From positions 2,604,001 to 2,668,000 of the forward strand of contig JBPQGU010000016.1 of NCBI GenBank assembly GCA_051362555.1: a DNA stretch of 64,000 bases, written 5' to 3'. The notes under the pieces were generated by a model. The model was not told where the DNA came from and ran no database searches. It saw only the letters and a program-made list of their open reading frames with translations. A program made the position numbers and the translations under genes. Source of the stretch: Lingula anatina (taxonomy: Eukaryota; Animalia; Brachiopoda). Shown piece after piece: positions 1-64,000 of the stretch. Each line of letters opens with the position of its first letter. Positions within the stretch are counted from its first letter, which is position 1.

Positions 1-2
1 TT

Positions 3-398
3 CAACTTTCAATTGAAACTAAATTTCAACATATTTTTGGTGAAGAATTATTCTATTTTTACAATTTTAAAAGACCGCTTCCATTACTTGAAAGAACAAA
101 TCTTTTAAAGCAATTAATTTCTAATAATGCTTTTGAAATTGTTAAAACACAAACTAATCAAAATTTTAAAATAGAATTAGAAAATTTAACATATGGAAAT
201 ATAAACATTCCATGACAAACAAAACGTTTAGGTGAAGATGATATTGTTGAAGCATTTGAAAATGCAATTTTTCCAATGTTTAATCGCATATTTTCAAAAG
301 CATTTACACGTTGATATGATTTAGGTCCTACTGATTATTCAGATGCACAATTAAATTTAAAATCAGAATTAGAAAAAATAAAAAAACCCACTAAATAA
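3..398 (+). CDS. Hypothetical protein, 3' partial
   Basis: Open frame in code 4 from the window edge (QLSIETKFQH...) to TAA 396-398; ends in a terminator. Confidence 0.75.
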
Positions 399-410
399 GT
401 GGGTTTTTTT
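381..410. terminator. Bidirectional intrinsic terminator
   Basis: AAAAAACCCAC-taaataa-GTGGGTTTTTTT between convergent genes. Confidence 0.85.
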
Positions 411-415
411 AACTA

Positions 416-437
416 TAATTTAATACTATACCAAAAA
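416..437. repeat. 22-bp direct repeat, copy 1 (TAATTTAATACTATACCAAAAA)
   Basis: Identical to 6299-6320. Confidence 0.85.
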
Positions 438-493
438 TTTTCAATAAAAATATAATATTAAAAATACTCTTAAATAAATTATATACTATAATT

Positions 494-970
494 TTATGAT
501 GGAAAGAAAAATTCTTCTAAGTTTAAATCTTTTTCAGATAAACCTATTTTTTCAATTTTTTCAATTTTTTCTAAATATTCATCAAATTTTTCAGGAATAC
601 CGTTTCTTGAAATAAAACTATTATATTTTTTTTCGTATTCTATTTCATCTGTTTGTTTAACATCATGAGCTTTTTTTATAAATGGTTTTATCAATGCTGC
701 TAAAACTATTTGAACAAATCCAGAAATTACAAACATGATTCAAGCACATTCTTCGCCATCAATTTTAATTTGTGATTTTCATTCATCTTTTGCAGATAAA
801 ATTATTCCAATTAAAAATAATGCTAATGAACAAAAAGTTAAAAATCAATATAATAATTGAAATATACGTCTTATTCATGTAATTTTTGATCAACAAGTTG
901 CAATATAATTAATTGTTGTATCATCTATTTTTAGATTTAATTTTTTATTGTTTATTTCGTTATTAAACAT
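494..970 (-). CDS. 2-TM membrane protein (158 aa) with scaffold-like C-terminal segment
   Basis: ATG at 970 after AGAAAGGC RBS; TGA read as Trp; two hydrophobic helices; C-terminus matches the 5313-5759 product. Confidence 0.8.
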
Positions 971-1047
971 TATTTGCCTTTCTTTTTTTTATTATAACTT
1001 TTTATATTTGATATCTATTTTCTCTACTATCACTTTTATGTTGTTTC

Positions 1048-4000
1048 TTAACGTTTTTTTCTTTCATTAACTAATTCTCTTATACCACTTGGACTACCCC
1101 TGCTACTATCTCTATCTGTGAAAGAACCAATTGCTCTAAACATTTTATCTTTTAAATCTTGGACTTTTTGATGTCAAGTAAGAGATTTATGTAAACTTTG
1201 TCCTCTTGAAGTTAAACCATCAATTCAGGCAGCAATTTTTTCATTTGTATTATAAGTTCTAACTAGATTTTGTATTGTAGCATCATTAAAACTAAAATCA
1301 TCTCTAACAACCATATCATCTATCATTTCATTAGCAGATAATATTGTTTCATCTGCTGATATTGGTTCTGGTCCAAAATGGTGAATTAATCTAAATGTTA
1401 TTCTTGTTCCATTAGCTGGTTTAATCACTTGTGTATAAGATTTATTTAAATCATAAGTATCAGCTAATGTAGATTTTACAAATACAACTTTTAAAAACTT
1501 AATTAATCTACCCATATGTTCCCAAGAACTTTCTTGATTTTCTCTTACATTAATATTTAATATTGAGTTTGAAGTAGTTATTCCATAATCACCTTTCATT
1601 TTAATACCTCTTGATGAATATATTTGTCCTGGATAAATTGCTGTTGTTTTTGTACTTAAATATGTTTTTGCTACTGAGCTATTTGTTTCTATTTCTGTTG
1701 TAAAACATCTTTTTCTATAAGTTCTATCTTGTTGTGTTTTAAAGAAATGTAATAAAGTAAAACAATTTTCAAGTCTTGGTGTAGCAGTAAATGTATATCT
1801 AGCGGTAGGACCTGGTTCAGCATTTAATAAATTAAATGAGTTTCAATTATAACAAGTAAAGGGAACAGTAAATCCTTCTTCCATTCTATTTCATAACATA
1901 TTATCAGTTGCATTTGTATCATTTGTAAATATTAAACCAGCAACAGCTAAAAATTTATCTTCTTGTATTAAATTGTTTTCTGCTTTTGATAATATGAAAT
2001 CAAAATCTACTTTTCAATTAGAGTTATTAATTTTTGAATTATCTTGGAATGTTAGTATTAAAAAATTGTCAGTAGTATGTCATACTGTAATTGCTTCTTT
2101 TGTATTATTTTCAACTAATTTAGGAATACCTTCACTTCATTCAACAACAAAAGTTGGTTCTTCTCCACCAGCATCACCTTTATCACCTTTATCACCTTTA
2201 GGTCCTGCTGGTCCTGCTGGTCCTATTTGTCTATCAGCTCATCTAACATCTTTAACTTTTATATTATCTTTAAACTTAACATCATTTAAACTAATACCAC
2301 CACCCGTTGGCCTTAAATTAGCAATTGTATTTTCAATATTATCAATTTTTTCTTTTAACGGGTCAAACTCATCTGTTTTTATTGTGGTAAGTGCATTTTG
2401 AACTGATGTTCTTGTTCTAGTTATAATATCATCTAATGTTCTTTTATTTATACCATCACTAGGTAATAATGGGTCTCCAACAGAAATTATTCTATTATTT
2501 CTTAATGATATAGGTTTATGAAAACCTGTATAAGTTCCTGCCAAGAACATATTTTCAGTTCCAGCTACTTTTAATGATGCTTCATTATCACTATTTACTT
2601 CAACATCAAAATTACCTCATTTACTATCACCTGCTGGTCCTTGTTCTCCTCTTTGTCCGTGTGCACCTTGTGGTCCTATTGGTCCTCTTGGTCCTGTATC
2701 TCCTTTATCACCTTTAGGTCCTTGTGGTCCTGCTGGTCCTCTTGGTCCTATTCCACTACCGCCACTACTTGGTAAATTAGCAATAGCATTATCTAATTGC
2801 CTTTTGTTTATAGCATCTTTTGGTGCTGTTCCATCAGCAACATCCACTATTTTATTATTTTCTAAATCTAATGTTTTTCCACTAAATAAAAAAAGCTTAT
2901 TATCTGTAAATTGTAAATATTTATTAATTAATGGTGATGGTTGTTTTCTTTCTAAAATACCTATATTAACAACTTTTTTACCACCTCTACTAATAAATTG
3001 TTTTATATATATATCACCAACTTTTGTTCCGCCAGCAAATGTAGCATCACCACCTGAACCTCCACCACTAGGTAAATTATCTAAACGATTTTTATTATCA
3101 ATAATTCCTGCTGTATTAGCATTAACTCTTTCTTTTAATGGATCAAGTTCCTCTGTTTTTATTCTTGTAAGTGTAGTTTGTGTTGCTTCTTGTGTACTAG
3201 TTATATTTCTAGTATTTTGTGATACTTGATTTCTTAATGCATTTGTTGCTTGTTCTATATTATCTACATTTTGATTTGTTGTATCTAAATTAGAACTTAA
3301 TTGATTTATTTGAGTTCTAGCTGTTGTAATATTTGACCTGTTATTTCTAATATTTGTTGCATTTTCAAAAGTTTTGTTTTCTGTAAGTGTAATGTGTCCT
3401 GTTAAACTATCTACATCATCTCTAAGGTCTTTATTAATCTCGTATTGATTAGGTCCACCCTCTTCTTGATTATTAGTAGCTAATAATTCATTTGTTTTAC
3501 TTGCACCACCAACACTACTACCTGTTCCTGGATCACCTTTGTCACCTTTAGGTCCTCTAGCGTTTTCTTTTATAAAATTTTTAAAATCATTAGAACTTAA
3601 AAGCTTTGAAACCAATACACCAGCTGTTGCTGGATATTGATCAATAAATAAATCAAGAAAAGTAGCTCTTACAGCTTTAAAAAATTTATCATCATATTCT
3701 AATTGAATTTCTCTTTTTTTAATAACTTGATTTAAAAAAAAAATTGAAACTTGTTCTAGTTCAGAAATTACTGGAACAGAGTATTCAAACTTTAAAAATT
3801 GATTAACATCATTAACAGATATTGGGATTACTGAATAATTTTTATTAGTTCCAAAAGAATCATTTCCTTTTTCAAAAATAAATTTAATTAGTAAACAAAT
3901 TGCATTTCTTAGATGTAATTTGTCATTATTAGATAATGAATTTCATTTAGATTCTTCAGATAATTGATAATCATTTAAATCCCTGTTGATTTTCATCACA

Positions 4001-4206
4001 GCAATTGTAAAATATTCTTGCAAGTATTCATTTGTAACATCTTTAATTGTTGGATCTAAAAATGTTAAATGAAGTTCTTTTGTAAAATATTGATAAACAT
4101 CATTATTATTCCTAATTTGTGGATTAGGAATTTTTTGTCCTGGATTTTTAGGATCATCAATTTCAAGTACTAAATTTTTATAATTTTTAAAAATATATTC
4201 AAACAT
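1048..4206 (-). CDS. Putative trimeric virion fibre/adhesin (1052 aa): collagen GXY tracts, coiled coil, two YadA-stalk-like motifs
   Basis: Four track ORFs share one frame and are joined through TGA (gaps checked for TAA/TAG); [17 protein letters not shown] tracts; [20 protein letters not shown] motif; directly downstream of the capsid-like gene. Confidence 0.8.
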
Positions 4207-4230
4207 AATTGATATTTAAAAAAATTAAAA

Positions 4231-5310
4231 TTATGTATATTGAAAAGGTCTTCTTGTTCCAATTTTAATTCTTTTAATAAATTTTAAAGCTACTTGACCA
4301 CTTGCTGAAACAAATTTGTCCCCTGATATCGGATCATGTGTATCAGGATCTGTATCTGTTCAAACTTCTTGAAAACCAACCACAGTTGTTGCAGAATTTA
4401 TATATTTTCCATCATTTTTAACTAAAATTACAGCATGAATATCTGAAAAATCAAATGATTCAGTATCATGTAAAATTCCAGCTGGATAATTGTTACCAAG
4501 TAAATTATCTTCATAAATTGTAATTCCATTAACTTTTACAGCGGCTCTATTTTCTAGAATTTGTTGTACACTATGACCAAATCTACCTAAAGCAAATGTT
4601 ATTTTTAAAAATGTAATTGGTGAAACAAATATTATGATTTTTTCTTTTTCAATTCCATCAGTAAATTGATCTATTAAATTTGTTATAGATAATGTTTGTT
4701 TTAATAAATCATTTAATATTTTTCCATTTTCATCTGAATGTGGATATGTGGTATCATTAGAACTATCAAAATTAAATGATGGATTATATTGATTAATATT
4801 TCCAGCAGCAGGTGTTGTTTTAGCTAATAATTTTCAAGATGTCTTTGAAGCCGTTGGAACTTCTCACTCTTTTGAATTTGCAGTATCAATTACTGTTTTA
4901 AAAAATCTTGCAGCAATTAATTTAGTTTTTTGAGCAGCTAAACTTGACATTACAACTCCTCTTAAATCCCCTGTTTTAGTGAACAATGCTGCATCTGCTG
5001 AATCTGTTGTGAATACAACTTTATCGTAATTTTCCATGAAAATATTTACATCTTCAGTTTTTAATTTTTGTCTTTCTGTAGTTGAACCAACAGTTTTATA
5101 TTGCAATTTATATGCAATCTTTTTTTGTACTGTTGCTCCTTTGTTAACTTCTTCAATTTGAATAAAACCTGCATGAAATAAACCTGATACTTTATTTAAA
5201 ATACGTGAAATGTCTTCATACATTAATGTACCAGCTATTTTATTACCTTGTCCATCTTCAATAGATAAAGTTCTAGCTAATTTTTGTGTAGTTGTTGAAA
5301 TACTTGCCAT
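4231..5310 (-). CDS. Putative major capsid protein (359 aa)
   Basis: Read through TGA to TAA 4231; size and position after the scaffold-like gene; GIEKEKIIIFVSP...VNGITIYEDNLL recalls HK97-fold capsid motifs. Confidence 0.6.
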
Positions 5311-5312
5311 TG

Positions 5313-5759
5313 TTAATTATTTTCTCCTTGATCAAAAACAACTCTTGGTTGTTTTTTTGGTGTTTTATCAATTTTAATTTGTTTTTCTTTAGAAAATGAT
5401 GGAATTGAACTTTCCATTGTTTCTTCTTTTTCTGTTTCAATTTTATTATTTTTTAATGGTTTTTCATTAAAAAATGAAGATAAATTTAAATCATTTATAT
5501 CTAAACCAGCTGATTTTGCTTTATCTATTTTTTGAATGTATTCATTAAATTTATCTTTTTTACCACCATCTAAAATAAATTTATTTTTTTTAAATTCTAA
5601 TTTTTCATTTTGAAATGTTTTTTTTTGAAATTCAAAATCTTTTTTTTCTTTTTTTAATTTTTCTATTGTTTCTTTTGTTTCTTCTTGAAGTTTTTTAAAT
5701 TCTTCTTTTTCTTTTAAAAAGTTTAAATATTCATTTGTTTTGTTAAAATCATTTTCCAT
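5313..5759 (-). CDS. Putative capsid scaffolding protein (148 aa)
   Basis: K/E-rich coiled coil immediately upstream of the capsid-like gene. Confidence 0.55.
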   Translation of the reverse strand: MENDFNKTNEYLNFLKEKEEFKKLQEETKETIEKLKKEKKDFEFQKKTFQNEKLEFKKNKFILDGGKKDKFNEYIQKIDKAKSAGLDINDLNLSSFFNEKPLKNNKIETEKEETMESSIPSFSKEKQIKIDKTPKKQPRVVFDQGENN

Positions 5760-6298
5760 AATATAATAATGTAATAATAAAAGAGAGGAAAAAGCATTCC
5801 ATGTTTAATGTAATATATTTAAGTATAATAAATCAAAAAAAATTATTTTTTAAAAACAACAAACAAAAAATGCTTTTTTTTATTAAAAACAGTAAACAAA
5901 AAACAAACACAAAACAAGTCCTACCTATCTTACGTAAGCTGTCCGCCTACTGCTTAATTTAATTATATATTAATTTAATTTATTTTTATTTTTTTTATAA
6001 TTTAAGTTAATAATTTTTTTTAAAGCTTTTTTAGAAGTGTTGGGAAGTTATTATTATTATAAAAAAAATATAGCTTTCCCACTACTATTACCAGAATAGT
6101 ATATATATACATATATATTAAGAAATATATAATATATAGAAAAATATGTCAAAAATCAATTTATTATAAAAAATTTATATTGTTAAATTTTTTTATATAT
6201 CGCTATTCTGTATAATGAGCAGCGGGTTTTGCCAACTTTTTTATAATAATTAAATTTATTATATTATTTAAATTAAATAATTACAAGAAAAAATATTC

Positions 6299-6320
6299 TA
6301 ATTTAATACTATACCAAAAA
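6299..6320 (-). promoter_or_regulatory. 22-bp repeat copy 2; contains an extended -10 (TG-G-TATAGT) facing the virion operon
   Basis: Minus strand reads TTTTTGGTATAGTATTAAATTA. Confidence 0.5.
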
Positions 6321-6353
6321 CAACCAATAGCAAGTCCTTGCAAATTTATATAC

Positions 6354-6380
6354 AAAAAAAAGCAGACATTTCTGCCTGCT
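6354..6380 (-). terminator. Intrinsic terminator with GAAA tetraloop
   Basis: Minus strand AGCAGGCA-GAAA-TGTCTGCT-TTTTTTT (one G-U pair, so strand-specific). Confidence 0.8.
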
Positions 6381-6559
6381 AATGTTGTGTAAGTAACAAA
6401 AATTTTTTAAAAAAAACAAATCCAATAGTTTTAAAAAAAAATTTATTTAATTCTAGTTTTAACAATACAACTAGCAAGTCCTTACTATCTTATTATCTAT
6501 CAAAAACAAAAAATAAAAATATTTATAAAAAATATTTTAAATAAATAATAAATATATAT

Positions 6560-6623
6560 TATAATAAAAATATTAAATAAATAATATTAAATATATAATA
6601 AAAATATTAAATAAATAATATTA
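6560..6623 (+). promoter_or_regulatory. Tandem 30-bp repeat (34-bp period) with TATAAT upstream of the first RHH gene; candidate promoter/operator
   Basis: TATAATAAAAATATTAAATAAATAATATTA at 6560 and 6594; degenerate copy near 6524. Confidence 0.5.
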
Positions 6624-6658
6624 TTTATTATAATAATAAAAATATAGAAAGGAAAAAT

Positions 6659-6811
6659 ATGAAAGTAACAATAACAGCCAGAGTTGAACATGACTTATGA
6701 AAAAAAATTCAAAAGTTATGTTTTAAAAAAGGAATTACATTTTCAAGTTTTGTAAATGATTCAATAAAAATGCATTTTGAAAATGAAAAATTAATTAGTA
6801 AAAAAAATTAA
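6659..6811 (+). CDS. Ribbon-helix-helix (CopG/Arc-like) DNA-binding protein (50 aa)
   Basis: MKVTITARVEHDLWKKIQKLCFKKGITFSSFVNDSIKMHF; RBS TAGAAAGGAA. Confidence 0.75.
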
Positions 6812-6836
6812 ATAAAAAAAGAAAGAAAACACAAAA

Positions 6837-7010
6837 ATGGAATATTATAAAAATCAAAAAATAGTTAAAAAATATTTGAATTGTTTTGAATTAGAAAATG
6901 GTGAAATTATTAAATGTAATAATGGAATATGTTTAATATGTAAAAACATTAACTATTTTATGGATGATAAAAAAATAGTTAGTTGTAATTGTTTTAAAAA
7001 TCAAAAATAG
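6837..7010 (+). CDS. Small Cys-rich protein (57 aa)
   Basis: ...KCNNGICLICK...SCNCF; ATG to TAG. Confidence 0.65.
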   Translation: MEYYKNQKIVKKYLNCFELENGEIIKCNNGICLICKNINYFMDDKKIVSCNCFKNQK

Positions 7011-7025
7011 AAAGGAAAAAAACAA

Positions 7026-7145
7026 ATGACATATTGTAAAAATTGTGAAAAAAATGTAGATGCTTACCACATTCAATGTGAGTGTATGTATCCATCTTGT
7101 AAATATAATATTTGCACTGAATGTAAAAAAATAATTGTTGATTAA
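7026..7145 (+). CDS. Small zinc-finger protein (39 aa)
   Basis: MTYCKNCEKNVDAYHIQCECMYPSCKYNICTECKKIIVD; RBS. Confidence 0.7.
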   Translation: MTYCKNCEKNVDAYHIQCECMYPSCKYNICTECKKIIVD

Positions 7146-7181
7146 GAAATAAAAACTGAAAGGAAAAAAAAATAAAAAATA

Positions 7182-7385
7182 ATGAATTTATTAGATCTAG
7201 AAAAAATAAGAGTTTGCAGAGTTTGTAAAATTAGAGAAAGTAATCAAAATTTAAAAAAAATAATTGTTTCTAATGTTTGAAGAATGAAAAACAGTTATTT
7301 ATATGATGAATGATTTGTATGTAGAAAATGTTTAAGAATAAAATTTAAAAAAGATAATTTACAAAGTTATTCATATTTAAAATAG
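7182..7385 (+). CDS. Small CxxC...CxxC zinc-finger protein (67 aa)
   Basis: VCRVC...FVCRKC in code 4. Confidence 0.7.
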
Positions 7386-7398
7386 AAAGGAATAAATA

Positions 7399-7725
7399 AT
7401 GGAATTGAAATATAGAGCTTGTTGTGAATGTTTTGAAGTTATAAGTTCAGGAAAGTATTATTTAACAGCTGAAAGTTTTGGAAGATATACAAGATGTTTT
7501 AAATGTCATTATAAAAAGAATAGGATAAAAAAAATGAAAATTGAAGAAAAAATGAAATGTTATAGTTGCTTAAAAATGTTTAATTCTAAAGAACTTAAAC
7601 ATATTTATGTTAATGAATGACCAAATCAATTAGATAATGCATATGTTTGTACTGCATGTTTTAAAAGCAATATTAAAAAAGATTTTATAGTATATGAAAA
7701 GATTAAATGAAAGGATATTAAATAA
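7399..7725 (+). CDS. Double zinc-finger protein (108 aa)
   Basis: CCEC/CFKC and CYSC/CTAC; extended through TGA. Confidence 0.75.
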
Positions 7726-7844
7726 TGGGAAAAGTAAACTTAGTAATAGAAATATTAAAAGAGTTAAAAAAAATAAATAAAAATTTACAAGAAATAAATG
7801 ATACTTTAATGACTGGGTTGGACGTTATAGATGTAACAGATTAA
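7725..7844 (+). CDS. Small helical hypothetical protein (39 aa)
   Basis: TAATG overlap, GAAAGGA RBS. Confidence 0.6.
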   Translation: MGKVNLVIEILKELKKINKNLQEINDTLMTGLDVIDVTD

Positions 7845-7866
7845 ATAGATTAAGGAGTGTATAAAT

Positions 7867-8220
7867 ATGAAAATAATAAAAACAAAAGAATTTAAACTAA
7901 CAAAAGAAGAAATTAAAGAATTTGAAAAAGATCAAAAAAAATATGATAGACATTATTATTTTAAATGTTTAGGATGTAACAAAAGATACAACAATTTAAG
8001 AAACGATACAATTCAAAGCCAATATTGTTCTTTGGTTTGTAAAATAGAATATTTTGACAAAAATGAAAAGTTGTCAAAAGAAAACCCTAAAGCATGAAAA
8101 AAGAAATTAGGTCTTAAAGATCTAGATGAAAGATTTTGAAATTTAAAACAAAAACACCAACAAAAACTAGATAAAACAATAGAAAAATTAAAAAAAGATA
8201 CAGAAGGGAATAAAAATTAA
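7867..8220 (+). CDS. Zinc-finger protein (117 aa)
   Basis: CLGC...YCSLVC; AAGGAG RBS; extended through TGA. Confidence 0.75.
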
Positions 8221-8476
8221 AGCTATAAATGAAATAACAAAACTTAATTTAGATTGTAATTGTTATCCATGTTTTAGAGTAAAAAAAGGTGATATATCTT
8301 GTCAAGAAACTGCAAAATTTTTAATAATAGATAAAGAAAATAAATTTAATCAAAAGTTTTTATGTACAACATGTTTAAAAGAAAGAATTGATGATTTAGA
8401 ATTTAAAAAAAATAAATTAGATGATGAAATTACACTTTTTAAAAATATGTTAAAGGAATTCAAAGAAAAAAAATAA
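8216..8476 (+). CDS. Cys-rich protein (~86 aa), apparent non-ATG (ATT) start
   Basis: Open frame ...DCNCYPC...SC...LCTTC to TAA overlapping the next ATG; AGAAGGGA RBS upstream of ATT. Confidence 0.55.
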   Translation: MKAINEITKLNLDCNCYPCFRVKKGDISCQETAKFLIIDKENKFNQKFLCTTCLKERIDDLEFKKNKLDDEITLFKNMLKEFKEKK

Positions 8477-8895
8477 TGGAAAATATAAAAATAATTAAAA
8501 ATTTAATATGTAAAAATTGTAAAAAAAAAGATTATCAATTTAATGGACAAAAAGTTTATATGAATAAAAGAACTAATGAAATTTTATGTTCATCATGTTT
8601 TGCAAAAAGACATATTGGTAAAGATCAAGTTGATATTGTTCAACTTAAATTTCCAGATGCAATTCAAAGAATTATAGACTTAGAAAAAAAACTTGAATTT
8701 TTAAAAGGTAAAAATTTTTTAATTAATAAAATGTTGAAATTTATTGCATTAAAACCAAGTTATACTTCAGAAGAAATAACTAAAGAATTATTAAAAACTT
8801 CATTTGGAATTAATGAAGAAATTATACAAACAGAAAAAGAAATAGAAACAAAAGTAAATGAAGATATCAAAAATAGGGAGATATTAAATGATTAA
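8476..8895 (+). CDS. Zinc-finger plus helical protein (139 aa)
   Basis: CKNC...LCSSC. Confidence 0.75.
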   Translation: MENIKIIKNLICKNCKKKDYQFNGQKVYMNKRTNEILCSSCFAKRHIGKDQVDIVQLKFPDAIQRIIDLEKKLEFLKGKNFLINKMLKFIALKPSYTSEEITKELLKTSFGINEEIIQTEKEIETKVNEDIKNREILND

Positions 8896-9061
8896 AACAA
8901 ATACTATTAAATATTGTATGAATTGTAACCGTTTAACTATTTGATCTATTCTTAAAGATATAAATATAAAAAAAATTGGAAAAAAAGATTTGTTCTATTG
9001 TGATTTTTGTTTTGGTGATAAAAAAGGAGTAGATATAAGAAATTATTCTTGAATGAAATAA
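8888..9061 (+). CDS. Small zinc-ribbon protein (57 aa)
   Basis: YCMNC...YCDFC; AGGGAG RBS. Confidence 0.7.
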
Positions 9062-9234
9062 TGAATTATAAATCAATACTATATGCTTTAGAAAAATGTA
9101 ATGAATGTGAAGATCCACGTTCAAATTTAAAATGTGAATATGGATGTGGTTGATGTTTCCTCCATTGCATTGGACATTATACAAAAGATGGAAAAATTGT
9201 TTTTTCTAAAAAATATCAAAAAAATATAAAATAA
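9061..9234 (+). CDS. Small Cys/His-rich protein (57 aa)
   Basis: CNEC...CEYGCGWCFLHC..H; TAATG overlap. Confidence 0.7.
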
Positions 9235-9241
9235 AAATATC

Positions 9242-9431
9242 GGGGTTGGTTGATTGTTTTTATTGTATTATTATTTCATTTCTCATAATTACATTTTCCA
9301 ACCCCAAAATAAAAATATAAAATAAAAAATAAATATGGTAAGTTTTTATTTCTTACCACTAAATACCATTCATACCGCAACCATTGTTAAAATAATGTAT
9401 TATCTTATTCTTTTTATTTCTTGGTTGCGGT
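9242..9431. other. Three consecutive GC-rich inverted repeats in an intergenic region
   Basis: GGGGTTGG/CCAACCCC (9242-9305), TGGTAAG/CTTACCA (9336-9358), ACCGCAACCA/TGGTTGCGGT (9374-9431). Confidence 0.8.
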
Positions 9432-9508
9432 TGTTTTTTAAATAAAAAAAATAATATTAAAATATAAAAAAAATATTATAATAAAAATTATAGAAAGGAA
9501 AAGAAAAA

Positions 9509-10045
9509 ATGAAAATTGAATTTAAAAAAGAAGAAGAAAAATCAGATAATGAAATATTAAATAATATGAAAAAATATTCAAAAAAAGAATTGATTGATTA
9601 TTTTGAAAAATTAATTTTTATGAAATCTTTATTAGAAGATGAAAAAGATAAAGTAAATGAATATAGAGAAAATGCTTTAGAATGTTTAGAAAGAATTATA
9701 AATAAAGCATCAAGATTAGCTAAATTTTTTGAAAAAGAAATTTCAGAAAGAAAAGATGAATTAGAAATTAAATATGGTAAAAAATTAGCAGATTTTTTAA
9801 ATAAATATCATTTTTATCAAAATGGAGATGATCACTTTCATGTTTGTAATGATAATGATGATGGTGGTATTTTTAATATATATATTACTGATAAAAAAGA
9901 ATATAACAAATATAATTTTTACAATAAAGTTATAGAACCAAGTTGAGGTCAATTTTGTTATTATAGTTTTGGTTCAAACAATTTAGATGAATTTATTGAA
10001 AAATTTAATAATATGTTAAAAGAAATTAAAGATAGAAAGGAATAA
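9509..10045 (+). CDS. Hypothetical phage protein (178 aa)
   Basis: RBS TAGAAAGGAA; extended through TGA to TAA. Confidence 0.75.
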
Positions 10046-10047
10046 AT

Positions 10048-10227
10048 ATGAATAAAGAATATGAAGCTTTAAAGTATAGAAAAAAAACAGTAACTACAAT
10101 TATAGATTATGCTGTTTTTTTAGAAGCTAAAAGATTATCTTTTGAACAAGAAATAACTTTTTCAGAATTTGTAAATAGAGCATTAAAGGAGTATTTAAAA
10201 ATTCAAAATGAAAAATGAAAAAGATAA
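10048..10227 (+). CDS. Ribbon-helix-helix protein (59 aa)
   Basis: KKTVTTIIDYAVFLEAKRLSFEQEITFSEFVNRALKEYL; resembles the 6659 product. Confidence 0.75.
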
Positions 10228-10411
10228 AGAAGCAAAATTTAATTTAGTAGAAGAAACATGACAAGAACTAACTAAAAAAATGTTTCCAAAACATAAAATG
10301 AAAAAAATGCTTTCAGAAGAATTTAAAGAACTTTTAAAAGAGTTTTTAAAAAAAGAAGGTTATATAAAAAAAACCGATTTGTTAGATTTTATAAAGAAAG
10401 GAAAAGAATAA
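10208..10411 (+). CDS. Small protein, possibly RHH-like (67 aa)
   Basis: KFNLVEETWQEL...LSEEFKELLKEFL; AAGGAG upstream. Confidence 0.55.
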
Positions 10412-10414
10412 AAA

Positions 10415-12136
10415 ATGATTGATACAAATAAAAATAAATTAAATTTAAAAGAAATAGGAATAGTAACAATAGCTACAACTTCTTTAGTTGTTGGTGCTGT
10501 AGCTTTAGGAATGATTGCAAATCAACCTAAAACAGTTGTTGAAAGTAAAATTTCAAAAGAAAAAGAAGATAAACTTTTAAAACTTTTAGAAAAAAAAGAT
10601 TTAACTATTGATGAAATTAAAAAAATAGTTAATAAAGCTGTTTTAGATGCTTTAAAAAATGTTAAAACAGGTAAAGATGGTTTACCAGGACCACAAGGAC
10701 CTAAAGGTGATAAAGGTGAACCCGGAATTAAAGGTAAATCTTTTGATAATTCAGAATTAGAAGCAATTAAAAGTACTTTAGATAATTTAGAACAAAAAAT
10801 AAAAGAATATGGTGATTCTATTTATGATTTAAAAAATAATCCAAAATTTAAAGGTTTACCAGGACCGCAAGGTCCTAAAGGTGAAAAAGGTGACAAAGGC
10901 GAAAAAGGTGATACTGGACCAGAAGGACCACATGGACCACCCGGACCAAGAGGTGAAAGAGGTGAACCAGGACAAAGAGGAGAAAGAGGTTTACCAGGAC
11001 CACAAGGACCAGCAGGTAAAGATGCGCCAGTTCCTACAGTTGAAACATTAAGACCATTAGTAAATGAAGTTATATCAAGATTATGAAGTGAACAAAATAA
11101 AAGATTACAAGAAGTAAATAATGATTTAGCATCTGCTAGTCGTAGCTTACAATTAAGATACAATGAATTAAATACAAAATATCAAGAATTATATAGTGAT
11201 TATTTAAGTAAAGTTGGTGAAGATGGTGAATTAACTTCAAAAATAGAAGAATTTAAAAATAAAGTAGATGAAACTAAAAGATTAATAGATTCTTCAATTG
11301 AAAGAATTGGTACAGAAAAACAAGCTATTGATGATCAAATAAATGCTTTAAAAGAAAAAGTTAAAAAAGTAATTGAAAATCCAAAAGATTTTGTTTGAGA
11401 ACATTTAGAAGATAATATTCAAGAATTGATAAATAATCTTGAAGCACCACAAGGTGAACCAGGACCAGGTCCAACTAAAGAACAAATTGCAGAAGCTGTT
11501 GATGCTTGATTTTTAAAACATCCAGCACTTTCAGGACCTAAAGGTGAACCAGGTGATAGAGGACCACAAGGACCAAGAGGTTTTGCAGGAGAAAGCGGAA
11601 AAGATGTAACACCTAAACAAATAATAGATGCATTTACAGCCTTTATAAATTCTAATGCCTTTAGAAATTCTATAAGAGAAAAAGTTAGAAATTATGGTAA
11701 TGAAGAATTAGAAACTTTAAGAACAGAATTACAAGGTATTAAAAATTCAATAATACCATTAATTGGAAGACAAACTACACCTGATGAATTAAACAGAGAT
11801 ATAGCATTTGAAAATGAATTACTTAAAAAATCATTATCTGGTAATTTAGGAATAACTGATGAAACAAAAGATGAATTATTAGAATTTGCAAAAATATTTA
11901 AAAATGAAATTTATAAAGTAACACCTCGTTCACTTTTAAATAATGGAGTAACAACAAAAACATGAATATTTGGTAATTTTAGAATAACTATTTTTTCTAA
12001 TAAAAAAACACTTGTTCAACTTGAAAATATGAATTATTCAGATACAACAAAATGAATTAGAATGCATGTTAATATGGTAGGTAATGGTTGAGATTTAACA
12101 CCACTTGAAAATAATGATAATGTAGATGAAAAATAA
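10415..12136 (+). CDS. Membrane-anchored collagen-like/coiled-coil protein (573 aa)
   Basis: N-terminal hydrophobic helix, several GXY tracts alternating with coiled coil; read through TGA to TAA 12134-12136. Confidence 0.85.
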
Positions 12137-12170
12137 AGCGATTGAGAAGTAAATAGAAAGGAATAAATAA

Positions 12171-12203
12171 AAAAAACGGATGATAAAATATCATCCGTTT
12201 TTT
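12171..12203. terminator. Bidirectional intrinsic terminator
   Basis: AAAAAACGGATGAT-aaaat-ATCATCCGTTTTTT. Confidence 0.9.
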
Positions 12204-12204
12204 G

Positions 12205-12288
12205 TTATAATGTTATATGATCTTGATCTATTAAATTTATTAATAGACTTTTTCTTTTTTTTATTTTTTTGTTTAAAGATGTTTTCAT
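12205..12288 (-). CDS. 27-aa basic micro-ORF (MKTSLNKKIKKRKSLLINLIDQDHITL)
   Basis: Phage-type RBS AGAAAGGAA before the ATG; stop abuts the terminator. Confidence 0.45.
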   Translation of the reverse strand: MKTSLNKKIKKRKSLLINLIDQDHITL

Positions 12289-12317
12289 GATATTCCTTTC
12301 TTTTGCAAAAAAATAAT

Positions 12318-12348
12318 TACCTCTATTTTTATTTAAAAAATAGAGGTA
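12318..12348. terminator. 13-bp perfect stem-loop
   Basis: TACCTCTATTTTT-attta-AAAAATAGAGGTA followed by T-rich sequence. Confidence 0.6.
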
Positions 12349-12386
12349 TTTTCTTCAAAAACAAACCAAAACGCGCATTTCACACA

Positions 12387-12440
12387 TTACTATAGACTAT
12401 ATAATATTATATATATATAATATTATATAGTCTATAGTAA
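12387..12440. repeat. Perfect 54-bp palindrome
   Basis: TTACTATAGACTATATAATATTATATA|TATATAATATTATATAGTCTATAGTAA; all 27 pairs checked. Confidence 0.95.
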
Positions 12441-12734
12441 AATATATAAATGAAATGTATATATTTTATGAAAAAATCCAAAAATTCAAAAAATTAATGG
12501 AATAATTTATTTAAATATTTACATAATAAAAATAAAAATTATTAAATTGTTTTATTGATTTAATTGAAAATTAAAAATAAATAATAATAGAAATTTTAAT
12601 ATTAAATCAATAAAATCAAGAATAAAATGATATTAAAAACATAATATATTAAATATAAAAAATAATTGATATATAAATTAAAAATTTATTGTTTTATTAA
12701 TTGTTTTTTTTATTTTTTTTTTTAAAAAAAGTAC

Positions 12735-12762
12735 TTGAAAAAAAAAAAAAAAAAGATAACAT
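12735..12762 (+). promoter_or_regulatory. Promoter with poly(A)17 spacer (candidate phase-variable)
   Basis: TTGAAA (12735) running into A17 (12738-12754), then TAACAT (12757, 16-bp spacing), just upstream of ATG 12779. Confidence 0.6.
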
Positions 12763-12778
12763 TATAAATTATTGAGAA

Positions 12779-15700
12779 ATGAAAAAATATAAAAAAAATA
12801 TTACAAAAAAACAAAAAATGATTATATTTTTTGTAATTTCAAGTATTATTTTTATAATTATAATTTTAATAACTATCAATTTACCAAAATTAAATAACAA
12901 TAATAAAAAAACAGAAATAAAAAAATATATTAAAAAAAATAAAAAATTTATTGATTTAATTCAAAAAAAAGTACAAAAACAAGCACATTCTCCAACACAA
13001 GAACAAACTGATATTTCAAGTTCAACAACTCAACCTACTGAACAACATGATAGTTCAACAAATACAAATCCAACACATGAATTAAATGTAGATTCAGTAG
13101 AAACTGAAAGAGCAGATAACACTAAAACTGATGGTTCAAGAAAAACACAAGAACAACAAGGTGATGATAGTTCAAGTTCAACAACTCAACCTGTAGATCA
13201 AACTGATAGTTCAAGAAATAAAAATCCAACACCTGAATTAAATGTAGATTCAGTAGAAAATGAAAGAGCAGATAACATGCAAACTGATAGTTCAAGAGAA
13301 ACACAAGAACAACAAGGAGATGATAGTTCAAGAGAAACACAAGAACAACAAGGAGATGATAGTTCAAGAGAAACACAAGAACAACAAGGAGATGATAGTT
13401 CAAGACAAACACAAGAACAACAAGGAGATGATAGTTCAAGTTCAACAACTCAACCTGTAGATCAAACTGATAGTTCAAGAAATAAAAATCCAACACCTGA
13501 ATCAAATGTAGATTTAGAAGAAACTGAAAGTATAGATAATACGCAACCTGATAGTTCAACAAATACAAATCCAACACCTGAATCAAATGTAGATTTAGAA
13601 GAAACTGAAGAAGTAGATAACATACAACCTGATGGTTCAAGAAAAACACAAGAACAACAAGGTGATGATAGTTCAAGTTCAACAACTCAACCTGTAGATC
13701 AAACTGATAGTTCAAGAAATAAAAATCCAACACCTGAATTAAATGTAGATTCAGTAGAAAATGAAAGAGCAGATAACATGCAAACTGATAGTTCAAGAGA
13801 AACACAAGAACAACAAGGAGATGATAGTTCAAGTTCAACAACTCAACCTGTAGATCAACCTGATAGTTCAACAAATACAAATCCAACACCTGAATCAAAT
13901 GTAGATTTAGAAGAAACTGAAAGTATAGATAATACGCAACCTGATAGTTCAACAAATACAAATCCAACACCTGAATTAAATGTAGATTCAGTAGAAAATG
14001 AAAGAGCAGATAACATACAAACTGATAGTTCAAGAGAAACACAAGAACAACAAGGAGATGATAGTTCAAGTTCAACAACTCAACCTGTAGATCAAACTGA
14101 TAGTTCAAGAAATAAAAATCCAACACCTGAATCAAATGTAGATTTAGAAGAAACTGAAAGTGTAGATAATATGCAACCTGATAGTTCAACAAATACAAAT
14201 CCAACACCTGAATCAAATGTAGATTTAGAAGAAACTGAAAGTGTAGATAATATGCAACCTGATAGTTCAACAAATACAAATCCAACACCTGAATCAAATG
14301 TAGATTTAGAAGAAACTGAAGAAGTAGATAACATACAACCTGATGGTTCAAGACAAACACAAGAACAACAAGGTGATGATAGTTCAAGTTCAACAACTCA
14401 ACCTGTAGATCAAACTGATAGTTCAAGAAATAAAAATCCAACACCTGAATTAAATGTAGATTCAGTAGAAAATGAAAGAGCAGATAACATGCAAACTGAT
14501 AGTTCAAGAGAAACACAAGAACAACAAGGAGATGATAGTTCAAGACAAACACAAGAACAACAAGGAGATGATAGTTCAAGTTCAACAACTCAACCAGTAG
14601 ATCAACCTGATAGTTCAACAAATACAAATCCAACACCTGAATTAAATGTAGATTCAGTAGAAAATGAAAGAGCAGATAACATACAACCTGATGTTTCAAG
14701 ACAAACACAAGAACAACAAGGTGATGATATTTCAAGTTCAACAACTCAACCTACAAAAAAACATGATAGTCCAACAAATACAAACCCAATACCTGAAAAT
14801 TCAGAAAAAACTGAAGAAGTAGATAACATAGAACCTGATGGTTCAAGACAAAGACAAGAACAACAAGTTGATGATAGTTCAAGTTCAACAACTCAACCTA
14901 CAGAACAACCTGATAGTTCAAGAAATACAAATCCAACAACTGAATCAAATGTAGATTCAGTAGAAAATGAAAGAGTAGATAACACAGAACCTGATAGTTC
15001 AACAACTACTACAACACAACAATCAGAACAAACACAAGTACAACAAACAGGACAAAATCCAAGAACTACAGTAACAGATGTAGATGAAACAAAAGTTGAA
15101 GATTTAGAAGAAAATGAATGTAATTATAATCAAGAAACATTAGAAATTAATATACCAGATTGATTTGATAGTAGACCAAAATCTTTGGGCGATACAAATT
15201 TTTTGTCAACATCTGAAATAGGCGCAAGATTTCAAGCATGAATAAATGAAAATATTAAACATAGAGAATTTTTCAAATCAAAAATATATGAAGAAACAGA
15301 TGAATATATTGATTATATTTATAAAAATGTATGAGTAAGAAAATGAAAAAGAATAAATCAAGCTAGACTTTGAACTGATAATTCATTCAATAATCCATGA
15401 TCTACAAAATATATGATTACACCTAAATTGAGATTTAAACATGGGTATGAACAACCAGATTTTTATGTTCCTATATTTTTTTATAGCGAAAATTCTCAAG
15501 ATGATACACATTTAAAATTTCAATTAAATAATTGATTAAATTTACATGGTAATAGAGCTAAGGAATTTATTAAATCTAAAAAATTAAAAGAAACAGATGA
15601 ATATATTGATTATGTTTATAAAAGAATAAAAATAAGACATTATAAATTAGGAAAAGAAATTGGCAATTGAATTTGATATAGAGATAGTTGAAGTGATGAA

Positions 15701-17704
15701 ATAGATAGTAATTTATGATCTAAACATGGTTATGATGTAAATGGTAGAGTAATTGAAAATAATAGAAATGAAAATATAGATAATTTAAAAACATTACCAT
15801 TATGAGATTGTATTAATATTGAAATAAATCCAATAGAAATTGAAATACCAAATTGATTTGATGATGATACATTAAATAAAAATGATGTAAAACAAAGATT
15901 TTTTGCATGAATAGATGAAAATGAAAAAAATAAAGAATTTATAAAATCAAAAGTATTTAAAGAAACAAATGATTATATAGATTATATTTATAAAAGAATA
16001 TGAATAAGACATTATAAATTAGGTAAAAAACCTAACAATGAATTATTTTGATATGATGACTGATCTAGTTATTTAAAAACAAATAAACAAAGACAATTAG
16101 CAGGATATATTGAAAATGATGAAATACACACACATGAACAACAAGATGGTGATAGTTCAAGTTCAACAAATACAAATCCAATACCTGAAAATTCAGAAGA
16201 AACTGAAGAAGCAGATAACACAAAATCTGTTAGTTCAACAACTACAACTACAAGAACTTTTTTTGAAAGTTCATCACATGTAAAAGATGTAACAATACCT
16301 GAAGTAAATGAAGATTCAAAAGAAACTGAAGAAGTAGCTAACACACAATCTGTTAGTTCAACACAAGCACAAGAACAAAACGGTGATGATATTTCAAGTT
16401 CAACAACTCAACCTGTAGAACAACATGATAGTTCAACAAATACAAATCCAACACCTGAAAATTCAGAAGAAATTGAAGATGCAGATAAAACAAAATCTGA
16501 TAGTTCAAGACAAACGCAAGAACAACAAGATGGTGATAGTTCAAGTTCAACAAATACAAATCCAATACCTGAAGTAAATGAAGATTTAGCAGAAATTGAA
16601 GAAGTAGATAAAACACAATCTGATAGTTCAATACAAACACATGAACAAGAACCAGGACAAACAGAACAATCTGAAGAAGAATTTATATTACCAAGTTGAT
16701 TCTATGATGATACATTTGTAGATCATACTATTAATGATGATGGTTTATTAACTAATGAAAAAAAACAAATTGTATTTGATTGACTTTATAATCATGAGAA
16801 TAATGAAAAAAATAGAGAATTTATGTGAAGTAAACAATATAAATATACACCTATAAGACCAGATTATGGACATTATGATTATATTTATAAAAAAATATGA
16901 ATAAAATGAACAAATCCAGAAACAATATCTGTTTGATATGGTGATTGAACTTCATACATTAATACAAAACCAGAAACTGAAAAAGAACATTTTGGTTATC
17001 CATTAATTAATGAAAAAAATCAAATACCAAATCAAGAATTATCAATTCATAAAGAAAAAACAGAAGAAACAGTTGTAAATAATAATGAAGAACAAGATGA
17101 AATATTAAATAAAAATTCTCATGAAAATACTATTACTGAAACAATAAATGGAAAAACAATAAATATTCCAAGTTGATTCTATGATGATACATTTTTAAAT
17201 CATACAATTGATGATGATGGTTTGTTAAATGAAGAAAAAACATCAATAGTATCAAATTGAGTTTTCAATAATGAAAATGACTATCAAAATAAAGAATTTA
17301 TTTGAACTAAATTACATAGATATAAAATTGGAACTTATGATTCTATTTATAAAAAAATATGAATAAGATGAATTAATGAAAATGAAATAAAAGTTTGATA
17401 TGGTGATTGATCAGAATATTTAAATACAGAATTAGTTTTAAAAGAAAGAAAAAAAGTATATTTACCAAACTCTAACTATTTAGAAAAACCTGTTTGATTT
17501 GATAATCCTAATGTAAATCCAAATATAATTAAAAATTGAATTGAAACAAATCCAAATAAATTTTTGCAATTTATAATGAATTCTGACAATTTTGTAAAGA
17601 GAACAGAAAATTATGTTTCTTATGAATATGAACTTTTATACTTTAGTTTTGATTACAATACAAAAAAAATAAGTATTTGATGAAATGATATTAAAATTGT
17701 TTAA
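12779..17704 (+). CDS. Large membrane-anchored repetitive surface protein (1641 aa)
   Basis: N-terminal TM; S/T/Q/D/E repeat stalks; ~6 Trp-rich domains; frame followed through TGA to TAA 17702-17704. Confidence 0.9.
12994..15003 (+). repeat. Intragenic mosaic tandem repeat of 81-, 36- and 39-bp modules
   Basis: SSTNTNPTPESNVDLEETESIDNTQPD / SSRETQEQQGDD / SSSSTTQPVDQTD; further copies at ~16135-16640 and ~17935-18330. Confidence 0.9.
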
Positions 17705-17728
17705 AATAATAAAATATTTAATAAAAAA

Positions 17729-19192
17729 ATGAAAGAAAAAAATATAGAAATAATTAATAAATTTAAAAATATCTTAAAAAACAAAAAAAATATTGTTTTA
17801 ATTATTTCAATTATTTCAGTTATTTCTATATCTATAGTTTTAATGATTATATTTTTATCAACTGAATCAAAAAAAACAACATCAAATAAATCAACAAAAA
17901 AAACATCTAAAACAACCAAAAAAATAAAAGGAAAAGAACAACAAGGTGATGATAGTTCAATTTCAAAAACTAAACCTAAAGAACAAACTTATAGTCCAAC
18001 AAATACAAATCCAATATCTGAATCAAATGTAGATCCAGAAGAAACTGAAGAAGCAGATAACACAAAAACTGATGGTTCAACACGAACACAAGAACAACAA
18101 GGCGATGATATTTCAAGTTCAACAACTCAACCTGTAGAACAAACTGATAGTCCAACAAATACAAATCCAATATCTGAATCAAATGTAGATTCAGAAGAAA
18201 CTGAAGAAGTAGATAACACAAAACCTGATGGTCCAACACAAACACAAGAACAACAAGGCGATGATATTTCAAGTTCAACAACTCAACCTGTAGAACAAAC
18301 TGATACTCCAACAAATACAAATCCAATATCTACTTTAGATAGTTCAGGTCAAACACAAGAACAATCAGGAAAAACTCCAACACAAGATCAAACACCAGGA
18401 CAAGAACAACCTGATAGTTCAGTTCAACAACATGGACAAACACAACAAGATTTATCTACACAACATGAAACAACATATATATATCAAGGCGAAGAAAAAA
18501 CAATTAATTTACCTTCTTGATTTAGTGATAATACTTTTGATGATAAAACAGATGAAGAAATAAAAACAACTGTATTAGATTGAATTTATGATACAAATTC
18601 ACCACAAAATAATGAATTTATTTATTATTCAGGTAAATTGTATAAAACAATATGACAAAGAATAGGAAATAAAACATATTATGTATATATTTATAAAAAA
18701 ATAAAAATAAAATGACTTTCAAGGAATGATATAGAGATTTCATATGATAAACAAAATGAATGAGCAGAAAAATATATAAATAATAGATGAGAATTTGAAT
18801 CAAATGGACCAAATCCAGAAAAATATGGTTATCCTGCATTAACATTACCATTTGATTTTGAAAATGAAGAAGCAAAATATATACATAATAATGAAGAAAA
18901 AACAATTAATTTACCTTCTTGATTTAGTGATGATACTTTTGATGATAAAACATATGAAGAAATAAAAACAATTGTATTAAATTGAATTTATGATACAAAT
19001 TCACCAAAAAATGCAGAATTTATTTGAAGTAAAAGATTAGGTACTAATAATATATATATTTTTAGAAAAATAAAAGTAATATGAAATTCAAGTGATAATA
19101 GTATAGATGTTTTATATGGTAATTGAATTGATACTGATGATAATGTTGTTAGAAGTTGAATTATTTCTAATCATTCAAAATATGGTTATTAA
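17729..19192 (+). CDS. Paralogous membrane-anchored repetitive surface protein (487 aa)
   Basis: TM anchor, same stalk modules, two Trp-rich domains; TAA 19190-19192. Confidence 0.9.
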
Positions 19193-19287
19193 AATTAAAT
19201 AAATATTAAAATATTAATTATTAAAATTATTATTTTTATAATATTTTAGAACATATGAAAGACTTTAAAATATAAAATAAATATTAT

Positions 19288-20166
19288 ATGAAAAAAACTT
19301 ATAAAATTGCAATTATTGGAAGAACAAATTCTGGTAAATCAACATTGTTTAATAATTTATTAAATAAAAAAATATCTGCAGTAACAAAAAAAATAAATAC
19401 AACACAAATTCCACTTAAATATATTTTTAAAGAAAAAAATAATGAATGATTATTATTAGATTCTCCTGGTTTATGTAAAACAGTTACAATTTTAGATAAA
19501 ATTCTTTTTAATAACTTACTTTCAACTATTCAGTTAAGTAATATTGTTTGATGAGTTGTTGATATTAAAGAAATATGAAAAAATGAAATGAATATTCTTT
19601 TAAAAAATTTAAAAGAAAAAAATAAAAAAGTAATTTTAATAATAAATAAAATAGATCTTGTTGAAAAAGATAGGGTAATGAAAAAATTCAATGAATGAAA
19701 AAATAAATATAATTTTCAATCAATTGTTCCAATTTCAGCAAAGAAAAAAATAAACTTTAAAAATTTAATTGAAGCAACAAAAAATAGTTTAAAAAATATT
19801 AAAAAAGACTATGAAACAATAAGTTTATCATCTAAAAAAGATATTATAAAAGAAATTATAAGAGAACAAATATTAAAACATACAAATGAAGAAATACCAT
19901 ATTTTACAACATTAAAAATAATCGAATTATTTGATAAAAATGATGGAATATTTACAAATATTGAAATAATTGTAGATACAATATCAAGAAAAAAAATAAT
20001 TATAGGTAAAAAAGCAGAAAAAATAAAAAGTATTCGTTTAAATACAATAAGTATTTTAAATAAAATATGACATAAAAAAATTACAATATTTTTAAATGTT
20101 AAAGTTATTAAAGATTGACATAAAAACAAAAATGTATTACAAGAACTACAATTTAAATGAGAATAA
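19288..20166 (+). CDS. era: GTPase Era
   Basis: GRTNSGKS, DSPG, NKID, EEIPY, KH domain IIIGKK. Confidence 0.9.
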
Positions 20167-20702
20167 TTTTTTTTTTTTTTTTGATTTTAAAAGAAAAATT
20201 CTTAATTTAAAGTAAAATTATAAAATAAAAGATAAAATTTTAATACAGTATTAAAAACAAAAATAAAAAAAGTATAATTTGAAAATTTAATTTATAAAGA
20301 TATCAAATATACTTTAAAAATTTAAATTAATTTTATTAAAAATTATTTTATATTTAAATTAGAAAATAATAATAAAGTTCAAATTACTAGCAAATTAAAA
20401 AAATCATTTATTAAAGAATTGTAAAAATTAATCAAAAATAAATATATTAAATTATGATTAAAAGATATTATTTAAAATAGATTAATGAAAATTAATAGAA
20501 GAATTTAAATAAATTGATCTTTTTTATATTAAAATCATATGATTTTAAAAGATAAAAATTTCTATTATTTTATGAATTAAAAAAAATTAAATAAATTTTT
20601 GTATTTTAAATAATGTTTATTAATATATATTTTTATAAAACTAAAAAAAATAAAGTAAAATAAAAGAAAAAGTTTTAATTTTTTAAAAAGGAGAAAATAT
20701 AG

Positions 20703-21890
20703 ATGGCAAAAGAAAAATTTACTCGTACAAAGCCGCATGTTAATATTGGTACTATTGGTCATGTTGATCATGGAAAAACAACATTAACTGCTGCTATTAC
20801 AGCTTTTTTATCAAAAGATAATTTAGCAAAATCAGTAGGATATTCAGATATTGATGCAGCACCTGAAGAAAGAGCTCGTGGTATTACAATTAATACAGCA
20901 CATGTTGAATATGAGACAGAAACAAGACATTATGCACATGTTGATTGTCCTGGCCATGCAGATTATATTAAAAATATGATTACAGGTGCAGCACAAATGG
21001 ATGGTGCAATTTTAGTTGTAGCAGCAACTGATGGACCAATGCCTCAAACACGTGAACATATTTTATTATCTAAACAAGTTGGTGTTAAAAATCTAGTTGT
21101 TTTTTTAAATAAATGTGACATGGTTCAAGATGAAGAGATGCTTGAATTAGTTGAAATGGAAATAAGAGATCTATTAAAAGAATATGATTTTGATGGTGAT
21201 AAAACTTCAATTATTAGAGGTTCAGCTTTAAAAGCATTAGAAGGTGAATTAAAATGACAAGAAAGTATTAAAAATTTACTTGATGCAATTGATAAAGATA
21301 TTCCTGAACCAGTACGTGAAACTGACAAACCATTTTTAATGTCAGTTGAAGATGTAATATCAATTACAGGTCGTGGAACAGTTGTTACTGGTCGTGTTGA
21401 AAGAGGTATGCTTAAATTAAATCAAGAAGTTGAAATTGTCGGTTTAAAAGAATCAACTAAAAAAGTTGTTGTAACTGGTATTGAAATGTTTAGAAAATTT
21501 CTAGATTTTACTCAAGCTGGTGATAATGTTGGTTTATTATTACGTGGTGTTGAAAGAAAAGATGTTCAAAGAGGTCAAGTACTTGCAAAACCAGGTTCAA
21601 TTACTCCACATAAAAAATTTAAATCACAAGTTTATGTTTTGAAAAAAGAAGAAGGTGGTCGTCATAAACCATTTTTTACAAATTATCGTCCACAATTTTA
21701 TTTCAGAACAACAGATGTTACAGGAACAATTACACTTCCAGAATCTGTAAAAATGGCTATGCCAGGTGATAATGTTGAAATGACAGTTGAATTAATTTCT
21801 CCTGTTGCTTTAGAAAAAGGAACAAAATTCTCAATTAGAGAAGGTGGTCATACTATTGGTGCTGGATCAATAATTGAAGTTTTAGAATAA
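20703..21890 (+). CDS. tuf: Elongation factor Tu
   Basis: [17 protein letters not shown]; one internal TGA. Confidence 0.99.
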
Positions 21891-21900
21891 AAAATATAGT

Positions 21901-22098
21901 ATGAAAGCAATAAAACTATCAACAAAAAAAAAATTATTTGGAAATAATCGTTCAAAAGCTTTAAATGCTACTAGATGTATATGAAAACCAAATTTTCAAA
22001 AATTTAAAATATTTGGAACTGATGGTAAAGCTTATACTGTTTTATTGACTGCACGTGAAATTCGAACATTTAAAAAGAAATTTCAAAAAGCAAGCTAA
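21901..22098 (+). CDS. rpmB: 50S ribosomal protein L28
   Basis: FGNNRSKALNATRCIWKPNFQ...TAREIRT. Confidence 0.9.
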
Positions 22099-22119
22099 TA
22101 TATTAATATAAACTACTTT

Positions 22120-24222
22120 ATGAAATTAGTAATTTTAGAATCTCCAACAAAAACAAAAGCATTAACAAAATATCTGGGTTCAGATTTTGTTGTTTTGTCA
22201 TCTAATGGTCATATAAACAAATTATCTAAAAAAGGTCAATACTCATTGGGTATTGACCTTAAAACTTTTAAAATGTATTTTGAAATAGATGAAAAGAAGA
22301 AATCTATTGTTAAAAATTTATATAATAATGCAAAAAAAGTAGACAAAATATATATAGCAACTGACCCTGATAGAGAAGGTGAAGCAATTGCATTTCATAT
22401 AGAAAATATATTACCTAAAGATAAAAAAATTTTTCGTGTTATTTTTAATGAAATAACACCAAATGTTGTTAAAAAATCATTTAAAAATCCTGGAAAATTA
22501 AATGAAAAATTAGTAGAATCACAATTTGCACGTAGAGCTTTAGATCGTATTTTAGGTTTTAGATTGTCATCTTTATTACAAAGAAAAATATATTCTCCAT
22601 CTGCTGGAAGGGTACAATCTGTTGCACTTTCTTTGATTGTAAATAGAGAAAAAGAAATTGAAAAATTTATTCCAGAGAAATTTTTTTCAATTGTTGCAAA
22701 TTGAAAATTAAATAAAAATTTAATTTTAATAAATGAAAAAAAAGAAAAATTATTATTTAAAGATGAAAATAAAATTAATGATTTATTAAAAAATTTAGAT
22801 AAAAAATTAATAGTTTTTAAATTAAATGATAAAAAATGAATAAAAAAAACACCTGAACCTTTTAAAACATCAACTTTATTACAAAATAGTATGTCTGAAT
22901 TAAATTATTCATCTAAAAAAGTTATGTTTTTAGTTCAACAATTGTATGAGGGAATAGAAATCAATAATAATATTATAGGTTTAATTACATATCCACGTAC
23001 TGATTCAACAAGAATAAGTTCAGATTTTAAAAAAAATATAAATATTAAAATTAAAAATGATTTTGGTGATAAATTTTTGAAAAAAACAAATAATTTAAAA
23101 ATCAAACAAAAAAATAAACAAAAAATTCAAGATGCACATGAAGCAATTAGAATTACAGATATAGAATTAAAACCAGAAAAAATAAAAGAATTTTTAACAA
23201 AAGAACAATTTAATTTATATAAATTAATTTATAATCGTACTTTTTCTTCATTTATGTCAGATGTTCAAGGAATAACAAGACAATATATATTTAAAGATTT
23301 AAAAACAGAATCTTTGTTTTTAATTGAAGAAGAAAAAATAATTTTTGAAGGTTTTTTAAAAATTAAAAATATTAATTTAAATGATATAAATGAAGAATTT
23401 TTAAATTTAAAAGAAAATGATGAAATTGAAATAAAAAATTATATAAAGTCAGAAAAAATAACCAAACCAAAACCCAGATATACAGAAAGTAAAATGATTA
23501 AAAAGATGGATGATTTAGGTATAGGGAGACCATCAACATATTCAATGATTATTTCAAAATTATTAGATTGAAATTATATTGAAAAAAATGAAGAAAAAAA
23601 AATAATTCCTACTTGAAAAGGAAAAAGAGTTAATGATAAATTACAAGAATTTTTTTATGAAATTATAAATATTGAATATACAGCAAATATGGAAAAAGAT
23701 TTAGATTTAATTGCTGAAGGAAAAAAGAAAAGATATAATTTCTTAAATGAATTTTATAAATCATTTGAAAAACAAATTGAAAATGCAGAAAAAAATATGA
23801 CTAATCCAGAACCAATTAATTTAGATAGAAAATGTCCAAAATGTAATTCAAAATTACAAGAAAGAGAAGGAAAATTTGGTAAATTTATAGGATGTTCTAA
23901 TTTTCCAGAATGTAAATTTATTGAGAAAATAAATATAGATAAAAAAAATATAGAACCTAAAAAATTAGATAGAAAATGTCCAAAATGTAACTCAGAATTA
24001 GTTGAAAGAGTTGGTCGTTTTGGTAAATTTGTTGCATGTTCTAATTTTCCAGAATGTAAATTTATTGAAAAGAAAAATAAAATAGAACCTAAAAAATTAG
24101 ATAGAAAATGTAAAAAATGTAATTCAGTATTAGTTGAAAGAGTTGGTCGTTTTGGTAATTTTATATCATGTTCAGGTTTTCCAAAATGTAAATTTATTGA
24201 AAAGAAAAATAAAAATAAGTAA
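22120..24222 (+). CDS. topA: DNA topoisomerase I
   Basis: ESPTK, ATDPDREGE, SAGRVQS, ITYPRTDS, three C-terminal Zn ribbons. Confidence 0.97.
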
Positions 24223-24247
24223 AATATTAATTAATAAATTAAAAAAA

Positions 24248-25027
24248 ATGAATATAAATATGACAAATAATAATATAAAAAATATAAAAAAAGAAGATGT
24301 AATTACTATTGATGCTACTTTTGCATGTTATAAAAGATATTGTCACCCCAAATTTAAACCTTTTGTTTCAAAAATAGTTAGAGGAAAATGTTTTATAAAT
24401 GAAGATTTGATGTTTGAACAATTTCAAAAAATGTTAAAAATAATGCAAAATATCAAAAAAGAAAATAAAAAGATATTATTTGTTGGTACAAAAAAGAGAA
24501 TTAAAGATGTTGTTGAAGAAATTGTTTCAAAAACTGATCATTTTTATATAAATCATCGTTGAATTGGTGGATTATTGACAAATTTTAATATTGCACATAA
24601 AAAGCGTAATTTAAAATATCAAGAGTTACAAAAACCAGAAAATTTAAATTTTATTAAAACAAGACCTAAAAAAGAACAAATGTTATTTAAAAAAGAATTA
24701 GAAAGATTAGAAAAATCTATTAAAGGTATTTTAAATATGAAAAAAATCCCAGATTATATTTTTTTAATAGATTCAAAAATTGAAAAAACTGCTTTAAAAG
24801 AAGCTAATTCATTAAATATTCCAGTTTTAGCAATAACACAAATGAATATGGATCCAATTAATTTGGAAGCTTTTATTCCTGCAAATGATAATTCAGAATT
24901 AGTTATTAGAAATTTTTTGAATATTTTATTAAGTTCTTTTATTAAAGAAGAGTTTAATAAAGAAGAAATTAATAAAGAAGAAATTAATAAAACAGAATTA
25001 AAAGATAATAAAAATAATGAAAAATAA
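24248..25027 (+). CDS. rpsB: 30S ribosomal protein S2 (divergent; start approximate)
   Basis: ILFVGTK, HRWIGGLLTNF, IPANDNS; upstream of tsf. Confidence 0.92.
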
Positions 25028-25841
25028 TTTAGAATTAATTAAAAAATTACGTAAAATTACTCTTGCAGGTTTTTCAAGTTGTAAAAATGCTTTAGAAGAA
25101 ACAAATTATGATTTAGATAAAGCAATAGAAATATTACAAAAAAAAGGAATGAACAAAGTTCTTAAACGTTCAAATATTGATCGTTTAACTAATGAAGGAC
25201 GTGTTGTAATATCTGTAAAAGAAAATATTGCTATATTAATTGAAATGAGATGTGAAACTGATTTTGTTTCAAATAATATTAATTTTTCTAAATTTATTAA
25301 AAATGTAATAAATTTATCTTTTGAAGAAATAGAAAAAGATATTAATTTTAATATAAAAGAAAACAAAAAAATAAAAGATTTTATTTTAAAAGAAAGTTCT
25401 AAATTTGGTGAAAAAATTGAATTAACAGATTTTTATTTTACTAAAAAATTAGATAATCAAATGTTTTCATTTTATCAACATACAAATGGAAAATATGGTT
25501 CTTTATTAGTACTTGATGGTTTAATTGATAATGATACTTTAGAAGGTATTGCTATGCAAGTTGTAGTGACTCGTCCTAAATTTATTTCTATTTTTGAAAT
25601 TGATGATAATTTTAAAAATAAAAAAAGATCACTTATTGAAGAAAAAATAAATGAAAATTTAAAAAATAAATCATTAGAATTAAGAAAAAAAATTATTGAA
25701 AATAAATTAGAAAAAGAATTAAAAGAAATAACTTTATTAAACCAAAAATACATTAAAGATGAAAGTAAAACAATCAAAGAAATTTTAGAAAAAAATAATG
25801 TTAAAATAATTTCAATGAAATGATTTGCAATTGGAGAATAA
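25017..25841 (+). CDS. tsf: Elongation factor Ts
   Basis: IKKLRKIT.AG..CK.AL, CETDFV. Confidence 0.95.
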
Positions 25842-25852
25842 GTTTTTAGAAT

Positions 25853-26431
25853 ATGGAAGATATTGTACCAGTTTATAAAATATTTTTTTGATTTTTATTT
25901 GCAATTTGAGTCTATTTGTTTTTAATTTATTTGTCAGGTTTTTATTTATTTTTAATAAAAAAATCAAAAAATTTTAAATATGATAAGAAATTACTTTGAA
26001 TTCAATTTATATTATTTTTAATATCAACATGTTTACAAATAGTATTTTTAGTTTTTTTTAGTCTTAATAAAATTGAAAATGATGAATTTGCAATTATATT
26101 ATTAGTTTTTGATTCTATATTTGTTATTTCAACATTATTATTTGTTTTATTTTTTTCAAATAATTTTGCTATTAAATTTGAAAAAGAATATACAAATTTT
26201 TTAGGAATTAAAATTTTAAATACTGCAATTATTTCAGTTAAAAAAAATATTTCAGGTGATGTAATTATTGAATATGTTTATAAAAAAGAAAAAAATATGA
26301 AATGAACTGAAAAAATTAAATTATTTAGAAACATGAAAGTTACTAATTTTTTCTTTAACAATTATAAAGAATTTATAGATCCTGAAAAAAATTTAGCTTT
26401 TTTTGATATTGATAAAGTCATTAAAAAATAA
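25853..26431 (+). CDS. Hypothetical 3-TM membrane protein (192 aa)
   Basis: Open frame in code 4 between tsf and pyrH. Confidence 0.75.
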
Positions 26432-26436
26432 AAATA

Positions 26437-27168
26437 ATGCAAATAGATAGAATTTTAATTAAAATAAGTGGAGAATCATTTTTAGATAACACTTCAAATT
26501 TTAATTTTAAATATTTAAAAAGTTTAGTAGATCAAATTATTTATTTAAAAAATAAAAATAAAGAAATAATTATTGTTGTTGGTGGTGGAAATATTTGTAG
26601 AGGAAATGAACTTAAGAAAAATTTTTCAAAAAATTTAATAGTTGATCCACTTCATTATGCATCAATGATGGCAACAGTTATTAATGGTATTGTTTTAAGA
26701 GAAATTTTTAGAGATAAAGGTCATGTTGTTGGATTGTTAAATGCATTTAAAATCGAAACAATTTATACTGAAAAATATTCTTTTAAAAAAGCAAATGAAA
26801 TATTAAAAGAAAATAAAATTTTAATTTTAACTGGCGGAAAAGGAAAACCAGGTTTTTCAACTGATATATTAGTTACAGAAAAATCAAAAGAATTAAATGT
26901 AAAATTAATATTACTTGGTAAAAATGATGTTAATGGAATTTTTTCATTAGATCCAAAAGTTGATAAAAATGCAAAATTTTTTAATAAAATTAGTTTTAAA
27001 GAAATATTAGAAATGAATATAAAAATAATGGATTTAAATGCAGTTAAATTGGGCATTTATATAAAGGATTTAGAAATGATTGTATTTAATATTAAAAGTG
27101 AAAATTCAATTTTAAATGCATTTAAAAGAAAGGGAAAATATACATATGTCACAAATTGTTATGAATAA
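26437..27168 (+). CDS. pyrH: Uridylate kinase
   Basis: KISGE, GGGN, FSTD, DPK; between tsf and frr. Confidence 0.92.
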   Translation: MQIDRILIKISGESFLDNTSNFNFKYLKSLVDQIIYLKNKNKEIIIVVGGGNICRGNELKKNFSKNLIVDPLHYASMMATVINGIVLREIFRDKGHVVGLLNAFKIETIYTEKYSFKKANEILKENKILILTGGKGKPGFSTDILVTEKSKELNVKLILLGKNDVNGIFSLDPKVDKNAKFFNKISFKEILEMNIKIMDLNAVKLGIYIKDLEMIVFNIKSENSILNAFKRKGKYTYVTNCYE

Positions 27169-27700
27169 TTTAGAAACTTTTAAAGAAGTAACAAATAATT
27201 TAATAGAAGGTTTTAAAGTAAATACATCAAAATATGATTATACAAGAGTAAATCTTTCAATTTTAGAAAATATTAAAATTGATTATTTTGGAACAATGTC
27301 ATCTATTAAATATATGGTTAATACAAAAAAAGGTGATAAAGGAGAGGTACTTTTGGTACCATTTGATAAATCACAATTAGAAGATATTTATAATGCAATT
27401 ATTGATTATAAAACAGATTGAGTTGTTATTTTACAAAGAGATTCAATTAGACTTCATGCTCCGCTTCCTACAACTGAATCAAAAAAGAAAACACAAAAAA
27501 AAATAAATGAAGAAGCAGAAAAAATTAAAATTCAATTAAGACAATATAGACATAAATTATTAGATTTTTATAAAGAGAATGAAAAAGATGAAGATGATTT
27601 TAAAATTTTAAAAATGAATTTAGAAAAAGAAATGTCTGAATGTGAAAGAAAATTAAATAATATTTTAAAGGAAACAGTAGAACGTTTATTTAAAGTTTAA
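27146..27700 (+). CDS. frr: Ribosome recycling factor
   Basis: IDYFG, VPFDKS, PLPTTE; follows pyrH. Confidence 0.88.
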
Positions 27701-27719
27701 TTTTTATTTATTTTTTTTA

Positions 27720-27749
27720 AAAAAAGACTCTAAAATTAGAGTCTTTTTT
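27720..27749. terminator. Bidirectional intrinsic terminator
   Basis: AAAAAAGACTC-taaaatta-GAGTCTTTTTT between convergent genes. Confidence 0.85.
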
Positions 27750-27780
27750 ATTTATTTAAATAATAAATTAATTATTTAAA

Positions 27781-30700
27781 TTAAATTCTTAAATATTCAT
27801 CAAAATTTGTTTTTTTGTATCCTAAATAGAATTTTCAAACAATAATTATAAAGAATAACATTAATATTAAAAATGAAACAACAAATATTCATATATCATT
27901 GTCAATGAAAAGATATAAGTTGTTTTCTTTTGCAATCATAATTATTGTTTTAAAAATATAAATTGTTATAAGTGATCCTAATATAAAACCTATAATAATT
28001 GGAATAAACATAATAGAAATTATTTTTATTAACATTTCTTTATTAGAATATCCAATTATTTTTAAATCAATAGTTAATTTTTTGTATTCTTCAAAAATTC
28101 CTTTTAATATAAATCATAATAAGAATAAAGATGACAAAATATTTAATATTATTGAAAGCAATGCTAAATTTAAGAAATATGTTAAGAAATTATATGTAGC
28201 TTGTTTTTTGAATAATTGTGAATCAATATCAATGTTAAATTTTTGTGCTATTCCTGCAACAACTGTATCTAAATCAAAATATCCATTTTCATCATTAAGT
28301 GAAACACCAAATAATACACCTTCAATTAAATTATCTGCTTTTGAATAAAGTGTATTAAAATATTTTGAATCTCCAATATAATCTGAATTTTTTTTAGTAG
28401 TACCAAAGCCAGCAATTTCATTTAATTTTTCTTGTTCCATAAAAATTTGTGGTGTTTCATATGTATTAATTACATTTTGGATTCTATATTTTTTATTTAT
28501 TTTTTTTCATTCTGTTTTTACATATAATCAATTGTTTCTATTATTGTATTCTCATCAATTTCTTGCTCTTTTTAACATATTAGAACCATATTTTATTTCA
28601 TTACCTAAAAATATTCTTATGTATTCATTATCATTTTGATAAAGAATTACTCTTTCAATATCTATCATTTTTATAAATTTTGATTTTTGTTCTTTTTCAT
28701 CAAAATATTCATTATAAAGTGTTACATTTTTATAAGAACCATCAGATTGTTTTTTTTGTACTTGTCCTGTTTCTTTGTTAACTTTAAAACTACTTAATTC
28801 ATTTAATAAACTTCCTTTATAAAATTTTGCATTCCGATTTCAATTTCAAACACTTTCTTCATTTGATTTTTTATAATTATTTTTAAAAGAATATCCAATT
28901 GGTAAATATTTTCAATCTTCTTTTTTATATGGATTTTTTTTACCTTTTAAATATAGTAATTTTTGTTTTTGTAATGCATAAAAATAATCATTAACTTTTA
29001 AATTATATGTATCTACAAATTTTCTGTTTGCTACAACATTGATTTCATTATTTAAAGTTTTTTTTGAAAATTCATTTTTTCAATCATGAACAAAAATATT
29101 ATTTTTATCTGTAATACCTATTGTTTCAAAGGTTTGAGTTTTTTCATTATCAATTTTTCCATCAATATTTGTTGATAAAACATCTATTTTTTTATTGTAT
29201 TTAATTTTTTGACTTGTAACAGGTAAATGTTCTTTTAATATATAATCAATTTCTTTAGAAAAGTTACTTTTAATTGGTATAGATAAACTTTCAAGTTTTT
29301 CTATACATGATTTATCATCTTCAAATTTAACATCACCTAATGCCATTTTTATTATTAGATTACAAAATTGTTTTTTATTTGTGTCATTAAATGAATTAAA
29401 TGTTTTTTTTAATCATTTAATATTAAATGCATGTTTATAAAGTGGAGTATGGAATGTTTCAAAATTTTTTCATACTTCATTTGTTTTTAAACTAGCTTTT
29501 CAATAAAATTTAAAATCTTTTTTATTTTCTTCTTTTCAATAAATTTTTGGAATTAATTTTTCAATTGGATATAAATTATCTTTATTTTTTGTTTCTTTTA
29601 ACATTTCATTAATGCCACCAACAGAATATGCATCATTATATGTAAATGGATTATTTGCAGTTGGTGTTCTTAATTTTAGTTTAAAATTATGTTTTATATG
29701 TTTGTATTGTTTGTCAATTGTTGATTTTGGAAGTCTTAAAAGATAAATTGTTGAAATTAAATTAATAATAAAAAAGAAAACAACAAATAAAAGTATAATT
29801 GTTTTTTTTCAAATTGTTAAAAAGAAAACAAAATTTATTTTCATCATAATTTTGTTTTTTGGGATTATTTTAATAAAGAAATTTTTAATTTTAATTGCTA
29901 TAAAACTTGAAACCGCTTGATCAACTGTTGTAATTAAAAAATATATTTTTTTTCTATTGAATTCTCATCAATTAATAATAAATATAAATATAAATAATAA
30001 AATTAAAATTATAATTGTTGGTATAAAGAAACTTAAAAAATTTACATTTCATTCAATAAAATTTAAAGATAAATATTCTTTAATTATTTCAAAAACTGGT
30101 TTTTGAACAAAAAAACCTAGAAATACACCAAAAATTGTTGCAAAAAAAACTGGCGGAAATAATCCAAAATATGAAAAAATAATTTCATAATTTTTTATTC
30201 CTTGAGCTTTTAAAAAACCAAGTTCTAATTTACTTTCTCTTATTTTTCTTTTGATTAAATTAAAAACACTAAATATTCAAACAAAAAATATTAATAAAGT
30301 AACACCAATTGATGTAAATTTTAAAACATTTTTAATTGAATTTGTTGCTTGATTTAAAAGAGAGTATCTAAAATTATTAATAATATCATTAAAATTTTTT
30401 AGTTCTAATTTTTTTGAATTATTATCAATAATTATGTTTTTATCTATTTTATTTTCTAACTTTAATGTTAAATTTGTAAATGAGTTTTTATTAATTAGTA
30501 AATCTTTTTCAAAGTTTTTAATATTTTGTGAATTACCTTCTAAAAATATATGTAAATATTTTTTTGAAATTATAGGTTTTTTTATATTTTTACTATCTCA
30601 TCATAATGAATTTTGAAAATTTGTATTAATATAAATAATTGCACTTTCTTTTACATCTGCTGGATTTCTATTGTTACCAGCAGGTAATATAAATGGAGTT

Positions 30701-33700
30701 TGTGAACCAAAACCAACTATTTTAAAAGTTTGTTCAAAAATTTGAAAATTATCACCAATTTTTAAATTATTTTCTTTAGCAAAAGTTGGACTGATTACAA
30801 TTTCGTTTCTTTGCATTGGTTTGTTACCTTTAACAATGTGTAATTTAAAACTAGAATCTTTTTTACTATTTTGAATTATTAAAAATACTGCTTTTTTTTG
30901 TATATCAAAAATACTTGTTAAAAAAATTCTTTTAAATTTAATATTATTTATTTTTGCTACCGCTTCATGTAATAAACTAGTATATTTTTTGTTTATTCAA
31001 AAGTTTCTAATTTTTTCTTTGTTTAAACCAGAAATGTTATTGTATAAAATATTATTTTCATATATTCAAATTTTTAAGTTAGTTATATTATTTTCAATTT
31101 CTTTATTTTCAATTTCTATTAATTTATTTTCAATTTTTTTTATTTCATTATTTGTTAAATTATTTGATTGTTCTTTTAATTCATAGTTTATTTTTATATA
31201 TTGTGTTCAAATTTCTGTTGTTTTTTTTTCATTTTCATTTTGATTTAATTTAATAATAAATGATTTTAATTTATTATTAATAGATTGATTTTCATTTTGA
31301 TTTAATCATTTTTTTACTTCATTATTAAAATAATTTATTTTATTTTTAAATAAAAAAGAAGTGTTTATTTTTTTTCATATTATTAAATTATTTAAAAATA
31401 TGTTTTTAAATAATGTAGGATTTTCTAAACCAAAATTATCTTTTCTTTTTTTAATATTTCAAAATAAATTTCATATTTTTAAATTAATTTTTTCAATACT
31501 TTGTTTATTAAAAATTAAATTTTTATCAAATAAATTTTTTGTTTGATTTATATTTTGGTTTATAAAATTATTAATTATTTTTTCAATAAAAAAAGATTGT
31601 TTTATAAATTTTAAATTTATTTTTTTAAATCCAATATCAAATCCATTTTTTTTCAAATTAGGTAATATGTAATTTTCAATTTTTTCTTTTAATTTGTTTA
31701 TTTCATCAATTTGTAAATTTTTATTATTTTTTATTTTTTCAATTTTATGTTTTATTTCAATATTTTGATTATCATTTGGAAAAAAATTACTTCATATTTC
31801 ATTTATTTTCAAAACTCAATTATTGTATTCAATATTTTTTTCTTGAATTATTTTTAATTTTTCATTATATGAATTAGTTTGAAAAAAATTATTAAATTGT
31901 TCTTGAAAATTATCTTTTATTTCATTTAAATCATATTTTAAATCTTGTTTTTCATTTTGTTTTTCATTTTGATTTTCATTTATTTTTTTTATTAAAAATT
32001 TTTGTATTGTTGTTAAATCTAAAAGATTTATAATGTTAAAAACATTACTTTCATCTTTAAAATTCATTAAATAATTTAATGAATATTTATTTAAAAATTT
32101 ATTTATTTGATTTATTTTATTTTGTTTAGATAATATGTTTCAATTATCAATATTAATTTTAAAATTTTGATTTAAATTATTATTTTTTAAAAATAATTCT
32201 TCATAAATAATATTTACAAATTCTACAGTATGTTTCAAAAATTTTGTTGCTTTTGAAATTTCATTTATATTTTTAAAATGATTGTGTTGTTTTCATAATG
32301 AAATTATTTGATTAAAATTTTTATAATTTTCATTTTCTTCTTGATTAGTATAATCTAAAGTTATATCTAAAGAATTAGATGTTGGATTTATTTTTATTTT
32401 TTCTAATTCTTGTTGAAATTCTTCTTCTAAATTATTAATATTATTATTAATATTTATAAAAAGAAATCATAATGTTTCTCTTCAATTTATTAGTTTTTGA
32501 AAATTATTTATTAATTTTAATTTTCAAAAATTTAATTGATATTCTAATTCTTTAATTTTATTAAAAATTTCTTGAATTTTTATTTTTGAATTATTTGTAA
32601 AACTTTTTTTTAATACTGTATCATAATTTAAAGGTTTTAAATTTTCAAAATTTTTAATATTTGTAGTATTATTAAATTTTTTTAAATTTTGAATGTAAGT
32701 ATTTATTTCAGTTTTATTTTGAATTTTTCAAAATATTGAATTTTCAATATAAATTCTATTATTTAATCATACAATATAATTATTTAAATCATCATCATTT
32801 ATTCTTTTTTGAAATTCAATTGGTCTTGCTTTTATTTCATTTAAATCAAATAAATTATTTTTTAAAATTTTAGTATTATTTTCTTCATTTAATTTTTCTT
32901 TTCATTTTTCTATATTTTTTATTTTTATTCAAAAATTAATTAATTCATTTTTTTCAAAAAAAGTTATAATATTTTCTTTAAAATTTGAATAATTACTTAA
33001 AATATAATTTTTTAATTTTTTAAATTTATTTTTTTCATTTAAAATAATTTTATTTAAAATATTATTTTTTCTATTGTTTTCTTGATTTTCAAATATATTT
33101 AAAATATTTATAAATAATTCTAAAAATAATTTAAATTCATTTTTATTTTTTTTAAATATATTCTCAATTTTTTTATCTAATAATTCAATTGTTCTATTTG
33201 TTATTAATAAATCACTTTTTTTTTCTTTTTCTATTATTAATAGTAATTCATTTTCAAGTGAATTTAAAATTTTACCTTCTTTGAGTTTTACTCATTTTTT
33301 AATAGCCAGTAATCTTGTTAAATATTCTTTTTCTGATTCATTTATTCTTTTTTTTAATATATTTAAATTTAATGTTCCATTTGAATAAAAATCTTTTAAT
33401 TTTAATTCATTTATATTATCAAATCCTAAATTTATATTGTTATCTGTTTGTGTTTTTGCTAGTCTTATTAAGTTTTTTATATTTTCATTAATACTTAATA
33501 TAATTAATTTTTTAATTTCTTTTGTATTATTTTCTTGAAAAATTTTATCTAATTTTTTTTCTTTAATTTCATTTAAAAATTGTTTAAATTTATTTCAATC
33601 TTCTAATATTTTTACTTTATTATTTTCAAATTCATTTTTTCTAATTGTATTATCATTTATAAATTTTTCAATTTCTTTTATGTTTTCTATATTACTTTGA

Positions 33701-34431
33701 TCATTTAAAACTAAATTTTTTCATTCAATTTTAGATAATATATTTTCTCTTTCAACATTTTCAGTATAAACTTCATTATGTTTTAAAAATAAATTTATTT
33801 GTTTTTTAATACTTTCTTCTAAATATTTTTTAATTCCAATATTACTGTTTTTTAAAAAATAAACTTCTAATAAATTTGCTAAATTTTGATATTTTTGATC
33901 AATTGTTTCTTTATATTTTTTTATTAATTTTTGATGTATAGAGTTTTTATAAAAAATACTTTTTTGATTTATTTTAAAATGTTTTGAATCAATATAAACA
34001 TTTTCAACTTTTAAAATTTTGGTTTTATTTAAATTAAATTGATATCTTATTTTTACATTTTTTTTATCTATTGGTAGAAAACATCCATTTTTTGAAAATG
34101 AATAACTTGGAAATCTTTTTATTTTATTATCTTTTGTTTTGATTTCAGTATAGTCATTACAAAAAATGTTTCTATGTTTGTTATTTATTAAAAAATCTCT
34201 TTCTAATGAATAAATTTTATTTGGATTAAAATTATTTAATTCACTTTTTTGAAATTCTTTATTTATTTGTGTATTTATTTCATAAAAACTTGAAATAGTT
34301 ATAGAAAAAACAATTGTTATTAATAAAAATATGATAAGTGGTATTTTAAATTTAGAAATATTACCCAAACCATTTTTTATAATTAATAATCAATTGTTTA
34401 TTTTTTTTCTAAAATATTTATTGTTTTTCAT
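27781..34431 (-). CDS. Giant FtsX/MacB-type ABC permease (~2216 aa)
   Basis: All minus-strand track fragments share one frame; NEIVISPTFAKENNLKIGD, ELGFLKAQG and LKIIGYSNKE motifs; ends checked, interior spot-checked. Confidence 0.8.
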
Positions 34432-34502
34432 TTAAAAAAAGATTTTGTTTTTTAATTTTTAATGTTAATATAATTTAAATAATACACAATTATAAATTTT
34501 TA

Positions 34503-37067
34503 ATGAAAAATTTTATAAAAAATTTAATAAATATAAAAATAAGTTATTTTAAAAAACAAATTTTATTTACCTTGTTAATGGTAATTATAATATTAATGTC
34601 AATTTTTTTTAGTGTTTTTTATTCTTTTGAAAGAGATAAAAAAATACTTTTGAATAATCAAGAACTTGATTATCAAAGAAAAAATAATTTTTCAAATCAA
34701 ATTAAAAAAATTTCTACTTTTTCTTCATTAATTTCTGAATCATCAATAACACCATATGATTTATATGAATATGATTTATTTGAAAATGATAAAAAAGATA
34801 TTTTTGATTTTGATGGAATATATGATTTAGTTAAACAAAATGATCCAATTGATTTAAATACATTTCAAGGTATTGAATTAAAAAAAATGAGATCTAATAA
34901 TTTTGTTAAAAAATTTAGAAATTTAAAAAAATATAAATCAATGATTGTTTTTTTAAAGGAAAATCCAGAATTAATTCAATTAATAAATGATGACATGTTT
35001 AGAGATTTTTATGCAATTTTGATAACTTCTAATGAAATGTCTAATACTTTTGTAAATTCTTTAGAAGATATATTTAAAAGATTTTTAGGTCAAAACAAAC
35101 AACAATTAATGTATACAACAAGAGATACAACTAGAACATTAAAATTAGTTAGTAATTTAACTGATTTTGTAAAAATATTGTTGTATAAAGAAGAAATTCC
35201 TGAAAGTATAAAAAATAAAAGATTATATAGATTATTAAAATTTAAATTAGAAATAGATAAATTTTTTAAATCTAAGGAACAAATTATAGAAACTGAAATT
35301 AAAGGAATGAAAAATTCTAAAAATAATATACCTTATCAAATGTGGGAAAGATTTCAAGATCCAAAAGATTCAACAAAAAATTTATTGTTACCTAGTTTTA
35401 AACAAGAAATTAAATTAAAAGAAAATATTGATTCAGAAGAGATTACTTATAAATATGATTGAGAAACAAAAGATGAAACAAATAATATTTTTTATCAATT
35501 AAAAGATGAAAATTCTTTTATAAATAGATATCCAGAAAAAATTTATAAATTAATATCAAAACAATTATTAGAAAATTCTTCAAAATTATTTTTATATTCA
35601 ATGTCTACATTGATTTTAGAAATTTCAGATATATTTACAAATATTATTAAATTTAAAGATAAAGTTTTAGATATTTCAGAAACAAGATTTAAAGGATTGT
35701 TATATTCATTGAAAACTTTTTTATTTTTATCAAAAAATGAAACATATGGTAATGAAATAAAACAAAATAAAAACTTAAATGACTTACTTAATAATATTAT
35801 TAATTTTTTTTATAAAATCGATAATGATAGTTGAGAATTTGGTATTTTTAAAAATAAAATAAAAAAAATTTTAGACTCAGAAAAAGAAATAACAAATCAA
35901 AAAAAATTAAAAGAAAATATTATTTTTAATATTTTATTTTCAAATCATGCAAATTCAATTTTAATTGATAAGATAATTTCAATATTTTTTAGTAAAAATA
36001 TATCTACTTTGTTAGAAGAAAATACACAAAAAATCAAAGCTTTTTTAGAAGGTTATGAAATTTCAAACAATAATTTTAAAAAGTTTTTTGAATTTTTTCT
36101 TTCAAAAAAAACAGAAATTAATCAAAAATTAGAAGATATTAGAGAAAAAGCAACAGATTTTTTATATTTTAATAATACAAAAACAGAAAATGAAATTAAT
36201 ATATATATTTTAAAATTAAAAGAATTTTTTGAAGAAATAATTGAATATTTAATTTTTTTAATAGAAAGTATTATAAATGATGAAAGTAAAGATATTTTTT
36301 CTTTAAAATGAATTTTAAATTTAATTGGTATTTTTTTTAAACAAGCAGGTATATTTAAAGATAATTTTATAGATAATATTATTTTTCCATTATTTAGAAC
36401 AATTACAAGTTTTAAAGATGATAAAAATATTTTAATTCAAAGTTTAAATTTTATAAAATGATTTTTTAGTGATATTATTTTTTCTAGACTTTTAAAAGTT
36501 AGACTATTATTAAAAGATAAATTAAATTGAACAAATCAAAAACTTTCATATTGTTATTTAAAAAGTTTAACTAGAGATAATTTTGATAAAAATGTAGAAT
36601 GTAAAAATGAAGAAATAGATGTTGAAAAACCAAATTTTGTTCTTGATGAAAATAAAGAATATAAAAAAGGAAGTCCTATTGAAAAAAATTCTCCATTAGC
36701 AAAAATAATTGATATTATTCATAAAAAAGAATTAAATCAAGAGTTTAATTTATTTTCTAATTTAGTTTCAAAAATTTTTTCTTTTTCTGGTAAAGTTATT
36801 CCAGGTGTTAAAAAATATATTGAAAATGAATTTTATGATAATTTTGAATTTTATATAGATGAAAAAAATTGAGAATTTGAAAATTTAGATAAAAAATGAG
36901 AAGAATATAAGAAAAATTTTAATGATGAAGATAAAGAATTTTATACTTTTAGTGTTTTAGGAAAGATTATAAAAAATAATATAATATTGTATTCATATAA
37001 TTTTATATATGAAATAGATCTTAAAAATGATATATTAAAGATTGTTAAAATGGAGAAATTAATATAA
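34503..37067 (+). CDS. N-terminally anchored helical hypothetical protein (854 aa)
   Basis: Fragments in frame through TGA; single TM. Confidence 0.8.
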
Positions 37068-38887
37068 TGAAATTATTTTTTTTAAATAAATTTAAAAATA
37101 AATTTAAATTATTATTTATCATTTTATTTATTATTTTAATAATTTTAGGAATATTTACAGGAATATTTGTATCAATAAAAAGTAATTTTAATAAAACAAA
37201 TTTAATAACTGAAAAAAAAATAAATTCAACTTTAAATTCAAATAATTTAATATTAAATCAAAATGAAAATACATTTTTTAATAATGAAAATACAAAACAA
37301 AATGATATTAATTTAATTATAGATGGTAATAATTTTAAAGAAGATTTAATTGATTTAAAAGGTCAAAGAATAAATAAAAAATATTTTAATTCTGATGAAG
37401 AAAAAACAATGGTTTTTAAAATAATGTTTGATATTTTAAAAAATCAAAAAGTAGAAGATTATTCTAATTTAGAAAATTTATTTGGATGATTTAAAACACA
37501 AAAAATTGAACTTAATGATAACTTTAAATTTAATTTTGAAATTAATAATTTTACTAATAATGATCAAAAATTAATTAAATGACTTATTACAAGTTTATTT
37601 ATAATTATTAATAAATTTATTAAAGATTCAATAGATGTAGATACATTACAAAATGAATTAAGATTTAAATTTGATGATATTGAAAAGTTAAAATCAAATG
37701 CTGAAAATTTTGTTATAGAACCATTAAACAATGTTTTTACAAATATTAAATTTATCTATAAATCAAATGAAAATGAGGATGGCACTTGTAATGATGAAAG
37801 TCAAAAAATAAATATTTTTGGTGAAAATCCATTAATTCCAAAAAACATACAAATACCTTTATTTGGTACATATTCAACTCAACAAAACAAAATTTGCATA
37901 CCAACAATTGGTATTGAAATGCGTGAAAAAATTGGATATAGTAATGTTTTAAAGTTTATTTATAGATTGATAAAATATTTGATTTTTAAAATAACTCCAA
38001 ACCCTGAATTAAATAAAAATATTGATTTTAAAAATGTTGTTAATTTAATAAATAATTATTATAAAAATAATAAAGAAAATGCAATAAATTTTTATAAATT
38101 TATTATTAAAGCAATATTAAAGAATTTTAGAATAAATTTTCAAATTGATAACGAAATATTTAATGAAAGTAAATTAATTGATTTTGTTATTAAAATAATT
38201 ATAAAATTACATGGAATAAAAATAAGTAGTTCACTACAAACTATGATTAAATATTTAACTCTTATTTTTATTTCAGATGAATTTATAACTTCAAAAATTA
38301 TGGAAGCAATAAAATTAGATTATTCAGTAATAGAAAATGGAATTAATGTCGATAAAGGTATAAATGTTAGAAATAAAGGTTTTGATTATATTGAAAAGTT
38401 TATATTTTTTACTGAAATTATAAATATTTTAGGCTTAAAAAATATGATTGAATATAAAACATTAGCTTTAAAATATGGTGATTTAAATGTAAGTTTAATT
38501 GAAAAAATAAAATGATTTTATGATGAGATGGTTAAAACAATTAATATTTGATTAGATTATGAATTAATTGATAATAAAAAAATTAATTTTATTAAAGAAT
38601 TATTATCTGAATTAAATATAGAAGACTTTTTTTTAAGATTAGAACAAACACAAAATAAAGAATTTAAATGAAATAAAATTATTACAAAAAATGCAAAATT
38701 ATTAAGATATTCAAGTAATTTAAAAATAGAAAATAAAAAACTTTTACTTATTCAATATCAAAATAAAATTGAAAATCAAAAATATTCAATTATTATTGAA
38801 AGAATTTCAAATAAAAATTATAAATTAATTTATTTTGCTACAAATCATTATCAAGATTTAATTGATTTATTTATTAAATCTTTATAA
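37067..38887 (+). CDS. N-terminally anchored helical hypothetical protein (606 aa)
   Basis: TAATG coupling; single TM; in frame through TGA. Confidence 0.8.
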
Positions 38888-38944
38888 AATTTTAAAATTA
38901 AATTATATTATTTAAATTAATATATAATATTAAAAATATAAAAT

Positions 38945-40027
38945 ATGAAAGAAAAAAATAATATTAATAACAAACCAACAGTTTTATTTGCTAATTTTGG
39001 AAGATTAGAAAAAAATTTATTTTTTCAATTAGATTTTAGTGAAAATTTTAATATTGTTGCAATTGTAACAAAATTTTCAGCAAAAGAAATAATTAAATTT
39101 TTAAAATATGATAGTAATCATGGAAAATCAACTACTGATAAATTTATTGTAGTTAATGATAAAAAAACAGGTGTACATATTGTTTATCAAGGTAAAACAA
39201 AGATGAATATTAAAATTTTACCTCCAAATTTATTTAACAAAACATTTGTTAAAAATAATTCAGTTGATATTATTGTTGATCTTTCTGAAAAAAAAGTTGA
39301 TGAAATTAAAAAATTAAGTAAATTAGAATCAAAAGTTGTAATTTTAAATAATAATAAACTTCATTTAAATAAAATTGGAAAAATTAATTGTTATGGATTA
39401 GAAAATAATGAAATTGATATTAAAAAAAATAATGTAATTAAAATTCCAAATATTGAAACAACAATAATGAAATTAATAGAAAATAATTTAAATTTAGATC
39501 TAAATCATATTAATTTTGATATTATTAAAGGACCAAAGACAAATATGGTAATGTTAGATTCAATTATTGATATAAAAGAAACTCCATTTGAATTTTCTCG
39601 TTCATTATTTAATAATATAATTCCATCTTTAGATTATGAAAATATTATTAATGAAATAGAAAATTTATCACAAAATAATGAAAACATTACATATTCTGGA
39701 GATGTTTCTTTAGTTCCTGTAACAACTGGCGCTTTAATGAATATAACTTTTTATAATAAAAAAAGTTATAATTTAACTGAATTTAATAAATTAATAAAAG
39801 AAAAGGTTAATGGATTGATTGGTTATTCAGAAGATGAATTAGTTTCACAAGATATAGTTTCTAGTGATTTTTATGGTGTTATAAATAAAAATTTAATAAA
39901 AATTGTTAATAAAAAAACAACATCTATTTTAAAAATTGGAATTTGATTTGATTATGAAACTTCATTTATAAAAAGTGTTTTTAAAACTATTCAATATATT
40001 GTAGGAACAATTGGATTTAATAAATAA
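38945..40027 (+). CDS. GAPDH-fold protein lacking catalytic residues (360 aa)
   Basis: FGR, LKYDSNHG, NIIPS, VPVTTG, GYSEDELVSQDI and WFDYE retained; no ASCTT. Confidence 0.85.
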
Positions 40028-40032
40028 AAAAA

Positions 40033-40359
40033 ATGGTTAAATTAAGATTAAGAAGAACTGGAAAAAAACATTCACCATCATATCAAATTGTTGCAATTGA
40101 TAGTAGAAGAGCTAGAGATGCAATTTTTTTGGAAAAAGTTGGTCATTATTTTCCATTAGAAAATAAAGTTGATATAAAAAGAGAATCTGTTTTAAAGTGA
40201 TTAGAAAATGGTGCACAACCAACAGAAACTGTAAGATCTATTTTAAAAAAACAAAAAATTATTAAAGAATTTACAGAAAAAAAACAAGAAATATTAAAAC
40301 AAAAAAAAATCACAAAAAATAAAATAAAAGAAAATAAAAAAGATATTGAAAAACAATAA
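40033..40359 (+). CDS. rpsP: 30S ribosomal protein S16
   Basis: MVKLRLRRTGKK...WLENGAQPTETV. Confidence 0.96.
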
Positions 40360-40378
40360 AATTTTTATTATTTAAATA

Positions 40379-40630
40379 ATGTATGACAAATTTGTAAAAA
40401 AAATAATTGATAATATTTTTGGCAAAGATAATTCAATATATGTTATTCAATCAGAATTGTTAAAAAGTGATTTTGAAAAAAAAGTCATACAAATTGTAAT
40501 TTCACCTGGTAAAAAATATTTATCTAGAGTTGTTGGAAAAAATGGTGAGACAATAAATACAATTAGCAATTTGGTTAAAATTAAAGGTTATTTAAATAAT
40601 TGTCAAATAATTATAGATATTGCAAAATAA
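40379..40630 (+). CDS. khpA: KH-domain RNA-binding protein
   Basis: RVVGKNGETI; between rpsP and rimM. Confidence 0.8.
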   Translation: MYDKFVKKIIDNIFGKDNSIYVIQSELLKSDFEKKVIQIVISPGKKYLSRVVGKNGETINTISNLVKIKGYLNNCQIIIDIAK

Positions 40631-41126
40631 AAAATTATTAAAAATAGGAAAAATAATTAGATTCCATGGTTTAAATGGTTTTATTGTTTTTGAAAAATTT
40701 TCATGAATTGGAAAATTTGTTTTACCAATAGGAATTAAGATTTTTATTAAAAAGTATAATATTTTTGTTGAAATAGAAAAGTATTTTTTTAAAAAAAATA
40801 GACAAATAATTAAATTTAAAGAATTTAATAGTTTAAATGAAGTAAAAAAATTAAAAGATTTATTTTTAGAAATAACATCTAAACAATTTGAAGAAATATC
40901 AAAATTACCTTATTTACCAAATTTAATTGGATATGATTGTAATTTTGAAAGTGAAAATATAGGAAATATAATAGATTTTTTTTCAACAATTTCAAATCCT
41001 ATTATAGAAATTAAAAGTAAAAATAAAAAAATTTTAGTACCATTTGTAAAGTTATATATTAAATATGTAAATAAAGAAACAAAAACTTTATTTTTAACAA
41101 AAAAATTTAAAGAATTAATGTTTTAA
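40620..41126 (+). CDS. rimM: 16S rRNA processing protein RimM (TTG start)
   Basis: IGKIIRFHGLNG, LIGYD, ILVPFV; synteny. Confidence 0.88.
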
Positions 41127-41155
41127 ATAAAAAAAGTTAAAATAAATTTATTATT

Positions 41156-41887
41156 ATGAAAAAATTAAATTTTTATTTTTTATCTATTTTTCCAGATTTA
41201 TTTGAAGTTTTTATGAATCATTCAATTGTTAAAAGAGCAATTAAAAATGAATATATAAGTGTTAATTTAATAAATTTACGAGATTTTAGTATTGATAAAC
41301 ATAAAACAGTTGATGATTTTCAATTTGGTGGAGGAAATGGTATGGTTCTTATGGTTGAACCAATATATAAAGTGATACAAAAGTTAAAAACAGATAAAAA
41401 TGGAAATTTAATAACTATTTTATTAACACCACAAGGTAATATATGAAATCAAAATCAAGCAAAAAAAATACTTGAAAACAAAAACAACAATATTTTATTA
41501 ATTTCTGGTAATTATGAAGGTTTTGATGAAAGAATACGTGATTTTGTAGATTTTGAAATATCAATTGGAGATTATATTTTAACTGGTGGAGAATTATCTT
41601 CTTTAGTTGTTTTTAATACATTAATAAGATTAGTTCCAAAAGTTATTAAAAATTTATCAAAAGAAAATGATTCTTTTACAATTGATGGTAGATTAGATTT
41701 TCCTGTATATACAAAACCAAGAAATTTTTTGGGTAAAAAAGTACCAGAAGTATTATTATCTGGACATCATAAAAATATAGAAAAATGAAGAAAAATTCAA
41801 TCTATAAAAAAAACAATTAAAAAAAGACCTGATTTAATTAAAAAATTTCCATTATTAAAAGAAGAAAAAGATTTAATTAATAAATAA
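41156..41887 (+). CDS. trmD: tRNA (guanine37-N1)-methyltransferase
   Basis: VDD..FGGG.GM, YEGFDER, SIGDYILTGGE. Confidence 0.96.
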
Positions 41888-41898
41888 AATATTTTTTA

Positions 41899-42297
41899 TT
41901 AATTAAATTTTTTTGTTTTAAATGAAAATGGCATTAATTTTTTTATATTCGTTTCAATAATTTCATCTTTACCATTTATTAATAAAACTTTAGTTTCTAA
42001 ATTAGCTAATTCAACCATTATTTGTCTACAATTACCACATGGTGAAATAAAATTACTTGAATTATAAATAAGTATTTTTTTTATATCTTTTGCTTTTTTG
42101 CCAGATATATTAAATGCTGAAAAAGCAACTACTTCAGCACATATTGAAGAAGGAAAAGCAGAATTTTCAATATTATGTCCTAAAAATATTGAATTATCCT
42201 TTGTTTCTATTAAACAACCAACTTTAAAATTTGAAAAAGGACAATATGCTGTTTCTGCAATTTTTTTAATTTGTTTAATTAATTCTTTTATTTCCAT
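41899..42297 (-). CDS. cdd: Cytidine deaminase
   Basis: AYCPFSNFKVG, NIEN, CAE, PCGNCRQ. Confidence 0.95.
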   Translation of the reverse strand: MEIKELIKQIKKIAETAYCPFSNFKVGCLIETKDNSIFLGHNIENSAFPSSICAEVVAFSAFNISGKKAKDIKKILIYNSSNFISPCGNCRQIMVELANLETKVLLINGKDEIIETNIKKLMPFSFKTKKFN

Positions 42298-42324
42298 TAA
42301 AATATATTTTATAACAATTAATAT

Positions 42325-42741
42325 ATGAAAACAAATAATATAAAAACTGAAATTTTAATTTTAAAAAAAAATTATAATGAATTAATTTTGATTTTAGAAA
42401 ATTTATTTTATTTATTAAATAATACAAAAATTATAGAAAATAAAAAAATTTCTTATTCTTTTTATATATTTTTAAATCAATATTGATATTTAATACAAAA
42501 TGATACATTAATTAATTTATTAAAAGAAATAAAAAAAATAGATATTTTAGAATTTTCTTTTTTAAAAATAGATTTGTATAAAAAAGAAAATGAATGAAAT
42601 AAAAATTTAAAAAATATTAATTTTTCTAAAAAAAATATTTTTTTAATGGTTAAAAATTTAAAAGTTGATAAATATAATAAAAATAAAAAATTAATAAAAT
42701 TATGAGAAAAAGAAATTATTAATTTAAGTATAAAAAGTTAA
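42325..42741 (+). CDS. Hypothetical protein (138 aa)
   Basis: Open frame in code 4; no motif recognised. Confidence 0.55.
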
Positions 42742-42745
42742 TTTA

Positions 42746-42821
42746 TGGTGACCCGTAGGAGACTCGAACTCCTGAATGCTGGTGTGAAAAACCAGTGTGT
42801 TAACCACTTCACCAACGGGCC
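42746..42821 (-). tRNA. tRNA-Glu(TTC)
   Basis: Cloverleaf GGCCCGT...CTGGT-TTTTCAC-ACCAG...TTCGAG...CCA. Confidence 0.95.
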
Positions 42822-42830
42822 ATTTAAAAA

Positions 42831-42906
42831 TGGCGCCCAATACAAGATTCGAACTTGTGACCTTTTCCTTAACAGGGAACCGCTCTAACCACTGAGCTAA
42901 TTGGGC
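42831..42906 (-). tRNA. tRNA-Asn(GTT)
   Basis: GCCCAAT...loop CTGTTAA...TTCGAA...G-CCA. Confidence 0.95.
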
Positions 42907-43029
42907 ATTTAAATAATATTATAATTGATAAATTGAAATAAATAAAAAATTATTAAAATAATTTAATTTAATATTATTTTATTTGATTATAATATTTAAT
43001 ATATAATTTATGGGGTTTAAAATATAATA

Positions 43030-44523
43030 ATGAAATTTATAAATAATAATAAGCTATTTTGTTTGTATAAAAATGAATGTAAATGTAAAGATAATGAGTC
43101 AGTATTTAAGTTTCATCAATTTGGTGAATATATATTAAATAATAATGGAATTAAACATCTATTTATATATGGACCTGATGGTACTGGTAAGACAAGTTTA
43201 GTTGATCAATTAAAAAATGTTGATGGAAAATATTTTGAAAATAATAATAATGTTAAATTTTTTTATTTTGATAGAAAATTTGTAAATAATTTTATAATAA
43301 ATGACAAAATTATAGAATATATAAGTAAAGAATTATTTTTAATAAATAAAAATTTTGATTTAAATTATTTTGAAAAAACAAAAGATTTTAAAAATTTAGA
43401 TAGTATTGGACAAAAGAAAATGTTAGCATTATTTTCATTTTTTATTTCATTAAAAGAATATTTTTATAATGATAAAACAGATGTTAAATACATTATTGTT
43501 TTAGATGATGTAAGTGATTATTTAGATTATTTTGACAATTTTTTGATTGATTTTTTTATTTTTGAATTTATTAAAAAATTTGGATTAAATAAAAAAATAC
43601 ATTCAACATTAATGCTTTCACATAAAATATCATTTTTAAATTTTTTTATAAATGAAGATGGTAACAGAAATGATAGTCGATTATTTAGAATTTTTAATGA
43701 TAGTAAAAGATTTTTAATTGAATTAAGAATTGAAGATTTAGTTCAAACTGATTATTTATTATTTTCAAAATTAGTTAATAATACTTTTTTTTCAGAAAAT
43801 AAAATATCTAAATTTGAAAGAAATATTAATTATGTTTTATTTTGATCATTATCAAGAAAAGTTATTGAAAGTATTTTGACATCAATTATAAATATAAAAA
43901 ATCAAAGTAGTATTAATGTACATAGAAGAGGTTCTTTTTCACAATTTTATAAATATATAGATTTTTTATATTTAAATGAATCAGATGAAAAAAAACAAAA
44001 ATTAATTCATTTTTTAAAAGTTTGAAAATTTATTCAAAAAACAATTATTGAAGATAATGTTACAAAATGAGTATTTAAATTTAAAGATATAAAAAATATT
44101 TTAGAAATTTTTCAAGATTTTTTTTATAAATTAAAATTTTTAGATGAAGAACAAAATAATTTGTGAAATCAAAAAATTAAAAGTTTTGATTTATCAATTG
44201 AAGAATTTGAAATAACAGAAAATGAATTTAAGAGTTGATTAGAAAATAATTATCAAAATTTAAAAATGAATAGTGATAATGGTGTTTTACAAAATCTTGA
44301 ATATGAAAAATATTTTTTAGTTAATTATTCATATACAATTTTAAAATTATTATTAAAAGAATATCCTCATGGTAATAATTTTTCAAAATTTCATCATTCA
44401 AATCATGAAGAAGAACACAAAGCTTTTATTTTAATAAGACATGCTGGAAATAATCTTTTTCCATATATTTTTAATTATAATAAAGAATTTTTTGATAATT
44501 TATTAAAAATAATAAGTAAATAA
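43030..44523 (+). CDS. ABC/SMC-type ATPase with C-terminal extension (497 aa); PrrC/RloC-like architecture
   Basis: GPDGTGKT, SIGQKK, IIVLDDVSDYLD, LSH; in frame through TGA. Confidence 0.7.
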
Positions 44524-44545
44524 TTTTTAATGAATTGATTTATAA

Positions 44546-46297
44546 ATGAATTTAGAGTTCAATAAATTTAATAAAGAAATAAATGAAAAAGTAGATATTT
44601 TTGATGTTATCAAAGAATATTTAATATTAAATAAAAAAGGGAAAGATTTTATAGCACTTTGTCCATTTCATAAAGATAATAATCCTTCTTTAGTTGTATC
44701 AACTAAAAAACAAATTTTTAAGTGTTTTTCTTGCGGAACTGGTGGAACAGCAATAAAATTTGTTGTTTTATTTGAAAATGTTTCATTTTTAAATGCATAT
44801 AAAATTATTGCAAAAAAATTTAATTTAAAAATTGATGAAGAATTCATTAATAAAAATAAAATTAATCAAGATCAAAATAAAAAATTAGAAATATTAGAAG
44901 AATTACAAAATTTTTATAGAATGAAAATTTTAAATCCAACAAAAGAATTAAATCAATTTTTAATTAAAAGAAAAATTAACATAGAAATTATAGAAAAATA
45001 CAATTTAGGTTTTGCACCAAAAAATGGTTTAGAATCAATAAATTTTTTATTGAAAAAAGGTTTTAATGAAAAAGAATTATTAAAAACAGAATTATTTAAT
45101 TTTAATTTTAAACATGAATTAATTGATTATTTTAAGGATCGTTTATTGTTTCCATTAACAAATTATGAAAATGTTTTGGTTGGTTTTTCAGGAAGAACAA
45201 TTTATAATTTAAAAACAATTTCAAAATTTATAGTTTCACGTGATTCAGATGTTTTTAATAAAAAAGAAATTTTATTTAATTTAATAAATATAAGAAATAA
45301 TTTTAAAAATGTTCAAACAATTTATTTAACTGAAGGTTTTTTAGATGCAATTAGATTAACAGAATTAGGTTATCCAACAGTTTCAACTTTAGGTGTTGAG
45401 TTATTTTCTGAACAAATTGGTTTAATAAAAGAATCATTTAAAAAAGTAATCATTGTTCCAGATGGTGATTTTGCAGGTAGAAAATCAACTATTAATAATT
45501 CTTTAAAGTTATATGATTTTAAAATTAAAACATTAATTTTTGATCATAAAACAAATTTAGATCCTGATAAATTATTTTTAAGTAACCCAAATATTTTAAA
45601 AGAAAAAGAAAATCAAATAATAGAACCAATTCAATTTTTGATAAATCAATATGAAAGTGGATTTTCTAAAGAAAAACAAGATGAATTTATTAAAATTTTA
45701 ATAAAGTTTTTTTTGTATTTATCAGAAATAGAAAGAGAATATTGATTAAAAAAAGTAGAATTAAAATTTAATATTTCTTATAAATTGTTTAAAAAAGAAT
45801 TAGAAAAATTAAATATTAAAATTAAAAAACAATCTGAATTAGTTAATAAAACACAAAATAATATATTAAATAATGAAGAAATTTTATTATCTTTTTTATT
45901 ATTTTTTAAAGAAGTTAGAGAAAAATTTAATTATTTAAATTTTAGATTTAAAAGTAAAGAAAATGAAGAAATAAAAGATTTTATTTTTGATTTTTATCAA
46001 AATAATTTATTATTAGACAAAGAAAAAATATTAGAAAAAATAGAAAAATTAAAAATTAATAAAAATAAAATAAAAATTTTATTAGATAATTTTTTTATTA
46101 AAACAACATTAAATTTTGATAAATTAAAAAAATATCAAACTTTTAATGAATTGTTTAATAAGTGTAAAAATTTAGAAATTGATAATAAAATTAAAAAAAT
46201 AAAGAAAATAATGAAAACATCAAATGATTCAAATTTATTTTTAAAATACAGAAAACTATTAAAAGATAAAAAAAATATAGTATTTTTTAAAATTTAA
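44546..46297 (+). CDS. dnaG: DNA primase
   Basis: CPFH..CFSC Zn finger, GFSGR, EGFLD, DGDFAG. Confidence 0.95.
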
Positions 46298-46310
46298 TTA
46301 GATAAATATT

Positions 46311-47990
46311 TTAATTTATTATTTTTTTTAGTTTATCAAAAATAACAACCATTGCAAGACTGTCTAAACCACAGTATTTTTTTAAATTATTTGTTATTTT
46401 TTTTTCTCATTCTTCTTGTGAAATTAAATTATTTATATAATTATAATATTTTGATAATGCTTGATCACCACTTTGAATTTTTAGATTTTTATATGAAAAG
46501 GTAGGATCTAAACTAGGTAAAACATATTTAATTGATAATGAACCCATAAAATCTTTAAAATAAATATTAAAATTACTAAAAAAATCTTTTAAATCAACAA
46601 TATTAAAAATTATTGTTTCTAATATATTTTTTTCTTTTTTTGTTAATAAATTTGCATCATTTTCAAGAATTTTTTTTATAATTTGTTTTTCAAATGGTAT
46701 ATGATATGCAACATATGTACCAAAATCATATTCTTTAATATATTTTATAAAATGTTTTATAAATTCTATTTTGGGATTTTTTTTAGAATTTATAATAAAT
46801 TCTTTATGTATTATATTTTTTTTTGTTTTTAAATCATAGTTTTTATTTAAAAGAATATGTATTGAAAATTGAAATGGTATTTGTTGATAAACATTTGAAT
46901 TTTCAAAAATAGGTATAGCAATTGGACATGTTTCAAAATCAAAAAAATAAATAGGATATTTATATTTTTTTAATTCATTTTTGGCTATTTCTATATTTTC
47001 AATTTCTGGTGCATTATTTTTTACAATATCAATTTGTCTTAAATGTTTTTGATTAATTATTTTTGAGTATTTTGTATAATTAAAGTTATTTAAATTAATA
47101 TCTTTAAAATTATTTTCTGATAATATTTTCCCTTTATTTATTCTTTTCATTCTGTAAAGTTGTGTTATATTATGCATTGGTAATGGTTTTTTTATTAAAT
47201 ATGTACAAAAATTATTTTTTTCTTCTTGACAAAATGAATTATTTTCTATTTTTTCTTTAATATCTTCTCATGAATAATTTAATCATTTTTCAACATCAAT
47301 AAGATCGCCTTGTATATTTTTATTAAGAAATTTATCAAAATTAAAAATATCATTTATTTTTATTAATTCATTTAAATTTAATTGTTTTTTATAAATATAA
47401 TCAGAATTTAAATGTACTATATAACAATTTTTAATTTTAATATTTAATTTATTTAATAATCATTTTTGATATAAAAGATCATTTATTAAATCTTTTTTAT
47501 CAGTTTTAATTCCGCTGTTACCTTTACCTTTTATTTCATAAATATCAAAAGAATTATCTTTATTACGTTTTAAAAGGTCACATTCAGTAATATAATTATT
47601 AAATTTAAATGTTGGATGATAAAAAACACTATATTTTTTATCATTTAATAATTTTTTTGTTTTTTTAATTGGAATTGAAAATCTATTTTTTATTATTTCA
47701 AAATTAAATGAAGAATATAAATTTGAAAAATGTTTTTTTACAGTTTTTTCAAAATTTATTCCATTAATTATTCTTATTTCAAGTTCTGAATTTACTTTTT
47801 GTTTTATTTTTGAATTATATTTAAAATTAGATTCAAATTTTTTTTGTTCTTCTTTATCTAAAAATAATATATTTTTTTTACATCATTTTTTTACTTCTTC
47901 ATTTGATCGATTTCTCATCAATCACATTAATTTTGGACATTTTTTAAATGATTTAAAATCTGATTTACGTATATTGAAATTATTATTCAT
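46311..47990 (-). CDS. DUF2779-type nuclease-like protein (559 aa)
   Basis: KSDF...CPKLMWL, CDLL...YEIK, YFFDFET, QQIPFQFSIH, SLSIKYVLP, YCGLDSLAM. Confidence 0.85.
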
Positions 47991-48621
47991 CACGTTTTTT
48001 AATTTCAGGTCTAAATATATCTTTTGTTTTTTGTTCTTTTTTATTTATATTTTTATGTCTTAATTCTTGTTCTTTTTTTCAATTTTTTATTTTTTCAAAT
48101 TGTTCTTTTTTATATTTATTTCTTTCTTTTAAGTTTTTAATTTTAAAAGATCTTAAATAAATTTTTCATTTAGTATTTGGTGTTTTTTCTATTAATTCTA
48201 AATGTTTATCATAATCATCAAACTCTTTGTTTATAAATCATTTTACTTCATAATCTTTATTGGATTTTTTTTTATCTATATATGTTGCAACACCTTCAAT
48301 TTCAAAAGCATATTTTTTTATAATTTTATTTTTTTTATTATTTTTTACTTCAACAAAAACATCAAACACATCTCTATATTTATATATTTTTCCATATCTT
48401 GATAAAACTTTTACAAAATGAACAGAAACATTTTTTAATTTTTTATTTTCTAATAAATATTTTTTTATTTCTTTTTTTACTTCAAGTTCACGTTTATTTT
48501 GTTCTTGTTTTTCTTTTTTCTTTTTTTTAAATCCACTATAAGCAATAAAAATAACAATTCCTATTATTATTATTAAAAATATTCAAGATGTACCAGAACC
48601 ACCACTTAAAAAATCAAACAT
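47983..48621 (-). CDS. Single-TM hypothetical protein (212 aa)
   Basis: Open frame in code 4; overlaps the next start. Confidence 0.75.
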
Positions 48622-48861
48622 TATAATTTTATTTTAATTTAAAAAAAATAAAGATTAAATTTTTTTTAATTTAATGTTAATAATTATTTGTATTTTAAAA
48701 ATAAATTCTTTTTTATTTTAAAAAAAATATAAAATTAATTAAATGAACAAATTCTATATATTATAAAAAATAAATATTAAAAATAAATATTTTTTATAAA
48801 GTTATTAATAAAGTTAAATATATTTATTAATTAAAAGGTAATAAATTTTAGAAAAATAATT

Positions 48862-49521
48862 ATGAAAACAGTTCAAAATAAAAATATTGAAATTATTAAA
48901 AAAGAAATATTTAATTTATTTCAAAAAGTTTTAAAACAAAATCAATTACTTATTTTTGGTTTAGAAAAAAAAAGTATTAAAACTTTAAAAAATATATCAG
49001 AAAATGAAATAAAAATAAATAAAAAGTATTCTTCTTTATTTAGAAGAATAGTTTATGAGCTTGCATTATCCAATTCATATGGTGTAGATTTGAGGGCAAT
49101 TATTTCAAGTTCATATATTAATTATGAGTTAGAACGTATTGCAGATTATACAAGTGAAATTTCTTGTTTTATATTAAAAAATATTAATTTTGTTCAAAAT
49201 ATTTCTAAAATATTGATAAATATATTAAAAGAAATAATTTTAGATTTTAAAAAAATAGAAGTATTAATAGTTTCATCAAAAACAAAAGATGTATTAGATT
49301 TTTTGAATTTGAGAAAAAAAATTAAATTAAATTCAGATATATTTAATGAAATTTTTGATAATTTGAAAAATGAAAAAGATGATATTATTTTTTCAAAATC
49401 AAATTTCTTTTTTCAATTAAGATCTATTTCAAGAATTTATGATCATTTAACAAATATTTGTGAATGGATTTTATTTGAAAAAAGTTTTGTAAAATTTAAA
49501 GAATATCAAGAAAATAATTAG
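48862..49521 (+). CDS. phoU: PhoU-family protein
   Basis: DLRAIIS, ELERIADY, RIYDHLTNICEW. Confidence 0.88.
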   Translation: MKTVQNKNIEIIKKEIFNLFQKVLKQNQLLIFGLEKKSIKTLKNISENEIKINKKYSSLFRRIVYELALSNSYGVDLRAIISSSYINYELERIADYTSEISCFILKNINFVQNISKILINILKEIILDFKKIEVLIVSSKTKDVLDFLNLRKKIKLNSDIFNEIFDNLKNEKDDIIFSKSNFFFQLRSISRIYDHLTNICEWILFEKSFVKFKEYQENN

Positions 49522-50292
49522 ATGATTAATTTATTAATAGTTGGTGATTTGTTTGGTAAAGTTGGTAGAGATGAATTAAAAAAAAACATACCAATATTAA
49601 AAAAAAATTTAAAATTAGATTTTATAATTGTTAATGGTGAAAATACAACACATGGAAAATCTTTGAGTTTAAAACATTATTTGGAGTTTAAAAATATAGG
49701 AATTGATGCAATAACAATGGGTAATCACACATTTGCATTAAAAGATATTTTCAATTACACAGATAAAATGAAAGATGTTATTAGACCATATAATTTTGGT
49801 ATTGGAGTACCAGGTATTGGTACAAAAGTATTTTTTGTAAAAAATACAAAAATAAGAGTAACAAATTTATTAGGTAGAACATTTATGAGACAAAAAGTTT
49901 TAAATCCATTTTATTCTTTAGATGAAATATTAAAAAATGATGATTCTGATTTACATATTGTTGACTTTCATGCTGAAGCAACTGCTGAAAAAGCCGCATT
50001 AGCTTTTGATTTTGATGGAAAAATAACTGCTTTAGTTGGAACACATACACATGTTCAAACTAATGATTCAAAAATTTTACCAAATGGAACTTTCTTTATT
50101 ACAGATATTGGAATGACAGGACCAAAAAATTCTATAATTGGTGTTAAACCAGAATCAATTATTTATAATGAAAGAACTAATCTACCTTCTAGAATGTTAC
50201 CAGCTTTAGGTGAAGGACAATTTTGTGCTGTTTTTTTAAAAATAGATGAAAAATTAAAAAAAATAATTAAATATAAAACAATTTTTAATTAA
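49522..50292 (+). CDS. ymdB: YmdB/TIGR00282 metallophosphoesterase
   Basis: GD..GK.GR, NGEN, TMGNH, DFHAEATAEK, GTHTHVQT. Confidence 0.93.
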   Translation: MINLLIVGDLFGKVGRDELKKNIPILKKNLKLDFIIVNGENTTHGKSLSLKHYLEFKNIGIDAITMGNHTFALKDIFNYTDKMKDVIRPYNFGIGVPGIGTKVFFVKNTKIRVTNLLGRTFMRQKVLNPFYSLDEILKNDDSDLHIVDFHAEATAEKAALAFDFDGKITALVGTHTHVQTNDSKILPNGTFFITDIGMTGPKNSIIGVKPESIIYNERTNLPSRMLPALGEGQFCAVFLKIDEKLKKIIKYKTIFN

Positions 50293-50299
50293 TAAATTA

Positions 50300-51280
50300 A
50301 TGAATACTATAAGTTATATAATTTTATTTTTTATTTTTAGTTTTTTAACAATATTTTTTATTTATACAATATATAAAATAATAAAATTATTTTCTATTAA
50401 TTGTAATCATATAAAAGTAAATACAAAACCAAAATTAAAATATAATCAAATAATTTTTAGAGATGGATATAAAACAAATTATTCTAAATGAATTGTATTA
50501 GGTTCAGATAATGTTTTTGTTTTATTTCATGGATTAAATTCAAGTTTAAATGACATAAAATTAATTCAAAAATATCTTGCAGATAAAAATGAAACAGTAT
50601 ATTCATTTGATCAAAGAAATTATGGTACAAACAAAACAACAAAATGTTATCATTTTGGTACTTTACGAGATGATTATTATGATTTTATTCAATTAATTTT
50701 AGAAAAACATCCAAATAAAAATATTATTTTATTTTGTCATTCTATGAGTGTATTGGTTATGTCATTGGTTTTAAAAAAATATAATAATTTAAATAAAAAA
50801 ATTAAATTTATTTTTTTAAATTATCCAACAAAATATTTAATTAATTCTAAAATTGTAGATGATCCAAAAAAAAATTCAATAATTTTAAAGATTTTAGAAG
50901 GGATTTATTTTGATGCAAAAGTAATTTTAAGATATTTAGATTTTGAATTAAAAATAAAATTTTTAAGATCTAAAAATAATAAAAATTTAAATTTTTTTAG
51001 TGTTCGAAAAGTACCATTTTATTTATTTACAAATTTTATTTTTACTATGTTTTTTTTTAAAAAAACAATAAGTAATATAAAAGATTATAAAATTTGAATT
51101 TTTATTGGAACAAAAGATGAATATACTAATTGAAAAACAATTAAAAAGCATAAAATAAAATTTCAAAATTTAAAAAATATTAATTTTAAATTTATTAAAG
51201 ATACAAAACATAATATTGTTTATAACAAACAAACTGTAAAAAAAGTTTTTGATATTATTTATAATGATGTTTTAAATTAA
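50300..51280 (+). CDS. Membrane-anchored alpha/beta hydrolase (lysophospholipase-like, 326 aa)
   Basis: LFHGL, FDQRNYG, CHSMS, GTKD, KH. Confidence 0.8.
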
Positions 51281-51942
51281 ATTAATTTTTTATAAAAACC
51301 ACATCTATTATTTATAAAATTAATCAAATTTTTTAAAAAAATTTCTAATTCTTTTTCTTGAAATTTTGAAATATTTATATTTTTATTTGTTTTTTTAATA
51401 TTTTCTGTTAATGTTGGAATGTGAAATGTGTTTTTTTCTTTTCTTTTACAAAAAAAACACAAAATACCACCTTCATCTAAATTTATAAATCCTATTTCAA
51501 TTTTATTTTTACAAATGTTACATTTTTCAAGATTAAAAGAGTAACCTATTTTTTTTAAAAATATTAATAAAATATTTATAATTTTTGATGTTTCTTCTTT
51601 TTTCTTTATGTTTTTTGATTTTAAATATATTTTGTAAATAGAATTTATTTTATTTATTTTCAAAACTTGTCTTATTCAAAAATTTAAACAAATAAATCAA
51701 TTAGAATTATTTTTATTTTCTTCAATTATATTTCCAAATAATCAATTATTTATATTTTTAAAGTTTTTATAATAATTTATTTTTCATTCTTGACCTATTT
51801 TTATGTTTTTTGGATAATCTAATTTGTTGCAAAAAATTGTTTTTATTTTTGAATTTTTTTGTAAAAAATCTAAAAAAAAATTATTGTTATTTGTTTTTGT
51901 ATTTCCTAAAAATATACCTATTAAAATATTTTCATTTTTCAT
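51277..51942 (-). CDS. recO: DNA repair protein RecO-like (221 aa)
   Basis: GYSFNLEKCNIC...GGILCFFC; extended upstream through TGA. Confidence 0.75.
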
Positions 51943-52028
51943 AATTATTTTTATTTTTATTTTTTAACTTTTATTTTTATAATTTAATTTTTTTAAAATT
52001 TTTTTATTCAATTAAATATAATATTAAT

Positions 52029-53126
52029 ATGTTAAAAATTGGTATTATAGGTCTTCCTAATGTTGGAAAATCAACATTGTTTAATTTAATTACAAATTCA
52101 AAAGTTGAAGAGGCAAATTATTTATTTACAACAATTGAACCAAATATTGGAATTGTTGAGGTTCCAGATAAAAGAGTTGATAAATTAATTAAAATTTTTA
52201 AACCAAAAAAAGTCATAAAACCTTTATTAAAATTTTGAGATATTGCAGGTTTGGTAAAAGGTGCAAGTAAAGGTGTTGGTTTGGGTAATAAGTTCCTTTC
52301 ACATATAAGGGAAACATCAGTTTTAGTACATGTTGTAAGATTGTTTGAAGATAAAAATATATTAAAAGATGATTTAATAAATCCATTAGAAGATTTAAAA
52401 ACAATTAACTTAGAATTAATAATTTCTGATTTAGAAGTTTTAAACAAAAAAAATGATAAATTAAAAAAAACTATTAAAACTTTTTCTATTGAAGAACAAA
52501 ATTTTAGAAAAAAATTATGCAAAAAAGCAATTAATTTGTTAAATGAAAGTAAAATGCTTTATACACAAAATTGATCAGAAAATGAAAATAAAATATTGAA
52601 AGAATGGTCACTTTTAACAAATAAAAAAACTTTAGTATTAATAAATGTTTCAGATGATTTTTATTTAAATTTAAAAAATTTAGAAAAAAAAACTGAAATA
52701 ATTTCTTATTTAGAAAAAGAAAAAATTGAATATATGTTTATGCCAATTGTTTTTGAAAAATTATTATTAGATTTTTCAAAAAATGAAATTGAAGTTTATA
52801 GAAGAGAAAAGAATATTTCAAATAATACATTTGATATTTTTATTAGAAAAGTTTATAAAATGTTAAATTTATCAACATTTTTTACATGTGGAAAAGAAGA
52901 GATAAAGGGTTGAACATTTCAAAATGGAAAAACTGCTTATGAATGTGCTGGAATTATACATTCAGATTTTCAAAAAGGTTTTATAAGATGTTTAGTTATT
53001 GATTCTGAAGTTTTAATAAAATTAGGTTCTGAACAAAAAGTAAAAGAACATGGAAAAATTAGAAGTGAGGGAAAAAATTATATTGTTAAAGATGGAGATA
53101 TTTGTCATTTTCTTTTTAATGTTTAG
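52029..53126 (+). CDS. ychF: Ribosome-binding ATPase YchF
   Basis: [35 protein letters not shown]. Confidence 0.96.
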
Positions 53127-53167
53127 TTTTTTTTAAAATAAAATTATAAAATAAAGTTAAATAGATT

Positions 53168-55501
53168 ATGAATAATATAAATAAAGAAATACCATTATTA
53201 ATTACAAGAAAAATTTATGTTCTTCCTGGAACAAGTATTAGTCTTACTTTTAAAGAAGAATATTCATTAAATGTTTTTGATTATATTTTAAAACATAAAT
53301 TAAAAAAACAAATTTTAATTGTTTCACAAAAAAAAATTAATCAAAAATTAAAAGATATATCAAATGTTTATAAAATTGGAGTTATTGCAAATTTTAAGAT
53401 AATTTCTAGAAATAAAGAAAATAATTCTTTAATTGTTGAGTTTTTTTCAATTGAAAGAATTAAAATTATTGAAATTGAAGAAAAAGAAAAAATTTTATTA
53501 ACACATAATTTTGAATTTTTAAAAGATAAAAAATTAACATTATTACAAAGAAAAAAAATTTCAGAAAGTTTTTTAAGTAAATTAAAAATAATAAATAAAG
53601 AACTTTATACAAAAGTTGAATTAAAAATTTTTAAAACATCTGAAATAAATGGATTTATATACATAATTTTAAACAGTTATCCAATTGAAAAAAGTTATAT
53701 TAAGCAAAAATCACTTGAAACAAATAGTGTTATTGAAAGGTTTTCATTATTAGAAGATTTTGATAAATTTAAAAAATCTGATTTTTTAGATTTAATGAAA
53801 ATTGTTGATATACAAATTGATGAAATTGTTAAAAATACACTTTCTGAACAACAAAGAATTTTTTTATTGAAAGAAAAATTAAAAATTATTAAAAAACAAC
53901 TTGGTGAATATGATGGTAAAAAAAATACTGTAAGTTTATATTTAAAAAGATTATCAAATGAACCATTTCCAAAATATATAAAAGAAAGAATGGAAGAAGA
54001 AATTTCTAAATTACAAACTTTGCATCCATCTTCTGGTGAAGCTGGAGTTGTAAAAAATTATATTGATTGAGTAATGAGTTTGCCATGATATCAAGAATCA
54101 GAAGATAATAAAGATTTAAAAAAAGTAATCAAAATATTAGATTTAAATCATTATGGTTTAAAAAAACCAAAAGAAGTAATTATTGAACATTTAGCAACCA
54201 ATATTTTTTCAAATAAAATTTTTGGACAAATAATTTGTTTAATTGGTCCGCCTGGAGTTGGTAAAACATCATTAGGTTTTTCAATTGCTGATGCATTAGG
54301 TAAGAGATTTGCAAGAATTTCATTAGGTGGTGTAAAAGATGAAGCAGAGATAAGAGGACATAGAAAAACATATCTTGGTTCTATGCCAGGTAAAATTATT
54401 AGAGCTATAAAGAAAACAGGTACAAAAAATCCATTAATTTTAATTGATGAAATTGATAAACTTTCAAGTGATTATAGAGGTGATCCAACAAGTGCTATGT
54501 TAGAAGTTTTAGATCCAGAACAAAATTCAACTTTTTCAGATCATTATATTGAAGAACCATTTGATTTATCGAAAGTTACATTTATTGCAACTGCAAATTA
54601 TGAATATTCAATTCCAACAGTTTTAAGGGATAGAATGGAAATAATTTATCTTTCATCATATACTGAATTAGAAAAAATTGAAATTGCAAAAAGACATTTA
54701 ATTCCAAAAATTTTTAAAGAATTAAATTTAGGATTAAATAAAATAGAGTTTGAAATTTCGGGAATTTTAGAAATTATTAAATACTACACACGTGAAGCGG
54801 GTGTTAGGGAATTAAAAAGAAAAATAAACAAAATTTGTAGAAAAATAATTGTTAAATTACTTTTTAAAAAAGTAAATGAAAAAATAGTTATTAATTCCAA
54901 AAATATAGAAAAATATTTAGGTAGAAAAATTTTTGAACATACTTTAAAAAATAAAAATGATGAAATTGGTGTTGTTACAGGATTAGCTTATACTGAATAT
55001 GGTGGAGATATTTTACCAATAGAAACTACAAATTTTAGTGGTACAGGTAAATTAATACTTACTGGTAAATTGGGTGAAGTAATGAGAGAATCTGCTAATA
55101 TTGCACTAGATTTTATTAAATCAAATTCAAAAAAATTTAAAATTAATAATAAAATTTTTAGTTTAAATGATATACATATTCATGTTCCAGAAGGTGCAGT
55201 TCCAAAAGATGGACCATCTGCTGGGATAACATTAACAACAGCATTAATTTCATTATTTAAAAATAAAAAAATTTCAAATAACATTGCAATGACTGGAGAA
55301 ATAACTTTAACAGGTAAAATTTTACCAATTGGTGGTTTGAAAGAGAAAGCAATTTCTGCAGTAAGAAGTGAAATACAAACAATAATAATACCTAAAGAAA
55401 ATAAAAAAGATGTTAAAAAAATTCCTAAAGAAGTTTTGGATAAATTAGAAATTATTTTTGTTTCAGATTATTTTGAAGTTTTTGAATATTTTTTTAAATA
55501 A
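53168..55501 (+). CDS. lon: Lon protease
   Basis: GPPGVGKT, DEIDK, PKDGPSAG, IGGLKEK. Confidence 0.97.
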
Positions 55502-55504
55502 AAA

Positions 55505-55966
55505 TTATTTTATATAAAAATCCAAAAAAAATGCTCCTAAAATTGAATCTGCTTCATCATCATTTATATTTTTTAGATTAAATTTTTTTTCTACTCAAAT
55601 TATTGTTGATTTTTTTTTAATATTTCTTATAGGAATTTTTTTTAATTTTGTAGCATCTCTTCAAATTGTTCATTCATTTAATAGAAAAAATGAACTATTT
55701 TTAAAATAAATAATTAATATTGAAATCATAAAAGAAATTGACATTATAGTTTTACAATTTTTACCAAATGGTTCATAACTTCCAACTTTTTTAAAAATAT
55801 TTATATTTGGAAATTTATTTTTTAAATAATTGTTAAATAAAATTATTTTTTCTTTATTTGATTTTTTTGCTTTTTCACCAAGATCAAATTTTTCTGTTAA
55901 TATCAATTTTTGATTTTCAAAAATTGAAAATGCCCCTTTTATTCCTAAATCAAAAAAAATTATCAT
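55505..55966 (-). CDS. RuvC-like Holliday junction resolvase, phage-type (153 aa)
   Basis: IIFFDLG, central E, WR, NDDEADSI. Confidence 0.7.
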
Positions 55967-56094
55967 ATAAAATATTAAATAATTTTAATTTAAATTTTTT
56001 GATATTTTATTTTTTTAAAAAAATAAAATTTATATAAATTTTTAAAAATTTTTAAAAATGTATAATTTAATTAGTAATTATTGTAAATAAAAAA

Positions 56095-57084
56095 ATGAAA
56101 GATTTAAAAATGACAAATTTAAAAATGACAAATTTAAAATATATTTTAGATGAATCAGTTGATAAAAAAGAATATATTTTTTTTGCAATGGCTTATAAAC
56201 CAGTTAAAAAAACTGCAACAAATGGACAATCATATATTAATTTGTATTTAAGAGATAATAAAAATTCAATTAATGCAAAAAAATGAAACATTTCTTCAAA
56301 TGATGAAGAAAAATTAAAACATGGTAATGTTTTAAAAATTTTTGGAAAAACAAATTTTTATAATGGTGTTATACAATTTATAATTCATTCATTAGAAGTT
56401 GTTTTAGATGAAAAAATAATTAATTTAATACTTCCATCAAGTCCAAATAATATTGAGAATATGTGAAAAGAATTTCAATATTTTTTAAATGAAATTAAAG
56501 ATGAAGATTATAAAAAAATTATTTCAACAATTTTTGATGATAAAAATAAAAAAAAGTTTAAAGAAACTAGAGGTGGTATTTCAATACATCATGATGTATT
56601 TGGTGGTTTGTTATGACATACATTAACAATTTTAAAATCTGCTGAAAAAATTTATGAAATTTATAGTAAAGAAATTTATATTGATAAATGTTTATTATAT
56701 TCTGGAATTATTTTTCATGATATTGGAAAAATTTATGAAATTGGTGATTTTTTAAATGAAAGTTATTCAAATCAAGGTATGTTGTTAGGACATATTTCAA
56801 TTGGAGCATCATTAATTTTTAAAGTTGGAAAAGATTTAAAAATTAATGAAGAAAAAATTTATAAGTTACAACATTTAATTTTATCAAGTCATGGAAAATT
56901 AGAAATGGGATCACCAGTTGAACCTAAGATGATAGAATCAATAATACTTTCACATTTAGACAATTTAGATGCTAAATTAAATTCTATTTTTAAAGCAATC
57001 AAAAATACACAAGAAACTGAAAAATGAACAAATAAAATAAGTACATTAAACAATTCTAAAATTTATATTCCTAAAAAGAATTAA
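56095..57084 (+). CDS. yhaM: 3'-5' exoribonuclease YhaM (OB + HD)
   Basis: LRDN..SINAKKW, HHD.FGGLLWH, HDIGK, SSHGKLE.GSP. Confidence 0.9.
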
Positions 57085-57097
57085 TTTAAATATTATT

Positions 57098-58393
57098 TTG
57101 AAATTTGTAGATTCAATAAAAATTAAAGTAAAAGCTGGAAATGGAGGAAATGGTGCATTATCATTTTTTCAAGATTGACACCAAAAAGTTCCTAGAGCAG
57201 ATGGTGGAAATGGAGGAAATGGTGCAGATATAATTTTTATTTCATCATTTTCAATTAATACATTTTCAAATTTTAAATCTAATCAATTAATTAGAGGAAA
57301 AAATGGTGAAAATGGTAATAAATCAAAAAAAAATGGAAAAAATGCTGATCCATTGATTATTAAAGTTCCAGTAGGTACTGTTATTTTTTCAGATGATAAA
57401 AAAAATATTTTCTTTGATTTTGATGAAGAAAATGAAAAATTTACAATTGTATATGGAGGGAAGGGTGGTAGAGGAAATGCATTTTTTATTTCTAATAAAA
57501 ATAAATATGGAAAAAAATTTGAAAATGGAACATTAGGTGAATATAGAGAGATTGTTCTTGAATTAAAAACTATTGCAGATATTGGCTTAATTGGATTACC
57601 AAATGCTGGTAAATCATCATTACTAAAATCAATTACTAATGCAAAACCACAAATTGCAAATTATGAATTTACTACACTTTCACCAAATTTAGGTATTTTA
57701 AAGAAAGATAAAAAAATATTAAAAATAGCTGATTTACCAGGTATTATTAAAGGTGCAAGTGTTGGTGCTGGACTTGGAAATAAATTTTTAAGACATATTG
57801 AACGTTGTAAATTAATTTTACATATTATAGATTTGAATGTAGAATCATATGAAAAATTTTATTCTAATTATAAAATAATAAAAAATGAGTTATTAAAATA
57901 TGATTTAAATTTTTCAAAAATTCCAACTTTAATTATTGGAACAAAAATAGATCTTGAAAATTCTAAAATTATTGATTCAAAAATTAAAAATAAAAATATT
58001 TTTAATTCAAAAAATTATTTTGTTGTTTCATCTATTAGTTTTAAAAATATTAATGAATTAATTTTAAAATTATTTAAATTCTATGATAAAAATAAGAAAA
58101 ATAAAACAATTTTTGAAAAAAATATTCAAAAAAAATATAAAAATAATTTTTTAATAAAACATTTACCACATTCTGAAATAAGATTAAAAAAAATGAATAA
58201 AGGAATATGAGAAATTTCTGGTCAATTATTTGATAATTTATTGAAAAAATATGATATTTTTTCTGATGATGGTTTAGAAAAAATAAATATGTTTTTCAAA
58301 AAAAAAGATATAAGAAATTGTTTGCAAGTTGAAGGTATTAAAAATAATGATATTATTGTTTTAGCAGGAAAAAATTTTATTTGAAAATATTAA
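57098..58393 (+). CDS. obgE: GTPase ObgE (TTG start)
   Basis: FVD..KI.VKAGNGGNG, GLPNAGKSS, DLPG. Confidence 0.95.
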
Positions 58394-58457
58394 TAAAATA
58401 AAATAATTTATTTAAAATTAAATTGCTTATGTTAAAATAATTATTAACAAATATATT

Positions 58458-58682
58458 ATGAGTTTAACAATAGAACAAAAAAAAGAATTACTTAAAAAAA
58501 ATCAATTACATAAAAATGATACTGGTTCAGTAAATGTACAAATTTCATTTTTAAAAGAACAAATAAAATATTTAACAGATCATTTGAAAAAAAATTTAAA
58601 AGATATTGTTGCTCGTAGAATATTACTTAAAAAAGTTGCTTATAGAAAAAAATTATTAAAACAATTAAATAATAAAAAATAA
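58458..58682 (+). CDS. rpsO: 30S ribosomal protein S15
   Basis: NDTGSVNVQI, LTDHL..N.KD. Confidence 0.93.
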   Translation: MSLTIEQKKELLKKNQLHKNDTGSVNVQISFLKEQIKYLTDHLKKNLKDIVARRILLKKVAYRKKLLKQLNNKK

Positions 58683-59006
58683 TTATTTTTTATTAAAATT
58701 TATAATTATTTTTTTTTCAAAATATAAATTTATTGTTTGTAATTGTACTATTAATATTTTTAAAGTATTTTGTATTTCAGTATTTGATTTTAAAACTGTT
58801 ATTTTTGTATAACCACTTTTATTTTCTATTTTAATTAATTTTTTAATATTTTTTTTATTTAAAAAATTAATTCCACCAAGAATTATTGTTGAAACTATTG
58901 CACATAAAGTGCTTATTTTTTCATTTTGTTTAACTTTTTCATGTCCATAAACTTCAAGGATTGAAATATTATTTTTTGTTGATGTTTGTATATTAATTTT
59001 AATCAT
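58683..59006 (-). CDS. Ribosomal-processing cysteine protease Prp (YsxB family)
   Basis: EVYGH...LCAIVS. Confidence 0.75.
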   Translation of the reverse strand: MIKINIQTSTKNNISILEVYGHEKVKQNEKISTLCAIVSTIILGGINFLNKKNIKKLIKIENKSGYTKITVLKSNTEIQNTLKILIVQLQTINLYFEKKIIINFNKK

Positions 59007-59775
59007 TACTATTTTTTTTAATTGGTCCAAAAAAATGTTTTTCAATTTTTATTTTTAAATTATTTTGTTTTGAATAATTTTTAAAAATATCATACATATG
59101 ATTTACAAATTCTTCTTCCATTTGATGTCCTAATACTATAACTTTTTGTTTGTATTCTTTTGCTTTTAATCAATATTTTCACTTTAATTCACCAGTTAAT
59201 AATAAATCTATATTATTTTCATATGCTGTTTTTAAATTTGAACCACCAGAACCTGGTGAAATTAAAATAGTTTTTATTATTTTTTCTTCATCTCCAAAAA
59301 AATCACAACTTTTAATGTTAAAAATTTTATTAATGTATTTTATAAAAATTTTTAATTTTTTTGGTTCTTTTAATTCACCAGCTATACATAATTTGTTTTT
59401 AAAATCTTTTTTATTTATTATTTTAATTTTTTTTAAAAGAACATGTTTTAAAAAAATCTCATCATAATTTGTATGTAATGAATAAACAGAAATATTATTT
59501 TTTTTTAAAATTTTGAATTGTTTTTGTTTTTCAATTACTTTTATAGCTTCTTCTTTGTTTGGATAAAAAAATGGATGATGTGTTACTATTAAATTTGTTT
59601 TTGTTTTAATTGCTTTTTTAATAATTTCATTTGTACAATCAAGTGAAATCAATATTTTTTCAATTTTAATATTTTCATTAAAATTTAGTTGTTCACCAAC
59701 AAAATCGCCTTCTATAATATTTTCAATAGGACAAATAGATTCTAAATATTTTTTTATATTTTTGTATTTATTCAT
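58999..59775 (-). CDS. Nif3-like dinuclear metal protein
   Basis: THHP, HTNYD, GSGG, TGELKW, GH..E. Confidence 0.9.
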
Positions 59776-60436
59776 TATTTAATATTTTTTCAATTTTTTC
59801 AATTTTATTATTAAATTTTGTTTTTTGTTCTTTATTTTTAATTTTTGTTATATTTATTTTTAAAAATTTTAATGTTTTATTTCAATATTTTATAAAATCT
59901 TTAGACTTTTCTATTATAAGTAATGGACCAAAAAAAATTTCATTTGTACTTAATTTTTTATATTCTCTTTTATTTTTTGTAATAAATATAGAATGATAAA
60001 AATGTCCTTTTTCTTCTAAAATATTCTCTTTTTTTATAGAATATTCTTTTATATTTACTCAATTTCTTATTTGTTCTAAATTTTCTTTAGTTTGTATAAT
60101 TATATTTTCTTGTAAGTTACTATCTAATTTTAATATTTTTAAGATTTTAATAATACCCATACCAGCAATTATTATTAAATCTAATTTTTGATCTTGTAAT
60201 GGATTTAAACCAAAACCATGAATTCATTTTATGTTTTTATATATTTTTTCATCATTTAATTTTTTAATAATTGATTTTACAATATCAATGCCAAAAATAA
60301 ATTTATTTTCATCATTTTCTGAAAGTTTAATAGGTAATTTACCATGATCAGTTCCAATATCTGCAATTATTTTTAAATTTTTTTCTTCTTCAATTCATTT
60401 AATTAATAATTTCAATCTTTTGTTAATTTTGTTCAT
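59768..60436 (-). CDS. trmK: tRNA (adenine22-N1)-methyltransferase
   Basis: ADIGTDHGKLP, IAG.G, GPLL; upstream of nif3. Confidence 0.9.
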
Positions 60437-61042
60437 TTAATTATAAATAGAATTATCAAAAATATATTCTTCATTTTTTAAATTAGCATTTGTTAGCTTA
60501 ATTATTTCTGAATTCAATTTTTTTACTTTTTGTAAATCAATTTTTGGTTTTAATATCAAAATAATTATAATTGTAAATATTTTGAAAAATATTAATAATG
60601 AAATAATTATTTTTATTACTATATCAATGTTTTTTATTAAATTATTTTCTTTTTCTTTTATTTTATTATTAATTTCTTTATTTGTAAATGTTCATAAAAT
60701 GATTATTAAAATTATACAAAAAATTATTGATAATGAATAAAAAGATATAGAAACATTATATTTTTCTGTTTTTGTATTAAAGTTTTTAAAACTTTTATAA
60801 ATTATAAAAAAAAATATAAAAAAAAATAAAATTCATATTAATCATTTTTTAAGGAAAAAAATTTTTAATATAGCATCTTTTGCATATTTTAAATAAATAA
60901 TTCCATAACCAATAAAATATGTTGATATTATTAAAAAAACAAAAATACCAATTAATCTTTTTAAATATGGTATAAATTTTGGTTTTCTATCATATAAGTA
61001 AACTTTATTAAAATCTATATTTTTATTTATATGTTTTTTCAT
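60437..61042 (-). CDS. Hypothetical multi-TM membrane protein (201 aa)
   Basis: Open frame in code 4. Confidence 0.75.
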
Positions 61043-61056
61043 TTTTTTTTGTTTTT

Positions 61057-61986
61057 TTATTTTGTTAAAAATAATTTAAATACTAATTCTTTTGTTAAAA
61101 AACCACTTTTAATATTATATTCTAGTAAACATCATTTTTCAATTATTGAACTTAGATCATTTTTTCTTTGAATATTTAAAATTTTTATTAAATTTAAAAT
61201 AAAAAATTGATTTTTATTAAGTTTAATTGCTATTTTTTTATAATTTAAATTTTGCTTTTGTAAAATTTGTATTTTTTTTATAATTCAAATATATGTTTCT
61301 AATAATATTAATATTGAATTAATTGAAGTTTTTTCTTTTAAAATTTTATTGTATATTTTTATACTTTTTTTAATATTATTTTTTAATATTTCATTAAATA
61401 ATTCAAATATATTTTTGTTATTAAAAACAGTTAAAATTTTTTTTACATCATTTAATTTTAATATTCTATTTTTTGCAAAAAAATAAAATATTATTTTTTG
61501 CATTTCATTGTTTAAAGTAAAAAAATCATCTAAAACATTTAAAGAAATTCAATTTATAATTTCTTTTTCATAAAATATATGATTTTTTTCAAGTTGATTT
61601 TTTATAAATTTTTCTTTTTTAATTTTAGTTATTTTACTTATTTTTTTTAAAAAAGAAATTTTTTCAATTTCTTTAAAATTTTTTTTAATTTTTAAATTAT
61701 TTCAAAAAAAAATAAAATTTTTTGATTTTTTAAAAATTTTTAATAATTTGTCTTGTTCATTTTTTGTTATTTTATTTCAATTTTCTAAATTTATAATTAT
61801 TTTTTTAATAAAGAAAAAATTATTTGTATTGATTTCATTAATTAATTCATTTATTTCATTTTTTTCTTCTAAATTAAATGAGATTGTTTTTATTTTTTTA
61901 TTTAAATTATTCTCTTTCATTATTTCTTTTGTTTTTTCAATAAAAAGAAATTTATCTTGACTATTTATTAAATATAAAAGTTCCAT
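61057..61986 (-). CDS. holA: DNA polymerase III delta subunit
   Basis: 309 aa; NEMQK, NIFEL, EYNIKSG; follows comEC as in Firmicutes. Confidence 0.8.
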
Positions 61987-62020
61987 ATTTTTATTTTATG
62001 TTTTATTTTTAAAATTAAAA

Positions 62021-64000
62021 TTAAAATTCAGTTTCAATATTTAAATTTTTATCAAAAAATATTGTTAAGTTTCCATTTTCATTAGTGTTATAAACTTTAC
62101 AACCATTTTTTATTAATCTATTTTTAATTTTTGATTTTTTATTTGATGAAATAAAACAAACTTTTGGTCTTATTTTTTTTATGAAATTTATACTACTTGA
62201 TGTTTTTGAGCCATGATGTGCAACTTGTAAGAAATCTATTTTATGATTTAATTTATTAATTAATAATTTTTCTACTTTTTCTTCTATATCAAATGGTAAC
62301 AAAATATTTTTATTATTGATTGAAAAATTAAGTATTAAACTTTTATTATTTTATTTTTTAAAAAATGGAAATGATAAATTTTTTATATTTATATTTTTTA
62401 TTACATATTTTTTTTGAAAAAAATTATTATTATAAATTTTTTCAATTTTTATTTTCTTTTTTAAAAAAATTAAATTATTATAGTGATCTATATGTTTGTG
62501 TGAAATAAAAACTGCATCTAATTTTTTTATTCCTAATTTTAATAAATTTTTTAAAATTAAATCATTTTCATTATTTTTTTTAAATTTATTTATTCCTGCA
62601 TCAAATAATATATTTATGTTTTTATATCTATTTGTAAATAACATAGATAAACCATGATTTGTATTAAACATTATTAATTTATAAATATTTTTATATTTAA
62701 AAGTATTTATTATAAAAAATGAAAATGTAATTAAAATGATAAAAATTAATAATGTTTTTAATTTATTTTTTTCTTTTAAATAAAATAAAAAAATTAAACT
62801 AGAATAATATATTAAAATTAAATATCATTTAATTTCTCCAGTTATTATTTCTATATTAAAAGAATCAAAAAAAATAATAATTTTTTCAAATAAATTTATT
62901 ATATAAAATATAAAATTATAAATTGGTAAAATTCATATTAATATAAAAAAAACAGGATAAAACAAAATTATTAAAATTGAAAAAAATGTTGTATTTAAAA
63001 CACTAAAAATAGAAAATTTATAATTAATATTTAATGTTATTGGTAATAATAATATAAAAATTAAAAAATTTATTTTTAAAATATTTATTAATCAATCTTT
63101 TAAATTTTTGTTTTTTGTATTTCCATATAATAAAGAACATCAAAAACTTGCTAAAAAACTTAACTGAAAATCTATTCTTATTATAAATCATGGATTGTAA
63201 ATTAAGTATAATATTCCTAAAAATGATATAAATTCATAAGTTTTTATATTTTTTTTAAAAAATAAAACCCAAAATAAAATAATTAATGATTTTGTTGTAC
63301 TTAATTTTCAATTTGTTAAATATGTTAAGAAAAAACAAAAAGAAAAACCTATAATTTTAAAAAATAATTTTATAATTTTGTTTTTTGTTTTTTTACTAAA
63401 AAATATTCATATTCAAGAAAATGCAAATAAATGAAAGCCACTAATTATAAAAAGATGATTAATATTTAAATTTTTGGTTTTTTCTTCAAATATATTTAAT
63501 TTGTCTGATTTTTCTTGAAAAATAAGAAATTTTATTCATTTTATAAATTTTTTATTTTTTATTTTTTTAAAATATTTAATTATTTTACTTCTTAAGTTTT
63601 TTGTTTTTTTTATAATTAATTTACAGTTTTTTGTATAAATAAAAGCTTTAAATTTTATATTTTTACTTTTAAAATATTTATTTGAATAAGTTAATTTATT
63701 GATTTTTAAACAATTATTAATTTCATCATTTATTTCAAGTTCTAAACTTTTGTATTTATTATTTAAAAAATATTTTTTATTTAAAATAATTTTATTATTT
63801 TTAAAATCATTAATTATATAAGAGTTTTTATATTTTTCAGAAATATAAAATTTATTATTTTTTGGAATTTCATTATTTCCATTTTTTATTATTGAAGTTA
63901 TTAAAATTTTAAATATTATTAAAAAAATAATTAAAATAATTAAAATAATTTTATTTTTATTTAAATTTTTTATTATTTTTTCTTTAAATAAAATCAAAAT
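62021..64000 (-). pseudogene. comEC: ComEC/Rec2 competence protein with one in-frame TAA (5' end probably beyond window)
   Basis: HLFIISGFH, FQLSFLAS, ISHKHIDH, VAHHGSKTSS all in one frame; TAA at 62351-62353. Confidence 0.85.

What the first reader, a model, noticed from the sequence alone, without database searches (positions are those of the whole stretch)
494..970. Membrane protein carrying a copy of the scaffold protein's core: membrane-tethered capsid assembly factor or decoy
Seen: FISRNGIPEKFDEYLEKIEKIEKIGLSEKDLNLEEFF (506-616) aligns without gaps to FILDGGKKDKFNEYIQKIDKAKSAGLDINDLNLSSFF of the scaffold-like protein (5469-5579), 18/37 identical, but here it follows two TM helices. Inference: it could anchor procapsids to the membrane for non-lytic or budding release from a wall-less cell, sense or trap the capsids of superinfecting relatives, or be a holin-like protein timed by capsid assembly. 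I know of no described case.
Basis: partly seen in the sequence, partly recalled or inferred. Interest (0 to 1): 0.8.

Follow-up and report, generated by a model that had tools for sequence, protein, structure and literature searches.

The report
Membrane protein with phage scaffold copy
A phage-like region in a wall-less bacterium encodes a predicted two-helix membrane protein whose tail matches the middle of the region's likely capsid-scaffold protein; it likely uses that copy to hold the scaffold at the membrane and so would link capsid assembly to virus release.

Summary
Under code 4 (TGA=W), 494-970(-) is a 158-aa protein with two predicted membrane helices. Residues 106-155 match residues 50-97 of the protein at 5313-5759: 22/50 identical, E 1e-8, 0 of 120,000 shuffles reached the score. 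The copy is old and under selection: the hydrophobic pattern is kept at 34/37 positions, which no neutral-drift run reached. The gene behind 5313-5759 is an HK97 major capsid protein, so 'scaffold' is well supported by position but not shown. The copy is the scaffold's middle part and lacks its C-terminal tail, the capsid-binding part in the best-studied case. It more likely binds scaffold, or itself, than capsid. The gene follows the last structural gene, where 4 of 4 Mollicute phages I compared carry a small membrane protein. Best reading: a holin-slot release protein that grips the scaffold (0.35). Rivals: a reused self-oligomerisation module (0.25) or a superinfection decoy (0.22). No homologue of either protein was found, and no terminase, portal or integrase was recognised in the window.

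The parts
494..970 (-). P1: 158-aa two-TM membrane protein (code 4), last gene of the structural operon
797..853 (-). P1 predicted TM helix 1 (residues 40-58)
   Evidence: KD 2.36
689..745 (-). P1 predicted TM helix 2 (residues 76-94); basic flanks suggest N-in/C-in, so the tail is predicted cytoplasmic
   Evidence: KD 2.39 and charge counts; positive-inside rule is recalled knowledge
506..655 (-). Scaffold-like segment of P1 (residues 106-155)
971..1047 (-). 77-nt gap before P1 with one TATAAT (0.10 expected, weak) and a GAAAGG ribosome-binding site; 5 of the small right-hand genes also have it, the three upstream structural genes do not
1048..4206 (-). P4: 1052-aa fibre protein with collagen and YadA-stalk repeats; N-terminus has only a weak head-tail adaptor hit (E 0.32)
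4231..5310 (-). P3: 359-aa HK97-fold major capsid protein
5313..5759 (-). P2: 148-aa charged, non-membrane protein in the scaffold slot, 2 nt upstream of the capsid gene
   Evidence: slot compared
5469..5612 (-). Donor segment in P2 (residues 50-97); holds a motif shared with MAV1-type HtpH slot proteins (post hoc test)
5316..5468 (-). P2 C-terminal tail, absent from P1; R-V-V-F at residues 139-142 loosely recalls the RIIK capsid hook of 80alpha scaffold
   Evidence: RIIK; resemblance only
416..437 (+). Left copy of a 22-bp exact direct repeat
   Evidence: 2 matches, 0.05 expected
6299..6320 (+). Right copy of the 22-bp direct repeat; the pair brackets P1-P4-P3-P2 (5.9 kb)
379..411 (.). Bidirectional terminator-like hairpin ending the operon
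6659..12136 (+). Divergent phage-like block: two Arc-like repressor paralogues, small Cys-rich ORFs, and a TM-anchored collagen protein

Best explanation
P1 is a predicted two-helix membrane protein whose C-terminal ~50 residues match the middle of the likely scaffold protein P2, and it likely pairs with the scaffold through that copied segment, which would hold assembling procapsids at the membrane and tie release from the wall-less cell to capsid assembly. Shown: the paralogy, its protein-level conservation, the operon order scaffold-capsid-fibre-P1, and the HK97 fold of P3. Inferred: P2 is a scaffold; the copy went from scaffold to P1; the segment is a self-association domain; the P1 tail is cytoplasmic; P1 acts in release. 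Untested: any binding or membrane activity.
For: Paralogy. Selection on the protein: identity 12/16 at hydrophobic or Gly positions vs 6/21 elsewhere (Fisher p=0.008). In neutral drift to the same 41 DNA differences, 5,576/6,000 and 5,659/6,000 runs gained a stop; of the 424 and 341 open runs none reached the observed BLOSUM sum (92) or class agreement (34/37). Capsid: six relatives at 27-31%; one of them scores 0.98 to capsid clusters in the Atlas; the model's best Foldseek hits are podophage capsids, E 1.4e-4 and 1.8e-4. Direction: a 13-residue block from three MAV1-type scaffold-slot proteins scores P2 above 1,497 of 1,500 shuffles but not P1 (774 of 1,500 reach it, motif chosen after seeing P2). 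Slot: in 4 of 4 Mollicute phages or prophages compared (MAV1, phiMFV1, L097, L098) a small TM protein follows the last structural gene. Budding-like release is reported for short-tailed Mollicute phages L3, SpV3 and ai (PMC13375369, passages).
Against: No homologue of P1 or of the shared segment was found, so nothing shows the fusion recurs. P2 matches no scaffold profile, and the whole-protein HtpH profile does not match it (E 0.2). The copy is only 44-49% identical to its own scaffold. No terminase, portal, integrase or replicase was recognised in the window, so this copy may not make virions. In run X7, capsid-gene contigs lie at depth 73-141 while bins 700-853 and 854-1007 have 0 and 1.5. 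That hints that close relatives do without P1, although the tool warns that a hole proves nothing. The segment was picked as the best local alignment, which favours the selection tests.
Confidence: 0.35

Rival explanations
1. The segment is a reused self-oligomerisation module. P1 is a holin-like or Mem-like membrane protein that clusters with itself through a domain borrowed from the scaffold, and no longer touches scaffold or capsid.
For: It explains selection on the hydrophobic pattern despite ~50% divergence. The slot proteins of MAV1, phiMFV1 and L097 are a TM helix plus a charged, coiled-coil-like tail with no scaffold similarity, so any oligomerising tail may do. P1 has lost the motif that P2 shares with HtpH-type proteins.
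Against: Surface charges are also partly kept (6/21 polar identities), and both genes sit in one operon, so the products would meet.
Confidence: 0.25
2. P1 is a superinfection defence. Expressed in the lysogen, it acts as a membrane-tethered scaffold decoy that traps the scaffold of incoming relatives, or uses it as the trigger to open the membrane.
For: It has its own ribosome-binding site, a possible -10 box and a terminator. The same region holds MAV1 Vir, which confers superinfection resistance (PMC7466169, passages). Precedents: CpmB scaffold mimicry, Tab (PMC10884400, abstract), Rip1 (as reviewed in PMC13434031, passages). P1 may be missing from the high-depth relative in X7 (weak).
Against: PADLOC hits (best E 0.0044) are at noise level: 4 of 15 control proteins had hits at E<=0.005. 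P1 lies in the same direction as the structural genes, so the element would need to escape its own decoy; no counter-defence gene is evident. TATAAT is expected 0.10 times by chance in that gap.
Confidence: 0.22
3. The similarity is chance convergence of two Lys/Glu-rich amphipathic helices in an AT-rich genome, or a functionless relic of an old duplication.
For: Low-complexity composition. A two-row profile of the segment gives spurious hits up to E 1.1e-4 per genome in 27 of 399 genomes.
Against: 0 of 120,000 composition-preserving shuffles; rank 4 of 1,431 gene pairs; neutral drift rejected.
Confidence: 0.05
4. P2 is not a scaffold but another small phage protein, so the shared segment says nothing about capsid assembly.
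For: No profile or Atlas support for P2. HtpH of MAV1 has no function given in its record.
Against: Size, charge, lack of TM and position directly upstream of an HK97 capsid gene match the slot in MAV1, phiMFV1, L097 and L098.
Confidence: 0.1

Closest known systems
SaPI1 CpmB, mimic of phage 80alpha scaffolding protein (10.7554/eLife.30822; passages read)
   Same: A second small protein shares sequence with a scaffold and bears on capsid assembly.
   Different: CpmB is soluble, satellite-encoded and shares the C-terminal RIIK capsid hook. P1 is membrane-anchored, lies in the scaffold's own operon, shares the middle segment and lacks the tail.
MAV1 Imm/Vir and phiMFV1 Mem (PMC7466169 passages)
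   Same: Membrane proteins right after the structural genes of Mollicute phages whose HtpE is distantly related to P3 (E 1.4e-4 in a 14-protein set).
   Different: Single N-terminal anchor or lipoprotein; no significant similarity to P1 (best E 0.066); no scaffold-derived part seen.
Class II (two-TM) holins (recalled knowledge)
   Same: Two TM helices, predicted N-in/C-in, charged C-terminal tail, end of the late operon.
   Different: No holin profile hit; longer tail derived from the scaffold; no endolysin gene, which a wall-less host would not need.
Rip1 and Tab, prophage defences aimed at virion assembly (PMC13434031 passages; PMC10884400 abstract)
   Same: Small prophage genes acting on late morphogenesis; Rip1 joins sensor and membrane effector in one protein.
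   Different: Rip1 senses portal or small-terminase rings and Tab blocks tails; in the passages seen neither is described as a copy of a scaffold domain. No defence is shown for P1.
Spiroplasma poulsonii NSRO-P1/P2 phage-like elements (10.1101/2021.12.09.471767, passages) and the similar prophage in L098
   Same: HK97 capsid related to P3 (E 1.6e-9 in a small set), adaptor-fibre protein then a small TM protein in L098; the paper finds no recognisable lysis genes.
   Different: They carry terminase and portal; none was recognised in this window.

Membership tests
HK97 major capsid protein (P3) | HK97 fold or homology to capsid families | tested here: met
   model is low confidence (pLDDT 48, pTM 0.56)
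Phage scaffolding protein (P2) | Gene directly upstream of the capsid gene | tested here: met
   2-nt gap
Phage scaffolding protein (P2) | Small, charged, no TM segment | tested here: met
   coiled coil judged by eye only
Phage scaffolding protein (P2) | Match to a scaffold profile | tested here: inconclusive
   no Pfam, PHROG or NCBIfam scaffold hit; short motif shared with HtpH-slot proteins, post hoc
Phage scaffolding protein (P2) | Needed for, and found inside, procapsids | not testable with these tools
   needs assembly experiments
Class II holin (P1) | Two TM helices with cytoplasmic ends | tested here: met
   hydropathy and charge only
Class II holin (P1) | Match to a holin family | tested here: inconclusive
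   none listed at E<=10, but HMMER filters drop weak matches
Class II holin (P1) | Timed membrane permeabilisation | not testable with these tools
   needs expression assay
CpmB-type scaffold mimic (P1) | Shares the scaffold's C-terminal capsid-binding motif | tested here: not met
   P1 ends three residues after the copied segment; P2 98-148 has no counterpart
CpmB-type scaffold mimic (P1) | Soluble protein | tested here: not met
   two TM windows
Two-TM anti-phage effector (PADLOC) | Significant profile match | tested here: inconclusive
   best E 0.0044; 4 of 15 controls do as well
Two-TM anti-phage effector (PADLOC) | Protects against phage when expressed | not testable with these tools
   needs host and phage
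MAV1 Vir / phiMFV1 Mem | Sequence homology | tested here: not met
   phmmer E 0.066 and 0.079 in a 14-protein set
MAV1 Vir / phiMFV1 Mem | Position after the structural genes | tested here: met

The most novel reading that the evidence does not exclude
A tailed-phage lineage of wall-less bacteria has fused a copy of its own scaffold's self-association domain to a membrane anchor. Procapsids then nucleate on the membrane, and scaffold load sets off release or kills cells infected by relatives: a membrane-tethered scaffold decoy, and a molecular handle on budding-like exit of HK97 phages from Mollicutes.
Probability: 0.3. Interest if true: 0.8.

Novelty: new variant of a known kind. Interest (0 to 1): 0.45.

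Why it matters
How HK97-type phages leave wall-less Mollicutes is poorly known: budding-like exit is reported (PMC13375369) and lysis genes were not recognised in Spiroplasma phage-like elements (10.1101/2021.12.09.471767). A membrane protein carrying a scaffold-derived domain gives a concrete, testable link between capsid assembly and the membrane. If it is defensive, it is a scaffold decoy fused to a membrane effector. My paper searches listed no such case by title or abstract, but the library lacks most subscription journals. Its weight is limited: it is a single case, in a bacterium with no genome held here, in an element that may be incomplete.

Tried and rejected
Homologue searches for P1: 0 of 55 candidates at E<=0.1, lengths 86-277 aa only; no match in 50,697 phage records; 1 of 398 Mycoplasmatales-level genomes, at the same place as a chance hit. 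P2: no phage record; Atlas best 0.79, unnamed. Profile of the shared segment: 0 of 3 genomes; 27 of 399 at E<=0.01 per genome, of which 20 of 28 places were examined: most lie in long frames unlike either protein, one was cut off by its locus end, none resembles a P1 or P2 relative. Loci around capsid relatives could not be fetched: viral contigs, metagenomes (74, 78) and genomes (24) gave none; one search gave 0 of 2,938 and only an input protein among 7,996. Capsid profile: 9 of 400 genomes, all weak; of three regions opened, L097 and L098 are prophages and L096 is not. Single-sequence fold of P3 was uninformative (pLDDT 35); no PDB sequence match. Complex prediction of P2 30-105 with the P1 tail, without alignments: score 0.00, no answer, no evidence either way. 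No RNA holder listed; one RNA run gave 3 reads on collagen repeats only. A by-eye likeness of P1 to SLATT/DUF4231 and of P2 to Phage_GP20/DUF4355 (recalled) was not supported by Pfam. No Rfam match in 1-13000. The partial ORF 3-398 matched nothing. An EF-Tu scan did not name a close host relative. Two ORFs of about 50 aa or less near 7017 and 7725 were not scanned.

Full report
Setting. The window is a very AT-rich bacterial chromosome stretch read with code 4: housekeeping genes such as era, tuf, topA, rpsB, tsf, dnaG, lon and obg lie from 19 kb on. No whole genome is held. Unchecked AI notes on other pieces of this assembly describe a brachiopod genome, so the bacterium is probably a co-assembled Mollicute symbiont; I did not test this. 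The first 12 kb are phage-like. On the minus strand lie P2 (5313-5759), P3 (4231-5310), P4 (1048-4206) and P1 (494-970), ending at a bidirectional hairpin (379-411). Divergent from them is a block of small genes with two Arc-like repressor paralogues and a collagen protein.

Observation. The two peptides are as quoted, 18/37 identical, with 70/111 DNA identity. BLASTP extends the match to 22/50, E 1e-8 after composition adjustment. None of 120,000 shuffles in six sets reached the score of 109 (highest 85), and the next best of 441 window frames scores 61 and 75. Among 1,431 pairs of 54 window genes the pair ranks fourth, above two true GTPase paralogue pairs. P1 has two hydrophobic windows (40-58, 76-94) with basic flanks, so the copied tail is predicted to be cytoplasmic.

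The copy is under selection. Identities cluster at hydrophobic and Gly positions, 12/16 against 6/21 (p=0.008), and hydrophobic/polar class agrees at 34/37. In a simple AT-biased drift model run to the same 41 base differences, 93-94% of 6,000 runs from either copy gained a stop. Of the 424 and 341 open runs, 1 and 0 reached 18 identities and none reached the observed BLOSUM sum or class agreement. The model is crude and the segment was chosen as the best alignment, so the figures overstate certainty, but a recent or decaying duplication fits poorly.

Is P2 a scaffold? P3 had no direct family hit. It has six relatives at 27-31% identity among 1.84 billion representatives. One has a weak major-head PHROG hit (E 0.0026) and scores 0.96-0.98 to capsid clusters in the Atlas. 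A model from 14 sequences (pLDDT 48) finds podophage capsids first in PDB (E 1.4e-4) and in BFVD (E 1.8e-4). P3 is also distantly related to the capsid of Spiroplasma-type prophages and to MAV1 HtpE. P2 sits 2 nt upstream, is small, charged and has no TM window, like the slot proteins of MAV1, phiMFV1, L097 and L098. It matches no scaffold profile and the whole HtpH profile misses it (E 0.2). A 13-residue block from three HtpH-type proteins does pick out the end of the shared segment in P2 (3 of 1,500 shuffles reach it) but not in P1 (774 of 1,500). I chose that motif after seeing P2, so it is a lead: it suggests the segment is native to the scaffold and was copied into P1.

What was copied. 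P1 has P2's residues 50-97 and ends three residues later. P2's tail (98-148), with R-V-V-F near its end, is absent. In phage 80alpha and SaPI1 CpmB the capsid contact is the C-terminal ~16 residues with an RIIK motif, while the N-terminal domain of CpmB dimerises (10.7554/eLife.30822, passages). By analogy only, P1 carries the self-association part rather than the capsid hook.

Slot. In 4 of 4 Mollicute phages or prophages compared, a small TM protein follows the last structural gene: MAV1 imm, phiMFV1 p15 and mem, L097 13798-14151, L098 7017-7223. None resembles P1 in sequence. The region is variable and holds Mem and the superinfection-resistance lipoprotein Vir (PMC7466169, passages). Budding-like release is reported for short-tailed Mollicute phages (PMC13375369, passages), and Spiroplasma phage-like elements lack recognisable lysis genes (10.1101/2021.12.09.471767, passages). 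P1 is the only two-TM protein of the operon. It has its own GAAAGG site and one TATAAT, expected 0.10 times by chance.

Distribution. No homologue of P1 or P2 was found, and contigs of the capsid relatives could not be fetched. Seven runs from three studies hold part of 1-6000, one of them a possible source. On 700-5300, runs X2 and X3 cover the 5' part of P1 on single contigs with no listed difference inside the gene. X7 has capsid-gene contigs at depth 73-141 with a few percent differences, but depth 0 and 1.5 in the two bins over P1 and 0 over 1162-1777. The tool warns that holes prove nothing and no chromosomal control was laid, so this only hints that P1 and the fibre tip are a variable module. 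The copied segment and P2 were outside the stretch laid.

Completeness. No terminase, portal, integrase or replicase was recognised in the window; they may lie left of base 1, where a gene of unknown kind ends at 398. A 22-bp exact repeat at 416-437 and 6299-6320 (2 matches, 0.05 expected) brackets exactly the four-gene module and could be attachment sites or a recombination scar. The element may therefore be partial, defective or satellite-like.

Verdict. The paralogy is real and maintained. I commit to a holin-slot membrane protein that grips the scaffold through the copied domain and so links assembly to release (0.35). A reused self-oligomerisation module (0.25) and a superinfection decoy (0.22) are close rivals; a wrong scaffold label (0.10) and chance (0.05) are less likely. 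It works like CpmB in borrowing scaffold sequence and like Rip1 in possibly joining an assembly sensor to a membrane part (PMC13434031, passages), but it fails the CpmB membership tests and has no significant defence-profile match. Paper searches (listings only) showed no described case; supplements were not read. New variant of a known kind; interest 0.45.

Noticed in passing
window 12387-12440: Perfect 54-bp palindrome at the right edge of the phage-like region (hairpin -19.1 kcal/mol, z -8.7). It recalls a telomere-resolution or recombination site (recalled; no resolvase gene seen).
   Followed up: partly
window 416-437 and 6299-6320: 22-bp exact direct repeat brackets a 5.9-kb module with scaffold, capsid, fibre and P1 but no packaging or integration genes; the left copy abuts a terminator hairpin. 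On the minus strand it also looks like an extended -10 box (by eye).
   Followed up: partly
window 1048-4206 (-): Fibre gene whose N-terminus may be a head-tail adaptor (E 0.32), like the adaptor-fibre fusion in L098 (E 3e-6). Run X3 has a variant segment with 33 differences in 328 bases at 2300-2627.
   Followed up: partly
window 10415-12136 (+): 573-aa protein with an N-terminal TM window, three collagen stretches and coiled coils at the end of the early-type block; possible phage-borne surface protein.
   Followed up: no
window 6659-10411 (+): Run of small ORFs, many Cys-rich, with two Arc-like repressor paralogues (E 7e-8) and strong GAAAGG sites; no replicase recognised.
   Followed up: partly
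window 12779-17704 and 17729-19192 (+): Two paralogous N-anchored proteins (1641 and 487 aa; E 3e-52) with long Ser/Thr/Gln/Asp repeats and repeated Trp-rich domains; no Pfam match of note.
   Followed up: no
window 27781-34431 (-): 2216-aa FtsX-like permease with a very large insert.
   Followed up: no
L119 (MAV1) 12480-12755: MAV1 'putative repressor Imm' has an N-terminal TM window (KD 2.47) and a charged tail, more like a membrane protein than a repressor; 'marRP' and 'htpN' hold the slots that look like terminase and portal in L097 (by eye).
   Followed up: no
window 38945-40027 (+): 360-aa ORF that looks by eye like a strongly diverged GAPDH; no Pfam match at E<=1e-8.
   Followed up: no
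P0005-P0010: Six capsid clusters from unnamed ENA/Logan contigs up to 27 kb form, with P3, a small capsid family not found in the phage records or IMG/VR scans tried.
   Followed up: partly
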